A DNA stretch of 64,000 nt from positions 23,369 to 87,368 of the forward strand of contig JBIOXS010000108.1 in the NCBI GenBank assembly GCA_044869815.1. Reading direction: 5' to 3'. A program made the position numbers and the translations under genes. Within the stretch, counting starts at the first letter, position 1. Each line of letters opens with the position of its first letter. The stretch is from Candidatus Rokuibacteriota bacterium. GTDB lineage: Bacteria; Methylomirabilota; Methylomirabilia; Rokubacteriales; CSP1-6. The notes beneath the pieces were generated by a model, which was given only the letters and a program-made list of their open reading frames with translations, did no database searches and was not told the origin of the DNA. This document shows, piece by piece, positions 1 to 64,000 of the stretch.

Positions 1-709
1 TGATGCGGGAGACGTCGAGGAGGTCGTCCAGCAAGCGGGCCTGATGGAGCGCCTGCCGCTCGACGACCTCCCGTGCGCGCTGGACGACGGGGTTGTCGCC
101 GGCCTGGCGGCCGAGAATCTGCACGGCGCTGAGGATCGGTGCCAGCGGGGTGCGCAGCTCGTGCGCGAGGATGGCGAGGAACTCGTTCTTGTAGCGGTCG
201 GCCATCTCGGCTTCCTCCAGCTCCTCGCGGCGGCGCCGGAGGTCTTCGTTGGCCGCCCGCAGCTCGTCGTTCGCGGTGGCGATCTCCGCCGACGACGTCT
301 GCAATTCGGCCCGGGTCGCCTCCAGCTCGGCGCGGAGCACGGCGAGCTCGGCCGCCAGCGCCTTCGCCGCCGCGGCATCCGTGCGACGCAGCACGAAGCC
401 CTGCAAACCGTCGTCGACGCGCACCGGCGCGACGGTGATGTCGCCGTCTGGAAGGTCGACCTGATGGGGCTGGAGGCCGCCCTCGTTGCGAATGGCCTCG
501 ACGGTCTTGCGAAGCACGGAGCCGCCCGGAATGCACTCGAGGACCAACGGATTGGCGCCGAGATGGTGGCGGTCGAGGCCGAAGGCCGCGGCCGCGGCGG
601 CGTTCCACGCGACGAGACGTTCGTCGAGGTCCACGACGACGGTGGCGCACGCGTCATGGGCGATCAACGCCTGGCAGAGCGTGGCGAACAACGCCGTCTG
701 GTGATTCAC
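1..709 (-). CDS. Sensor histidine kinase, N-terminal part (PAS + HisKA); the C-terminus runs off the window start
   Basis: The reverse-complement translation reads a PAS-like N-terminus ([36 protein letters not shown]...), a coiled coil, then the H-box [30 protein letters not shown]. An in-frame minus-strand TGA sits at 746-748 and a GTG at 707-709, and no stop follows before position 1. The ORF track only lists a + strand antisense ORF here. Confidence 0.75.
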
Positions 710-787
710 CTGGAACGGGCAGTCTAGCGCCCGGGACAGGCCACTTCAAGCATGAGGGCGACTGCGTCGACGACGCGTTGAAGGAAA

Positions 788-863
<76 letters not shown>

Positions 864-919
864 ACGCGAGGGGTCACGGTACAGGCGTAGCGTGACGCCT
901 GTCAAGAAAGGGAAAGTGT

Positions 920-1007
920 TGGTGGGGGCGAGGGGATTTGAACCCCTACGCCCTTGCGGGCAGCGGCTTTTGAGGCCGCCGCGGCTGCCAGCTTACGCCA
1001 CGCCCCC
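920..1007 (-). tRNA. tRNA-Leu (anticodon CAA), long variable arm
   Basis: The reverse complement GGGGGCGTGGCGTAAGCTGGCAGCCGCGGCGGCCTCAAAAGCCGCTGCCCGCAAGGGCGTAGGGGTTCAAATCCCCTCGCCCCCACCA is 88 nt with a 7-bp acceptor stem. The anticodon loop CTCAAAA gives CAA. Confidence 0.8.
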
Positions 1008-1009
1008 AC

Positions 1010-1843
1010 TCAAAAGTTATCGCGCTCGCACGCCGAAATAAACGTATCCGCAGTCGCGCGCTTTCGACTCAGACATAGAACAGCCGGTGAATAATACATC
1101 CAACGGAGCAGCCGTAGCGACCCTCGCTTCGCGAAGCGTAGCTTCCAGAGCGGATGGCGCCTCCCTTTTCGTTCAACGGAGAGGGAGCCGCGCACCCCGA
1201 CAAGATGGTCGATGCTGGCACGAATCCACTCGAGGAAGACGGGACTGGCGGACACGAGGGCGACGTAGAGTCGCTTGTAGACGTATCGCGGGTTCTTCGC
1301 GGCGTGATAACGGTCGGTGTACACGATGATCGAACCATCGCCATCGATGCACCCGCGGAAGAAGTCACTGAAGTATTCGTCGGGAATGCGAAGCGATCCG
1401 ATCGTCAGGCTCTTGGCTGGTGATAGTCCAACTTCGAGCAGCCAGTCGTACAGATCATGGTCGATCCACTGAATGTGGTGGCATCCTTTCGCGTAGGGCC
1501 TGACTGGCGCTGCGATCTCGAGATATCGACGCACGATATCGAGCATTTCCGTGTCATTCGAGGACAGCGCAAGACGACCGTGATGTCGGGCAAGGTTGCC
1601 GTCCGTCGCCATAAGGCCCATGACGTACGCCAGGCCTGGTGTCCACGCCCGCGTCGCGGCATATACATGGCGTTTCCATTGCGGACCGCGGGGGCGCGAA
1701 CCGATGGCGAAACGTATCAACGCTCGTCGCACGGTGGACGCCCCACAGCCAAGGTGCACGGCGACTTCCAACATCGTGCGCCGTTCGTCAATGTAGAGTC
1801 GTCTCAACATCGTACGGTCGATATGTATCGTCGAAGAGTGCAT
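1010..1843 (-). mobile_element. Free-standing LAGLIDADG-family homing-endonuclease-like protein with an N-terminal HTH (277 aa)
   Basis: Two LAGLIDADG motifs are present: YVMGLMATDGNL and FFRGCIDGDGSI. An HTH-like N-terminus reads MLRRLYIDERRTMLEVAVHLGCGASTVRRAL. Local GC is about 55% against about 70% background. The stop lies 3 nt from the 5' end of tRNA-Leu on the same strand. Confidence 0.7.
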
Positions 1844-1902
1844 TCCTCAATGTCGACGCGACGTTGAAAAGAAACAATGTTCAATGGTGAATACACACCT
1901 CC

Positions 1903-2241
1903 TTGACGCCGTCGTCGCCGAATTCGTACACTGCCTCCTCGGCCGTTCCGCTTCGCTCGGGACCGATCGGGGAGGAGAGGGTGGACGACGCGCTGGTCCG
2001 GGAGCGAGTGCGCGAGATGCTCGCGACCAACCGACTTCCCACCACCGACCCCATCAAGCTCTGGGCCGGCCCCAGCATGGGGAAGCCATGCACCATCTGC
2101 GGTGAGACCATCCGGACGGCGACCGAATACGAGCTGGATTTCGCCGCGCCCGTGACGCTGCTGCTGCACCCGCAGTGCTACGCGATCTGGAACGAGGAGC
2201 GCCGCCACGGCCCGTCCGCCTCCGCCGAACACGCCTCCTGA
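1903..2241 (+). CDS. Hypothetical small Cys-containing protein (possible C-x2-C ... H-x2-C metal site)
   Basis: The ORF has protein-like composition, unlike the surrounding antisense ORFs. It contains the motifs KPCTICGETIRT and LLLHPQCYAIW. I recognise no family. Confidence 0.35.
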   Translation: MTPSSPNSYTASSAVPLRSGPIGEERVDDALVRERVREMLATNRLPTTDPIKLWAGPSMGKPCTICGETIRTATEYELDFAAPVTLLLHPQCYAIWNEERRHGPSASAEHAS

Positions 2242-2276
2242 GAGGTGTGACAGAATAGCGGCCGAGGTGGTGGCCG

Positions 2277-4415
2277 ATGGCTGAGCGCTCGTTCGCCGAG
2301 GACGTCAAGCAGCTGGGATACGGCGCGGGCCAGATCCTGCGCGGCGAGGGCATCCTCGCCATCACCAAAGCGCTCCTGCAGTCGGGCGTCAGCTATGTCG
2401 GCGGATATCCCGGGGCGCCCATCTCCCACCTGCTCGACGTCATGGCCGACGCGAACGACTCGCTGCTGGCGCCGATGGGCATCTACTTCGAGCTGTCCGG
2501 GAGCGAGGCTGCGGCCGCCGCCCTCCTGGGCGCCTCCATCAACTATCCGGTGCGGGGCGCCGTCACCTGGAAATCGGTGGTCGGCACCAACGTCGCGTCC
2601 GACGCGCTGTCGCACGTCGCATCCGCCGGCGTGACCGGTGGGGCGCTGGTCGTCATCGGGGAGGATTACGGCGAAGGCGCCTCGATCCTCCAGGAGCGCA
2701 CGCACTCGGCGGCGCTGAAGTCGTCGATGCCGCTGCTCGACCCGCGCAACAGCCTCCAGTCGTTTGCGCGGTTCGTCGAGGAGGGCTTCGCGCTGTCGGA
2801 GGCGTGCAACGAGCCGGTGTTCTTCTCGATCCGCATCCGCGCCTGTCACATGCGCGGCACCCTCCTCTGCAAGGACAACATCCGGCCGGCCATCAGCATG
2901 CGCACGCCGCTCGGCGCGCCGTCGTTCAGCCTCGAGCGGATCAACCTGCCGCCGTTCACGTACGCCATGGAGGCGAAGAAATTCGAGCAGCGACTGCCGG
3001 CGGCGCGCCGCTTCATCCTCGAGCGGCGGCTGAACGAGCACCTGCCCGGATCGGAGCCGCATCTCGGCATCGTCATGCAGGGGGGGCTCTGGAACACCAC
3101 GGTGCGGGGGCTGCACCTGCTCGGCATGGCCGACATGCACGGGCGCACGCCGGTGCCGCTGCTCGTGCTGAACGCGATCCATCCCCTCGTGCCCGAGGAG
3201 CTGCTCACGTTTCTCCGCGGCAAGAAGCGCGTGCTGGTCGTCGAGGAGGGGATGCCGAACTACATCGAGCGTGAGCTGAAGGCGCTGGCGCACGAGGCGC
3301 GGCTCGACGTCGAGATCCAGGGCAAAGACCTCCTGTCGCCGCACGGCGAGTACGTGCCGGCCCTGGTCACCGGCGGGCTGCGCACGTTCCTGACGGCGTC
3401 GAATCCCACCGTCCGGTCGGTGACCGCCATCGAGGAGCGCTACGCCGCCCTCGTCGGCCATCTCGAGGCGGTGCGCGCGGCGATCCGGCAGCCGATCGCC
3501 AAGCGGCCGCCGTCCTTCTGTACCGGCTGTCCCGAGCGACCGGTGTTCAGCGCCATGAAGATCTTGAAGACGAAGTCGCCGGAGATCGGCGACACGCACG
3601 TGTCGGCGGACATCGGGTGCCACACCTTCTCCACGCAGGCACCGTTCAACGTCGGCAACTCCGTCCTCGGCTATGGCATGGGGCTGGCGTCCTCGAGCGC
3701 GGTGGCGCCGCTGTTCGGCAAGCGCGTCGTGTCGGTGATGGGCGATGGCGGCTTCTGGCACAACGGGCTCACCAACGGCGTCGCGAATGCCATGTACAAC
3801 AAGCAGGACTCCGTGCTCGTCATCCTCGACAACTTCTACACGTCGGCCACGGGCCAGCACCACAATCCGTCCACGGGCACGAACGCCCGCAAGCAGCCGA
3901 CGGGAATGACGATCCCGGCCGCGCTGCGTGGTGTCGGCGTGAAGTGGATCCACACCGTCGACTCCTACGACATCGGCGTCATGCTCCGCACGCTGCGCGA
4001 GGCCCTGACCACGCGCGTTCGAGGCCTCAAGGTGGTCATAGCGCGCGGGGAGTGCCAGCTCGAGCGCCAGCGGCGCCTGCGGCCGGCGATCCGCCGGCGC
4101 GCGGCGGCGGGCGAGACGGTCGTCCAGCCGCGGTTCGGCATCGACCCCGACGTGTGCACCGGCGACCATTCGTGCATGCGGCTCAACGGCTGCCCCTCGC
4201 TGACGCTGCGCGAGAGTCCCGACCCGTTGCGCGAGGATCCGATCGCGCACGTCGACGACACCTGCGTGGGCTGTGGCGTCTGCGGCGAGGTCGCGCACGC
4301 CGCGGTGCTCTGCCCCTCCTTCTACGAGGTCCGCGTGATCACGAATCCCGGCTGGTGGGCGCGCCTGATCGGGCGAGTGCGCCGCCGCGTCATCGGCGCG
4401 CTGGCAGGCGCGTGA
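2277..4415 (+). CDS. iorA: Indolepyruvate:ferredoxin oxidoreductase alpha subunit (TPP-binding, 4Fe-4S)
   Basis: 712 aa. It has the TPP motif GDGGFWHNG and a C-terminal cysteine cluster (CTGDHSCMRLNGCP ... CVGCGVCGE). This is IorA-family architecture. Confidence 0.85.
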   Translation: MAERSFAEDVKQLGYGAGQILRGEGILAITKALLQSGVSYVGGYPGAPISHLLDVMADANDSLLAPMGIYFELSGSEAAAAALLGASINYPVRGAVTWKSVVGTNVASDALSHVASAGVTGGALVVIGEDYGEGASILQERTHSAALKSSMPLLDPRNSLQSFARFVEEGFALSEACNEPVFFSIRIRACHMRGTLLCKDNIRPAISMRTPLGAPSFSLERINLPPFTYAMEAKKFEQRLPAARRFILERRLNEHLPGSEPHLGIVMQGGLWNTTVRGLHLLGMADMHGRTPVPLLVLNAIHPLVPEELLTFLRGKKRVLVVEEGMPNYIERELKALAHEARLDVEIQGKDLLSPHGEYVPALVTGGLRTFLTASNPTVRSVTAIEERYAALVGHLEAVRAAIRQPIAKRPPSFCTGCPERPVFSAMKILKTKSPEIGDTHVSADIGCHTFSTQAPFNVGNSVLGYGMGLASSSAVAPLFGKRVVSVMGDGGFWHNGLTNGVANAMYNKQDSVLVILDNFYTSATGQHHNPSTGTNARKQPTGMTIPAALRGVGVKWIHTVDSYDIGVMLRTLREALTTRVRGLKVVIARGECQLERQRRLRPAIRRRAAAGETVVQPRFGIDPDVCTGDHSCMRLNGCPSLTLRESPDPLREDPIAHVDDTCVGCGVCGEVAHAAVLCPSFYEVRVITNPGWWARLIGRVRRRVIGALAGA

Positions 4416-5926
4416 ACGAGGCGAACGGCATCCTGTCCGTGCTGATTCCCGCCGTCGGCGGGCAAGGCGGCGGCGTGCTCTCGGAGTGGATCGTCGAGGC
4501 GGCGGCGCTCGACGGCTACCGGGTGCATGGCACGTCGATCCCGGGGGTGGCGCAGCGGACGGGCTCGACGACCTATTACGTCGAGCTCGCCACCGATCGC
4601 GCAACGGACGACGAGCCGGCCTTCTCCCTCTATCCCGTTCCGGGCGCCCTCGACGTGCTGGTCGCGCCGGAATTCCTCGAGGTCGGGCGCATGGCCGAGG
4701 CCGGCTTCGTGTCGCCGGCGCGGACGACGGTGGTCTGCAGCACCCATCGCCTCTACTCGATTCACGAAAAGATCGCCACCGGCCGCGCCATCTATCCGCG
4801 CGAGGAGCTCGAGACACTGGCCCGCACGGCGGCGCGCCGGCTCGTCGCCTTCGACGCGCTCGCCGTTGCCCGCGAGCGCGGCACGGAGGTGAACGCCGTC
4901 CTGCTCGGCGCCCTCGCCGGCAGCCGTGCGCTGCCGGTGGCGCCGAGCGCCTTCCGGAAGGCGATCGAGTCGCGCGGCGTCGCCGTGGCCGCGAACGTCG
5001 CCGGCTTCGAGATCGGCCTCACGATGGCCGAGACCGGCGGCCCTGTCCGCGTTGCTGCGCGCGAGGCGAAGCCTCCGGTGGCGCTGCCCGCGGCGTTCGC
5101 CGCTGACGTCGCGGTGTTGCCGGACGCCGTCCGCGACGTGGTGACGCTCGGCATTCCGCGGCTCATCGACTATCAGGACGAAGCGTACGCCCGCTGCTAC
5201 CTCGAGCGGCTGCGGCCGTTGCTCGACCGGCCGCCCGTCGCCCTGCTCGTAGCCCGCCACCTGGCCGTATGGATGACGTACGAGGACGCGATCCGCGTCG
5301 CGCAGGCGAAGACGCGGGCCAGCCGGTTCGCCCGGATCCGCGCCGAGACGCGGGCCGCCGAGGGCGAGATCCAGGTGATCGATTATCTGAAACCCGACCT
5401 CGACGAGATCTGGGGAGTGCTGCCGTACCGGCTGGTGGCGCCGTTCGCGCGCTGGGCGCAACGCCGCTGGCCCCACGGGCGGCCGACGCTCGGTCAGCAC
5501 GTGCGCACGACGACCGTCGCGGGGTTCTTGCGTGTGCGGATGCTGACGTGGCTACGTCCGCTGCGGCCGATCTCGTGGCGCGCGCGCGAGGAGCACGAGC
5601 GGATGGAGCGCTGGCTCGCCGGCGTGCGCGCGGCGGCGGGGCGGGACGACGCGCTCGGGTGCGAAGTGGCGCGGCTTGCCCAGCTGGTCAAGGGCTACGG
5701 CGACGTGCGCCGGCGCTTGCTGGGCGTCTTCGACGCCGCGTTGGCGACCGCCCTGCGCGCGGCTGAGGCCGATCCGGCCTTTGCCGCGGCGCTGGCGTCT
5801 CGGCTGAGAATGCTGGTGCTCGAAGGGCCGGAGGGCGAGGCGCGTGCCGAGGCGCTGGCGGCGGCGGTACGCGCGCGTCTCGAGGCCGACGACCTGCCCG
5901 GCGCCCGCGCGCTGGTGACCGGCTAG
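4412..5926 (+). CDS. iorB: Indolepyruvate:ferredoxin oxidoreductase beta subunit
   Basis: The GTG at 4412 overlaps the iorA stop (GTGA). The N-terminus reads ILSVLIPAVGGQGGGVLSEWIV, typical of the OFOR gamma-like fold. The track ORF 3617..5926 is an out-of-frame upstream extension. Confidence 0.8.
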   Translation: MNEANGILSVLIPAVGGQGGGVLSEWIVEAAALDGYRVHGTSIPGVAQRTGSTTYYVELATDRATDDEPAFSLYPVPGALDVLVAPEFLEVGRMAEAGFVSPARTTVVCSTHRLYSIHEKIATGRAIYPREELETLARTAARRLVAFDALAVARERGTEVNAVLLGALAGSRALPVAPSAFRKAIESRGVAVAANVAGFEIGLTMAETGGPVRVAAREAKPPVALPAAFAADVAVLPDAVRDVVTLGIPRLIDYQDEAYARCYLERLRPLLDRPPVALLVARHLAVWMTYEDAIRVAQAKTRASRFARIRAETRAAEGEIQVIDYLKPDLDEIWGVLPYRLVAPFARWAQRRWPHGRPTLGQHVRTTTVAGFLRVRMLTWLRPLRPISWRAREEHERMERWLAGVRAAAGRDDALGCEVARLAQLVKGYGDVRRRLLGVFDAALATALRAAEADPAFAAALASRLRMLVLEGPEGEARAEALAAAVRARLEADDLPGARALVTG

Positions 5927-5933
5927 GCGCCTC

Positions 5934-6188
5934 TCAGCGCGGCAGCTCGAGGTCGAGGCCGAGCCGCTCCAGGGCCACGCAGGCGTCGCGACGATACTCG
6001 ACGGGCGCGATCATCGGCGTCTGCCGGGCAACTTCCTTCATCCGGTAGGCGCAGGCGACGTTTTGCCACGTGCGCGCCTGCTTCCGTTGCTCGTACCCCC
6101 ACGCCACGGGAAGCACGATCAGCGTGATGAGCCCGGCGACCCCCACCATCTTGAGTGCCGCTTCCACCTCGGGTCGGAAGAACCTCAT
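5934..6188 (-). CDS. Small single-TM membrane protein (84 aa), hypothetical
   Basis: The ATG at 6186-6188 follows GGAGG at a 7-nt spacing. One hydrophobic helix (MVGVAGLITLIVLPVAWGY) is present. It ends the YdjM-like/REC-PilZ operon. Confidence 0.45.
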   Translation of the reverse strand: MRFFRPEVEAALKMVGVAGLITLIVLPVAWGYEQRKQARTWQNVACAYRMKEVARQTPMIAPVEYRRDACVALERLGLDLELPR

Positions 6189-6338
6189 ACGCGGCCTCCG
6201 CCCCGGTGGACGAGCATTTCTCCTGCCACACCGGCCGCGATGGCGCGCCGCCGGGTCCGCGTGAGCGTCGACGACTCGACACGGCGGTAGGGAGGGGAAA
6301 TTCGTCGCGACAATATCCAAGCGCTTTCCATCGCGGCC

Positions 6339-7055
6339 TCAGCGACCCGTCCGCCGGACGATATCGCCGAGACGACGCTGCTCGTGCGAGGGCAGGTTGA
6401 CGAAGGAGAGGACGGTGCCCGTGGTGTCGCGGCGGACGACGATCGAGATCACGTCGACCGGCTCGCCGCCGTCGGGCGGCGTGAACCCGCACTTCACGGC
6501 GGTGCCGACCGCCAGCGAAGCGTCCGTGCGAACCTTCATGCCGGTCACCGAGATCTCGGTGCAGATGCCGTCCCAGGCCGACCCCCGGTACTCGCGGAGC
6601 GAGACCGGGATGTTGGCGCGCACCCGCGGGGCCTGCCGGCGCTCGGTCTGCTGGGCTGCGGATTCGCGACTGCGGTGGATCGCATGCGGCTCGAGGTACG
6701 TCAGCACGTCCTGCAGCCGCTCCAGGGGCACGGGCTTGCCGACGAAGTCGAGGGCGCCGAGGCGCAGGCACTCGCGCGCCTGGCTTTCCGTGACGATGCC
6801 CGAGACGGCCACGATCGGCAGCCCGGATTCCCGGATGGGACGCAGCTGCATGAAGTCGAGGCCGCTCATGCCGGGCAGGTGGATGTCGAGGATGATCGCG
6901 TCGGGCCGTTCGGTCTCGAGCGTGCCGAGGGCGGCCTCGGCGCTGCGCACCATCACCGGATGGTGGCCCAGCTCGATCAGGAAGTCGCGAAAGACCTCAC
7001 TCAGGACTTCCTCGTCCTCCACCACCAGGACGCGCATCGCCCGGGAGTCTAGCAT
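6339..7055 (-). CDS. Response regulator with receiver (REC) domain and C-terminal PilZ domain
   Basis: The REC domain reads MRVLVVEDEEVLSEVFRDFLIELGHHPV...DIHLPGMSGLDF. The C-terminal PilZ-like motifs are RRQAPRVRANIPV and TEISVTGMKV. The start is either ATG 7055 or ATG 7037. Confidence 0.7.
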   Translation of the reverse strand: MLDSRAMRVLVVEDEEVLSEVFRDFLIELGHHPVMVRSAEAALGTLETERPDAIILDIHLPGMSGLDFMQLRPIRESGLPIVAVSGIVTESQARECLRLGALDFVGKPVPLERLQDVLTYLEPHAIHRSRESAAQQTERRQAPRVRANIPVSLREYRGSAWDGICTEISVTGMKVRTDASLAVGTAVKCGFTPPDGGEPVDVISIVVRRDTTGTVLSFVNLPSHEQRRLGDIVRRTGR

Positions 7056-7063
7056 GGGGGCGG

Positions 7064-7600
7064 TCACGGCCGGGCCAGCGTGGCGCCGGAGCCGGCGTCG
7101 TCTTCCGCGATCCTGGCGCCCTGGAAGAACGCCGCCCAGAACTGCGGCGCCGGTGGCGCGATCCTCGGATCGCCGAGCATCGCGCGCGCGTCGAATCGAT
7201 GGGCCAGACGGTAGAAGAAGCTGTAGAAGGGCAGGATCGACCGGGGCGTCAGCTCCCCGTTGAAGATCAGGTCCAGCGTCAGGTGCATCAGCCCGCCGAG
7301 CAGATAGCCCCAGAGCCACACGGCGTCGCTCCACCACGCGGCGACGGCGAGCAGCGCGAAGAGCTCATAGGAATGCAAGGCGAGCACGACGCGTCGAGTA
7401 CGCCCTTCCAGGTAGTAGCGCAGGAACACGCCGGGCCGCAGATCCCGCTGGCGCTCGAAGACGACGTAGTCGACGGCGTGATCGAGGTCGATCAGGAAGC
7501 CCCCGGCCGCGATCGCCGCCGTCACGACGCCGTCGCCCGTGATGGCGGCCGCCGTCGCGCAGGCGGCCGCAGTCGTGACAAGGTGTCCGCCGGGGCTCAC
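7064..7600 (-). CDS. YdjM/DUF457-like membrane-bound metal-dependent hydrolase
   Basis: Motifs GGHLV, LIDLDH and GGLMHLTLD align with YdjM EGHLL, LPDIDH and SHILAD. The protein is hydrophobic. Confidence 0.5.
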   Translation of the reverse strand: MSPGGHLVTTAAACATAAAITGDGVVTAAIAAGGFLIDLDHAVDYVVFERQRDLRPGVFLRYYLEGRTRRVVLALHSYELFALLAVAAWWSDAVWLWGYLLGGLMHLTLDLIFNGELTPRSILPFYSFFYRLAHRFDARAMLGDPRIAPPAPQFWAAFFQGARIAEDDAGSGATLARP

Positions 7601-7723
7601 ACCCGCTTGAGAGGCAAGGCGCGTGCCCGTCCGGGAGCGCGCGTCAATACGCGCCCTGGCGCGGCCGATTGAGCACCGGGCTTCCGCGAATAGGGCGGAG
7701 ATTTCCGCCTGAAACCGCGTGCT

Positions 7724-7729
7724 ATACTC
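7724..7729 (+). promoter_or_regulatory. Candidate -10 element (TATACT) upstream of nuo locus 1
   Basis: TATACT lies 36 nt upstream of the nuoA TTG. AAGGAGG (7751-7757) sits 7 nt before the start. Confidence 0.3.
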
Positions 7730-7764
7730 GCGTCTTGGGTCGATTTTTCGAAGGAGGTCCCAGC

Positions 7765-8108
7765 TTGTCCGGGTACGTCCCGGTGGCCGTGTTCGCGGTT
7801 CTCATCGTCGGTTTTGGCGTGGTGTCGCTTGCGGCCGCGCAACTTTTGCGGCCGAGCCGGCCGGCGATCGTCAAGCTCATGAACTACGAATGCGGCGCGG
7901 AGCCGATCGGCTCGGCCTGGATCCAGTTCCCCGTCGGCTTCTACCTGGTGGCGCTGATCTTCATCGTCTTCGACGCCCTCGCCGTCTTCCTGGTGCCCTG
8001 GCTGCTGGTGGCGCGGCCACTGGGCCTGCCGGGTTTCTGGACCATAGCCGCCTTCGTGGCCATCATCGGCCTCGGCTGGGTCTACGCTTATCGCGAAGGA
8101 GTGCTCGA

Positions 8109-8118
<10 letters not shown>
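7765..8118 (+). CDS. nuoA: NADH-quinone oxidoreductase subunit A (locus 1)
   Basis: TTG start 7 nt after AGGAGG. The protein has 3 TM helices and the NuoA motif NYECGAEP. The track ORF starts at a spurious upstream codon. Confidence 0.85.
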
Positions 8119-8719
<601 letters not shown>

Positions 8720-8723
<4 letters not shown>

Positions 8724-9175
8724 CCGCGCTCGCCGCCGTCGACGCCGCGGGCCGGGTACGTCAGGAGTTCGGCCTCGAGCCGATCGTGGATGGCCAGAGC
8801 CTCACCGTCGGCGTCCCGCTCGACCGCTGGCAGGCCGTCGGGCGCTTCGTGCGGGAGACGCTGGGGTGCCGCTTCTTCAACTTCCTGACTGCCATCGACT
8901 GGAAGGAGCAGGGACGCGAGGTCATCTGCCGTGCCGACAACCTCGAGGCGCGGCTCAGCGTGCTGATGCGCGCCCGGGCCGTGGACGACCGCTGTCCCAC
9001 CCTCACCGGCGTCTGGCGCGGGGCGGACTGGATGGAGCGCGAGTGCTACGACATGTTCGGCATCACCTTCGAGGGACATCCCGATCATCGTCGCATCCTC
9101 CTGGGCGACGACTGGGAGGGCCATCCGCTGCGCAAGGACTACGCTGTCGACACGCCGCACACGCCGTACCGATAG
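8720..9175 (+). CDS. nuoC: NADH-quinone oxidoreductase subunit C (locus 1)
   Basis: The GTG overlaps the nuoB stop. It shows 30-kDa subunit similarity ([17 protein letters not shown]...LRKDY). Confidence 0.8.
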
Positions 9176-9185
9176 GAGTGGAGCG

Positions 9186-9821
9186 ATGATCTACGAGCTG
9201 CGCACCTACACGCTGCAACCCGGCACCCAGGCCCAGTACGTCAAGCAGTCGGGCGAGGTCGGTCGAAAGATCCGCGGCGACGACTACGGCAAGTTCGAGG
9301 GCGGCTGGACGACGGAGTTCGGCACCCTCAACCAGTACGTCCACCTCTGGGGCTACGCCGATCTCAACGAGCGGGAGCGGCTGCGCGGCGCGCTGGCGAA
9401 GAACGAGGCGTGGAACAGAGAGTACCTGCCGATCTCGCGACCGATGATGCTCGCGCAGGAGAACAAGATCCTCAAGCCGGTGGTGCCCATGACGCCGCCG
9501 TCGGACACCGGCAACGTCTACGAGCTGCGCTGGTACCGCACCCACGTCGGCAAGGTGGGCGAATGGCTCGAGATGTTCAAGGCCGTGCTGCCGACCCGTG
9601 ACAAGTACACGCGGCGCGTCGGCCTGTGGCAGACGGAGAGCGGCCAGCTCAACGAGGTCGTGCACATGTGGGTCTACAAGGATCTCAACGATCGCGCGGC
9701 CTCCCGCGCGCGGATGGTGGGCGACCCGGCGTGGCAGGCCTTCATCGCCAGGTCACCGGCGCTCTTGCAGCACATGCAGTCGATCGTCCTCATCCCGGTT
9801 CCCCACTCGCCGCTCAAATAA
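9186..9821 (+). CDS. Tandem NIPSNAP-domain protein inserted between nuoC and nuoD
   Basis: Two about 100-aa repeats each carry the NIPSNAP signature: IYELRTYTLQPG...LNQYVHLWGYADLNERERLR and VYELRWYRTHVG...LNEVVHMWVYKDLNDRAASR. It lies 10 nt after nuoC and its stop abuts the nuoD TTG. Confidence 0.8.
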   Translation: MIYELRTYTLQPGTQAQYVKQSGEVGRKIRGDDYGKFEGGWTTEFGTLNQYVHLWGYADLNERERLRGALAKNEAWNREYLPISRPMMLAQENKILKPVVPMTPPSDTGNVYELRWYRTHVGKVGEWLEMFKAVLPTRDKYTRRVGLWQTESGQLNEVVHMWVYKDLNDRAASRARMVGDPAWQAFIARSPALLQHMQSIVLIPVPHSPLK

Positions 9822-9822
9822 C

Positions 9823-10983
9823 TTGGCCACCGTCCCGCGGACGACCGTCGAGATCGACTACGGAGGCAGCGAGCGCCTCACCATGAACATGGGGCCGCAG
9901 CATCCGTCCGCCCACGGCGTGTTCCGCGCGATCCTGACCCTGGAGGGCGAGACGGTGGTGGCCGTCGACGCGGTCATCGGCTATCTGCATCGCTGTCACG
10001 AGAAGCTCGCGGAGACGCTGACCTACGTGCAGTACCCCACCATCGCGTCGAAGACCGACTACGTGTCGGCCATGACCGCCGAGCTCGCCTACGTCGCCGC
10101 CGTCGAGCTGGTCGGCAAGATCGAGGTGCCGAAGCGCGCCCGGTATCTCCGCGTCATCTGCGCGGAGCTCCAGCGGATCGCCTCCCACTGTCTGTGGCTG
10201 GGGACCTGGTGCATGGACATGGGCGGGGCGCTGGGCGGCGGCGCCACCATCTTTCTCTACACGATCCGCGAGCGCGAGCTCGTGCTCGACCTCTTCGAGA
10301 CGTTGACCGGCGCGCGGCTGCTCTACGGCTTCCACCAGGTCGGCGGCACGCGGTACGACGTCCCCGCCGGTTGGACGCAGACGTGCCGCGAGACGCTGGC
10401 CGTCATCGGACAGCGCCTCGACGAGTACGAGGCGATGCTGGAGAACAACGCGTTCTTCCTCGTGCGGACGCAAGGCGTCGGCGTGATCTCCCGCGAGCTC
10501 GCCGAGGCGATCGGGGTGGCCGGCCCGCTGCTGCGCGGCTCGGGTGTCGCCTACGATCTGCGGACGGCGGCGCCCTACTCGTCGTACGAGGACTTCGGCG
10601 TGCGGGTGCCGGTGGAGACCGCCGGTGACTGCTACGCGCGCTACCGGGTGCGGATGGCCGAGTTCCGTGAGTCGATTCGCATCGTTCAGGCGGCCCTCGA
10701 TGGCTTGCCGGAAGGGCCGATCTCGTCGCGACCGGGGGTGAAGTCGGTCGGCCAGGTGCGTATCGCCAAGGGCGAGGGATATTCCCGGGTCGAGGGGGCC
10801 CGCGGCGAGGTCGGCTGTTACCTCGTTGCCGACGGTGGTCCGAAACCGTACCGACTGAAGTGGCGCGGAGCCTCGTTCTCGAATCTGGCCGTGCTCCCGC
10901 ACATCATCCCGGGTCACAAGGTCGCCGACGTCGTGGCCATCATGGGTTCGGTGGACCCCGTCTTCGGAGAAGTCGACAGGTGA
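9823..10983 (+). CDS. nuoD: NADH-quinone oxidoreductase subunit D (locus 1)
   Basis: TTG start. The N-terminus MNMGPQHPSAHGVFR and the C-terminus DPVFGEVDR match NuoD and carry no NiFe-hydrogenase cysteine motifs. Confidence 0.85.
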   Translation: MATVPRTTVEIDYGGSERLTMNMGPQHPSAHGVFRAILTLEGETVVAVDAVIGYLHRCHEKLAETLTYVQYPTIASKTDYVSAMTAELAYVAAVELVGKIEVPKRARYLRVICAELQRIASHCLWLGTWCMDMGGALGGGATIFLYTIRERELVLDLFETLTGARLLYGFHQVGGTRYDVPAGWTQTCRETLAVIGQRLDEYEAMLENNAFFLVRTQGVGVISRELAEAIGVAGPLLRGSGVAYDLRTAAPYSSYEDFGVRVPVETAGDCYARYRVRMAEFRESIRIVQAALDGLPEGPISSRPGVKSVGQVRIAKGEGYSRVEGARGEVGCYLVADGGPKPYRLKWRGASFSNLAVLPHIIPGHKVADVVAIMGSVDPVFGEVDR

Positions 10984-11972
10984 CCCTTCCGCCGCTGGCC
11001 TATCACGCGCTGGTGGGCTTCATCGTGCTGAACGTGGTGATCGGGATGGTCACCTACGTCACGCTCCTCGAGCGGAAGTTCGCGGCGCGGATGCAGTCGC
11101 GCATCGGCCCCTATTACGTCGGGCCCCGCGGGCTGCTGCAGCCGATCGCCGACGCGCTCAAGCTGATGATGAAGGAAGACATCGTTCCCGCGAGCGCGGA
11201 TCGCTGGATCTACAACCTGGCCCCCATCGTCTTCCTCGTGCCGTGCATCCTGATCTTCGCCACGCTGCCATTCGCCCCCGGCCTCGGCGTGGCTGACCTG
11301 AACATCGGGGTGCTCTTCTTCCTGGCCGTCTCGGCCCTGGAGATCGTCGGCCTCTTCATGGGCGGGTGGGGGAGCAACAACAAGTACGCGCTGCTGTCCG
11401 CCATGCGGGCGGTGAACCAGATCATCTCCTACGACCTGCCGTTCGTGTTCGCCGCCTTCGTCCCGGTCCTGCTGGCCGGCTCGCTGCAGATGTCCGCCAT
11501 CGTGGAGGCGCAGCACGGGCTGTGGTTCGTGCTCTATCCCGGCATCGGACAGCTGGCGTTCGTGATGTTCCTCATCGCCACGCTCGCCGCCGAGAACCGC
11601 GTGCCCTTCGACATTCTCGAGGCGGAGTCGGAGCTGGTGGCCGGCTTCCGCGTCGAGTACAGCGGGATGAAGTTCGCGCTGATCCAGCTCGGCGAGTACG
11701 CGCACATGATCGGGACGTCGTTCCTCGGCGCGCTGCTCTTCCTCGGCGGCTGGCTCGGACCGGGCTCGGACACCCCCCTCGTCGGCGCCCTGTGGTTCCT
11801 GCTGAAGGCCATGCTGATCTTCCTGGTCGTGACGTGGGTCCGCTGGAGCTTCGTGCGGATCCGCGTCGACCACATCCTCGCCGTGTCGTGGAAGCTGCTG
11901 CTGCCGGCCACCATCGTGCTGCTCCTGGTGACCGGGTTCTGGGTCGCCGTGAGGGGACCGCATGGCGGTTGA
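10980..11972 (+). CDS. nuoH: NADH-quinone oxidoreductase subunit H (locus 1)
   Basis: The GTG overlaps the nuoD stop. It is polytopic with NuoH motifs (ERKFAARMQSRIGP, EAESELVAGFRVEYSGMKFAL). Confidence 0.85.
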   Translation: MTLPPLAYHALVGFIVLNVVIGMVTYVTLLERKFAARMQSRIGPYYVGPRGLLQPIADALKLMMKEDIVPASADRWIYNLAPIVFLVPCILIFATLPFAPGLGVADLNIGVLFFLAVSALEIVGLFMGGWGSNNKYALLSAMRAVNQIISYDLPFVFAAFVPVLLAGSLQMSAIVEAQHGLWFVLYPGIGQLAFVMFLIATLAAENRVPFDILEAESELVAGFRVEYSGMKFALIQLGEYAHMIGTSFLGALLFLGGWLGPGSDTPLVGALWFLLKAMLIFLVVTWVRWSFVRIRVDHILAVSWKLLLPATIVLLLVTGFWVAVRGPHGG

Positions 11973-12519
11973 CGCGCGGCCGGGGTTCTGGACGGAGACG
12001 GCCCAGCTCGCGCGCGCGGTCGGGCGCGCCATGGGCGTGACCTTCAAGAACCTGCTCCGGCGGCCGATCACCGTCCGCTATCCCACGGTGAAGCGCGTCT
12101 ATCCCGATCGCTTCCGCGGGATCCTCGCCCTCACCTACGACCGCGAGACGGGCGAGGAGAACTGCATCGGCTGTCGGCTGTGCGAGTACATCTGCCCGCC
12201 GCAGGTCATCAAGGTCGAGATGCTGAAGGCCGAGAAGCGGAACTGGGCCAAGACGTTCACGCTCGAGCTCTACGCGTGCGAGTTCTGCGAGCTCTGCGTC
12301 CAGGTGTGCCCGACCGACGCCATCGTCATGATGCGCTCGTTCGACCTCGCGACCGCCGACCGCCGCGAGCTCCTGCTCGACAAGGACCGCCTGCACGCCC
12401 TCGGCCTTCAGTTCCAGCCGTCCTGGGCGACCGGCAACCGCCTGCGCGACATGCAGGCGCCGCCGAAGCCTTCGAAGGCTCCAGGCGGTTCGCCAGATCC
12501 ACAATCGGCCAAGCCGTGA
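11962..12519 (+). CDS. nuoI: NADH-quinone oxidoreductase subunit I (2x[4Fe-4S]) (locus 1)
   Basis: It has the two cysteine motifs CIGCRLCEYICP and CEFCELCVQVCP. Confidence 0.9.
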   Translation: MAVDARPGFWTETAQLARAVGRAMGVTFKNLLRRPITVRYPTVKRVYPDRFRGILALTYDRETGEENCIGCRLCEYICPPQVIKVEMLKAEKRNWAKTFTLELYACEFCELCVQVCPTDAIVMMRSFDLATADRRELLLDKDRLHALGLQFQPSWATGNRLRDMQAPPKPSKAPGGSPDPQSAKP

Positions 12520-13013
12520 TGGCCGAGACCATCGGGTTCTGGGTGATGGCCGTGGTGCTGGTCGGCGGCAGCCTCGGCGTCGTGCTGACGCCGAACCTGT
12601 TTCACGCCGCCGTCCTCTATCTCCCGGCGGCCCTGGTGGCCACCGGCGCCATCTTCTGGCTCCTGGAGTCGCCGTTCCTCTTCGGCGTCCAGCTGCTGCT
12701 CTACGCGGGTGGCGTGGTGACCATCGTCGTGTTCGCCATCATGCTCACGGAGCGCCTGGTCGGCGAGTCCATTCGCCAGTCCAGCCGCTTCGTCTTCAAC
12801 GGCGCCGTGCTGGCCGCCGCCGTGTTCGTCGGTGTCGTCGGCTTCGTGCTGCAACGCGCGGCGCCGCCCGCACCTCCGGCGCCCGCCGGCGAGCAGATGG
12901 TCGCGCTCGGCCGCGCGCTCGTCGGTCCCTTCGGCGCCGCGCTCCAGCTGCTCGCCGTGCTGCTCGTGGTGGCGCTGCTGGGCGCGCTCTACTTCGCGCG
13001 CGCGGAAGATTAG
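12519..13013 (+). CDS. nuoJ: NADH-quinone oxidoreductase subunit J (locus 1)
   Basis: The ATG overlaps the nuoI stop (TGATG). It is a hydrophobic NuoJ-like protein. Confidence 0.8.
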   Translation: MAETIGFWVMAVVLVGGSLGVVLTPNLFHAAVLYLPAALVATGAIFWLLESPFLFGVQLLLYAGGVVTIVVFAIMLTERLVGESIRQSSRFVFNGAVLAAAVFVGVVGFVLQRAAPPAPPAPAGEQMVALGRALVGPFGAALQLLAVLLVVALLGALYFARAED

Positions 13014-13014
13014 G

Positions 13015-13314
13015 GTGCCGCTGCCGGCATACCTCATACTGGCCGCGCTCGTGTTCGCCATCGGCCTGTTCGGCGTTCTGACGCGGCGCAACGCCGTCGG
13101 CATCCTGCTCGGCATCGAGCTGATGCTGAACGCCGTCAACATCAACCTGGTCGCCTTCGCCCGCTTCCGCGCCGATATCGGCGGGCTCGTCTTCACGATG
13201 CTGACCATCGCCATCACGGTGGCGGAGGTGGCGGTGGGACTGGCCATCGTCATCGCCATCTTCCGCGTCCGGCGGACCATCGAGGCCGATCACCTCGATC
13301 TGCTGCGAGGCTAG
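13015..13314 (+). CDS. nuoK: NADH-quinone oxidoreductase subunit K (locus 1)
   Basis: GTG start. It has the NuoK motif [16 protein letters not shown]. Confidence 0.85.
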   Translation: MPLPAYLILAALVFAIGLFGVLTRRNAVGILLGIELMLNAVNINLVAFARFRADIGGLVFTMLTIAITVAEVAVGLAIVIAIFRVRRTIEADHLDLLRG

Positions 13315-13317
13315 CAG

Positions 13318-15168
13318 GTGCACCTCGGCTCGCCGCCGCTCGCGCTGCTCGTGCTCGGCCTGCCCGCCGCGAGCTTTCTCCTCATCGGGCTGATCCCGCC
13401 GCTGCGCCGGAGCGGTCGCGGCGCGGCCGCCGTCTCGGTGGCGGCGGTCGGTGCCGCGCTGGCGGCCGCCGTCGTGATGTGGCAGGCGGCGCGGCCCCTC
13501 ATCGAGGGGCCGCCGCGCAATCCCTCGGCCACGTGGTCGTGGATTCCCGCCGACGGCGGCCCCATGGCCACCGTCGGCGTCATGGTCGACGACCTCGCGC
13601 TGCCGATGTGCGTGCTCGTCACGTTCATCTCCTTCCTCGTCCAGGTCTACTCGTACGCGTATCTGCACGCGGAGCCGCCGCCGTCGCTCGGACGCTATTA
13701 CGCGTACCAGTCGCTGTTCGCCTTCTCGATGCTCGGCCTGGTGCTCGCACCGGGCTTTCTGCAGATGTTCGTCTTCTGGGAGCTCGTCGGCGTCTGCTCC
13801 TACCTGCTGATCGGCTTCTGGTACGACAAGCCGTCGGCCGCCCGCGCCGCCGTGAAGGCGTTCTGGATCACGAAGCTCGGCGATCTCGGCTTCGTCGCCG
13901 GCATCGTCATGCTCTGGGCGGCCACCGGAACCTTCGATTTCTGGACGCTCTTCGGGCTGGCCGACTCCGGAGCGCTGGCCGCCGTCGCCGGCCTGCCGAC
14001 GATCATGTTCCTGATCTACCTCGGCGCCGTGGGCAAGTCCGCGCAGTTTCCGCTTCACGTCTGGCTGCCGGACGCGATGGAAGGCCCGACGCCGGTGTCG
14101 GCGCTGATCCACGCGGCCACCATGGTCACCGCCGGCGTCTACATGGTCGCGCGCGCGTTCCCGCTCTTCGCGCTCACGCCGGACGTCCTGCGTCTGATCG
14201 CCTGGGTCGGAGCCTTCACGGCGCTGCTGGCGGCGACGATGGCGTGCGTGGAATCCGACATCAAGCGCGTGCTCGCGTACTCCACGGTCTCGCAGCTGGG
14301 CTACATGCTGGCGGCGGCCGGCGCCGGCGATCATCACGCGAGCTTCGGCCATCTGCTGACGCATGGCGTGTTCAAGGCGCTGCTGTTCCTCGGCGCGGGC
14401 GTGGTGATCCACGCGTTCCACACCAACGATATGTTCCGCATGGGCGGGCTCTTCGCCCGCCTGCCGTGGACGGGCGTGGCCTTTCTGATCGGTACGCTGG
14501 CGCTGGCCGGGATCCCGCCGTTCCCGGGGTTCTTCTCGAAGGAGGCGATCCTGGCCGCCGTCCTGAACGGCGGGTTCAAGCTGCCGTTCGTCATGCTCGC
14601 CGTGACGTCGCTCCTGACGGCGTTCTACATGTTCCGCGCCGTCTTCCTCGTCTTCTTCGGGCGCGCGCACGGCCACGTCGCGGCCCATGGCGCGCCGCTC
14701 GCGATGGACGGCGTGTGCCGGCTGCTGGCGGCGGTCACCGTGGTCTACGGCCTCGTGCTGGCCTTCGGCGGTCACCACGGCGACGCGCCGGCGTGGCTGC
14801 CGTGGGTGTCGATGCTACTCGCCGCCGGCGGTATCGCGCTCGCGTGGGCGACCTACGAGCGCGGGATGGTGCCGGCATCGCGGCTGGCGGCGGCGCTGGC
14901 GCCGATCGACTTCCTGGCGCGCCGGCGCTACGGTCTCGACGGCGTCTATGCCGGGCTCTATCGCATCGTGCTGCTCGGCGTGTCCCGCGCGATCGGCTGG
15001 ATCGACCGCTATCTCGTCGACGGCGTCCTCAACGTGCTGAGCGCGGCGGTGCTGCGGGCCGGCGACCGCCTGCGCCGCCTCCAGACCGGTCAGCCGCAAG
15101 ACTACGTCTACGGCGTCGCGTTCGGCGTGCTGCTCCTCCTGGTCTGGGGTCACCTCGCGACTCGATGA
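13318..15168 (+). CDS. nuoL: NADH-quinone oxidoreductase subunit L (locus 1)
   Basis: 616 aa antiporter-like subunit with a long C-terminal lateral helix region. Confidence 0.9.
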   Translation: MHLGSPPLALLVLGLPAASFLLIGLIPPLRRSGRGAAAVSVAAVGAALAAAVVMWQAARPLIEGPPRNPSATWSWIPADGGPMATVGVMVDDLALPMCVLVTFISFLVQVYSYAYLHAEPPPSLGRYYAYQSLFAFSMLGLVLAPGFLQMFVFWELVGVCSYLLIGFWYDKPSAARAAVKAFWITKLGDLGFVAGIVMLWAATGTFDFWTLFGLADSGALAAVAGLPTIMFLIYLGAVGKSAQFPLHVWLPDAMEGPTPVSALIHAATMVTAGVYMVARAFPLFALTPDVLRLIAWVGAFTALLAATMACVESDIKRVLAYSTVSQLGYMLAAAGAGDHHASFGHLLTHGVFKALLFLGAGVVIHAFHTNDMFRMGGLFARLPWTGVAFLIGTLALAGIPPFPGFFSKEAILAAVLNGGFKLPFVMLAVTSLLTAFYMFRAVFLVFFGRAHGHVAAHGAPLAMDGVCRLLAAVTVVYGLVLAFGGHHGDAPAWLPWVSMLLAAGGIALAWATYERGMVPASRLAAALAPIDFLARRRYGLDGVYAGLYRIVLLGVSRAIGWIDRYLVDGVLNVLSAAVLRAGDRLRRLQTGQPQDYVYGVAFGVLLLLVWGHLATR

Positions 15169-15172
15169 CGCC

Positions 15173-16714
15173 ATGATCCGATTTCCGGTGCTGTCGGTCA
15201 TCACGTGGATGCCGTTCCTCGGCGCCGTGCTGATCATGTTCGCCGCTCGCCACCGGCCACTGGCGGTGCGAGTCATCGCCACCGTCAGCACCGCGATCTC
15301 GACGGCGCTGTCGCTCGGCCTCTACGTCGCCTACGACCGCGAGGCGGCGCTGCAGGGCACGAATTTCCAGTTCTACGAGAAGGTGTCGCTGGTCCCGCCG
15401 CTCGGGATCAATTACGAGCTCGGCGTCGACGGCATCAGCCTGCTGATGGTGCTGCTGACCTCGATCATCATCTTCGCCGGCGTCTTCGCCTCATGGACGA
15501 TCGCGTCGCGGAGCCAGGAGTTCTACGCGCTGTTGCTGGCCCTCGTCACCGGCGTCTACGGCGTGTTCGTGTCGCTCGATCTCTTCGTCTTCTTCCTGTT
15601 CTACGAGCTGGCCGTGCTGCCGATGTATCTGCTCATCGGAATCTGGGGCTCGAGCGGCGAGGTGCGGCCGCGCGGCGTCTTCGCGTGGGCGTTCCGGGAG
15701 ACGGGTGTGGGCTCGAAGGAATACGCGGCCATGAAGCTGACGCTCTATCTGCTGTTCGGCTCCGCGTTCATCCTGGTGGGCATCTTCGCGCTGTACGTCA
15801 CCGCCGGCACCGCGTCGTTCTCGTTCCTCGACTTCGAGGGCACCGCCTTCGATCCGAGCCTCCAGCGCTGGGTCTTCCTCGCCTTCTACATCGGCTTCGG
15901 CATCCTGGCGGGCATCTGGCCGCTTCATACCTGGTCGCCCGACGGCCACGCCTCGGCGCCGACGGCGGTGTCGATGCTGCACGCCGGCGTGCTCATGAAG
16001 CTCGGCGCCTACGGGGTGGTGCGGATGGGCATGGGCCTCTTGCCCGAGGCCGCCGCCGAGCTCGCCTGGCTGGTGGGTGGCGTGGCCTGCATCAACATCG
16101 TCTACGGCGCGCTCTCGGCCATGGCCCAGGTCGATCTCAAGTACGTCATCGCGTACTCGTCCGTCTCGCACATGGGGCTCGTCATGCTGGGCGCGGCCAC
16201 GCTGACGGAGGCCGGTCTGAACGGCTCGGTGTTCCAGATGTTCGCGCACGGCGTGATGACCGGATTGTTCTTCGCCCTCGTCGGACTGGTCTACGAGAAG
16301 GCGCACTCGCGGGAGATCGGCAAGATGGGTGGCTTCGGCCGCGTGATGCCCGGCGTGGCGACGGCCTTCACCATCGGCGGCCTGTCCTCGCTCGGGCTGC
16401 CGGCGACGTCCGGGTTCGTGGCCGAGATCCTGACGTTCATGGGCGCGTGGCGGTCGGCGTACAGCTGGTGGCTGGTGCCGGCGGTCGCGGGAACGTTCCT
16501 CACCGCCGTCTACGTCCTGCGCGTCACCAAGCAGATCTTCTGGGGCCCGCCGTCGCCGCACTTTCACCATCTCGAGGACGCGCGCGGCACCGAGTGGGTG
16601 GCCCTCGTCATCCTGGTCTTCGTCCTCGTGCTCTTCGGTGTCGCCCCCGGGATCGCGCTGGTCCCGGTCGACACGGCGACCGTGCCGCTGCTGTCGCGGA
16701 TCCTCGAGCCGTGA
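15173..16714 (+). CDS. nuoM: NADH-quinone oxidoreductase subunit M (locus 1)
   Basis: 513 aa antiporter-like subunit. Confidence 0.9.
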   Translation: MIRFPVLSVITWMPFLGAVLIMFAARHRPLAVRVIATVSTAISTALSLGLYVAYDREAALQGTNFQFYEKVSLVPPLGINYELGVDGISLLMVLLTSIIIFAGVFASWTIASRSQEFYALLLALVTGVYGVFVSLDLFVFFLFYELAVLPMYLLIGIWGSSGEVRPRGVFAWAFRETGVGSKEYAAMKLTLYLLFGSAFILVGIFALYVTAGTASFSFLDFEGTAFDPSLQRWVFLAFYIGFGILAGIWPLHTWSPDGHASAPTAVSMLHAGVLMKLGAYGVVRMGMGLLPEAAAELAWLVGGVACINIVYGALSAMAQVDLKYVIAYSSVSHMGLVMLGAATLTEAGLNGSVFQMFAHGVMTGLFFALVGLVYEKAHSREIGKMGGFGRVMPGVATAFTIGGLSSLGLPATSGFVAEILTFMGAWRSAYSWWLVPAVAGTFLTAVYVLRVTKQIFWGPPSPHFHHLEDARGTEWVALVILVFVLVLFGVAPGIALVPVDTATVPLLSRILEP

Positions 16715-18114
16715 GGGCCTCACCGCTCGTCCTCGAGCTCGGCACCGGCGCCCTGATGCTCCTGGTCTTCGGTCTCGGCCTCTTCGGGCGTCCCCGCGAG
16801 CGGCGCCTGGTGGGCCTCCTCGCCACCGCCGGCGTCTTCGTGCTCGGTGTCCTCGCCATGCTCCTGGCGCCGTCGGGCCCGGCGCTGGGCGGGATGTTCG
16901 TGCAGGACGGCCTCGCCGTCTTCGTCAAGCGGGTCTTCCTGGCCGCGACGTTCATCGGCCTGCTGGCCGGGCTCGGCTCACCGCAGTTCGCTCGCCGCAG
17001 CGCCGAGTACCACGTGCTCATCCTCACCTCGCTGCTCGGCATGCTGACGCTCGCCTCCGCGCGCGACGTGATCCTCCTCTTTCTCGCCTTCGAGCTCATG
17101 TCCATCCCTCTCTACGTGCTGGCCGGCTTCGCCAAGCGCGCCCCGGAGGCGCTGGAAGCCTCGCTGAAGTTCTTCCTGGTCGGCTCGGTGTCCTCCGCGG
17201 TGATGGCTTACGGCTTGTCGTTCGTCTACGGCGCCACCGGCAGCACGAGCCTGGCCGTCATCGCGAAGGCGCCCGGCAATCCCTGGCTCACCCTCGGGCT
17301 GCTGGCGGTGCTGACCGGCGTGGCGTTCAAGATCGCAGCGTTCCCGTTCCACATGTGGGTCCCGGACACCTACGAGGCGGCGTCGACGCCGTTCGTGGCG
17401 TGGCTCAGCGTGGCTCCGAAGGCAGCGGGCTTCGTGCTCCTCTTCCGGATCTACTTCGAGGGCGCCGGTGATCGCGCAGGGGTGTGGGGGCCGCCGGCGG
17501 CGGCGCTGGCCACGGCCACGATGCTCGCCGGCAATCTGATGGCGCTTCCGCAGAAGAATGCCAAGCGGCTGCTCGCGTACTCGGGGATCGCGCAGATCGG
17601 CTACATGCTGGTCGGGATCGCGGCCGCCTCGGCGTCGGGCACCGCGATGGTCCTCTTCTATCTGGTCGCGTACGTCTTCGGCAACATGGGGGCATTCCTG
17701 GTGGTCGAAGCGGTCGCCCGCTCGGAGGGCTCCGAGGCGACCTCGGCCTTCCGCGGCCTCGCGCAACGCTCGCCGCTGCTGGCGCTCGCCATGCTGCTCT
17801 TCCTGCTGTCTCTGGGCGGCATTCCGTTCGTCGCGGGCTTCTGGGCCAAGCTGTACGTTTTCTGGGCCGCCGCCGAGCGGGGACTCTACTGGCTGGTCCT
17901 CATCGGCGCGATCCTGACGGTGGTCGCCCTCTTCTATTACCTGATCATCGCCAAGAGCATGTACATCGAGGCGTCGTCGCGCACCGATGGCGTGAAGGTC
18001 GCGCCCGCGCTGGCGGCATCCGTCGTGCTCTGCGTGATCGGCATCCTCGCCCTCGGCGTCTATCCGAAGTCCGTCGTCATGGCCGCGCTTCGGGTGGCGG
18101 CGCCGCTATTCTAG
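16711..18114 (+). CDS. nuoN: NADH-quinone oxidoreductase subunit N (locus 1)
   Basis: The GTG overlaps the nuoM stop. It is a 467-aa antiporter-like subunit. The track ORF 15205..18114 is an out-of-frame extension. Confidence 0.85.
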   Translation: MRASPLVLELGTGALMLLVFGLGLFGRPRERRLVGLLATAGVFVLGVLAMLLAPSGPALGGMFVQDGLAVFVKRVFLAATFIGLLAGLGSPQFARRSAEYHVLILTSLLGMLTLASARDVILLFLAFELMSIPLYVLAGFAKRAPEALEASLKFFLVGSVSSAVMAYGLSFVYGATGSTSLAVIAKAPGNPWLTLGLLAVLTGVAFKIAAFPFHMWVPDTYEAASTPFVAWLSVAPKAAGFVLLFRIYFEGAGDRAGVWGPPAAALATATMLAGNLMALPQKNAKRLLAYSGIAQIGYMLVGIAAASASGTAMVLFYLVAYVFGNMGAFLVVEAVARSEGSEATSAFRGLAQRSPLLALAMLLFLLSLGGIPFVAGFWAKLYVFWAAAERGLYWLVLIGAILTVVALFYYLIIAKSMYIEASSRTDGVKVAPALAASVVLCVIGILALGVYPKSVVMAALRVAAPLF

Positions 18115-18116
18115 AG

Positions 18117-18145
18117 TCGGAGGGGGCCTCGGCGGCCCCCTCCGA
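18117..18145 (+). terminator. GC-rich hairpin immediately after nuoN (candidate intrinsic terminator)
   Basis: tcGGAGGGGGCC-tcggc-GGCCCCCTCCga forms a perfect 10-12 bp stem 3 nt after the nuoN stop. A second hairpin, GCGGCGGC-aaa-GCCGCCGC, lies at 18167-18185. No U-tract follows, which is common at this GC content. Confidence 0.45.
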
Positions 18146-18286
18146 GCCTCCCCCCAGATCAGGTTTGCGGCGGCAAAGCCGCCGCTCGGACGGCGTGATT
18201 CCCGGTGAGGCTCGGCGGGATCCGCCCGGTTGGCTTCGCACTCCTTGCACGCGCGCTTGACGGTTGGGGATCTGTCGGGTAGGTTA

Positions 18287-18308
18287 CTGTACCGACTGGT
18301 TGGTACAG
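18287..18308 (+). promoter_or_regulatory. Perfect inverted repeat (candidate TetR operator) abutting the tetR start
   Basis: CTGTACC-gactggtt-GGTACAG has 7-bp arms and an 8-bp spacer. It ends 1 nt before the TetR ATG at 18309. Confidence 0.45.
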
Positions 18309-18947
18309 ATGACGACGATCAAGATCCCGACCGCTGCCCCCCGTTCCCGTGACGGGCGTAGCACGCGCGAGGCGGTCATCGCCGCCGCCATGCGGCTGAT
18401 TCACGTGCACGGGTACAAGGCGATGGCGCTCGACGACGTGCTCCGCGACAGCGGCGTGGGCAAGGGCAATTTCTACTACCACTTCAAGAGCAAGGAAGAT
18501 CTCGGGCACGCCATCCTGGACCAGATCGTCGACGGCTTCCTGGAGCGGACGCTGGCCCCGTGCTTCGCCGATCCCGACGCGGCGCCGCTGGGACAGATCC
18601 GCTGCTTCCTCGACCGTGTGCTGGAGGCGCAGCGCCAGAGCAACTGCGTCGGCGGCTGCGTGATGGGCAACCTCGCCTCCGAGCTCTCGGACGTCCACGA
18701 GGGGTTCCGGACGCGGCTGGCCATGCTCTTCACGGCGTGGCAGGCGCGGCTGGCCAGGGCGCTCGACTCCGGGCGCCGGCGTGGCGAGCTGGCCGGCGAC
18801 TCGGACCCGGACACGATCGCCCAGTTCGTGGTCGCCTCGCTGGAGGGCGCCATCCTGCTCGCGAAGCTTTCGAAGGACATCCGCGTGATGGAGCAGTGCG
18901 TGGCCGAGCTGAAGCGCTATCTGGCGCTGCACGAGGTGCGCTCATGA
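18309..18947 (+). CDS. TetR/AcrR-family transcriptional regulator
   Basis: The N-terminal HTH reads REAVIAAAMRLIHVHGYKAMALDDVLRDSGVGKGNFYYHFKSKEDL. Confidence 0.85.
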   Translation: MTTIKIPTAAPRSRDGRSTREAVIAAAMRLIHVHGYKAMALDDVLRDSGVGKGNFYYHFKSKEDLGHAILDQIVDGFLERTLAPCFADPDAAPLGQIRCFLDRVLEAQRQSNCVGGCVMGNLASELSDVHEGFRTRLAMLFTAWQARLARALDSGRRRGELAGDSDPDTIAQFVVASLEGAILLAKLSKDIRVMEQCVAELKRYLALHEVRS

Positions 18948-19558
18948 CCGTGTCGTCAGGACCGCGCGTCGACGTCGACGCCGAGCTGGTCGAAGCCCTC
19001 CGCCGCGACGATCCCGACGCGCCCGAGCAGCTCGTCGAGCGCTTCGGAGACCGCGTGTATCGCCTCGCCATGCGAATCACCGGACTCAACGAGGATGCCG
19101 AGGAGGCCGCGCAGGACGCGCTCTGGACCGCCGCGCGCAAGATCCACACCTTCAAGGGCGAGTCCGCGTTCGGCAGCTGGCTCTACCGCATCGCCGCCAA
19201 CGCGGCCTACCAGAAGCTCCGCACGCGCCGCGCGAAGGCCAAGGAGATCTCGCTGGAGGACGTGCTGCCTGCGCTCGACGACGATGGCCGTCACTTCGAG
19301 CCGATGGCCGACTGGTCCTCGCGCGTCGACGAGCAGGCGCTCACCGGCGAGCTTCGCGAGGTCCTCCAGCGGGCGATCGACGGCCTGCCGCCCGACTACC
19401 GGACGGCGCTCGTGATGCACGACGTCGAGGGGCTCTCGAACCCCGACATCGCCGAGACGCTCGGCATCAGCCTGCCCGCGGTGAAATCGCGCGTGCATCG
19501 CTCTCGCCTGTTCGTGCGCAAGCAGCTCTCCGCGTACATGGGCGTGGCGGCGAGTTGA
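18944..19558 (+). CDS. ECF-type sigma-70 family sigma factor
   Basis: The ATG overlaps the tetR stop (ATGA). Region 2 reads AQDALWTAARKIHTFKGESAFGSWLYRIAANAAY. Region 4 reads DYRTALVMHDVEGLSNPDIAETLGISLPAVKSRVHRSR. Confidence 0.85.
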   Translation: MTVSSGPRVDVDAELVEALRRDDPDAPEQLVERFGDRVYRLAMRITGLNEDAEEAAQDALWTAARKIHTFKGESAFGSWLYRIAANAAYQKLRTRRAKAKEISLEDVLPALDDDGRHFEPMADWSSRVDEQALTGELREVLQRAIDGLPPDYRTALVMHDVEGLSNPDIAETLGISLPAVKSRVHRSRLFVRKQLSAYMGVAAS

Positions 19559-19625
19559 CGCCTCCGCGGGCTTTGTGGTCTTATAAACGGCCGTCACTCA
19601 ACGATTCAGGGAAGGCAACGAGCGC

Positions 19626-22424
<2,799 letters not shown>

Positions 22425-22452
22425 CCGTGGCGCTCCTCTGTGTCGCGACTAT

Positions 22453-22486
22453 AGTAGAGGGCACATGAGAGTAGAGGGCACATGAG
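22453..22486 (+). repeat. Perfect 17-bp tandem duplication (AGTAGAGGGCACATGAG x2) spanning the proA start
   Basis: Seen directly in the sequence. The first copy carries an out-of-frame ATG at 22465 that opens a 6-codon uORF (MRVEGT). Its TGA overlaps the proA ATG (ATGA). Confidence 0.8.
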
Positions 22487-23738
22487 CCTCAGAGAGCTAG
22501 TCGAGGGCAAGGCGCGGGCGGCCCGGCGAGCGGCCGACGCGCTGGCGCTCTGCGGCACACGGGTGAAGGACGAGGCGCTCGCGCAGATGGCGCGCGCGCT
22601 CGAGGAGAAGTCCGCCGCGCTGCTTGAGGCCAACCGCCTCGACGTCGAACGCGCGCGCGCCAAGGGGCTCACGCGCGCGTTCATCGACCGGCTCACGCTC
22701 AGCGAGGCGCGCGTGGAGCAGATGGCGCAGGGACTCCGCGAGATCGCGGCCTTCCCCGATCCGGTGGGGACGGTGGTGGAGTCGTGGCGGCGGCCGAACG
22801 GGATGGAGATCTCGCGCGTCGCGGTGCCGCTCGGCGTGATCGGCTTCATCTACGAGTCGCGACCGAACGTCACCGCCGACGCGGCCGGGCTCTGCGTGAA
22901 GTCCGGCAACGCGGTGCTCCTCCGGGGCGGCAGCGAGGCCATCGCGTCGAACGCGCTGCTGGCCGCGGTGCTGGGCAAGGCCCTGGAGAAGACGGGCGCG
23001 CCGCCCGACGCCATCCAGTTCCTGGACGTGACGGATCGCGAGGCGGTGGCGCTGATGCTCGAGCAGGACCGGTATCTCGACCTGGTGATTCCGCGCGGCG
23101 GCGAGGAATTCGTGCGCTGGGTGGCCGAGCGCTCGCGAGTGCCCGTCCTGAAGCACGACAAGGGCGTGGTGCACGTCTTCGTCGACGCGGGCGCGGATCT
23201 CGAGATGGCGAGCGCCATCGTGCTGAACGCGAAGACGCACCGCCCCTCCGTGTGCAACGCGCTCGAGACGCTCCTGGTCGACGCGGCGGTGGCTGAGCGC
23301 TTCCTGCCGGCAGTGGCGGCCCGGCTGTCGGAGGCGGGTGTCGAGCTGCGCGGCTGTGCGCGCACGCTGGCCCTCGTGCCGTCGGCGCGGCCCGCCACGG
23401 ACGCGGACTGGGACGAGGAGTACCTGGATCTCGTGCTCGCTATCCGTGTCGTGGACGGGCTTGACGAGGCGATGGACCACATCCGTCGTCATGGCACCGG
23501 GCTCGCGGAGGCGATCGTGACCAACGATCGCGCGCGCGCGCGCCGCTTCACGCGCGAGGTGGACTCGGCCGGCGTGCTCGTGAACGCCTCCACGCGCCTG
23601 CTCGACGGCCAGCAGTTCGGCATGGGCGCCGAGATGGGCATCTCCACCTCTCGGGTGCACGCGCGCGGCCCCGTCGGCGTGAGAGCGCTGACCACGACGA
23701 AGTTCGTCGTACAGGGCGACGGCCAGGTGCGGGACTAG
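22482..23738 (+). CDS. proA: Gamma-glutamyl phosphate reductase
   Basis: 418 aa of the aldehyde dehydrogenase fold. A conserved Cys context (PSVCNALETLLV) is present. Confidence 0.95.
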   Translation: MSLRELVEGKARAARRAADALALCGTRVKDEALAQMARALEEKSAALLEANRLDVERARAKGLTRAFIDRLTLSEARVEQMAQGLREIAAFPDPVGTVVESWRRPNGMEISRVAVPLGVIGFIYESRPNVTADAAGLCVKSGNAVLLRGGSEAIASNALLAAVLGKALEKTGAPPDAIQFLDVTDREAVALMLEQDRYLDLVIPRGGEEFVRWVAERSRVPVLKHDKGVVHVFVDAGADLEMASAIVLNAKTHRPSVCNALETLLVDAAVAERFLPAVAARLSEAGVELRGCARTLALVPSARPATDADWDEEYLDLVLAIRVVDGLDEAMDHIRRHGTGLAEAIVTNDRARARRFTREVDSAGVLVNASTRLLDGQQFGMGAEMGISTSRVHARGPVGVRALTTTKFVVQGDGQVRD

Positions 23739-23739
23739 T

Positions 23740-24396
23740 TTGGCCCGCACCGCGGTGTTCGGTGGGTCGTTCAACCCCATTCACTACGGTCACCTGCTGC
23801 TCGCTGACGATCTGCTGGAGATCCTCCGGCTCGATCGCGTGCTGTTCGTGCCGGCGAAGCATCCTCCTCACAAGGATCCCGCGCGCCTCGCACGGCCGGC
23901 CGATCGGCTGGCGATGGTGCGGCTGGCGACGGCGGGACACCGCGGCTTTGACGTCTCCGATATCGAGCTGGCGCGACCGGGGCCGTCCTACACGGTCGAC
24001 ACGCTGGCCGCCCTCGCGCGACCGGGCGAGGTCCTCTTCCTCATCGTCGGATCGGAGACGTTCCTGGACCTGCTGTCGTGGCGCGCGCCGCGCCGGGTCG
24101 CGCAGCTCGCCCGACTGGTGATCGTGCCCCGTGTGGGCAGTCCCTTCGACGCGGACAGCGAAGCGGCGCAGAAAGTCCTGCGCGAGATCGGCGTCGACGG
24201 CGGATTCACCCACGTCGACGCCGCCGGCGCCGTGCCGGAGCGCGGCGTCATCGTGTCGCGCGCCGCCTCGATGCCGATCTCCGCCTCGGGGCTCCGGCGA
24301 CGGGTACGCGAGGGCCGCTCGCTGGCCTTCCGGCTGCCGCCGGCGGTGGCCGAGTACATCGCGGCCCACGGTCTGTACCGGGAGCCCGCGGTGTGA
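23740..24396 (+). CDS. nadD: Nicotinate-nucleotide adenylyltransferase
   Basis: TTG start. It has the (H/T)xGH nucleotidyltransferase motif GGSFNPIHYGHL. Confidence 0.9.
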   Translation: MARTAVFGGSFNPIHYGHLLLADDLLEILRLDRVLFVPAKHPPHKDPARLARPADRLAMVRLATAGHRGFDVSDIELARPGPSYTVDTLAALARPGEVLFLIVGSETFLDLLSWRAPRRVAQLARLVIVPRVGSPFDADSEAAQKVLREIGVDGGFTHVDAAGAVPERGVIVSRAASMPISASGLRRRVREGRSLAFRLPPAVAEYIAAHGLYREPAV

Positions 24397-24752
24397 CGCT
24401 GCGTCCGTCGGCCGAGCACAAGGCGCGCCGGGCCGCGCGCGCGGCCCTCGACAAGAAGGCCGTCGACCTGACCGTGCTCGACGTCCAGGGCGTGTCGACC
24501 GTCACCGATTACTTCCTCGTCTGCAGCGGACGCTCGGCGCCGCACATCAAGACGATCGCCGACGCGATCCGCGAGGAGCTGAAGGAGGACGGGGTCCGCC
24601 CGCTCCATGCCGAGGGTCAGGCCGAGAGCGGATGGGTGCTGCTCGACTACGGCGACGTGCTGATGCACGTCTTCCTCGCCGACACGCGCGCCTACTACGC
24701 GCTCGAGCGGCTGTGGGGCGACGCGCCGTCCATTCCTGTCGACGGCGTGTGA
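24393..24752 (+). CDS. rsfS: Ribosome silencing factor RsfS (Iojap)
   Basis: The GTG overlaps the nadD stop. 119 aa with the RsfS core KKAVDLTVLDV...TDYFLVCSGRSAPHIKTIADAI. Confidence 0.85.
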   Translation: MTLRPSAEHKARRAARAALDKKAVDLTVLDVQGVSTVTDYFLVCSGRSAPHIKTIADAIREELKEDGVRPLHAEGQAESGWVLLDYGDVLMHVFLADTRAYYALERLWGDAPSIPVDGV

Positions 24753-24843
24753 CGTCGCGCGCGCGCGAGTGTCTTGCGCGCTCCCGCGCTGCGTGCTAGC
24801 GTACGGAAATTCGCCGCGTGGCGGCGCCCGGAGGGGAGGCTCG

Positions 24844-25209
24844 ATGAGAAAAGATCGCGTCGCGCAATTCAAGAAGCGTCTCGTCGAGAAACATCGGCAG
24901 CTCTCGGAAGAGGTGGGGCGCACGGCGCTCTACGTCAAGGACCAGGAAGACGACTCCATCAAGGATCTCGGCGACCAGGCGAACACCGCCTACACCCGCG
25001 AGTTCTTTTTCGAGCTCGGCAACGGTGACCGCCGGCTGCTGCGCGACGTGATCTCGGCCCTGCAGAAGATCGACGACGGCTCCTTCGGCAGCTGCGAGCG
25101 CTGCGGCGAGGATATCGCCGAAAAGCGGCTGGAAGCGCTGCCGTTCGCGCGCTACTGCATCGATTGCCAGCGCGCCATCGAGCAGGAGGAGCGGATGGCG
25201 GCCGGGTAG
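24844..25209 (+). CDS. DksA/TraR-family C4-type zinc-finger protein
   Basis: A coiled-coil N-terminus is followed by CERCGEDIAEKRLEALPFARYCIDCQ. GGAGGGGAGG precedes the ATG. Confidence 0.8.
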   Translation: MRKDRVAQFKKRLVEKHRQLSEEVGRTALYVKDQEDDSIKDLGDQANTAYTREFFFELGNGDRRLLRDVISALQKIDDGSFGSCERCGEDIAEKRLEALPFARYCIDCQRAIEQEERMAAG

Positions 25210-25253
25210 TCGCGCTCCGTTCTCGCCGCGCCGGCCAGGCACCGCCCGCATCG

Positions 25254-26210
25254 ATGTCCCTGACGCTCCGTCCGTCGCTCACCACCCTCACTGTGCTCGG
25301 TCACCGCGCGCTCCGCGCCCTCGGCTTCGAGCGTCCGCCGGCCAGCGGCGAGCACGATCCGCAGGCCGCGGAGGCGATGCAGCGCGCGCAGGAGGCGCGC
25401 CGGGCCGGTCGGCTCGACGAGGCCCGCACGCTCTTCCGCTACGTCGCGCAGCGCTGGCCGGCGCACCGCGGCGCCCTGCACGAGCTGCGCGACCTGGCCG
25501 TCGACGCGCGGCAGTGGGACGAGGCGATCGGCGTGCAGCAGCAGCTCATGGCGCTGGCGCCGCCGGCGGATCGCGCGGCCGAGGCCGCCTGGCTCGCCGT
25601 CGAGTACTACGAGCTCGGCCGCCTGGAGCTGGCGCGCGGCGAGGCGACCAGCGCGGTGGGTCATTTCAAGGCCGCCCTTCGTGCGGACGCCGCGTTCACG
25701 CCGGCGGTGGTGGCGCTCGGCGATGCCTACGAGGCCGTCGGCGATCCGCGCGAAGCGCTGCGCACGTGGGAGCGCGCCGTGGAGACGCAGCCCGCACTGC
25801 CGCTGCTCGCGCGCCTCGAGCGCGCCTACCGCGAGCAGAGCCGCCCGAGCCGCATGATCGCGCTGTACCGCAGCGCGTCCGAGCGGGCGCCCGACGACCT
25901 CGCCCTCGCCGCCGCGCTCGGCCGCGTGTACTTCGAGCTCGAGATGCTCGACGAGGCCGCCGACCAGTTCGAGAAGCTCGAGGTCCGCGCCCCGGATCTG
26001 CCCGTCGTCCACGCCTTCCTCGGCGCCGTCTTCGAGCGCCGCGGCGAGACGCGCGAGGCCTTCGAGGAATATCGGCGTGCGCTGCGACTGGGCCACGCCT
26101 TCGACTGGCCACACCGCTGCACCGCCTGCGGCGCCGTGGCGCCGCGCTGGCAGGATCGTTGTGGCGGCTGTCGCCGCTGGAACACGCTCCGCCCGAGCCA
26201 GACGCGCTGA
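25254..26210 (+). CDS. TPR-repeat protein with C-terminal rubredoxin-type zinc ribbon (LapB/YciM-like)
   Basis: TPR-like helices are followed by HRCTACGAVAPRWQDRCGGCRRWN. The exact start is uncertain. Confidence 0.5.
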   Translation: MSLTLRPSLTTLTVLGHRALRALGFERPPASGEHDPQAAEAMQRAQEARRAGRLDEARTLFRYVAQRWPAHRGALHELRDLAVDARQWDEAIGVQQQLMALAPPADRAAEAAWLAVEYYELGRLELARGEATSAVGHFKAALRADAAFTPAVVALGDAYEAVGDPREALRTWERAVETQPALPLLARLERAYREQSRPSRMIALYRSASERAPDDLALAAALGRVYFELEMLDEAADQFEKLEVRAPDLPVVHAFLGAVFERRGETREAFEEYRRALRLGHAFDWPHRCTACGAVAPRWQDRCGGCRRWNTLRPSQTR

Positions 26211-26275
26211 ACCTGGCCGTGCCCGTCTAGAACAGGCCACCTGCGGTTCACACGGAACACAGGGCTCCGATAACA

Positions 26276-27013
26276 ATGGCCATGCGGGAGTGGGCGCTGG
26301 CCGCGCTCGATCTCGTCTTCCCCGCGCTCTGCGCCGTGTGCGCGACGGCGCTCGGCCCCGGCCGGCGCGATCCGCTGTGCGCCGCGTGCTGGAACGCCAT
26401 CCGGCGGATCGACTCGCCCCTCTGCGGGCGGTGCGGCCTGCCCTTCCTCGTGTTCGACGTGGCGCGTGCTGAGGCGCTGGCCGTCGGCGGACCCTGCGGC
26501 GACTGCGCGATCGCGCCGCCCGCCTTCGACTGGGCGCGGGCGGGCGGTGTGTATGCAGGGCCCCTGCGGGAGGCGGTCCAGCGACTGAAGTTCGCGCGCA
26601 AGCCCGCCCTCGCGCGCCCGCTCGGCGATCTGGTCGTGGAGCAGTGGGCGGCGCGGCTCCCCGCGCTCGACGCGGTGGTGCCGGTGCCGCTCGCGCGCGC
26701 CCGCGAGCGCGCGCGTGGATTCAACCAGGCGATGCTCCTGGCGGAGCGGATCGCCCGCGGTCTCGGCACGCGCCTCGAGGCGCGCTGGCTGGCCCGCGCG
26801 CGCGACACGGCGCCGCAGACGGACCTGACCGGCGCTGCGCGCCGGGCCAACGTCCGCGGCGCCTTCATCGCGTCGGCCGCGGTGGCCGACCGCGATGTCG
26901 CCCTCGTGGACGACGTGCTCACGACGGGCGCGACGGCCTCGGAGTGCGCGCGCGTGCTGCGCGGCGCGGGCGCGCGCAGCGTCGGCGTGCTCACAGTTGC
27001 CCGTGTATTGTAA
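26276..27013 (+). CDS. ComF-family phosphoribosyltransferase-domain protein
   Basis: It has an N-terminal zinc-finger cysteine cluster (CAVC...CAACW...CGRCG...CGDC) and the PRTase motif VALVDDVLTTGAT. Confidence 0.75.
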   Translation: MAMREWALAALDLVFPALCAVCATALGPGRRDPLCAACWNAIRRIDSPLCGRCGLPFLVFDVARAEALAVGGPCGDCAIAPPAFDWARAGGVYAGPLREAVQRLKFARKPALARPLGDLVVEQWAARLPALDAVVPVPLARARERARGFNQAMLLAERIARGLGTRLEARWLARARDTAPQTDLTGAARRANVRGAFIASAAVADRDVALVDDVLTTGATASECARVLRGAGARSVGVLTVARVL

Positions 27014-27026
27014 GTGGCCGTATAAT
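26997..27026 (+). promoter_or_regulatory. Candidate sigma-70 promoter for the gap-pgk-tpiA-secG operon
   Basis: TTGCCC, an 18-nt spacer, then TATAAT. AAGGAG RBS lies 5 nt before the gap ATG. Confidence 0.4.
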
Positions 27027-27055
27027 TTCGACCGAACCCAGCCAAAGGAGCTCCC

Positions 27056-28060
27056 ATGAGTATTCGAGTCGGCGTCAATGGATTCGGCCGCATCGGGCGA
27101 GTTTTCTTTCGCACCGCGCTCGAGGCGAGCGACATCGAAGTGGTCGGCGTCAACGATCTGGCCGATGCCAAGACCCTGGCCCACCTGCTGAAGCACGACT
27201 CGGTCCACGGCAATCTCAAGGCCGAGGTCACGTCGAAGGGCGAAGCGATCTTCGTCAACGGGCGGGAGATCCGCGTCTGCGCCATCAAGGATCCCGCCTC
27301 GCTGCCGTGGAAGGAGCTCGGCGTGGATGTCGTCGTGGAGTCGACGGGCATCTTCCGCGACACCGCGACGGCCAGCAAGCACATCGCCGCCGGCGCCAAG
27401 AAGGTGATCATCACGGCCCCGGCCAAGGACCCGGACGTGACGGTGGTCCTCGGCGTCAACGAGAAGAGCTACGATGCCGCCAAGCACCGCATCATCTCGA
27501 ATGCCTCGTGCACGACCAACTGCCTGGCCACCACCGCGAAGGTCCTCGACGACAAGTTCGGCATCAAGCGCGGCTTCATGACGACCGTCCACTCCTACAC
27601 CAACGACCAGCCGATCCACGACTTTCCGCACAAGGACCTGCGCCGGGCGCGCGCCGGCGCCGTGAGCATGATCCCCACCACCACCGGCGCCGCCACCGCC
27701 GTGGGCCTGGTGCTGCCCAAGCTCAAGGGCAAGCTCGACGGCATTGCCATCCGCGTGCCGACCGCGAACGTGTCCGTGGTCGACCTGGTGGCCGAGCTGG
27801 ACCGGCCGGCCACGCCGCAGGCCGTGAACGATGCCTTCCGCGAGGCGGCGACCGGCGCCCTGCGCGGCATCCTCGACGCCACGGACGAGGAGCTCGTCTC
27901 CGCGGACTTCAACGGCAACCCGCACTCGTCGATCGTCGATCTGCCCTCCACCGCGTTCGTCGACGGCAACCTCATCAAGGTGCTCGCCTGGTACGACAAC
28001 GAGTGGGGCTACTCGTCACGGGTGCGCGACCTGATCAAGTTCATCGGCAAGACGCTGTAA
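27056..28060 (+). CDS. gap: Glyceraldehyde-3-phosphate dehydrogenase
   Basis: It has the NGFGRIGR N-terminus and the SNASCTTNCLA active site. Confidence 0.95.
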   Translation: MSIRVGVNGFGRIGRVFFRTALEASDIEVVGVNDLADAKTLAHLLKHDSVHGNLKAEVTSKGEAIFVNGREIRVCAIKDPASLPWKELGVDVVVESTGIFRDTATASKHIAAGAKKVIITAPAKDPDVTVVLGVNEKSYDAAKHRIISNASCTTNCLATTAKVLDDKFGIKRGFMTTVHSYTNDQPIHDFPHKDLRRARAGAVSMIPTTTGAATAVGLVLPKLKGKLDGIAIRVPTANVSVVDLVAELDRPATPQAVNDAFREAATGALRGILDATDEELVSADFNGNPHSSIVDLPSTAFVDGNLIKVLAWYDNEWGYSSRVRDLIKFIGKTL

Positions 28061-28061
28061 C

Positions 28062-29246
28062 TTGCCGAAGCTCACGATCGAGCGGCTGGCGCTGTCCGGC
28101 AAGCGCGTGTTCGTCCGCGCCGACCTGAACGTCCCCCTGGAAGGCGGCAAGGTCTCGGACGATACGCGGCTGCAGGCGGTGGTGCCGACGCTCCGTTACG
28201 CGCTCGACGCCGGCGCCTCGGTCGTGCTGGCCTCGCACCTCGGCCGCCCCAAAGGCCGACCCGATCCGGCATACTCGCTACGGCCCGTGGCGGAGCGGCT
28301 CGCCTCACTGCTCGAGCGCCCGGTGCCGCTCGCACCCGATTGCGTGGGCGACGCCGCGCGCGCACAGGCGCAAACGCTCAAGCCCGGCGAGGTGCTGCTG
28401 CTGGAGAACCTGAGATTCCACCCCGAGGAGGAAGAGAACGACGACGGGTTCGCCCGGCAGCTGGCGGAGCTCGCCGACTGCTACGTGGACGACGCCTTCG
28501 CGGCGGCCCACCGCGCCCACGCCTCGATCGCCGCCATCACGCGGCACCTGCAGCCGGCGGCGGCCGGCTTGCTCATGCAGCGAGAGCTGGCGGCGCTCGG
28601 CCGGATACTCGAGTCGCCGGAGCGTCCGCTCGTGGCGCTGCTCGGCGGGGCCAAGGTCTCCGACAAGGTCGCGCTCGTCGAGCATCTCATCGGCACGGTG
28701 GACGCGCTCGTCATCGGCGGCGGCATGGCCTTCACCTTTCTGCGCGCGCTCGGCCACTCCATCGGACGGTCGCTCGTGGAGCCGGACAGGATCGAGACGG
28801 CGCGCGGAGCGCTCAACGCAGCGCGAAGCCGCGGAGTCCCGCTCACGCTCCCCGTCGACACGGTGGTTGCCGACGGGCTCGACAGCGACGTCGGCCGCGC
28901 GGTCGGCATCCGCGAGATTCCGGATGCCCAGATGGGCCTCGACATCGGACCGCGAACGACGGAGCGGTTCGCCGCCGTCCTGAAGTCCGCGCGCACGATC
29001 GTCTGGAATGGCCCCATGGGCGTTTTCGAAAAGCCGCCGTTCGCGACGGGCACGCTCGCGGTGGCGCGGGCGGTCGCCGACGCGCCGGCCTTTTCGGTCA
29101 TCGGCGGGGGCGACACGATCGCCGCCGTCAACATGGCCGGTGTCGCGGATCGCATCGGCTACATCTCGACGGCCGGCGGCGCGTTCCTCGAATTCCTCGA
29201 GGGGCGCCCGCTGCCCGGCGTCGAGGCGCTGACGGAGGCTCGGTGA
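28062..29246 (+). CDS. pgk: Phosphoglycerate kinase
   Basis: TTG start. 394 aa with typical PGK motifs. Confidence 0.95.
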   Translation: MPKLTIERLALSGKRVFVRADLNVPLEGGKVSDDTRLQAVVPTLRYALDAGASVVLASHLGRPKGRPDPAYSLRPVAERLASLLERPVPLAPDCVGDAARAQAQTLKPGEVLLLENLRFHPEEEENDDGFARQLAELADCYVDDAFAAAHRAHASIAAITRHLQPAAAGLLMQRELAALGRILESPERPLVALLGGAKVSDKVALVEHLIGTVDALVIGGGMAFTFLRALGHSIGRSLVEPDRIETARGALNAARSRGVPLTLPVDTVVADGLDSDVGRAVGIREIPDAQMGLDIGPRTTERFAAVLKSARTIVWNGPMGVFEKPPFATGTLAVARAVADAPAFSVIGGGDTIAAVNMAGVADRIGYISTAGGAFLEFLEGRPLPGVEALTEAR

Positions 29247-30019
29247 TGCGGACGCCGCTGGTGATCGGCAACTGGAAGATGCACGGCACCATTCCCGAGG
29301 CGCGCGCGCTCGCCACCGGCATTCGCGACGGGTTGAAGCGGCCGCGGGGCGTCGAGGTGGCGATCTGTCCGGCGTTCACCGCGCTGGCCGCCGTGTCGGA
29401 GATCGTCAACGGCACTCCCATCGCCCTGGGCGCCCAGACCTGCCATCATGAGCCGTCGGGCGCGCACACCGGCGAGATCTCGCCGCCGATGCTGCTCGAC
29501 CTCGGCTGCCGCTACGTGCTGGCCGGCCACTCCGAACGCCGGCGCGAGCTGGGCGAGAGCGATACGCAGATCAACCGCAAGGTCGTGGCGGCCGTGGCGC
29601 ACGGCCTCACGCCGGTGCTATGCGTCGGCGAAACGGCGGACGAGCGCCGGCAAGGGCTCACCTTCACGACCGTCGAGGGGCAGCTGCGCGCCGGCCTCGC
29701 GCGTGTCGAGCCGGCTGCGCTCGGCAAGGTGGTTCTGGCCTACGAGCCCGTATGGGCCATCGGTACCGGCGTCAACGCGACGCCCGCGCAGGCGGCGGAG
29801 GTGCACGGCTATCTCCGAGGGCTCCTCTCCGAGCTCGCATCCAAGGAGATCGCGCAGGGGGTCCGTATCCTCTATGGCGGCAGCGTCAAGGCCGACAACA
29901 TCGACGCGCTCGCGGCCGAGACGGAGATCGACGGCGCGCTCGTGGGGGGCGCCAGCCTCGTCGCGCAGGGGTTCATCGCTATCGTGCGGAAGGCGGCGCG
30001 AGCCGCGAGGGGAGAGTAG
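29246..30019 (+). CDS. tpiA: Triosephosphate isomerase
   Basis: The ATG overlaps the pgk stop. It has NWKMHGT and AYEPVWAIGTG. Confidence 0.95.
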   Translation: MRTPLVIGNWKMHGTIPEARALATGIRDGLKRPRGVEVAICPAFTALAAVSEIVNGTPIALGAQTCHHEPSGAHTGEISPPMLLDLGCRYVLAGHSERRRELGESDTQINRKVVAAVAHGLTPVLCVGETADERRQGLTFTTVEGQLRAGLARVEPAALGKVVLAYEPVWAIGTGVNATPAQAAEVHGYLRGLLSELASKEIAQGVRILYGGSVKADNIDALAAETEIDGALVGGASLVAQGFIAIVRKAARAARGE

Positions 30020-30020
30020 A

Positions 30021-30365
30021 TTGATCATCGCGCTCACCATCGTTCACGTCCTCATGTGCCTGGCGATCATCGCGATCGTGCTGCTCCAGGCCGGCAAGGG
30101 CGCCGACATCGGCTCGGCGTTCGGCGGCGCGGGCAGCCAGGCGGTGTTCGGCTCGATGGGCACCCCGACCGTGCTCGGCAAGATCACGGCCGCCGTCGCC
30201 ATCGTGTTCACCGTCACCTCGTTCTCGCTGGCGCTCCTCGGCGGCGAGCGCTCCGCCTCGGTGGTGCGCGAGCCGGTGCCGGCTCCCGCGCCCGCGGCGC
30301 CCGCGCCGGCCGCGCCCGCTGCTCCGGCTGTGCCCGCGGCGCCGGCTCCGGCGCCGTCGAAGTAG
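30021..30365 (+). CDS. secG: Preprotein translocase subunit SecG
   Basis: TTG start. It has two TM helices, the motif LLQAGKGADIGSAFGG, and a Pro/Ala-rich tail. Confidence 0.85.
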   Translation: MIIALTIVHVLMCLAIIAIVLLQAGKGADIGSAFGGAGSQAVFGSMGTPTVLGKITAAVAIVFTVTSFSLALLGGERSASVVREPVPAPAPAAPAPAAPAAPAVPAAPAPAPSK

Positions 30366-30391
30366 CGGGAGAGCACCGTGTGTCGGCCGGC

Positions 30392-32053
30392 ATGATGGTG
30401 ACGCGGCTCGTCGCCCTCGGTGTCGTCATCGCGCTGCTCTCCGCCTGCGCGGGCGACGGAGACCGCGCCGGCGAGCCGGCGCCGCCGCTCCTCGCCTCGG
30501 CGGCGGCCGACACGCCGGCGTACGGCGACACCTACATCGACTCGCTGCTCGGGGACATCTCCAGCCTCATCCCGACCATCACCAGCGACGGCTCGTCGCA
30601 CGCGGTGGGCGGACTCATCTACAGCGGACTCGTGCGCTACGACAAGAACCTGGCGCCGGAAGGCGACCTCGCCGAGTCGTGGTCATTCAGCGCGGACTGC
30701 CGGCGGCTGACGTTCCGGCTGCGTCCGGGCGTGCGCTGGCACGACGGCCAGCCGTTTACGGCGGACGACGTCGTCTTCACCTGGCAGACGATCGTGAATC
30801 CACAGACGCCGAGCCCCTACAAGGCCGACTACCTCGACGTCGAGAAGGTCGAGGCCGACGGTCCTCACACCGTGCACGTGTACTATCGGCAGCCCTACGC
30901 CAAGGCGCTCACGAGCTGGGCCACCTGGATGCTGCCCCGCCACCTCCTGGAGCCGTTCGTGCGCGAGGGCCGCATCCGCGAAGCGCCGCAGAACTGGAAT
31001 GCGCCGATCGGGACCGGACCGTACCGGTTCGTCTCGCGGCGGGCGGGCGAGCGCATCGTCCTCGTGGCGAGCCCGGACTACTGGGAGGGCCGGCCGAACC
31101 TCTCGCGCGTGGTCTATCGGGTCATTCCGAGCCAGGCCACCACGTTCCTCGAGCTCAAGGCGAAGGGCGTCGACTCGGCCGCGCTCACCGCGCTCCAGTA
31201 CAAGCGGCAGACCGACTATCCGGCCTTCGCCCGCGCCTACACGAAGTTCCACTATCCGAGCAACGCGTACACGTACTTCGGCTTCAATCTCAAGGATCCG
31301 CGCTTCGCCGATCGCCGGGTGCGGCAGGCCTTCGCCCACGCCATCAACAAGCGCGAGCTCATCGACGGAGTCATCCTCGGCATGGGGCGTGAGGCGACGG
31401 GGCCGTACAAGCCGGGGACGTGGGCGCACACGGACCGTGTGAAGCGTTACCCGTACGACATGAACCGCGCGCGCCAGCTGCTGGCCCAGGCTGGTTGGAC
31501 GGAGCGCAACGCCGATGGCCTCCTCGTCAAGGACGGCCGGCCGTTCACCTTCGAGATCCTCACCAACCAGGGCAACGACGAGCGCAAGAAGATCGCCGAG
31601 ATCCTCCAGTCGCAGCTGCGCGAGCTCGGCGTGGGCGTCGAGATCCGCATCCTCGAGTGGGCGGCGCTGCTGAAGGAGCACATCCGCAAGCGCCGCTTCG
31701 AGGCCATCGTGCTCGGGTGGGGGACCGGCGTCGATCCTGACCAGTTCGTCATCTGGCACTCCTCGCAGATGGCGCCGGAGCAGATGAACCACATCGGCTA
31801 CTCGAACCCGGCGGCCGATGCCGCCCTCGAGCAGGGACGGACCGCCTGCGTGCAGGCGGAGCGGGTCAAGCACTATCACCGCCTGCAGGAGATCCTCGCC
31901 GAGGACCAGCCGATCGTGTTCCTGTATTTCCGCGAGGCGCTGCCGGTGGTCTCCTCGCGCATCCACGGCATCGATCCCGGCCCCAACGGCATCAGCTTCA
32001 ACTTCACGAAATGGTTCGTGCCCAGGCAGCTGCAGCGGTACACGGCGGGCTGA
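30392..32053 (+). CDS. ABC transporter substrate-binding lipoprotein, family 5 (peptide/nickel, OppA/DppA-like)
   Basis: The lipoprotein signal is MMVTRLVALGVVIALLSAC. It is a 553-aa SBP_bac_5-like protein. Confidence 0.85.
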   Translation: MMVTRLVALGVVIALLSACAGDGDRAGEPAPPLLASAAADTPAYGDTYIDSLLGDISSLIPTITSDGSSHAVGGLIYSGLVRYDKNLAPEGDLAESWSFSADCRRLTFRLRPGVRWHDGQPFTADDVVFTWQTIVNPQTPSPYKADYLDVEKVEADGPHTVHVYYRQPYAKALTSWATWMLPRHLLEPFVREGRIREAPQNWNAPIGTGPYRFVSRRAGERIVLVASPDYWEGRPNLSRVVYRVIPSQATTFLELKAKGVDSAALTALQYKRQTDYPAFARAYTKFHYPSNAYTYFGFNLKDPRFADRRVRQAFAHAINKRELIDGVILGMGREATGPYKPGTWAHTDRVKRYPYDMNRARQLLAQAGWTERNADGLLVKDGRPFTFEILTNQGNDERKKIAEILQSQLRELGVGVEIRILEWAALLKEHIRKRRFEAIVLGWGTGVDPDQFVIWHSSQMAPEQMNHIGYSNPAADAALEQGRTACVQAERVKHYHRLQEILAEDQPIVFLYFREALPVVSSRIHGIDPGPNGISFNFTKWFVPRQLQRYTAG

Positions 32054-32056
32054 GCG

Positions 32057-33043
32057 CTGCTCGGCTACGCGCTCCGGCGGCTGCTGTTCGCCATTCCGCT
32101 CCTGATCGGCATCACCTTCATATCCTTCCTCGTCATCCATCTCGCGCCCGGCGATCCGACGGAGCTCATCGGCAGCGAGGATCCCACGACCATCCAGTCC
32201 CTCGAGCAGATGCGCAAGCTCTACGGGCTCGATCAGCCGCTCTACGTGCAATACGGGAGCTGGCTCAAGCGCATCGTGCTCCTCGACTTCGGGCGGTCGT
32301 TCCAGCCGGACGGACGCCTGGTGCTCGACAAGATCCGCGAGCGCTTGCCCGTGACGCTGCTGCTGAATCTCATCGAGATGCTGATCATCCTGGCCATCGC
32401 GATTCCCATCGGCGTCCGGTCGGCCACCCATCAGTACTCCGCCTTCGACAAGGTCACCACGCTGTTCGTCTTCGTCGGGTTCGCCACGCCGGACTTCTGG
32501 CTGGCCGTGCTGCTCCAGATCCTGTTCGGGGTCCACCTCGGCTGGCTGCCGATGTCGCAGCTGCGGAATCCCATGTGGGAGTTCCTGCCGTTCTGGCGCC
32601 AGCAGTGGGACTTCGTCAGCCACCTCATCCTGCCCATCGCGGTAGCGACGTTCGGCGGTCTCGCCGGGTTCTCGCGCTACATGCGCCAGTCGATGCTCGA
32701 GGTGATCCGGCAGGACTACATCCAGTCGGCCCGGGCCAAGGGCCTCGACGAGCGCAAGGTCATCGGCAAGCACGCCCTGCGCAACGCGCTGATGCCGATC
32801 GTGACCATCCTCGGGCTGTCGCTGCCCGGGCTCATTGGCGGCAGCGTGATCGTGGAGACGATCTTCGCCATCCCCGGCATGGGGCTCCTGATGGTGCAGT
32901 CGGTGTTCGCGCGCGACTATCCCGTCATCATGGGGAACCTGGTTATCGTCTCGACGCTCACGCTGGTGGCCAACCTCATCGCGGACCTCACCTACAGCCT
33001 CGTCGATCCCCGCATCCGCGTGGGCCGCCGCGGCCGCCGCTGA
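32057..33043 (+). CDS. ABC transporter permease (DppB/OppB-like); the start codon is not canonical
   Basis: The conserved N-terminal TM segment (LLGYALRRLLFAIPLLIGITFISFLVIHLAPGDP) begins right after the SBP TGA, in the same frame. No ATG/GTG/TTG occurs until 32210, so the call starts at CTG 32057. Confidence 0.6.
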   Translation: MLGYALRRLLFAIPLLIGITFISFLVIHLAPGDPTELIGSEDPTTIQSLEQMRKLYGLDQPLYVQYGSWLKRIVLLDFGRSFQPDGRLVLDKIRERLPVTLLLNLIEMLIILAIAIPIGVRSATHQYSAFDKVTTLFVFVGFATPDFWLAVLLQILFGVHLGWLPMSQLRNPMWEFLPFWRQQWDFVSHLILPIAVATFGGLAGFSRYMRQSMLEVIRQDYIQSARAKGLDERKVIGKHALRNALMPIVTILGLSLPGLIGGSVIVETIFAIPGMGLLMVQSVFARDYPVIMGNLVIVSTLTLVANLIADLTYSLVDPRIRVGRRGRR

Positions 33044-33047
33044 CTCG

Positions 33048-33908
33048 ATGCGAGCGTTCTGGCGCGCGTTCGTCCGGAACAAGCTCGCCGTTCTCGGCGG
33101 CGTGGTGGTCGGCGTGCTGGTGGTGCTGGCCGCCATGGCGCCGCTGCTGGCGCCGTGGGATCCCCATCGACCCGACGTCAGGAAGATCCTCGAGCCCCCG
33201 TCGAAGCAGCACTGGCTCGGCACCGATCAGATCGGACGTGACGTCCTCTCGCGCATGCTCTACGGCTCGCGCGTCTCGCTCGCCGTCGGGTTCGTCTCCG
33301 TCGGCATCGCCACCGTCATCGGCATCCTGCTCGGCGCCGCCGCCGGCTACCACGGCGGCTGGGTGGACGGCTCCGTCATGCGACTGGTCGATCTGATGCT
33401 CGTGTTCCCGCGCTTCTTCCTCCTGCTGGCGGTCCTCGCGTTCCTGCAGCCCTCGATCTGGATGATCATGGCCGTGATCGGTCTCACGGGATGGATGGGT
33501 GTGGCACGCCTGGTGCGCGCCGAGTTCCTGGCCTTGAAGGAGCGCGAGTTCGTGCTGTGGTCGCAATCCATCGGCGCCAGCGCCACCCGGATCATCTGGC
33601 GGCACATCCTGCCCAACGCGATGGGCCCGATCCTGGTCGCCATGACTCTCGGCATTCCGGCCGCGATCCTCACCGAATCGGGCCTGTCGTTCCTCGGTCT
33701 CGGCGTGCGTCCGCCCTACGCGACCTGGGGCAACATCCTCAACGAAGGCCGCGACGCGATCGAGCTCGCCTGGTGGCAGTCGCTGTATCCCGGTCTGGCG
33801 ATCCTCCTGACGGTCCTCTCGTACAACCTTCTCGGCGAAGGCATCCGCGACGCGCTCGATCCCCGGCTGCGGCAGAGCGTCGGCCGGTTTGGTGGCCGTG
33901 GACGTTGA
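33048..33908 (+). CDS. ABC transporter permease (DppC/OppC-like)
   Basis: 286-aa BPD_transp_1-type permease. Confidence 0.85.
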
Positions 33909-33931
33909 GGTATACTTCGTCGCTGTCTCGA

Positions 33932-34016
<85 letters not shown>

Positions 34017-34329
34017 TGATGTTCTAAGCGGGCACCGTGAGCGAGCGACTCCCGGTGCGACAGCGCGCGCGAGAGGATTTTGCGACGCAGCCTTCGGGGC
34101 GTAGCCCGAGTGACCATCGAAGAAGTTTCCCCACTCCGTAGATCTACGATCTGTTCTCGAGTGTCGCTGGCTGCTAGACTTCCGTCCTCTCAGTTCTGGC
34201 GCAATTGCGTGGTGTCGAGAAAGGTCTGAGCAATAGCTGCGGGCGACGGCCGTCGAGAAATTCTGGTTGTGGCACCGGTACCGGGTGGAGTCTTTGCCGC
34301 AGCCCTGAGCGAGGCAGAAATGCCACAGC

Positions 34330-36639
34330 GTGTTTAAGCAACGCCCGCTGAGGGATATCCGCTCGCATCTCGTCGTTCTGGTGCTCGCCGCCACGGTGCC
34401 GGTTATCGCCTTCGCGGGCGTACTCACCGCGGTCTTCTGGCATCAGCAACGGGCCGCCTTCGAGCAGCAATTCCTCGAGCGCGTGCGCGCCATGTCGATT
34501 GCGCTCGATCGCGAAGTGGATGGGCACATCCGCGCTCTCCAGACGCTCGCTCATTCCCAGCTTCTCGCTGCCGGGGACATGTCCGCCTTCTACGAGCAAG
34601 CGAAACGGGTGAAGAACGAGCAGCCCGGGTGGGCCACGGTGATCCTGGCGGATATCAGCGGGGCCCAGATCTTCAACCTCCGACGGCCGTTCGGCGCGCC
34701 GCTGCCGAGGACCGCCTTCGGCGATACGGCAATCGCGCGCATCGTGGCCACAGGGCGGCCGGTGGTGGCTCCGCTCATCAAGGGTGCGGTGCTCGCGGCG
34801 TACACGACAAACGTTGGCATCCCCGTGAAGCGGCAGGGTGTCGTCACGCACATCCTGATCGTCGCCGTCGACCCGCCCGCGTGGCTGGAGTTCCTGGGCA
34901 GGTATCCGATCACCCCCGACGCGACGATGACACTGCTGGACCAGAACGGCGTTGTCATCGCGCGCACCCTGAACAACGAGCGCTGGATCGGCCAGCGGCC
35001 TGCGCCGGCGCTGTATGAGAAATCCCGCGTGAGCGCTGAAGGGACGTACCGCAGCCTCGGCCTGGAGGGGCAGTGGTTCTACTCCGCCCACAGTCGCGCG
35101 CCGCTCTCGGGCTGGACGGTGGCGACCGGTGTTCCGGCGGCGGGCGTCGAGGCGGCCCTATGGCGGTCGACCGCCGCGATGGTTGGTGGCGGCGTATTGT
35201 CGGCCGTCCTTGCCGTCGGCCTCGCCTACCTCTTCGGCCGCAGAATCGCTCAGCCCATCTCCCTCTTGGCACGGTCCGCGGCGGCGCTCGCGAGCGGCGG
35301 CCGGGTACCCGAGCCGCCATCGACAACGATCGCCGAGGTCGCCGAGACGTCGCGAGCGTTTGCGGATGCGGCGGTTCGTCTCCAGCGGCGGGAAGCGGCA
35401 CTACGCGAGGCACATGCCGTGGCGGAAGACGCGAACCGAGCGAAGGACGAGTTCTTGGCCGTGCTATCGCACGAGCTTCGCACGCCGATCAATGCGGTGT
35501 ACGGGTGGACGCGAATGCTGCACGCCGGGCAGATCACCGAGGGTGGCAAGGAGCGCGCGCTCGACGCGATCATGCGAAACGCGCACGCGCAGGTGCAGCT
35601 GATCGACGACTTGCTGGACGTCTCGCGAATCGTCACCGGGAAATTACGGCTCGATGTCCGGTCGGTCGACCTCCCGACCGTTGTCGAAGCCGCCCTCGAT
35701 GCCGTGCGTCCCGCCGCCGAGGGCAAGGGCATCCGTCTCCAGCACGTCGTCGATCCCCGGGCGGGACGAATCCTGGGGGACCCCGACCGTCTTCAGCAGG
35801 TGGTGTGGAATCTCGTGATGAATGCGATCAAGTTCACGCCGAAGGGCGGTCGGGTTCAGGTCGGCCTGAGATGCGTCAACTCGCACGTCGAGATCGGCGT
35901 GAGTGACACGGGAGAGGGCATCTCCTCCGACATGTTGCCACTCGTATTCGACCGATTCCGCCAGGCGGACACCAGCAGCACGCGACTGCATGCGGGCCTG
36001 GGCCTCGGACTGGCGCTCGTCCGTCACCTCGTCGAGGCTCACGGCGGGACGGTGACGGCGCAGAGTCCCGGCAAGGGGAAAGGCGCGACCTTCGTGGTGA
36101 CGCTGCCGGTGGCGCTCGCGAAGATCGAAGACGGCACCGCCGAAAGAGTCCACCCGACGGCACGCGCGGTCATGCCTACTTATGTGGGACCCGCGCTCGA
36201 AGGGATCAAGGTCCTCGTCGTCGATGACGATCCTGATGCTCTTGATCTCGCGACGGCAATCCTCGTATCCGCACGCGCGGACGTGAGGACCAGCGGTTCA
36301 GCTGATGAGGCGGTCGGGGTATTCCAAGCGTGGCCTCCTGACGTGCTGATCGCGGACATCGAGATGCCCGGCGAGGACGGCCTATCGCTGATTCGCAAGA
36401 TCCGCGCGTTTGAGCCTGCCCGCGGCGGCAAGGTCCCGGCCATCGCGCTGACAGCCTATGGCCGCGTGGAGGATCGCATGCGGACGCTGTCCGCAGGCTT
36501 CAGCATGCACGTGCCAAAGCCTGTCGAGCCCGCGGAGCTGACGATGGTGGTCGCGAGTCTTGCGGGGCGCGAGGCGCCACGCCGGACCGACCGCACTCCC
36601 TCCGAGCCGCGTGGAGGCGCTGCTCCGATGAAGCCATGA
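34330..36639 (+). CDS. Hybrid sensor histidine kinase/response regulator (periplasmic sensor, HAMP, HisKA, HATPase, REC)
   Basis: GTG start. It has two TM helices flanking a sensor domain of about 250 aa. The H-box is FLAVLSHELRTPINAV. The G-boxes are DTGEGI and GLGLGL. The C-terminal REC domain reads KVLVVDDDPD...DIEMPGEDG. Confidence 0.85.
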   Translation: MFKQRPLRDIRSHLVVLVLAATVPVIAFAGVLTAVFWHQQRAAFEQQFLERVRAMSIALDREVDGHIRALQTLAHSQLLAAGDMSAFYEQAKRVKNEQPGWATVILADISGAQIFNLRRPFGAPLPRTAFGDTAIARIVATGRPVVAPLIKGAVLAAYTTNVGIPVKRQGVVTHILIVAVDPPAWLEFLGRYPITPDATMTLLDQNGVVIARTLNNERWIGQRPAPALYEKSRVSAEGTYRSLGLEGQWFYSAHSRAPLSGWTVATGVPAAGVEAALWRSTAAMVGGGVLSAVLAVGLAYLFGRRIAQPISLLARSAAALASGGRVPEPPSTTIAEVAETSRAFADAAVRLQRREAALREAHAVAEDANRAKDEFLAVLSHELRTPINAVYGWTRMLHAGQITEGGKERALDAIMRNAHAQVQLIDDLLDVSRIVTGKLRLDVRSVDLPTVVEAALDAVRPAAEGKGIRLQHVVDPRAGRILGDPDRLQQVVWNLVMNAIKFTPKGGRVQVGLRCVNSHVEIGVSDTGEGISSDMLPLVFDRFRQADTSSTRLHAGLGLGLALVRHLVEAHGGTVTAQSPGKGKGATFVVTLPVALAKIEDGTAERVHPTARAVMPTYVGPALEGIKVLVVDDDPDALDLATAILVSARADVRTSGSADEAVGVFQAWPPDVLIADIEMPGEDGLSLIRKIRAFEPARGGKVPAIALTAYGRVEDRMRTLSAGFSMHVPKPVEPAELTMVVASLAGREAPRRTDRTPSEPRGGAAPMKP

Positions 36640-36780
36640 AGGTTCGCTCGAATCTGCTCGTCCCACGGTCCTTACCGCCCTGCTGACGACAGCCGGGCCG
36701 GCTGAGCGGTCGTCGCGACTCCAGACGAACGGCGCGGCCCGCCCTGCGGCGAGCCGCGCCGATGTGCTGCACGAAGCGCC

Positions 36781-37263
36781 GGGTTACTGCAGCGGCTTCA
36801 CCGCGATTTCGACGGCGACCGTGTCACCGCGCTTGACGCCTGCCAGCGCCGGCGGCGGCACGTGCAGGTCGAGCGTGCCGGCCTCGGCCGTCTTCAGGCT
36901 GAAGGTCCCCTTCGAGTTGTCGATCTTGGTGACCTGACCGGTCATCGTGTGCCGACCGAGGTAGTCGCCGCTGACGGCCGCCGAGGGGCTCGCCGCGGGC
37001 GCCGTCACCGCCGGCGCCGTGACCGAGGTCGCGCCGCTGGGCGTCGGGCGCGGCGCCGCCCCGCGAGATGTTGAAGGATTGCCAACGTCGGGGCTCGCGC
37101 TCGGGCTGCCGCTCGTCGACGGTGAGCCGGAACCGCTCGTTCCGGTGCCCCCGGCCGCGGAGCCGCCGGCGCTGCTGCCAGCGTCGGCGATGGTCACCGC
37201 CAGCGGGCCGACCGCCAGCGCGATCGCCAGCAGCAGAGAGAACATTGCCATCATTGCGTTCAT
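36781..37263 (-). CDS. Secreted protein with a long Gly/Ser/Pro/Thr linker and a small C-terminal beta-domain (CusF-like?)
   Basis: A signal peptide is followed by the linker. The C-terminal roughly 60 aa (HTMTGQVTKIDNSKGTFSLKTAEAGTLDLHV...KRGDTVAVEI) loosely resemble CusF-type OB folds. Confidence 0.4.
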
Positions 37264-37347
37264 CGAGATCCTCCTTCGAAACTACGGACTGCTCCCTCGA
37301 CAATTACGGCGCCATCAGCGGAGCAACGGACATGCCACCCGACGGCT

Positions 37348-38331
37348 GTGATGCGCGTCGATCGCGCGCCGGGCCGTCGTGCGGCTCGCGAGACGGCATG
37401 GCATAATGAGGAGGTTTTGAGAGCGAAAAACGCCCTTCCGCTGCTCGATCCGAACGCAGCCCTCCGCGTCCCCAAGCCGGCGTGGTTGAAGGTCCGCGCG
37501 CCCGGCGGTCCGAACTACATGCGGCTCAAGACGCTGATGCGCGCCGCCAACCTGCACTCGGTGTGCGAGGAGGCGCGCTGTCCCAACATCGGCGAGTGCT
37601 GGGAAGACGCCACGGCGACGTTCATGATCCTCGGCGACGTGTGCACGCGCAACTGCGGCTATTGCGCCATCGCCCACGGTCGACCGGTGTGGGAGGATCG
37701 CGAAGAGCCGGAGCGCATCGGGCGCGCGGTGGCCGACCTGGCGCTCGAGTACGTCGTCATCACGTCGGTGAACCGTGACGATCTCGCCGACGGCGGCGCC
37801 GCGCACTGGGCGGCCACCATCGGCGCCGTGCGGCGCCATGCGCCGGCCTGCCGGGTCGAGGTGCTCATCCCCGACTTCCAGGGTCTGCGCACGTCACTCG
37901 AGGCCGTGATCGCGGCGGGTCCCGACGTCCTCAACCACAACACGGAGACGGTGCCGCGACTCTACAAGCGTGCCCGCCACGGAGGACGCTACGAGCGCAC
38001 GCTGGAGCTGTTCCGGCGTGCGCGTGCCGTGGCGCCGGCGCTGCCGCGGAAGTCGGGGATCATCCTCGGCCTCGGCGAAGAGCGCGACGAGCTGCTGGCG
38101 ACGATGCGTGACCTCGTCGCCGTCGGCGTCTCGATCCTGACGCTCGGTCAGTACCTCCGCCCCTCGGCGGCCCACCTGCCGGTGGAGAAGTATTACCATC
38201 CCGACGAGTTCGCGACGCTGGCCGAGCACGGCCGCGCGCTCGGCTTCATGCACGTCGAGTCCGGCCCGCTCGTCCGCAGCTCGTATCACGCGAAGAAGCA
38301 GGCCGACAGCGCGAGCGAAATCGGCGCATGA
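37348..38331 (+). CDS. lipA: Lipoyl synthase
   Basis: It has [13 protein letters not shown] and the radical-SAM motif CTRNCGYCA. The start is uncertain because a TTG lies after GAGGAGG. Confidence 0.9.
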
Positions 38332-38681
38332 CCGAGTACGGGATCATCGTGCTGGTCTTCGCGTTCGCGGCCGCGGTGGCGGGAGCGTTGCTGTTCATCC
38401 CGACGCTCATCGCACCCAGACGGCTGACGCCGGTGAAGGCCGAGCCGTTCGAGTGCGGGAAGGATGCCCTCGGCGTGTCGGAAGGGCGGTTCGCCATCAA
38501 GTTCTCGACGATCGCCATCCTCTTCATCCTCATCGACATCGAGCTGCTGTTCGTGTGGCCGTGGGCGATGCTGTACCGGACGCTCGGCGTGTTCGGCTTC
38601 GTCGAGATGATGGTCTTCCTCGGCATCCTGATGCTCGGCTTCCTCTACATCTGGCGCAAGGGAGGGCTCGAGTGGGAGTAG
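38328..38681 (+). CDS. nuoA: NADH-quinone oxidoreductase subunit A (locus 2)
   Basis: The ATG overlaps the lipA stop (ATGA). It has the NuoA motif FECGKD. Confidence 0.85.
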
Positions 38682-39130
38682 GCAGCTTCTTCACGGCGAA
38701 GCTCGACGAGGCGATCGGCTGGGCGCGGAAGTACTCCATCTTCCAGTACCCGTTCGTGACGGCGTGCTGCGGCATGGAGTACATGGCCACCGCCTGCTCG
38801 CATTACGACGTCGACCGGTTCGGCGCCGGTCTGCCGCGCTTCTCGCCTCGGCAGGCGGACGTCCTCTTCGTCGTGGGAACCATCTCGCACAAGATGGCGC
38901 CGGTCCTGAAGCGCATCTACGACCAGATGACGGAGCCGAAGTGGGTCGTGGCCTTCGGTGTCTGCACCTGCACGGGCGGGTTCTACGACAACTACGCCAC
39001 CGTCCAGGGCATCGACACGATCATTCCCGTCGACGTCTACATCCCGGGCTGTCCGCCGCGCCCGGAGTCGGTGCTGGACGGGCTCATGAAACTTCAAGAT
39101 CTGATCGCGGCCGGGGCGCAGCGCTACTGA
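38672..39130 (+). CDS. nuoB: NADH-quinone oxidoreductase subunit B (locus 2)
   Basis: GTG after AAGGGAGGG. It has [16 protein letters not shown] and PGCPP. Confidence 0.85.
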
Positions 39131-39627
39131 TGGACGGCGCCGCCATCCTGGACCGGCTGCGGACGCGCTTCGGCGCGGCCGTGGTGCAGACGCACGCGCA
39201 TCGCGGTGATCACACCGCCGTGGTGGAGCGCTCGGCCATCGTCGACGTGCTCCGCCTGTGTCGCGACGATCCTGCGCTCGGCTTCGATATGCTGAGCGAC
39301 CTCACCGCCGTCGATTTCCTGAAGTTCCCCGGGCGCGAGGACGGCCCGCGATTCGAGGTCGTCTACCATCTCTATTCGCTGCCGCACAACCACCGCGTCC
39401 GATTGAAAGTCAACGTCGACGAGGACGACCCCGTCGTCCCGACCGCGGTGGGCCTCTGGCCGATCGCCAACTGGCTCGAGCGCGAGGTGTGGGACATGTT
39501 CGGGATCCGCTTCGACGGCCATCCCGATCCGCGCCGCCTGCTCATGTACGAGGAGTTCGTGGGCCACGCGCTGCGCAAGGACTACCCGATCAACCGACGG
39601 CAGCCGCTGATCGGTCCGAAGATCTGA
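39130..39627 (+). CDS. nuoC: NADH-quinone oxidoreductase subunit C (locus 2)
   Basis: TGATG overlap. It has EREVWDMFGIRFDGHPD. Confidence 0.8.
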   Translation: MDGAAILDRLRTRFGAAVVQTHAHRGDHTAVVERSAIVDVLRLCRDDPALGFDMLSDLTAVDFLKFPGREDGPRFEVVYHLYSLPHNHRVRLKVNVDEDDPVVPTAVGLWPIANWLEREVWDMFGIRFDGHPDPRRLLMYEEFVGHALRKDYPINRRQPLIGPKI

Positions 39628-39629
39628 CG

Positions 39630-41000
39630 ATGGCGGAGACCACGCGCCGCGAGATCATGCTCGGCGAGGGCGCCGGCACCGGGACCGGCCAGGATCTGAA
39701 GGTCGGCGTGGGTCCCGCGCATCCGGCGATGCACGGCATCATCCGCATCGTCGCGGATCTCGACGGCGAGATCATCCGCAAGGCCGACGTCGAGATCGGC
39801 TACCTGCACCGCGCCTTCGAGAAGGACTGCGAGGTCGGCGGCTGGAACAACGCCATTCCGTACACGGACCGGCTCAACTACGTCTCGCCGCTGATCAACA
39901 ACTTCGCCTACGCCTCGGCCGTCGAGAAGCTCCTCGGCATCGACGTCACCGAGCGCTGCAAGTACATCCGGACGATCATGTCCGAGATCTCGCGCGTCTG
40001 CGATCACCTCACGTGCGTGGGCGCCTCCTCGATGGAGCTCGGCGCCTTCACCGTCTTCCTGTACATGATCAAGGCCCGCGAGTTCCTGTGGGAGCTCGTG
40101 GAGGACGTGACCGGCGCGCGGCTGACCATCTCCTACGGCCGCGTCGGCGGTGTCAAGGCGGACCTGCCGGAGGGCTTCGACGCGAAGGTCCGCAGCGCGT
40201 TCAAGCAGACGCGCGAGGTGCTCGACGAGGTTCACCGGCTGCTGACCGGCAACCGGATCTTCATGGACCGCATGGTTGGCGTCGGCGCGCTGTCGCGTGA
40301 GGAGACGATCGCCTACGCGATCACGGGGCCGCTGCTGCGGGCGGCCGGCGTGCCCTACGATCTGCGGCGGGCGGCTCCGCACTGGGCGTACGACCGCGTG
40401 GACTTCGAGGTGGTGACCCAGCAGGGCGGCGACAACTACGCGCGCTATCTCGTGCGCATGGGCGAGATGGAGCAGTCGATGCGCATCGCCGAGCAGGCGC
40501 TCGCCACGATTCCGGGCGGGCCGATCAACGTCGACTTCGAGGGGCGCGCCATCGATCCCGCCGCCTACATCGACCAGGGCAAGCAGGGCAAGACGGAGGG
40601 GCTGCTGCTGATGCCGATCCGGCTCTCCCCGAACCTCGAGGGGCAGAACAAGCCGGCGTGGGATCGCGTGAACGCCGCCGACAAGAGCGTGGTGCTGCCC
40701 CCGAAGGAGAGCACGTACGGCTCGATCGAAGGGCTCATGAACCATTTCATGCTGATCATGGAGGGCTACGGGATCCGGCCGCCGGCCGGCGAGGCCTACT
40801 TCGCCTCGGAAGGCGCCAACGGCGAGCTTGGATTCTACGTGGTCTCCGACGGCGGCGACCGCCCTTATCGCGTGCGCTGCCGGCCGCCGTGCTTGCCGCC
40901 GATGGCCGCCTTGCATCGCATGATCGAGGGCGAGATGGTGGCCGATCTCATTCCCACCTTCGGCTCGGTGAACATGATCGGGGGCGAGCTTGACCGTTAG
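39630..41000 (+). CDS. nuoD: NADH-quinone oxidoreductase subunit D (locus 2)
   Basis: 456 aa with an insertion relative to the locus-1 NuoD. The C-terminus ends IGGELDR. Confidence 0.85.
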   Translation: MAETTRREIMLGEGAGTGTGQDLKVGVGPAHPAMHGIIRIVADLDGEIIRKADVEIGYLHRAFEKDCEVGGWNNAIPYTDRLNYVSPLINNFAYASAVEKLLGIDVTERCKYIRTIMSEISRVCDHLTCVGASSMELGAFTVFLYMIKAREFLWELVEDVTGARLTISYGRVGGVKADLPEGFDAKVRSAFKQTREVLDEVHRLLTGNRIFMDRMVGVGALSREETIAYAITGPLLRAAGVPYDLRRAAPHWAYDRVDFEVVTQQGGDNYARYLVRMGEMEQSMRIAEQALATIPGGPINVDFEGRAIDPAAYIDQGKQGKTEGLLLMPIRLSPNLEGQNKPAWDRVNAADKSVVLPPKESTYGSIEGLMNHFMLIMEGYGIRPPAGEAYFASEGANGELGFYVVSDGGDRPYRVRCRPPCLPPMAALHRMIEGEMVADLIPTFGSVNMIGGELDR

Positions 41001-41472
41001 CGCGCCCCGGTTCTCTCCCGAGCAGCTCGCCGAGGTGCGCCGCCTGCAGTCGCTCTATCCGGATCCTCGCGGCGCGCTGCTTCCCGTCCTGCACATGGCC
41101 CAGGACACGTTCGGCCACGTCTCGCTCGAGATGGAGGAGTACGTGGCCACGCTGTTCGGGCTGTCGCCGGCGCAGGTCCACGAGGTGGTGACGTTCTACA
41201 CGCTGTTCTTCCAGCAGCCGAAGGGCCGGCACGTCATCGCCGTCTGTCACAACCTCTCCTGTCATCTCGCCGGCGCCCCTGCCATCCTCGCTCACCTCAA
41301 GGTGCGGCTCGGCATCGAGCCCGGCGAGACCACCGAGGATGGCCGCATCACCTTCCAGGCCGTCGAGTGCCTGTGCGCGTGCGAAGCGGCGCCCATGGCC
41401 CAGGTCGACGACCGCTACGAGCTGAACCTGACCCGCGAGAAGGTCGACCGGATCCTCGAGGCGCTGCCCTGA
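40990..41472 (+). CDS. nuoE: NADH-quinone oxidoreductase subunit E (2Fe-2S)
   Basis: TTG start. It has the cysteines CHNLSC and CLCACE. Confidence 0.85.
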   Translation: MTVSAPRFSPEQLAEVRRLQSLYPDPRGALLPVLHMAQDTFGHVSLEMEEYVATLFGLSPAQVHEVVTFYTLFFQQPKGRHVIAVCHNLSCHLAGAPAILAHLKVRLGIEPGETTEDGRITFQAVECLCACEAAPMAQVDDRYELNLTREKVDRILEALP

Positions 41473-42692
41473 TGGCCGAGCTCGTCCTGATGCGGAACTT
41501 CGAGCACGCCAACTCGCATACGCTCGGCGTCTATCGCGAGCACGGCGGCTACGCCGCCTGGGACAAGGCCCGGCAGATGGAGCCGGCGGCGCTGGTGGAG
41601 GAGGTCAAGCAGTCGAACCTCCGCGGGCTCGGCGGCGCCGGCTTCCCGACGGGGGCCAAGTGGTCGTTCATTCCCAAGAACCACACGGGGCCCGTCTATC
41701 TCGTGGTCAACGCGGACGAGGGCGAGCCGGGCACCTTCAAGGACCGCTACCTGCTGGAGAAGGATCCGCATGCCCTGATCGAGGGCATGCTGATCTCCGC
41801 ACGCGCCATCCGCTCGGCGCTCGGCTTCGTCTACATCCGCGGCGAGTACGTCGAGCCGTGGCGGCGCTTCAGCGCGGCCGTCCGGGAAGCGTACGACGCG
41901 GGACTGCTCGGCCAGGGATTCGACATCGTCGTGCATCGGGGAGCCGGCGCGTACATCTGCGGAGAGGAAACCGGGTTGATCTCCTCCCTGGAGGGCAAGA
42001 AGGGGTGGCCCAAGGTCAAGCCGCCGTTCCCGGCGATCAAGGGCGCCTTCGCGCAGCCGACCATCGTGAACAACGTCGAGACGCTCGCGTGCGTGCCCCC
42101 GATCATCAGCCGCGGCGCCGCCTGGTTCGCCGGCCTCGGCACCAAGACCCAGGGTGGCACGCGGATGTACTCGGTCTCGGGCCGCGTGAAGAAGCCCGCC
42201 GTGTACGAGACGCCGGTGTCGATCACGCTGCGCCGGCTCATCGAGCTCGCGGGCGGCGTGAGCCACTCGGGACGGCTGAAGGCCGTCGTGCCGGGCGGCG
42301 GCTCGGCGCCCATCCTGACCGCCGACGAGATCGACGTCGTCATGGACGTCGACGGCCTCAAGACTGCCGGCTCGATGATCGGCTCCGCGGGCGTGATCGT
42401 GCTGGACGAGAGCGCGTCGGTGCCGGAAGCGCTCAGGGTCCTGGCGCGCTTCTACGCCCACGAATCGTGCGGGCAGTGCACCCCGTGCCGCGAGTCGACG
42501 GGGTGGATCTACAAGATGGTGCACCGCATCGTCGAGGGTCACGGCCGCAAGGACGACCTCGACACCATCATCGACGTCGCCAGGCGCGGCGCCGGCACGA
42601 CCATCTGCGCCTTCTACGACGGCGCCGTCGGCCCCTACATCTCCTACATCCAGAAGTTCCGCCACGAGTTCGAGGCGCTATGCCGCGGCTGA
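41472..42692 (+). CDS. nuoF: NADH-quinone oxidoreductase subunit F (FMN, NADH-binding, 4Fe-4S)
   Basis: TGATG overlap. It has GLGGAGFPTG and ESCGQCTPCRE. Confidence 0.9.
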   Translation: MAELVLMRNFEHANSHTLGVYREHGGYAAWDKARQMEPAALVEEVKQSNLRGLGGAGFPTGAKWSFIPKNHTGPVYLVVNADEGEPGTFKDRYLLEKDPHALIEGMLISARAIRSALGFVYIRGEYVEPWRRFSAAVREAYDAGLLGQGFDIVVHRGAGAYICGEETGLISSLEGKKGWPKVKPPFPAIKGAFAQPTIVNNVETLACVPPIISRGAAWFAGLGTKTQGGTRMYSVSGRVKKPAVYETPVSITLRRLIELAGGVSHSGRLKAVVPGGGSAPILTADEIDVVMDVDGLKTAGSMIGSAGVIVLDESASVPEALRVLARFYAHESCGQCTPCRESTGWIYKMVHRIVEGHGRKDDLDTIIDVARRGAGTTICAFYDGAVGPYISYIQKFRHEFEALCRG

Positions 42693-44326
42693 CGATCGAC
42701 GGGAAAGAGATCGAGGTGGAGGCGGGGACGAACCTCATCGAGGCGGCCCGGCGGCTCGGCATCGAGGTGCCCCACTACTGCTATCACCCGGGCCTGTCGA
42801 TCGCGGGTCAGTGTCGGCTCTGCATGGTCGACATCGAGAAGGCGCCGCGCCCGACCATCGCCTGCAACACGCCGGCGGCCGACGGCATGATCGTGCACAC
42901 GCAGACGGAGCGCGTGAAGGAGACGCGGCGGTCGATGATGGAGTTCCACCTGATCAATCATCCGCTCGACTGCCCGGTCTGCGACCAGGCGGGCGAGTGC
43001 TGGCTGCAGATCTACTACATGAAGCACGGGCTCTACGAGCCGCGGATGACGGATGAGAAGGTGCACAAGCCGAAGGCGGTGCCGCTCGGGCCGCACGTCA
43101 TGCTCGACGCCGAGCGCTGCATCCTGTGCTCCCGCTGCGTGCGGTTCTGCGACGAGATCACCGGCACCGCCGAGCTCGGCATCTTCAACCGCGGCGACGT
43201 CTCGGAGATCGGCCTCGTTCCGGGCCGGGATCTCGAGAACAATTACTCGGGCAACGTCGTGGACATCTGTCCCGTCGGCGCCCTCACCGATCGCGACTTC
43301 CGCTTCCAGGTCCGCGTGTGGTATCTCGACTCGACGAAGTCGATCTGCCCCGGCTGCGCGCGCGGTTGCAACGTCGACGTGCATGTGAACCGCAAGCGGC
43401 CGCATCACGCCGGCGGACGCCGGGTGGCCCGGCTGAAGCCGCGATTCAACCCCGCCGTCAACGCCTGGTGGATCTGCGACGTCGGCCGCTACGGCTTCGG
43501 CGCTGTCGACGACGCCACACGGCTGACCGTCCCGTACCGACGCGTCGGTGGCGAGATCGCCGACATGGACTGGGGCGACGCCGTGACGGCGATGGCCGAC
43601 GCCCTCCGGCGCTACACGGCCGACGAGATCGCCATCGTCGCGTCGCCCCATCAGTCGAACGAGGACCTGTTCGCCGTCAAGCGGCTGTGCGAGCAGCGCG
43701 GGATCCGCCAGGTCGCGTTCCGCGTTCCCGCGGCGTCGGCGGCGACCGACGACGACTTCCTGCTGCGCGCCGACCGGCACCCGAACACGCGCGGCGCGGA
43801 GCTGATCGGGCTCGACGGTGACGGCGCCGCCATCCTGGCCGCCGCGCGCGCCGGTCGGATCAAGCTCTTGTGGGTGTTCGAGCACGACCTGCTCGGCAGC
43901 GGCTGGCCGCCCGCCGACACCGCGCAGGCGCTGGAGCGCGTGGAGACGCTCGTCTGGAGCGGCGCCAACGCCAGCGCCACCAGCACACGCGCCCATCTGG
44001 TGCTGCCGCTCGCGGCATGGGTCGAGCGCGATGGCACCTTCACCAACTTCCTCGGCCGCGTCCAGCGGTTCCGCGCGGCCGTGGAGCCGCTCGGCCAGGC
44101 GCTGGCCGGCTGGGACGTCGTCGGCCGCGTGGTGGCTGCGCTGGACGCGCCGCCAGCGGGAACCCGGGCCGAGCACTGGTTCCGGGAGCTGGCGAAGAAC
44201 GTCGGCGCCTTCGCGGGACTGACCTATCAGGCGATCGGTGACGGCGGCGGCATGGTCGGGGGAGCGCAGCCCACGGCGGCGCCGCCGCCGCCCGGCCGCC
44301 GGGCCGGCGCCAAGGTCACGGCGTGA
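42680..44326 (+). CDS. nuoG: NADH-quinone oxidoreductase subunit G (short form, 548 aa)
   Basis: It has an N-terminal 2Fe-2S site and 4Fe-4S cysteines (CRLCMV, HPLDCPVCDQAGEC, CILCSRCVRFC). It lacks a long C-terminal extension. Confidence 0.85.
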   Translation: MPRLTIDGKEIEVEAGTNLIEAARRLGIEVPHYCYHPGLSIAGQCRLCMVDIEKAPRPTIACNTPAADGMIVHTQTERVKETRRSMMEFHLINHPLDCPVCDQAGECWLQIYYMKHGLYEPRMTDEKVHKPKAVPLGPHVMLDAERCILCSRCVRFCDEITGTAELGIFNRGDVSEIGLVPGRDLENNYSGNVVDICPVGALTDRDFRFQVRVWYLDSTKSICPGCARGCNVDVHVNRKRPHHAGGRRVARLKPRFNPAVNAWWICDVGRYGFGAVDDATRLTVPYRRVGGEIADMDWGDAVTAMADALRRYTADEIAIVASPHQSNEDLFAVKRLCEQRGIRQVAFRVPAASAATDDDFLLRADRHPNTRGAELIGLDGDGAAILAAARAGRIKLLWVFEHDLLGSGWPPADTAQALERVETLVWSGANASATSTRAHLVLPLAAWVERDGTFTNFLGRVQRFRAAVEPLGQALAGWDVVGRVVAALDAPPAGTRAEHWFRELAKNVGAFAGLTYQAIGDGGGMVGGAQPTAAPPPPGRRAGAKVTA

Positions 44327-45438
44327 CGGCGACGCTCGCGGACTTCGGCATCGCGTTCGCGCGGGTGGCGTTCGTGATGATGTTCGTCCTCAACCTGGGC
44401 GGTCTGCTGACCTGGGTCGAGCGCAAGCAGTCCGCCATCATGCAGGACCGGATCGGCGCCAATCGCGCCTCGATTCTCGGCTTCCGCGTCCTGGGCCTGT
44501 TCCATCCGCTCGCCGACGCCATCAAGATGCTGACAAAAGAAGATTTCTTGCCGGCGCGTGCCGATCGTTTTCTTTTCAAGCTTGCACCGTTCGTCTCCGT
44601 CTTCTTCGGCCTCGTCGCCTTCGCCTCCATTCCCTTCGGCGACACCGTCCGCATCGGCGACCGCGTCGTCCCCCTGCAGGCGGTCACCCTCAATGTGGGC
44701 GTGCTGTACGTCTTCGCCATGCTCTCGCTCGGGGTGTACGGCGTGATGATGGCCGGCTGGTCGTCGTCGAACAATTTCGCGCTGCTCGGCGGCCAGCGCG
44801 CGGCGGCGCTGATGATCTCGGCGGAGATCGCCATCGGCGCCTCGATCATGGGCGTGATCATGGTGTACGGCTCGCTCGACCTCATGGAGATCGTGCGCGC
44901 GCAGGGGGCGCCGCTGCTGCCGCGGCTGTTCGGGGACTGGATCCCGGCCTGGGGCGTGCTCACGCAGCCGCTCGCCTTCTTCCTGTTCCTCACGGCCGGC
45001 ATCGCCGCCACCAAGCGGATCCCCTTCGACATGCCCGAGGGCGAGTCGGAGATCATCGGCTACTTCGTCGAGTACAGCGGGATGAAGTTCGGGATGTTCG
45101 CCATGGCCGACTTCCTGGAGACGGTGGTCATCGCGGGGCTCACGACCTCGCTGTTCCTGGGCGGCTGGCAGGTGCCCTATCTGCAAGCGGCCGGGTTCGT
45201 CCTGCCATGGGGGGCCACGCTGTCGCTGCCGCACGCGCTGGTGACGCTGATGCAGGTGGGCGCCTTCTCGCTGAAGGTGGTGGCGATGATCTTCGTCATG
45301 ATGCTCGTGCGCTGGACGCTGCCGCGCTTCCGCTACGATCAGGCCATGCGGCTCGGCTGGCTCGGCCTCTTCCCGCTGTCGATCCTGAACATCGTGCTGA
45401 CGGGGCTGGTTCTGCTCATCATCGGCAATCACCCATGA
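44323..45438 (+). CDS. nuoH: NADH-quinone oxidoreductase subunit H (locus 2)
   Basis: GTGA overlap. It is NuoH-like and polytopic. Confidence 0.85.
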   Translation: MTATLADFGIAFARVAFVMMFVLNLGGLLTWVERKQSAIMQDRIGANRASILGFRVLGLFHPLADAIKMLTKEDFLPARADRFLFKLAPFVSVFFGLVAFASIPFGDTVRIGDRVVPLQAVTLNVGVLYVFAMLSLGVYGVMMAGWSSSNNFALLGGQRAAALMISAEIAIGASIMGVIMVYGSLDLMEIVRAQGAPLLPRLFGDWIPAWGVLTQPLAFFLFLTAGIAATKRIPFDMPEGESEIIGYFVEYSGMKFGMFAMADFLETVVIAGLTTSLFLGGWQVPYLQAAGFVLPWGATLSLPHALVTLMQVGAFSLKVVAMIFVMMLVRWTLPRFRYDQAMRLGWLGLFPLSILNIVLTGLVLLIIGNHP

Positions 45439-45983
45439 AGGCGCTCCAGAAGTTCTACCTTCGCGAAGTGCTGTCGGGCCTGGGCCTGACGGCGGCGCAC
45501 TTCTTCCGCAACATGCGGTTGCACACGGCCCGCGCGCTGGGCCGCAAGGACGCCCACGGAGCGGTGACGATCCAGTACCCGGAGGAGCGGCGCCCGTACT
45601 CGCCGCGGCTCCGCTCGCTGCATCGGCTGGTGCGGCGCGAGGACGGCTCGCCGCGCTGCGTGGCCTGCATGATGTGCGAGACGGTGTGCCCGGCGCGCTG
45701 CATCTACATCCTGGCCGACGAGCATCCGAACCCGGACATCGAGAAGATGCCGGCGCGCTTCGATATCGACCTCGGCAAGTGCGTCTTCTGCGGCTTCTGC
45801 GTGGAGGCGTGCCCCGAGGACGCGATCCGCATGGACACCGGGATCCTGGAGTTCTCGTCCTACAGCCGCGGCGGCATGATCTACACGAAGGAGATGCTGC
45901 TGAGCCTCGAGCCGGCCGGAGCGAACGGCGTGCCGACCTCACCGGTCCCGATCCCGGCGGACCGCACGGTGAGCGGCGCGTGA
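45435..45983 (+). CDS. nuoI: NADH-quinone oxidoreductase subunit I (locus 2)
   Basis: ATGA overlap. It has [12 protein letters not shown] and [12 protein letters not shown]. Confidence 0.9.
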
Positions 45984-46477
45984 ACGCCGTCGTCTTCGCG
46001 CTGCTGGCCCTGGTCGCCGTCGGCTCGGCGCTCGGCCTCATACTCAAGAAGAACGCGATCCACGGCGCCCTGTTTCTCGTCGTGAACCTCGGCACGGTGG
46101 CGGCGCTGTACCTCACGCTCCGCGCGGAGTTCCTCGCCGCCGCTCAGGTCATCGTGTACGCGGGTGCCATCATGGTCCTCTTCGTCTTCGCGATCATGGT
46201 GCTCATCCCGGGCAAGGAGGAAACCGGCCCGGACCTGCGCCGACCCTACCGGCTCCTCGCCATCCCCATCGGTGCGGGTCTGCTCGCCGAGCTGACCGTC
46301 ATCGTGGCCTCTCGGACCGGTCGCGCGGCCGCCCCGGCGGCGGCGACTCCCGGCGGCGTGGAGGCGATCGGCCGCTTGCTGTTCACGGACTACCTCTTTC
46401 CCTTCGAGCTGACGAGCGTCCTGCTCCTGGCGGCGATGGTGGGCGTGCTGGTGCTGGCGCGACGGGGGGCGACCTGA
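45980..46477 (+). CDS. nuoJ: NADH-quinone oxidoreductase subunit J (locus 2)
   Basis: GTGA overlap. It is hydrophobic and NuoJ-like. Confidence 0.8.
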
Positions 46478-46779
46478 TGGTCCCGGACATCTGGTACCTT
46501 GCCCTGGGCGCGGTACTCTTCTCGATCGGCGTGGTCGGCGTGATCGTGCGCCGAAACCCGCTGGTGATCTTCATGTCGATCGAGCTGATGCTGAATGCGG
46601 TGAACCTGTCCTTCGTGGCGTTCGGGCACCGGCTCGGCTCGCCTGACGGACAGGCGCTGGTGTTTTTCGTGATGGCCGTGGCGGCGGCCGAGGTGGCGGT
46701 GGGGCTGGCCATCATCGTGGCCATCTTCCGGCTGCGACAGCGGCTGTCGGTCGACGACCTATCCGTGATGCGGTGGTAG
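46477..46779 (+). CDS. nuoK: NADH-quinone oxidoreductase subunit K (locus 2)
   Basis: It has [16 protein letters not shown]. The next gene is pdhA, and no nuoLMN follows. Confidence 0.85.
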
Positions 46780-46790
46780 GAGGCAGGGGC

Positions 46791-47804
46791 ATGCCCCAAA
46801 AGACTGCGACACAAACCGCCAGGGCGGGCCTCGGCATCGACGCCGACCTGGCGAAGCGGCTGTTCCGGGACATGGTGCTCATCCGGCGGTTCGAGGAGAA
46901 GGCCGCCGAGGCCTACGCGCTCGGGAAGATCGGCGGGTTCCTGCACCTGTCCATCGGCGAGGAGGCGGTGGCCGCCGGCGTGACGTCCGCGCTGCGTCCC
47001 GACGACTACGCGATCTCGACCTATCGCGAGCACGGGCATTGCCTGGTGAAGGGGTCGGACCCGCGGCGCGTGATGGCGGAGCTGTTCGGGCGCGTCGACG
47101 GGCTGTCGAAGGGCAAGGGCGGGTCGATGCACCTGTTCGACAAGTCCACGAACTTCCTCGGCGGCCACGCCATCGTCGGCTCGCACTTGCCGCTCGCGGC
47201 CGGCGTCGGCTTCAAGATCAAGTACGAGGGCGGCGACCAGGTCATCGTGTGCTACTTCGGCGATGGCGCCGTCCCCGAGGGCGAGTTCCACGAGGCGCTG
47301 AACCTCTCGGCGCTCTGGAAGCTGCCCGTGATCTGGGTGTGTGAGAACAACCGCTACGCCATGGGCACGTCGCTCGAGCGCGCACTGGCCCAGCCGGAGA
47401 TCTGGAAGTTCGGGCCGACGTACGGCATTCCGAGCGAGGCCGTCGACGGCATGGACGTGCTCGCCATGCGCGAGGCGACGGTGCGGGCGGTGGCGCGCGC
47501 CCGGACGGAGAAGACGCCGGCGATGCTGGAGGCGCGGACGTACCGCTTTCGCGGCCACTCCATGCGCGATCCGGCCGGCGCCGTCTATCGGACCAAGGAA
47601 GAGGTCGAGCGCGAGAAGCAGCGTGACCCGATCCTCCTCTTCCGGGACCGCGCGACCAAGGCGGGACTCCTCGGCGAGGAGGAGATCAAGCGCATCGAGA
47701 AGGATGTCAACGACCTCGTCGACGAGGCGGTCGCCTTCGCCGACGCCTCGCCCGAGCCGCCGCTGCCGGAGCTCTTCACCGACATCTTCAAGGAGGCGAC
47801 CTGA
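46791..47804 (+). CDS. pdhA: Pyruvate dehydrogenase E1 component, alpha subunit
   Basis: GGAGG RBS. It has the TPP motif GDGAVPEGEFHEALN. Confidence 0.9.
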   Translation: MPQKTATQTARAGLGIDADLAKRLFRDMVLIRRFEEKAAEAYALGKIGGFLHLSIGEEAVAAGVTSALRPDDYAISTYREHGHCLVKGSDPRRVMAELFGRVDGLSKGKGGSMHLFDKSTNFLGGHAIVGSHLPLAAGVGFKIKYEGGDQVIVCYFGDGAVPEGEFHEALNLSALWKLPVIWVCENNRYAMGTSLERALAQPEIWKFGPTYGIPSEAVDGMDVLAMREATVRAVARARTEKTPAMLEARTYRFRGHSMRDPAGAVYRTKEEVEREKQRDPILLFRDRATKAGLLGEEEIKRIEKDVNDLVDEAVAFADASPEPPLPELFTDIFKEAT

Positions 47805-47805
47805 G

Positions 47806-48795
47806 ATGGCGGTGATGACCTACCGCGAGGCGCTCAACGTCGCCCTCCGCGAGGAGATGACGCGCGACCCCCGCGTGTTCGTGATGGGCGAGGAGGTGGG
47901 CCTCTACGAGGGGGCCTACAAGGTGACGCAAGGGCTCTTGAAGGACTTCGGTCCCAAGCGCGTGGTGGACACGCCGATCGCGGAATCCGGGTTCACCGGT
48001 GTCGGGATCGGCGCCGCCATGACCGGCCTCAGGCCGGTCGTCGAGATGATGACGTTCAACTTCGCGCTGCTGGCCCTCGACCAGATCGTGAACTCGGCGG
48101 CCAAGCTCTGTTACATGTCGGGCGGACAGTTCAACGTGCCGATCGTCATTCGCGGTCCCGGCGGCCCCGCGCATCAGCTGGCCGCGCAGCACTCGCAATC
48201 GATGGAGGTCTATTTCTACCACGTGCCCGGACTCAAGGTGGTGCGGCCGTCGACGCCGATGGATGCCAAGGGCCTGCTGAAGTCCGCCATCCGCGACGAC
48301 AACCCGGTGATCTTCATCGAGTCGGAGACGCTCTACAACGTCAAGGGCGAGGTCCCGGACGATCCGGACTTCGTCATCCCGCTGGGGCAGGCCGTCGTCC
48401 GCCGCGAGGGCACCGACGTCACGGTGGTCGCCTACATGGGGATGATGTACCGCGCCATGGAGGCCGCCGAGGAGCTGGCAAAAGACGGTATCTCGGTCGA
48501 AATCGTGGATCCTCGCACTCTTCGACCCATGGACACGGACACCATCATCGGCTCCGTCCGTAAAACCCATCGCGCAGTGGTGGTCGAGGCGGGCGCCGGT
48601 TTCGCCGGAATGGGCTCGGAGATCGCCGCGTTTATAACCGAGCAGGCCTTCGACGACCTCGACGCCCCCGTGGAGCGGGTGACGGGCGCCTCGGCGCCGA
48701 TGCCGTATGCGAAGAACCTCGAGAAGGCCAAGACGCCGACCAAGGACAAGATCATGGATGCCATCCGACGTGTCTGCTACGCCAACGGGGGCTGA
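47806..48795 (+). CDS. pdhB: Pyruvate dehydrogenase E1 component, beta subunit
   Basis: 329-aa transketolase-like C-terminal fold. Confidence 0.9.
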   Translation: MAVMTYREALNVALREEMTRDPRVFVMGEEVGLYEGAYKVTQGLLKDFGPKRVVDTPIAESGFTGVGIGAAMTGLRPVVEMMTFNFALLALDQIVNSAAKLCYMSGGQFNVPIVIRGPGGPAHQLAAQHSQSMEVYFYHVPGLKVVRPSTPMDAKGLLKSAIRDDNPVIFIESETLYNVKGEVPDDPDFVIPLGQAVVRREGTDVTVVAYMGMMYRAMEAAEELAKDGISVEIVDPRTLRPMDTDTIIGSVRKTHRAVVVEAGAGFAGMGSEIAAFITEQAFDDLDAPVERVTGASAPMPYAKNLEKAKTPTKDKIMDAIRRVCYANGG

Positions 48796-48797
48796 CC

Positions 48798-50150
48798 ATG
48801 GCCGTGACGAAGGTCCAGATGCCGAAGCTGTCGGAAGCCATGGAGAGCGGCAAGATCATCAAGTGGCTGAAGAAGGAAGGCGATCGCGTCCAGAGCGGGG
48901 ACATCCTCGCTGAGGTCGAGACCGACAAGGCCGACGTCGAGATGGAGGCCTTCGGCAACGGCATCCTCCGGAAGATCCTCGTCCCCGCCGGCGAGAAGGC
49001 GGACGTCGGCGCGCTGATCGGCGTGATCGCCGATCCCAATGACGACATCGGTGGCGTGGTGGCTCAGGCGGCCGCGCCCGCGGCGGCGCCTGCCGCCTCC
49101 TCGGAGGAATCGCGGCGACCGGTGACGGTGCCCCCGCAGCCGCGACGGGAGGATCACGCGGAGCGCTCGCCTTCGCCGTCCCGCGGACCGGAAGCGCCGG
49201 CGCGCCCCGCGGCCCCCGCGCAACCCGCCGGTCGACCGCAGCCGGCAGCTCCGGCGCACCCGGTCACCGTCGGCGGCGGCGAGGGTGGACGGCTGAAGGC
49301 GTCACCGCTGGCGCGGAAGATCGCCGCGCAGTCCGGTGTCGATCTCAAGCTGGTGCAGGGCAGCGGTCCGGGCGGACGCATCGTGCGTCGTGACGTGGAA
49401 GCAGCCGGGGCGGCGCCGGCGGTGGCGGCGAGCGGCGCGCCGCAGCGGGTAGCCGCGCAGCCCGGCGTCGAGTTCGAGGACCTCGCCCTCACGCCGATGC
49501 GGGCCGCCATCGCCAAGCGCATGCCGCTCAGCAAGGCGCCGGTGCCGCACTTCTACGTCACCTCGGAGATCGCGATGGACGCCGCGTGGGAGCTCCGCGA
49601 GCAGCTCAACGGCCTCGACGGCCAGCCGAAGATCTCCGTCAACGACTTCGTCGTGCGCGCCTGTGCGCTGGCCCTGCTGGAGCATCCGGGGATCAACGCC
49701 TCGTTCCAGGGCGACGCCATTCGCGTGTTCCATCACGTGCACATGGGCATCGCGGTGGCGCTCGAGGACGGGCTGATCACGCCGGTGTTGCGGGACGCCC
49801 ACGCCAAGTCGCTGGCGCAGCTGGCCGTCGAGAGCCGGGATCTCGCCGAGCGCGCGCGACAGCGGAAGCTGCGCACGCAGGAGCTGTCGGGCGCGACGTT
49901 CTCCATCTCGAACCTCGGCATGTTCGATGTCGCCGATTTCTCGGCCATCATCAATCCGCCCGAGGGCGCCATCCTGGCCGTCGGCTCGGTGCGCAAGGTG
50001 CCGGTGGTCACGGAGGGCGGGCTCGGCGTCGGACGGCGAATGGCGGTGACGCTCTCCTGCGATCACCGCGTGATGGACGGGGCCATGGGCGCCCGGTTCT
50101 TGCAAGACGTGAAGCGGCTGCTCGAAGAGCCGCTGCGGCTGCTGGTCTGA
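48798..50150 (+). CDS. pdhC: Dihydrolipoamide acetyltransferase (E2) with lipoyl domain
   Basis: It has the lipoyl-lysine motif ETDKADVEME, an Ala/Pro linker, and the catalytic motif DHRVMDGA. Confidence 0.9.
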   Translation: MAVTKVQMPKLSEAMESGKIIKWLKKEGDRVQSGDILAEVETDKADVEMEAFGNGILRKILVPAGEKADVGALIGVIADPNDDIGGVVAQAAAPAAAPAASSEESRRPVTVPPQPRREDHAERSPSPSRGPEAPARPAAPAQPAGRPQPAAPAHPVTVGGGEGGRLKASPLARKIAAQSGVDLKLVQGSGPGGRIVRRDVEAAGAAPAVAASGAPQRVAAQPGVEFEDLALTPMRAAIAKRMPLSKAPVPHFYVTSEIAMDAAWELREQLNGLDGQPKISVNDFVVRACALALLEHPGINASFQGDAIRVFHHVHMGIAVALEDGLITPVLRDAHAKSLAQLAVESRDLAERARQRKLRTQELSGATFSISNLGMFDVADFSAIINPPEGAILAVGSVRKVPVVTEGGLGVGRRMAVTLSCDHRVMDGAMGARFLQDVKRLLEEPLRLLV

Positions 50151-51535
50151 TGGCGACCCACGGGTTCGACGTCGTCGTCGTCGGCACCGGTCCCGGCGGC
50201 TACGTCTCCGCCATCCGCGCCGCGCAGCTCGGCCTTTCCGTCGGGGTCGTCGAGGACGACCGCCCGGGCGGCGTCTGCCTCAACTGGGGCTGCATCCCCA
50301 CCAAGGCGCTGCTGCGCAACGCCGAGGTCGTCCAGCTCTTCGAGCGAGCGGAGAGCTTCGGCGTCAGCGTGCAGGGTCTGCAGGTGGACTACGCGGCGGC
50401 CGTCAAGCGCAGCCGCGCCGTCGCCGATCGCATGGCCAAGGGCGTGGAGTTCCTGTTCAAGAAGAACAAGATCACGCTCTTCCCCGGAACGGGCGCGCTC
50501 AGGAGCCGCAACACCGTGGAGGTCAAGGGCCCGTCGGGCACGGAAACGCTGGAGGCGAAGCGCGCGGTGATCCTCGCGACGGGGTCAGAGCCGAAGTCCC
50601 TTCCTGGCGTCACCATCGACGAGAAGACCGTCATCTCGTCGAACGGTGCGGTACGAAACGAGGCGAAGCCGAAATCGATCGTCATCATCGGCGCGGGCGC
50701 CGTCGGCGTTGAGTTCGCCGACGTGTACCGCGCGTACGGCGTCGAGGTGACCCTGCTCGAGGCGCTCGATCGTGTCGTTCCCATCGAGGACCAGGAGGTC
50801 TCCGCCCAGCTCGCGCGCAACCTCTCGCGGCGCGGGATCCAGATCAAGACCGGGGTGAAGGTGAGCGCGGTCACGCCGGGTGGTGCCGGTGTGGTGGTCG
50901 AGACCGACGGCGCCAAGCTCGAGGCCGAGCAGGTCCTGATGGCCGTCGGCCGCGCGGCGCGGATCAAGGGCGTCGGGATCGAGGCGCTCGGCATCGCGAT
51001 GGACCGCGGCTTCGTCAAGGCGTCGCCCACGATGGAGACCTCGGTCAAGGGCGTCTACGCCATCGGCGACATGGCCGGTCCCCCGCTGCTCGCCCACAAG
51101 GCGATGGCCGAGGGGGTGGTGGCGGCCGAGGCGATCGCGGGCAAGAGTCCGCGTCCGGTCGACTACGGCAACGTTCCGTCGTGCACCTACTGCCGCCCGC
51201 AGATCGCCTCGATCGGCCTCACCGAGGCCAAGGCGCGCGAGGGCGGACGCGAGGTCAGCGTGGGCAAGTTTCCGTTCACCGCCAGCGGCAAGGCGGTGGC
51301 GCTGGCCGAGACCGACGGCTTCGTCAAGGTCATCGCCGACAAGAAGACGGGCGAGATCCTGGGCGCCCACATCATCGGCCCCGAGGCGACCGAGGTCATC
51401 CACGAGTTCGCGGTCGGCCGCACGCTGGAGGCGACGCTGGAGGAGCTGATCCACACGATCCATGCGCATCCGACGCTGTCAGAGGCGGCGCTCGAGGCCA
51501 CGCTGGCCGCGCTCGGCCACGCGATCCACATCTAG
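50150..51535 (+). CDS. lpdA: Dihydrolipoyl dehydrogenase (E3)
   Basis: It has the FAD motif GTGPGGY and the redox disulfide GGVCLNWGCIPTK. Confidence 0.95.
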   Translation: MATHGFDVVVVGTGPGGYVSAIRAAQLGLSVGVVEDDRPGGVCLNWGCIPTKALLRNAEVVQLFERAESFGVSVQGLQVDYAAAVKRSRAVADRMAKGVEFLFKKNKITLFPGTGALRSRNTVEVKGPSGTETLEAKRAVILATGSEPKSLPGVTIDEKTVISSNGAVRNEAKPKSIVIIGAGAVGVEFADVYRAYGVEVTLLEALDRVVPIEDQEVSAQLARNLSRRGIQIKTGVKVSAVTPGGAGVVVETDGAKLEAEQVLMAVGRAARIKGVGIEALGIAMDRGFVKASPTMETSVKGVYAIGDMAGPPLLAHKAMAEGVVAAEAIAGKSPRPVDYGNVPSCTYCRPQIASIGLTEAKAREGGREVSVGKFPFTASGKAVALAETDGFVKVIADKKTGEILGAHIIGPEATEVIHEFAVGRTLEATLEELIHTIHAHPTLSEAALEATLAALGHAIHI

Positions 51536-51543
51536 TGGCGCCC

Positions 51544-52701
51544 ATGGACTTCGAGCTGACCGCGGAGCAGCAGGCGCTGCGGCGCCGCGCGCGCGAGCTG
51601 GCCGACGGCGCGTTCGCCGAGCGGGCGGCGCGCTGGGACGCGAGCGAGGAGTACCCGTGGGAGAACGTCAAGGACCTGGCGGCCGCGGGCTTCATGGCCA
51701 TGACGGTGCCGACGACCTACGGCGGTGGCGGCCGGCCGCTCCTCGACGTCGTCCTCGTCATCGAGGAGATCGCGCGGGCGTGCGGCATCACCGGGCGCAT
51801 CGTGGTCGAGGGCAACCTCGGCACCGTCGGCGCGCTCAACGCCTACGGCACGGAGACGCAGAAGCGACGCTGGTTCCCGTGGGTCCTCGAGGGTGAGAAG
51901 CCGGCCATCGCCATCAGCGAGCCGGCCGCCGGCTCCGCGGCGACCGACATGGAGACGCGGATCGAGGAGACCGCCGGCGGCTACCGCATCACCGGCCACA
52001 AGTGCTGGATCACCGGCGCCGGGACGTCGCGGCTGTATCTCGTTTACGGGCGGTTCGGGGATCGTCCGGGCGCCGATGGGATCGGCGGCGTGTTCGTCGA
52101 GCGCGACACGCCCGGATTCAGGATCGGCCGGCGCGAGCTCATGATGGGTCTGCGCGGCATTCCCGAGGGCGAGCTCCACTTCGAAGGGTGCGTCGTGCCG
52201 CGCGAGCACCTGCTCGTCGGCCCGGGCGATGGCTTCAAGAAGCTCATGGCGGCCTACAACGGCCAGCGCCTCGGCGCCGCCACCGTGGCGCTCGGGCTCG
52301 CCCAGGGCGCCTTCGAGCGCGCGCTCGCCTACGCGGCGACCCGCAAGCAGTTCGGCAAGCCGATCGGCGACTTCCAGGGTATCCGCTGGAAGCTCGCGGA
52401 CATGGCGATCAAGATCGACGCCGCGCGCCTGCTGATCCACCGCTGCGCCGCTCGCGCCGGGTACGGGTTCCCGGACGCACTGGAGGCGGCCAAGGCCAAG
52501 ACGTTCGCGGCGGAGACGGCGCAGCAGGTCACGAGCGAAGCGCTCCAGATCCACGGCGCCGCCGGCTACGGGCGCTCGCTGCCGCTCGAGCGCATGATGC
52601 GCGACGCGCGGATGTTCGCCATCGGCGGCGGCACGCTCGAGATGATGCGCAACCTCATCGCCGACCGCCTGTTGCCGACGCGCGCGAACTGGCGGGCCTG
52701 A
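51544..52701 (+). CDS. Acyl-CoA dehydrogenase
   Basis: 385-aa ACAD fold (AAGFMAMTVPTTYGG...IYEGT-like C-terminus). Confidence 0.85.
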   Translation: MDFELTAEQQALRRRARELADGAFAERAARWDASEEYPWENVKDLAAAGFMAMTVPTTYGGGGRPLLDVVLVIEEIARACGITGRIVVEGNLGTVGALNAYGTETQKRRWFPWVLEGEKPAIAISEPAAGSAATDMETRIEETAGGYRITGHKCWITGAGTSRLYLVYGRFGDRPGADGIGGVFVERDTPGFRIGRRELMMGLRGIPEGELHFEGCVVPREHLLVGPGDGFKKLMAAYNGQRLGAATVALGLAQGAFERALAYAATRKQFGKPIGDFQGIRWKLADMAIKIDAARLLIHRCAARAGYGFPDALEAAKAKTFAAETAQQVTSEALQIHGAAGYGRSLPLERMMRDARMFAIGGGTLEMMRNLIADRLLPTRANWRA

Positions 52702-53615
52702 TCCGGCTCGGGATCGGTCTGCCCGTCGCCGGCGCGTGGGCGACGTCCGACGCGCTCGCCACCGTCGCCCGCCGCGCCGAAGAGCTCGGCTATGCCTCCG
52801 CCTGGGTCTTCCAGCGCCTGCTCTATCCCGTAGCGCCGCGAAACGAGTACTACGGGGCGCCGGGCCCGTGGCCCGAGGCGTTCCGCTCGGCGCTCGATCC
52901 GATGGTCGCGCTGACCTGGGCGGCGGCGCACACGCGCACGATCCGGCTCGGCGTCTCGGTGCTGATCATGCCGTTCTACCAGCCGCTCGTCCTCGCCAAG
53001 CAGCTCGCCACGCTCGACGTGATGAGCGGCGGGCGCCTCGACGTCGGCATGGGCATCGGCTGGTCCCTCGACGAGTTCGAGGCGGCCGGCGTCCCGCGCG
53101 ACCGGCGCGGCGCCCGGGCCGATGAGTTCCTGCGCGTGCTCAGCGCCGCCTGGGGCGACGATCCCGTGGAGTTCGCCGGCGAGTTCTATCGGATCCCACG
53201 CTCGTATGTCAGGCCGAAGCCGGTGCAGCGGCCGCGGCCGCCGGTCCTCGTCGGCGGTTACAGCGAGCCGGTGCTGCGCCGGGCGGCCACCCTCGCAGAC
53301 GGCTATACCGGCGGCAACATCCCGCTGGTGGACCTCGCGGTCGTGGTCGCGCGGGTCCGGGCCGCGGCGCGGGCGGCCGGGCGCGACCCGGCACGCTTTC
53401 CGATCGTCTGCCGCGGTTCGTTCCGCCTTACCGCCGAGCCGCTCGGCGCCGGCCGCCGTGCGCTGTGGGGCTCCGTGCCGGAGATCCGGGACGATATCAG
53501 CCGCTATGCGGACGCCGGGGTGAGCGAGCTGTTCCTCGATCCGAACTTCCAGCCAGGAGGCGCGGAGCTCGCGTCGGTGCTGCGTCAGCTGGAGGCGCTG
53601 GCTCCGAAAGCTTGA
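52698..53615 (+). CDS. Luciferase-like monooxygenase (LLM-class flavin/F420-dependent oxidoreductase); the start codon is not canonical
   Basis: It is an LLM-family TIM barrel. The conserved N-terminus LIRLGIGLPVAG begins at the ACAD TGA. No ATG/GTG/TTG lies in frame nearby, so the start is CTG 52698 or ATC 52701. Confidence 0.6.
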   Translation: MIRLGIGLPVAGAWATSDALATVARRAEELGYASAWVFQRLLYPVAPRNEYYGAPGPWPEAFRSALDPMVALTWAAAHTRTIRLGVSVLIMPFYQPLVLAKQLATLDVMSGGRLDVGMGIGWSLDEFEAAGVPRDRRGARADEFLRVLSAAWGDDPVEFAGEFYRIPRSYVRPKPVQRPRPPVLVGGYSEPVLRRAATLADGYTGGNIPLVDLAVVVARVRAAARAAGRDPARFPIVCRGSFRLTAEPLGAGRRALWGSVPEIRDDISRYADAGVSELFLDPNFQPGGAELASVLRQLEALAPKA

Positions 53616-53651
53616 CGGGAGCTCGACGGCCGCGGCACACTCGAGCCGGTC

Positions 53652-53936
53652 ATGACGAGGCCGCTCCGCGTCGCGCTGCTGCTGCTCCTGGTGCTGCCGC
53701 TGGTGCTGCAGGGCGCCAGCCTTCCGCACACGCATTTCGGCGCCCCGGACGGCTTCTTCAACCAGGAGCACGACCTCACGCTCCTGGCCATCGTCGGCGC
53801 CGTCGCCTCGCTCGACGCCACCGCGCCGGCCGTGCTGCTCGTCCTCGTCGTCAGTGCGCTCGCCGTGGCTCCGCGTCGCCGTCCGGCAATGGCGACGCTC
53901 GGCGCGGCCGCCTCGCGCGCTCCTCCCGCCCGCTAG
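53652..53936 (+). CDS. Small membrane protein with a His-rich motif (hypothetical)
   Basis: A signal or TM-like N-terminus is followed by LPHTHFGAPDGFFNQEHD and a second hydrophobic helix. It lies 70 nt upstream of the porin-znuAB cluster. Confidence 0.35.
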   Translation: MTRPLRVALLLLLVLPLVLQGASLPHTHFGAPDGFFNQEHDLTLLAIVGAVASLDATAPAVLLVLVVSALAVAPRRRPAMATLGAAASRAPPAR

Positions 53937-54006
53937 CCGCTCCGTCGCTCCGCGGCCGCCCACCGGGCGGCGCCCGTAACGCACCCACTCTTCGACGGAG
54001 GAGTCT

Positions 54007-55359
54007 ATGCGCGCACTCCTGGTCCTCGTGCTCGTCGCACTCGCGGTCGTCGTGGGCCCGTTGTCATCCGGCGCCCAGGACGCCGACGCGCTCCGCAAGG
54101 AGCTCGAGCAGATGCGCCGGCGGATGGAAGAGCTCAGCCAGCGGCTGCAGAAGCTCGAATCGCAGCCGACGCCGCCGGCGCCCGCGCCGGTCACCGCGCC
54201 GCCGGCGCCGGCGTCCGGGCAGTCGACGCTCATGGATCTGGCCCGGCCCCGAGAGCCGTTCGCGCTCGCGACCCGTCGCGGCGGCGGCCAGCTCCTCTTC
54301 GACATCGGGATCGCCGGTGACTTCGTGGCCAACATCACCCAACGGAACGTCGATAAGGCCGACTTCGGGACGTTCGCGGGACGCGAGAACCGCTTCTTTC
54401 CGCGCGAGGTCGAGCTGAGCCTCTTCGGCCAGATCGATCCGTACGCGCGCGGAACCGTCATCGTCGAGACGGGTGAGGAGGAGCCCGGGGGTGAAATGAC
54501 CGTGGCGCTGGCAGAAGCGCATCTGACCCTCCTGACACTGCCCTATGGCTTCCAGGCGAAGCTCGGCCAGGTGCGCAACCGCTTCGGCTGGGCCAACGAG
54601 CGTCACGCCCACGACCTGCCCTGGGTGGACGTGCCGAACGTCTACCGGAACTTCTTCGGGGAGGAGGGTCTCCGCGAGCGGGGCGCCGAGCTGTCGTGGG
54701 TGCCCGACACGCCGTTCTACCTGGAGGCGCTCGTGGGTCTCTTCGACGGCGACAACGAGGTCGCGTTCGGACGCGGCAAGCTGAACGAGCCGCTCGTGAC
54801 CGGGCGGCTCCGCACCTTCTTCGAGCCCGGCCTCGAGCACGGCATCCTGCTCGGCGTGTCGGCGGCGCACGGCCGCACGCCGGATCGGCTGCGCAGCACG
54901 CTGGCCGGCTTCGACGTTCGCTACAAGTACACGCCGGACGGTTGGCGGCACGCGCTGCTGACGCTCGGTGCCGAGGGCATCTATTCGATCCGCCGGATCG
55001 AGCGCGAGACGGAGATCGAGGTCGAAGGCGAGGAAGAGCCGCTCATCGTCCTCGAGAAGCGGACGCGGCGTCACTTCGGCTGGTACGCCTACGCCGAGGT
55101 GCAGCCGTGGCGGCGATGGGCCGTGGGCACGCGCTACGACTGGTCGCAGTATCCGGTCGACTCGGGCCGTGAGTGGGCGGTGGAGCCCTACGTCACCTTT
55201 TGGCCGTCGGAGTTTCTCCGCTTCCGGCTCGCCTACAAGCATACGGACCGCTCGCAGCGCTCACCGTTCAACGACAGTGGCGGCAGCGCACGGCTGGTCG
55301 ACGAGCTGCTCTTCCAGGCGACCTTCATCCTCGGCGCCCATCCGGCGCACCCGTTCTAG
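54007..55359 (+). CDS. Outer-membrane beta-barrel porin with an N-terminal periplasmic coiled-coil (DcaP-like architecture)
   Basis: It has a signal peptide, a coiled-coil heptad region (ALRKELEQMRRRMEELSQRLQKLES), a Pro-rich linker and an amphipathic beta-rich body that ends in Phe. Confidence 0.6.
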   Translation: MRALLVLVLVALAVVVGPLSSGAQDADALRKELEQMRRRMEELSQRLQKLESQPTPPAPAPVTAPPAPASGQSTLMDLARPREPFALATRRGGGQLLFDIGIAGDFVANITQRNVDKADFGTFAGRENRFFPREVELSLFGQIDPYARGTVIVETGEEEPGGEMTVALAEAHLTLLTLPYGFQAKLGQVRNRFGWANERHAHDLPWVDVPNVYRNFFGEEGLRERGAELSWVPDTPFYLEALVGLFDGDNEVAFGRGKLNEPLVTGRLRTFFEPGLEHGILLGVSAAHGRTPDRLRSTLAGFDVRYKYTPDGWRHALLTLGAEGIYSIRRIERETEIEVEGEEEPLIVLEKRTRRHFGWYAYAEVQPWRRWAVGTRYDWSQYPVDSGREWAVEPYVTFWPSEFLRFRLAYKHTDRSQRSPFNDSGGSARLVDELLFQATFILGAHPAHPF

Positions 55360-55368
55360 GAGGCGTTC

Positions 55369-56274
55369 ATGATGAGATTGCTTACGATCGCGGCGCTGGT
55401 GCTCGGGCTCGCGTGGCCCGCGGTCGCCGCCGAGCGCGTTCGCGTGGTGACGACCATCCCGGATCTCAAGGCGCTCACCCATGCCGTCGGCGGCGACCTC
55501 GTCGACGTGGAGTCGCTCACGCGTGGCACGCAGAACTTTCACGAGGCCGAGGTGCGGCCGAGCATGATGCTGAAGCTTCGGCGGGCGCAACTTCTCATCG
55601 AGAACGGCGCCGAGCTCGACTCGTGGGTCGACGTGGCTGTGACCGGCGCGAACAATCCGAACATCGTGCGAGGCGGCCCGGGCCGGATCGAGGTCTCGCG
55701 TGGCGTGCCGCTGCTGGACGTGCCGACGACGCGGGTTGATCGCTCGATGGGCGACGTGCATCCGCTGGGCAACCCGCACTTCTCCCTCGATCCGGGGCTG
55801 GCGCCGATCATCACCCAGACGATCCTCGACGGCCTCGCCCGGGTGGCGCCGCAGCAACGGAGCGCCTTCGAGCGTAACCGCACCGCGTTCCTCGAGCGAC
55901 TGGATCAGCAGATGGCGGGGTGGGTGAAGACGCTCGAGCCCGTCCGCGGGGGAAAGGTCGTCGTCTACCATCCCGACTTCATCTACTTCTTGACGCGGTT
56001 CGGTCTCGTCCAGGTCGGCACGATCGAGGATCGTCCCGGGATCCCGCCCTCGCCACAGCACCTGGCCAATCTCATCCGGCAGATGCAGGAGCAGAAGGTC
56101 AAGGTCGTGCTGGTGGAGCCCTGGAACGATCGCAAGCTCGCCGCGCGCGTGGCCGAGGAGGCGGGCGGCAAGGCGCTCGTCATCGCCTCGTCGGTCGGCG
56201 CGGTGAAGGGCGCCGACGACTACATCTCGACGGTGGACTACAACGTGAAGGCGCTGGCAGCGGCGTTACGATAG
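55369..56274 (+). CDS. Metal (Zn/Mn) ABC transporter substrate-binding protein, ZnuA/TroA family
   Basis: It has a signal peptide and a cluster A-I SBP fold with metal-ligand His/Asp contexts (NFHEAE, HPLGNPHF). Confidence 0.8.
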   Translation: MMRLLTIAALVLGLAWPAVAAERVRVVTTIPDLKALTHAVGGDLVDVESLTRGTQNFHEAEVRPSMMLKLRRAQLLIENGAELDSWVDVAVTGANNPNIVRGGPGRIEVSRGVPLLDVPTTRVDRSMGDVHPLGNPHFSLDPGLAPIITQTILDGLARVAPQQRSAFERNRTAFLERLDQQMAGWVKTLEPVRGGKVVVYHPDFIYFLTRFGLVQVGTIEDRPGIPPSPQHLANLIRQMQEQKVKVVLVEPWNDRKLAARVAEEAGGKALVIASSVGAVKGADDYISTVDYNVKALAAALR

Positions 56275-56277
56275 CGC

Positions 56278-57180
56278 ATGGCCGGTGAGCTGGTCGCGAT
56301 CCTGTGGGCGCCGTTCCTGATGTGTCTGGTGCTCACCGGCATTCACGCCTACCTCGGTGTCCACGTCCTTGCGCGCGAGGTCGTGTTCGTGGACATCGCC
56401 ATGGCCCAGATCGCCGCCCTCGGCGCCACCGCGGCGTTTCTCGTCGGCTACGAGGTCGAGCACTGGCAGTCGTACGCCTACAGCCTGGCCGCCACGCTGA
56501 TGGGAGCGATCGTGCTGTCGATCACGCGCAGTCGGCGGCGTCACGTCTCGCAGGAGGCGGTGATCGGCATCGTGTACGCGGTGTCGTCGGCGGCGGCCGT
56601 CCTGCTCGCCGACCGGGCGGCGCACGGTGCCGAGCAGGTGCGCACGATGCTCGTGGGCAACCTGCTCGCCGTCCGGCCGCTCGAGGTCGCCGAGGTGGCG
56701 GTGCTGTACGCGGTCGTGGGTCTGCTCCACTGGGCGTGTCGCCGCCCCTTCATGCTGATCTCGACCGATCCCGTCGCTGCCTACGCGGGCGGCTGGAACG
56801 TCCGGTGGTGGGACTTCGTGTTCTACGCGTCGTTCGGCGTCGTGGTCGCGAGCTCCGTGCGCGTGGCCGGCGTGCTGCTGGTGTTCTCGTACCTCATCGT
56901 GCCCGCCCTCGCCGGTGTGCTGCTCGGCGGCACCGTCGGCTCCCGCCTCCTCATCGGCTGGACGTTCGGCACGCTGGTCAGCGTCGTCGGCATGGTCGCC
57001 TCCGCCGTCTTCGACCTGCCGACCGGCGCCACCGTGGTGTGCGCCTTCGGCGTCATCCTGGTGGCGTTCTGGTTCGCCACGCGCCTCTCGCGCCGGCTGG
57101 CGGCGCTCGGCACGCGCGGCGCCGCCCTCAGTGATGCAGGAAGGGAAGACGGAAGAAGAGCAGGAAGCCGTTCGCGGTGA
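56278..57180 (+). CDS. Metal ABC transporter permease (ZnuB family)
   Basis: It is polytopic with an ABC-3 family signature. No ATPase gene follows. Confidence 0.8.
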   Translation: MAGELVAILWAPFLMCLVLTGIHAYLGVHVLAREVVFVDIAMAQIAALGATAAFLVGYEVEHWQSYAYSLAATLMGAIVLSITRSRRRHVSQEAVIGIVYAVSSAAAVLLADRAAHGAEQVRTMLVGNLLAVRPLEVAEVAVLYAVVGLLHWACRRPFMLISTDPVAAYAGGWNVRWWDFVFYASFGVVVASSVRVAGVLLVFSYLIVPALAGVLLGGTVGSRLLIGWTFGTLVSVVGMVASAVFDLPTGATVVCAFGVILVAFWFATRLSRRLAALGTRGAALSDAGREDGRRAGSRSR

Positions 57181-57715
57181 ACAGCGCGCCGCCCACGGCC
57201 AGCGTCGCCGAGAACCAGAACATCGGGCGCGAGGACGCCAGGATCGAGACCGAGCTGCACACGATGGCGATCTGGAGCAGCACCTCGGCGTAGTCGAAAT
57301 AGGGGTCGCGGTCGCGATGCACATCGCGCTCGTGCTCGAGCCTCTTGGCGTCCTTCTCGATGTCCTTCTTCTCGGCGTTGTAGCGCTTCTCCTCGTCGGC
57401 GAACTGCCGGGCGAGCGCCTGCAGCCGGTCCTGTCGCGGCCCGCGCGCGGCGGCCGTGTCGGCGAGCTCGGCCTCGAGCACGAGCTTCTGCGCGCGATAG
57501 ACATGCTCGCGAATCACCTTCGCCTGGTAGAAGGCCCACTGATCGGAGGACTGCTGTTGCGCCAGCAGCATGTCCTTCATGGAATTGTTGCCCCCGAGCG
57601 AGGCGATGGCGAGCACGACGGCGTACACGGCGGTGGTGAGAGCGACGCGACGGCTGAAGGCCTTGTCGCGCCGCTCCTCCAGCTCATCCGGGTTGGGGAG
57701 CTCGACCTCAGCCAC
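57128..57715 (-). CDS. DUF4337-like membrane protein (TM, coiled-coil, TM)
   Basis: Two TM helices flank a charged coiled coil (QDRLQALARQFADEEKRYNAEKKDIEKDAKRLEHERD). Confidence 0.55.
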   Translation of the reverse strand: MAEVELPNPDELEERRDKAFSRRVALTTAVYAVVLAIASLGGNNSMKDMLLAQQQSSDQWAFYQAKVIREHVYRAQKLVLEAELADTAAARGPRQDRLQALARQFADEEKRYNAEKKDIEKDAKRLEHERDVHRDRDPYFDYAEVLLQIAIVCSSVSILASSRPMFWFSATLAVGGALFTANGFLLFFRLPFLHH

Positions 57716-58019
57716 GCGGTGGCATCTTGCGAATCTCGTCCCGCATGGCGTCCTTGCCGGCCTCGAACGCCGTCATCAGACGCTGGGTCTGCTCCTCGAA
57801 CAGCTCCCGGCTCTTGTCGAACCACTCGCCGGCGCGGCCCTGGGCGTCGGTGGCCATCGCCTGCGCGCGCTTGGCCACCTCGTTGCTGCGCTCGGCGAGG
57901 ATCTCGCGGGTCTCCCGGCCCGTCTTCGGCGCCACGAGCAGCGCGGCCGCCGCGCCGATCACGCCGCCCAGGAAGAACCAGCCCAGGTATCCCGCCGCAT
58001 CGTTTCTGTCATTGGCCAT
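57708..58019 (-). CDS. YtxH-domain protein
   Basis: The N-terminal Gly-zipper TM reads GWFFLGGVIGAAAALLVAPKTGRETRE and is followed by a coiled coil. It overlaps the neighbouring genes. Confidence 0.6.
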   Translation of the reverse strand: MANDRNDAAGYLGWFFLGGVIGAAAALLVAPKTGRETREILAERSNEVAKRAQAMATDAQGRAGEWFDKSRELFEEQTQRLMTAFEAGKDAMRDEIRKMPPRG

Positions 58020-58404
58020 GGTGATCTCCTTGCTCCTTGGATAACCGCTGCAGGAATACGTCGAACCCGCGCTTGAGCCCGGCCGCCATTCCGATGAGCT
58101 GCCCGGCGCGGGCGAAGCCGGCGAGGCCGGTCGCCACGCGGGAGATGCCCTCGGCGGCGGCGCTCACGCGTTCGGTGACCTCGCCGACGCGCTCGAACTC
58201 GTGACTCGCCTCCCGCGTCAGCAGGCGGACGTCTTCGGTGAGCGCGTGCGCCTGACCGATCAGCGGCCGCAGCTCCTGCTCGGCGATCGTCAGCACCACT
58301 TCCGCGCGACGCAGCGTGCGGCGGAGCGCCAGGATCGTGGGCACGAGAACGACGGTCAGGACCACTGCGCATGCGACGAGGACCGTGATGACCCAGGGCG
58401 GCAT
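58009..58404 (-). CDS. DUF948 (YtxG-like) membrane-anchored coiled-coil protein
   Basis: It has an N-terminal TM and then a helical domain. Possible starts are TTG 58443, an internal ATG, or ATG 58404 (MPPWVI). Confidence 0.55.
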
Positions 58405-58486
58405 GGGGGTTGGATTATCACGGCAAATCGACATGAAAGTCAATAAATCCGTTGACTTTCGTCACGACGCCGTCCACGATTACGCC

Positions 58487-61610
<3,124 letters not shown>

Positions 61611-61611
<1 letters not shown>

Positions 61612-62408
61612 TGCGCCTGATACCGGCCGCGGCGCTGCTGATGGTCCTGCTCGCGGGCTCTCCGGTCGCGGCGGGGATGGCGGATCGGATCGGTGCCACC
61701 TTTTCGCTCATGGCCGATGAGTTCATCCAGGCGTTCAACCCGGTCGAGGCGCTCGTCGTCGCCGTCGACAACGACGACATCTTCCTCGACGTGGGCTCCG
61801 GCCGCGGCGGTCAGGTGGGGCAAGAATACACGATCTTCCGCAAAGGCGCCGTCTTCAACCATCCGCTGACCGGAAAGCCGCTCGGGCGCTACGAGGAAGT
61901 CCTCGGCTATGCCCAGGTCCGGCGCGTGGAGCCTGATTTCGCCGCGGCGACTTTCGTGCCGCTGCCTGACAGGTCGCGGCCCGGTCCCGAGGACGGCGCG
62001 CGAGTCACGCGGGGACGCCTGAAGGTTGCGGTGACGCCGGTCGTCGACCTGACGGACGGCCGCGCGGACCTGCGCCGCGTGCCCTACCTCATCGCCACCA
62101 TCCTCGAGCGCTCCAGGCGCTTCCAGGTCGTGGATCCGCTGGCCGTGAGCGACATGTTCGCCACCGGGTCCGTCCGGGTCGAGGAGGTGCTCGCGCGGCC
62201 GGAGCGGGCGGTGCGGGTCGCCAAGAACCTGGACCTCGCCGGCTGGATCGTGCCGGTCCTGCTCGCCCAGCGCGGCTCGGTCGCTCTGGATATCACTTAC
62301 ATCTCGGCCATCACCGGCGCCCCGCTGTTCTCCCGACGGGTGTCGGTGGTGCCGACCAGCGACCTCGAGGGGCAGCGCTTCCCCTGGGAGCCGCGGATGG
62401 AGGACTGA
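61611..62408 (+). CDS. Secreted two-domain protein: an N-terminal beta-module plus a C-terminal TolB-N/CsgG-like domain
   Basis: It has a signal peptide. The C-terminal half (LKVAVTPVVDLTDGRADLRRVPYLIATILERSRRFQVVDPL...LAGWIVPVLLAQRGSVALDITYISAITGAPLF) follows the CsgG/TolB-N-like pattern. Confidence 0.45.
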
Positions 62409-62433
62409 GCCGGTGTGCTATGCTCCTCGGCGC

Positions 62434-63144
62434 ATGAAAGCCCGGTATCTCGTCTGGCTGCTGCTCCCGCTGGTAGCCGTCTCGGGATGCTCCACGATGA
62501 AGAAGCTGCTCGGCGTGGCGGACCCGGGTGAGCCCTCCGTTGTCATCAAGTCGGCCGAGACGCGCTGGCTGCTGATCAAGAACCCGCGCTTCGGCGACGT
62601 GCCGAGCGAGCCGGAGTACGTCTGGGTCGAGGAGGACAAGGTCCCGACCACGATGACCACGCTGCTGCGTGGCAAGGGGGCCATCATCGCCACGCCGGAG
62701 ATCGTGGCGAAGTATGGCTCGCCGCCCGGCGGCGGCAAGATCAGTCCGCGGCAGGGCACGATGTACCAGACGGCGGAGGTCCGACCCGACCCGCGCGCCA
62801 CCGTCGCGGTCTCCACACGGGGAGCCGCCGCCGTGGCCCCCATCGCCATACCGCCCGCGAAGGCCGAGCCGCCGAAGCGCGGTTACGTGGTCTACGTCGA
62901 CACGGGACGCGTCGTGATCGATCTCACCAACATCGACGGCCTGCAGCCGGGCAGCCTGGTCAGCCTGCGCCGCGACCGCATTCCCATCGTGCATCCCGTG
63001 ACCGGTGAGCTTCTGGGCGAGCTCGACGAGGAAGTCGCCACCGCCCGCGTCACCGAGATCCGCGAGCGCTTCTCGGTCGCCGAGGTCCAGAACGTCGCGC
63101 CCGGATCGCAGGTTCAGATCCGGGACCGCGTCGTTCCGAAGTAG
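62434..63144 (+). CDS. Lipoprotein sharing a beta-module with the upstream gene
   Basis: The lipobox reads LLLPLVAVSGCS. The C-terminal module (GSLVSLRRDRIPIVHPVTGELLGELDEEVATARVTEI) parallels GQEYTIFRKGAVFNHPLTGKPLGRYEEVLGYAQVRRV in the previous protein. Confidence 0.45.
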   Translation: MKARYLVWLLLPLVAVSGCSTMKKLLGVADPGEPSVVIKSAETRWLLIKNPRFGDVPSEPEYVWVEEDKVPTTMTTLLRGKGAIIATPEIVAKYGSPPGGGKISPRQGTMYQTAEVRPDPRATVAVSTRGAAAVAPIAIPPAKAEPPKRGYVVYVDTGRVVIDLTNIDGLQPGSLVSLRRDRIPIVHPVTGELLGELDEEVATARVTEIRERFSVAEVQNVAPGSQVQIRDRVVPK

Positions 63145-63149
63145 GGTGC

Positions 63150-64000
63150 GTGCCGACACCCACCCTGGAGCAGGTCCTCAAAGAGCGCGTCACTGCCCTC
63201 GTCGGTGAGGACCTCGCCGCCGTCGAGGCGGCCATCCGACGCGAGCTCAGGTCGCCCGTGCCGCTCATCCAGGAAATGGGCGGGTACATCGCCGGCGCCG
63301 GCGGCAAGCGGCTGCGCCCCATCCTACTGTTGCTGGCCGCTCGCGCCGCCGGCTATCACGGACCACGCAGCGTGCGGCTGGCCTGCGCCGTCGAGCTGCT
63401 GCACACGGCCACCCTGATCCACGACGACGTGGTGGACCAGGCGCCCTTGCGCCGCGGGCAGCCATCGGCGAACGCCCACTGGGGCGACGACGCCTCCGTG
63501 CTCGTCGGCGACCACCTCTACGCCAAATCCTTCGCCCTCCTCGTGCGCGACAACGACGGCGTCATCATGGAGACGCTGGCGCGGGCCACCGTCTCCATGA
63601 CGGAAGCCGAGGTCTTCCAGCTGCAGCTCAAGCGCAGCGGGCAGATCTCTGAGGCCGACTACGTCCGGATCATCACGCAGAAGACGGCGTCGTTCATGTC
63701 CGCCTGCTGCCGCATCGGCGCGCTCCTGGGCGGCGTCCCGCACGACCAGCTCGAGGCCCTGACCCGCTATGGGCTCGACATCGGGATCGCCTTCCAGATG
63801 TCCGACGACTCGCTCGACTTCGTCGCCGACGAGCAGCGGCTCGGCAAGGCCGTGGCAGCCGATCTGCGCGAGGGCAAGCGCACGCTGCCCCTCATCACGA
63901 TGCTCGAGCGGGCCAGCGCCGTTGAGGCCGAGCGGGTGCGGGCGATGCTCCGCCGCCGGTCGCTCGCGCCCGCAGAGATCGAGGAGATCCGCCGGCTCGT
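63150..64000 (+). CDS. Polyprenyl diphosphate synthase (IspB-like), N-terminal part running off the window
   Basis: GTG start. It has the first DDxxD motif TLIHDDVVD and a second motif FQMSDDSLD. Confidence 0.85.
   Translation, partial: MPTPTLEQVLKERVTALVGEDLAAVEAAIRRELRSPVPLIQEMGGYIAGAGGKRLRPILLLLAARAAGYHGPRSVRLACAVELLHTATLIHDDVVDQAPLRRGQPSANAHWGDDASVLVGDHLYAKSFALLVRDNDGVIMETLARATVSMTEAEVFQLQLKRSGQISEADYVRIITQKTASFMSACCRIGALLGGVPHDQLEALTRYGLDIGIAFQMSDDSLDFVADEQRLGKAVAADLREGKRTLPLITMLERASAVEAERVRAMLRRRSLAPAEIEEIRRL

Follow-up and report, generated by a model that had tools for sequence, protein, structure and literature searches.

The window analysed here comprises 64,000 nucleotides of a Candidatus Rokuibacteriota contig. 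Gene calling in this 64-kb window, which combined GC3 periodicity with Pfam families, reproduced the gene list and coordinates of a first-pass annotation and bore out its description of positions 38328–46779 as nuoA-B-C-D-E-F-G-H-I-J-K, tightly packed on the forward strand (Table 1). We designate this cluster locus 2 and the other nuo cluster of the window locus 1. Pfam E-values all range from 1e-11 to 1e-99, which excludes chance matches. All open reading frames are intact and GC3 periodicity indicates a strong coding signal. Two genes had been overlooked in the first-pass annotation: lipA, upstream of nuoA in locus 2, and a NIPSNAP-domain gene inside locus 1. The start codon of lipA is uncertain, its open reading frame opening at position 37348; that of nuoE is TTG at 40990, with GTG at 41035 as an alternative.

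Table 1. Genes of the two nuo loci and of the genes flanking locus 2 (positions in the window)
Feature	Position	Strand	Evidence
nuoA (locus 1)	7765–8118	+	Pfam
nuoB (locus 1)	8109–8723	+	Pfam
nuoC (locus 1)	8720–9175	+	Pfam
NIPSNAP-domain gene (locus 1)	9186–9821	+	Pfam; between nuoC and nuoD
nuoD (locus 1)	9823–10983	+	Pfam
nuoH (locus 1)	10980–11972	+	Pfam
nuoI (locus 1)	11962–12519	+	Pfam
nuoJ (locus 1)	12516–13013	+	Pfam
nuoK (locus 1)	13015–13314	+	Pfam
nuoL, 616 aa	13318–15168	+	PF00361/PF00662; NF005141 NuoL 581 bits
nuoM, 513 aa	15173–16714	+	PF00361/PF00662
nuoN, 467 aa	16711–18114	+	PF00361/PF00662
lipA, lipoyl synthase	37417–38331	+	NCBIfam NF004019 1.6e-121; TIGR00510 above cutoff; Pfam Radical_SAM and LIAS_N
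nuoA (locus 2), 117 aa	38328–38681	+	PF00507 5e-31
nuoB (locus 2), 152 aa	38672–39130	+	PF01058 1.7e-27; N2-cluster motifs CCxxE and GCPP
nuoC (locus 2), 165 aa	39130–39627	+	PF00329 5.7e-48
nuoD (locus 2), 456 aa	39630–41000	+	PF00346 3.4e-97, two stretches
nuoE, 160 aa	40990–41472	+	PF01257 6.9e-49; N1a cysteine motifs
nuoF, 406 aa	41472–42692	+	PF01512, PF10589; motifs
nuoG, 548 aa, short form	42680–44326	+	PF22117, PF13510, PF10588, PF00384
nuoH (locus 2), 371 aa	44323–45438	+	PF00146 1.9e-99
nuoI (locus 2), 182 aa	45435–45983	+	Fer4 families; two CxxCxxCxxxCP motifs
nuoJ (locus 2), 165 aa	45980–46477	+	PF00499 6e-42
nuoK (locus 2), 100 aa, final nuo gene	46477–46779	+	PF00420 1e-30
pdhA, pyruvate dehydrogenase E1 alpha	46791–47804	+	TIGR03182 445 bits, cutoff 394
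pdhB, E1 beta	47806–48795	+	NF006667 501 bits, above cutoff
E2, dihydrolipoamide acetyltransferase	48798–50150	+	PF00198, PF00364, PF02817; TIGR01349 438 bits, just below cutoff 445
lpd, E3 dihydrolipoyl dehydrogenase	50150–51535	+	TIGR01350 558 bits, above cutoff

The N module encoded by locus 2 is complete: NuoE, NuoF, and NuoG carry the FMN/NADH site and Fe-S motifs, including the FMN motif GLGGAGFPTGAK, GEETGL, and the N3 motif CGQCTPC in NuoF and intact cysteine motifs in NuoG. The Q module (NuoB, NuoC, NuoD, and NuoI, with N2 and two [4Fe-4S] motifs and the motif GPxHPxxHG) is complete as well, and the proximal membrane subunits NuoA, NuoH, NuoJ, and NuoK are all present by Pfam. Locus 2 subunits match solved complex I structures with E-values of 1e-55 to 1e-94. 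NuoG, correctly described at first pass as the short form, aligns with 75-kDa subunits in solved structures over their N-terminal ~400 residues and measures 545–550 amino acids in relatives. NuoK of locus 2 (NuoK2) retains both conserved membrane glutamates in an alignment with an E. coli NuoK reference sequence, which is what coupling to a NuoN would predict. No antiporter-like NuoL, NuoM, or NuoN is encoded at locus 2, and the locus alone cannot make a complete pump.

The nuo genes of locus 2 are part of a larger unit. They overlap by 1–13 nt (10 nt at nuoA/nuoB and 13 nt at nuoF/nuoG), with a 2-nt gap between nuoC and nuoD; the tight packing reported initially therefore stands, but not the stated overlap size of 1–4 nt. 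The lipA gene overlaps nuoA by 4 nt, and pdhA does follow nuoK directly, its ATG lying 11 nt from the nuoK stop with GGAGG in between. A terminator scan found no terminator-like site in the nuoK-pdhA gap, and a promoter scan gave no match to the sigma-70 consensus, which is uninformative for this phylum. Downstream lie genes for all components of a pyruvate dehydrogenase complex of the heterotetrameric E1 type (E1 alpha, E1 beta, E2, and E3), the E2 having lipoyl, E3-binding, and catalytic domains. The description of a second nuo locus ending at nuoK was thus right about the last nuo gene but understated the unit, which is a lipA-nuoA..K-pdhA-pdhB-E2-lpd operon.

Locus 1 lies ~20 kb from locus 2 on the same strand and spans positions 7765–18114, in the order nuoA, B, C, NIPSNAP, D, H, I, J, K, L, M, N; no nuoE, nuoF, or nuoG was found within it. 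Searches of the whole window by tblastn with every subunit recovered a single set of L, M, and N and a single set of E, F, and G. These searches upheld the proposed inventory (two copies each of A, B, C, D, H, I, J, and K; single E, F, and G; single L, M, and N) and the claim that, within the window, antiporter-like genes occur solely in the locus that lacks E, F, and G. The nuoABCDHIJKLMN set without nuoE, F, and G is that of an 11-subunit complex lacking the N module. It has the same genes in the same order as the 11-gene clusters of Firmicutes (e.g., Moorella) and Chloroflexota, which are related to cyanobacterial NDH-1, and differs from them by the NIPSNAP-domain gene between nuoC and nuoD. 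NuoM of locus 1 (NuoM1) groups with the 11-gene clusters of these two phyla at 50–53% identity, its nearest relatives sitting in the same kind of cluster (L171), which argues that L, M, and N of locus 1 are native to locus 1.

NuoL of locus 1 aligns end to end with NuoL/Nqo12 structures of 606–629 amino acids (residues 11–608 versus 6–606 of E. coli NuoL), and its best match among solved structures is cyanobacterial NdhF. Comparisons of H, L, and M with solved structures gave no clear assignment of the loci to types. A ‘2M’ complex I, with a second NuoM and an unusual antiporter-like complement, was reportedly described from related phyla by Chadwick et al. in ISME J in 2018. Neither locus is of this kind: nuoM occurs only once in locus 1, whose NuoL, at 616 aa, is of normal size and not the type with an extended lateral helix, and locus 2 has no antiporter-like gene.

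Identities between the two loci are 35.5% for NuoA, 52.8% for NuoB, 44.3% for NuoC, 39.9% for NuoD, 39.4% for NuoH, 35.9% for NuoI, 37.1% for NuoJ, and 47.3% for NuoK. With pairwise alignments at 35–53%, the loci are ancient paralogues, in agreement with the earlier argument that their divergence rules out a recent duplication. The reported excess of 70 amino acids in NuoD of locus 2 (NuoD2; 456 versus 386) was also confirmed; most of it is one insertion of ~50–66 amino acids after residue ~301, where alignments to PDB structures break (301/351). Compared with the canonical 14-gene nuoA-N/nqo operons of E. coli, Thermus thermophilus, and Mycobacterium smegmatis, locus 2 keeps the customary order of A–K, and its FMN and Fe-S motifs are intact. 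It differs in stopping at nuoK, in sharing one tight array with lipA, which lies upstream, and with the genes for pyruvate dehydrogenase, which lie downstream, and in the NuoD insertion and the NuoG of only 548 amino acids.

The arrangement of locus 2 is conserved. Proteins that match NuoD2 at 84–96% identity carry the names Rokubacteria or Methylomirabilota, and the organism belongs to the Rokubacteriales (Methylomirabilota). In related loci, pyruvate dehydrogenase E1 alpha follows nuoK in 69 of 69 cases and lipA precedes nuoA in all 54, and the order lipA-nuoA..K-E1a-E1b-E2-E3 is kept in a 5.6 Mb contig (L001), in L002, and in 80 GTDB species genomes. The 69 loci are independent, come from many studies, and include long-read MAGs (e.g., CAVWWD01 and CAVVJF01) in addition to the 5.6 Mb ENA contig (ERZ28493149 ctg4075652). 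The nuoK-pdhA junction is fixed across the whole order Rokubacteriales. In 82 related loci, the 10 kb on either side of nuoH contain no homologue of L, M, or N. A single locus has a large nuoK-pdhA gap (L080; 3.2 kb), which holds 2-oxoacid:ferredoxin oxidoreductase genes and no L, M, or N. An assembly or binning artefact, or decay in this one genome, is refuted as the source of the missing genes by the 69 of 69 junctions, long-read MAGs and the 5.6 Mb contig among them, by the order conserved in relatives, and by the intact, strongly coding reading frames.

The same type of complex I as at locus 2 occurs in Omnitrophica-like sister lineages (L093, L140, L143, and L172), in which NuoD is 62%, NuoH 63%, and NuoF 60% identical. 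The NuoD insertion (in NuoCD or NuoD) and a NuoG of ~550 amino acids are common to both, and pyruvate dehydrogenase E1 or lipA genes adjoin nuoA in some sister-lineage loci. The two loci of the window therefore represent different complex I types, locus 2 an NADH type common with these lineages and locus 1 the 11-gene type. Sister-lineage loci break after nuoI, and J-K-L-M-N lies nearby on the opposite strand, whereas in Rokubacteria J and K stay with A–I. The separate J-K-L-M-N unit is convergent in L172 and is also found in L093, L140, and L143. Such loci show that the locus 2 type of complex tolerates splitting into separate transcription units, and the dedicated J-K-L-M-N unit implies that this type normally has its own L, M, and N. 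Nitrospira genomes, with one to three copies of nuo genes spread over several loci and nuoL/M-like genes standing apart as orphans, offer a precedent for L, M, and N lying elsewhere; no fixed lipA-nuo-pdh operon is described there (bioRxiv 10.1101/2020.03.05.977850). After nuoI, the sister lineages carry an orphan Q-module cassette, B'-C'-(I-like)-D', whose B' is of the locus 1 type (64–66% identical to NuoB1); in L087 no membrane genes follow D'.

We searched for an orphan Rokubacteria nuoLMN by a stepping-stone route from NuoD2 representatives to the sister-lineage loci, then to a profile of their NuoM, and finally to P0278, the best high-GC match. Among the best 120 matches listed for the profile (lowest 503 bits; NuoM1 itself scores 452), no protein bore a Rokubacteria name and none of the clusters came from the 5.6 Mb contig; the same was true of the matches listed for P0278. 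This negative is weak because the lowest listed score exceeds that of NuoM1 and small membrane orthologues are only 38–48% identical between lineages. P0278 itself lies in an L-M-N arrangement on a contig of GC 0.68 (L163), and its relatives are all named Omnitrophica. All high-GC candidates checked belong to complete operons, or to J–N or L-M-N units, and none of their contigs could be attributed to Rokubacteria: P0321, P0344, P0343, and P0376 lie in contiguous operons running through nuoN, P0331 in a J-K-L-M-N unit, and P0354 in a fragment comprising L-M-N, whose contig has a GC of 0.61. The Rokubacteria papers searched do not mention nuo copy number, and a comparative paper on Methylomirabilis makes no mention of NADH.

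We favour, at a probability of roughly 0.55, a split operon: the antiporter-like subunits of locus 2 would come in trans, with nuoL-M-N genes elsewhere in the 5–6 Mb genome as the likeliest source. Locus 2 encodes the NADH-oxidising (E, F, G), quinone-reducing (B, C, D, I), and proximal membrane (A, H, J, K) modules of a canonical NADH:quinone oxidoreductase, and NuoL-M-N would join them as in the Omnitrophica-like lineages (nuoA-I plus nuoJKLMN) and Nitrospira. Locus 1 would form a separate complex of 11 subunits that lacks an NADH module, has L, M, and N native to it, and probably takes electrons from a donor other than NADH. The first-pass annotation had left open a shared L, M, N set or further copies elsewhere; its interpretation is partly supported, and the evidence on this choice cuts both ways. 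Both cores might instead dock onto the single NuoL-M-N of locus 1, which would yield two isoforms that differ in electron input; we regard this as rather unlikely although several observations fit it. Complex I assembles in known modules, and these coincide with the division into genes present twice (A, B, C, D, H, I, J, K) and genes present once (E, F, G; L, M, N); the loci are close together on one strand, and the matches listed held no other Rokubacteria NuoM. L, M, and N of locus 1 are 41–43% identical to those of the sister lineages, no less than J and K of locus 2 are to their counterparts (38–48%). Module swapping does occur within the complex I superfamily, as in cyanobacterial NDH-1, and the B'-C'-(I-like)-D' cassette would need a borrowed membrane arm if it is membrane-bound. 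It is tempting to speculate that two phylogenetically distinct cores on one NuoL-M-N module, one fed by NADH and transcribed together with pyruvate dehydrogenase, the other lacking an NADH module, descend from a sister-like state, with orphan B'-C'-I'-D' beside a single membrane-arm set, a history we consider doubtful. Against sharing, the grouping of NuoM1 with the Firmicutes and Chloroflexota clusters indicates co-evolution with a different core, NuoN would need to be compatible with two sets of NuoK, NuoJ, and NuoA that are only 35–47% identical, and the failure to find an orphan NuoM is a weak negative. Nor are we aware of any example in which L, M, and N serve two divergent complex I cores.

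The strictly conserved arrangement, with L, M, and N absent from the vicinity of all 82 loci, would also suit a complete smaller enzyme having only an A/H/J/K membrane foot, which would oxidise NADH while pumping few protons, if any. We consider this very improbable: no characterised member of the superfamily known to us lacks antiporter-like subunits altogether, the two glutamates through which NuoK relays to NuoN are retained in NuoK2, and the sister lineage with the same type of complex has J-K-L-M-N.

Rokubacteriales are abundant, uncultured soil bacteria. With the nuo modules inside one lipA-nuo-pdh operon, a major producer of NADH (pyruvate dehydrogenase) would be co-expressed with the synthase of its lipoyl cofactor and with the enzyme that re-oxidises NADH. 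The fixed operon, of which the papers searched contain no description, is an unusually direct genetic link from an NADH source to an NADH sink. Should L, M, and N prove to be encoded elsewhere, locus 2 would be a split operon of the ordinary kind, interesting for its neighbourhood. Should a closed genome hold only the L, M, and N of locus 1, this would be the first case known to us of two divergent complex I cores on one pump module, and such sharing, if true, would bear on the assembly and exchange of complex I modules.

Gene calling, which combined third-position GC (GC3) with Pfam and NCBIfam in a window of ~69% G+C, places locus 2 (nuoA-K) between lipA and genes for the pyruvate dehydrogenase (PDH) complex. 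Neighboring genes of this operon overlap by 1-13 nt or stand a few nucleotides apart. The stop codon of nuoK and the start of pdhA are separated by 11 nt that contain GGAGG, and a terminator scan found no terminator-like site in this gap. Locus 2 encodes intact N (E, F, G), Q (B, C, D, I), and proximal membrane (A, H, J, K) modules as in the well-known nuo operon, of which it is a variant, but the antiporter-like subunits (LMN) are missing from the locus. NuoF2 (suffixes denote the locus) contains the FMN motif, GEETGL, and the N3 cysteines; cluster motifs are present in NuoE, NuoG, NuoI, and NuoB, and NuoD2 contains GPxHPxxHG. NuoK2 retains both conserved membrane glutamates in an alignment with E. 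coli NuoK, and NuoG2 (548 aa) matches 75-kDa subunits only over their N-terminal ~400 residues. Judged from sequence, the locus 2 genes look functional.

Positions of features in the window or, where an L-number is named, in a related locus. Genes from lipA to lpd were called from GC3 and Pfam/NCBIfam, and locus 1 from Pfam.
Feature	Position	Strand
TPP enzyme and POR/DUF6537 protein	2277-5926	
Locus 1: nuoA-B-C, NIPSNAP-domain gene, nuoD-H-I-J-K-L-M-N	7765-18114	+
NIPSNAP-domain gene	9186-9821	
Hybrid sensor kinase	34330-36639	
lipA	37417-38331	+
nuoA (locus 2)	38328-38681	+
nuoB (locus 2)	38672-39130	+
nuoC (locus 2)	39130-39627	+
nuoD (locus 2)	39630-41000	+
nuoE (locus 2)	40990-41472	+
nuoF (locus 2)	41472-42692	+
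nuoG (locus 2)	42680-44326	+
nuoH (locus 2)	44323-45438	+
nuoI (locus 2)	45435-45983	+
nuoJ (locus 2)	45980-46477	+
nuoK (locus 2)	46477-46779	+
PDH E1-alpha (pdhA)	46791-47804	+
E1-beta	47806-48795	+
E2	48798-50150	+
Dihydrolipoyl dehydrogenase (lpd)	50150-51535	+
Acyl-CoA dehydrogenase	51535-52701	
450-aa ORF	54007-55359	
Carboxyltransferase, methylmalonyl-CoA mutase-like gene	58433-61611	
POR/POR_N and TPP_enzyme_C/PFO_beta_C genes, L080	12607-15343	
NuoE-NuoF fusion, L172	17749-19545	
Orphan Q-module cassette, L087	17270-20311	
Orphan Q-module cassette, L160	17709-21276	
Orphan Q-module cassette, L090, L106, L114, L128		

The region downstream of lpd looks like a neighbourhood of acyl-CoA catabolism: the acyl-CoA dehydrogenase gene overlaps lpd by 1 nt, and the carboxyltransferase and methylmalonyl-CoA mutase-like gene lie further 3'. 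The 450-aa ORF has a strong GC3 coding signal and no Pfam match. A hybrid sensor kinase (dCache, HisKA, HATPase_c, and receiver domains) separates a peptide ABC transporter from lipA. Its position is empty of genes in L001, a 5.6 Mb ENA contig, and is occupied by two unrelated minus-strand genes in L002, a 52 kb contig; the stretch immediately upstream of lipA is thus variable.

The order lipA-nuoA-K-pdh recurs in L001, whose name suffix '_c' may mark a circular assembly, and in L002. NuoD2 homologues with 84-96% identity carry the names Candidatus Rokubacteria or Methylomirabilota. Scanning GTDB species genomes with NuoH2 yielded 80 loci, all with NuoH identities of 77-94%; nearly all titles are Rokubacteria or Methylomirabilota, and a few loci were binned as Binatia, Verrucomicrobiia, Limnocylindria, Acidoferrum, or Deferrimicrobiaceae. 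When the window proteins were mapped onto all 82 loci, gene order was identical throughout, and homologues of L, M, or N were found within 10 kb of nuoH in none (0/82). PDH E1-alpha follows nuoK in 69/69 loci of sufficient extent (median gap, 19 nt), and lipA lies 5' of nuoA in 54/54. The only large nuoK-pdhA gap (3.2 kb, in L080 from a Methylomirabilia MAG) harbors two 2-oxoacid:ferredoxin oxidoreductase genes rather than nuoLMN, which places a second pyruvate-oxidising enzyme within the operon. The absence of LMN from locus 2 is thus fixed across the order, and an assembly artefact is excluded. The lipA-nuo-pdh operon is conserved across Rokubacteriales, never with LMN; the literature searched contained no description of lipA, nuoA-K, and pdh as one conserved operon.

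A tblastn search of the window with all subunits revealed one LMN set and one EFG set, so the first-pass annotation was correct in this respect; as it stated, LMN within the window is confined to locus 1, the cluster without nuoEFG. Pairwise alignment bears out its view that the loci did not arise by recent duplication, since paralogues are 35-53% identical. NuoD2 is indeed 70 aa longer than NuoD1, mostly owing to one insertion after ~residue 301. NuoL1 can be aligned over its full length with NuoL/Nqo12 proteins of ordinary size; of the solved structures, it matches cyanobacterial NdhF best. Among the NuoM sequences gathered here, the nearest to NuoM1 (50-53%) are from Moorella, Peptococcaceae, and Chloroflexota, and one of these is encoded within an 11-gene nuoABCDHIJKLMN cluster (L171) from a spore-forming Firmicute. 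These affinities identify locus 1 as the ordinary EFG-less 11-gene type, to which its LMN is native. By position and similarity, the LMN of the window belongs to a complex of another type than that of locus 2. The '2M' complex I type was rejected, as nuoM is present once in locus 1 and NuoL1 is of ordinary length. The NIPSNAP-domain gene (PF07978, E 6e-52) splits nuoC and nuoD of locus 1, lying 10 nt from the former and 1 nt from the latter, and may encode an accessory subunit for the complex without EFG. The gene pair 1.8 kb upstream of locus 1 resembles indolepyruvate/2-oxoacid:ferredoxin oxidoreductase, which hints at ferredoxin as the donor for locus 1.

Outside Rokubacteria, the closest NuoD2 representatives are NuoCD fusions with the same insertion. 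Loci retrieved with one of these are lower in G+C, and their NuoM has homologues named Candidatus Omnitrophica. Clusters in these sister lineages run nuoA-B-C(D)-E-F-G-H-I and end at nuoI, followed by a varying sequel that in L093, L140, and L143 is a convergent N-M-L array. In L172, J-K-L-M-N form a unit convergent to one that comprises C, D (463 aa), fused EF (598 aa), G (550 aa), H, and I; identities to locus 2 are 62% (D), 60% (F), 63% (H), 55% (I), 48% (K), and 38% (J). These clusters, with both units visible in L172, show that the complex I type of locus 2 normally comes with dedicated L, M, and N and can be split between two transcription units. NuoC-NuoD fusions occur in several other relatives (P0121, P0123). 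An orphan Q-module cassette, nuoB'-C'-(4Fe-4S/ferredoxin-like, NuoI-like)-D', lies directly 3' of nuoI in several sister lineages; its B' is 64-66% identical to NuoB1 and 47-49% to NuoB2; no membrane subunit genes follow D' in L087.

The locus 2 enzyme would need antiporter-like subunits supplied in trans, and an enzyme lacking them altogether is very unlikely. The most economical source would be an unlinked nuoLMN unit elsewhere in the 5-6 Mb genomes (probability roughly 0.55), in line with the split clusters of sister lineages and with orphan nuoL/M-like genes reported for Nitrospira (bioRxiv 10.1101/2020.03.05.977850). Three sister-lineage NuoM proteins were combined into a profile for a search of 5.8 billion proteins; the best 120 matches listed (cut-off, 503 bits) included no protein named Rokubacteria or Methylomirabilota and none encoded on the 5.6 Mb contig. 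This negative is weak: NuoM1 scores 452 bits against the profile, below the cut-off, and orthologous small membrane subunits of Rokubacteria and sister lineages are only 38-48% identical, so that an orthologous Rokubacteria NuoM could lie just below the matches listed. The best high-GC match, P0278 (5 kb contig, GC 0.68; L-M-N, then an unrelated gene), was rejected as an orphan Rokubacteria NuoM because its own homologues are all Omnitrophica. P0321, P0344, P0343, and P0376 lie within contiguous operons extending through nuoN, and P0331 is part of a J-K-L-M-N unit; P0354 is in an L-M-N fragment (contig GC, 0.61).

The main rival, a distinctly less probable one, is that both complex I cores share the LMN of locus 1. 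Duplicated and single genes correspond to complex I assembly modules, and the weak negative for other Rokubacteria NuoM among the matches listed points the same way. L1, M1, and N1 are 41-43% identical to sister-lineage L, M, and N, the same level as J2 and K2 to J and K, and the orphan cassettes pair a B' of locus-1 type with, in L087, no membrane genes. However, NuoM1 groups with a different complex type, and a single NuoN would need to fit two sets of NuoK, NuoJ, and NuoA that are only 35-47% identical.

The break in Rokubacteria falls after K and is filled by PDH, whereas that in sister lineages falls after nuoI. Outside Rokubacteria, PDH E1 genes lie upstream of nuoA in L086, L087, and L114, and lipA lies upstream in L095, L096, and L139. 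Their presence beside this complex I type indicates that its link with PDH is older than the order.
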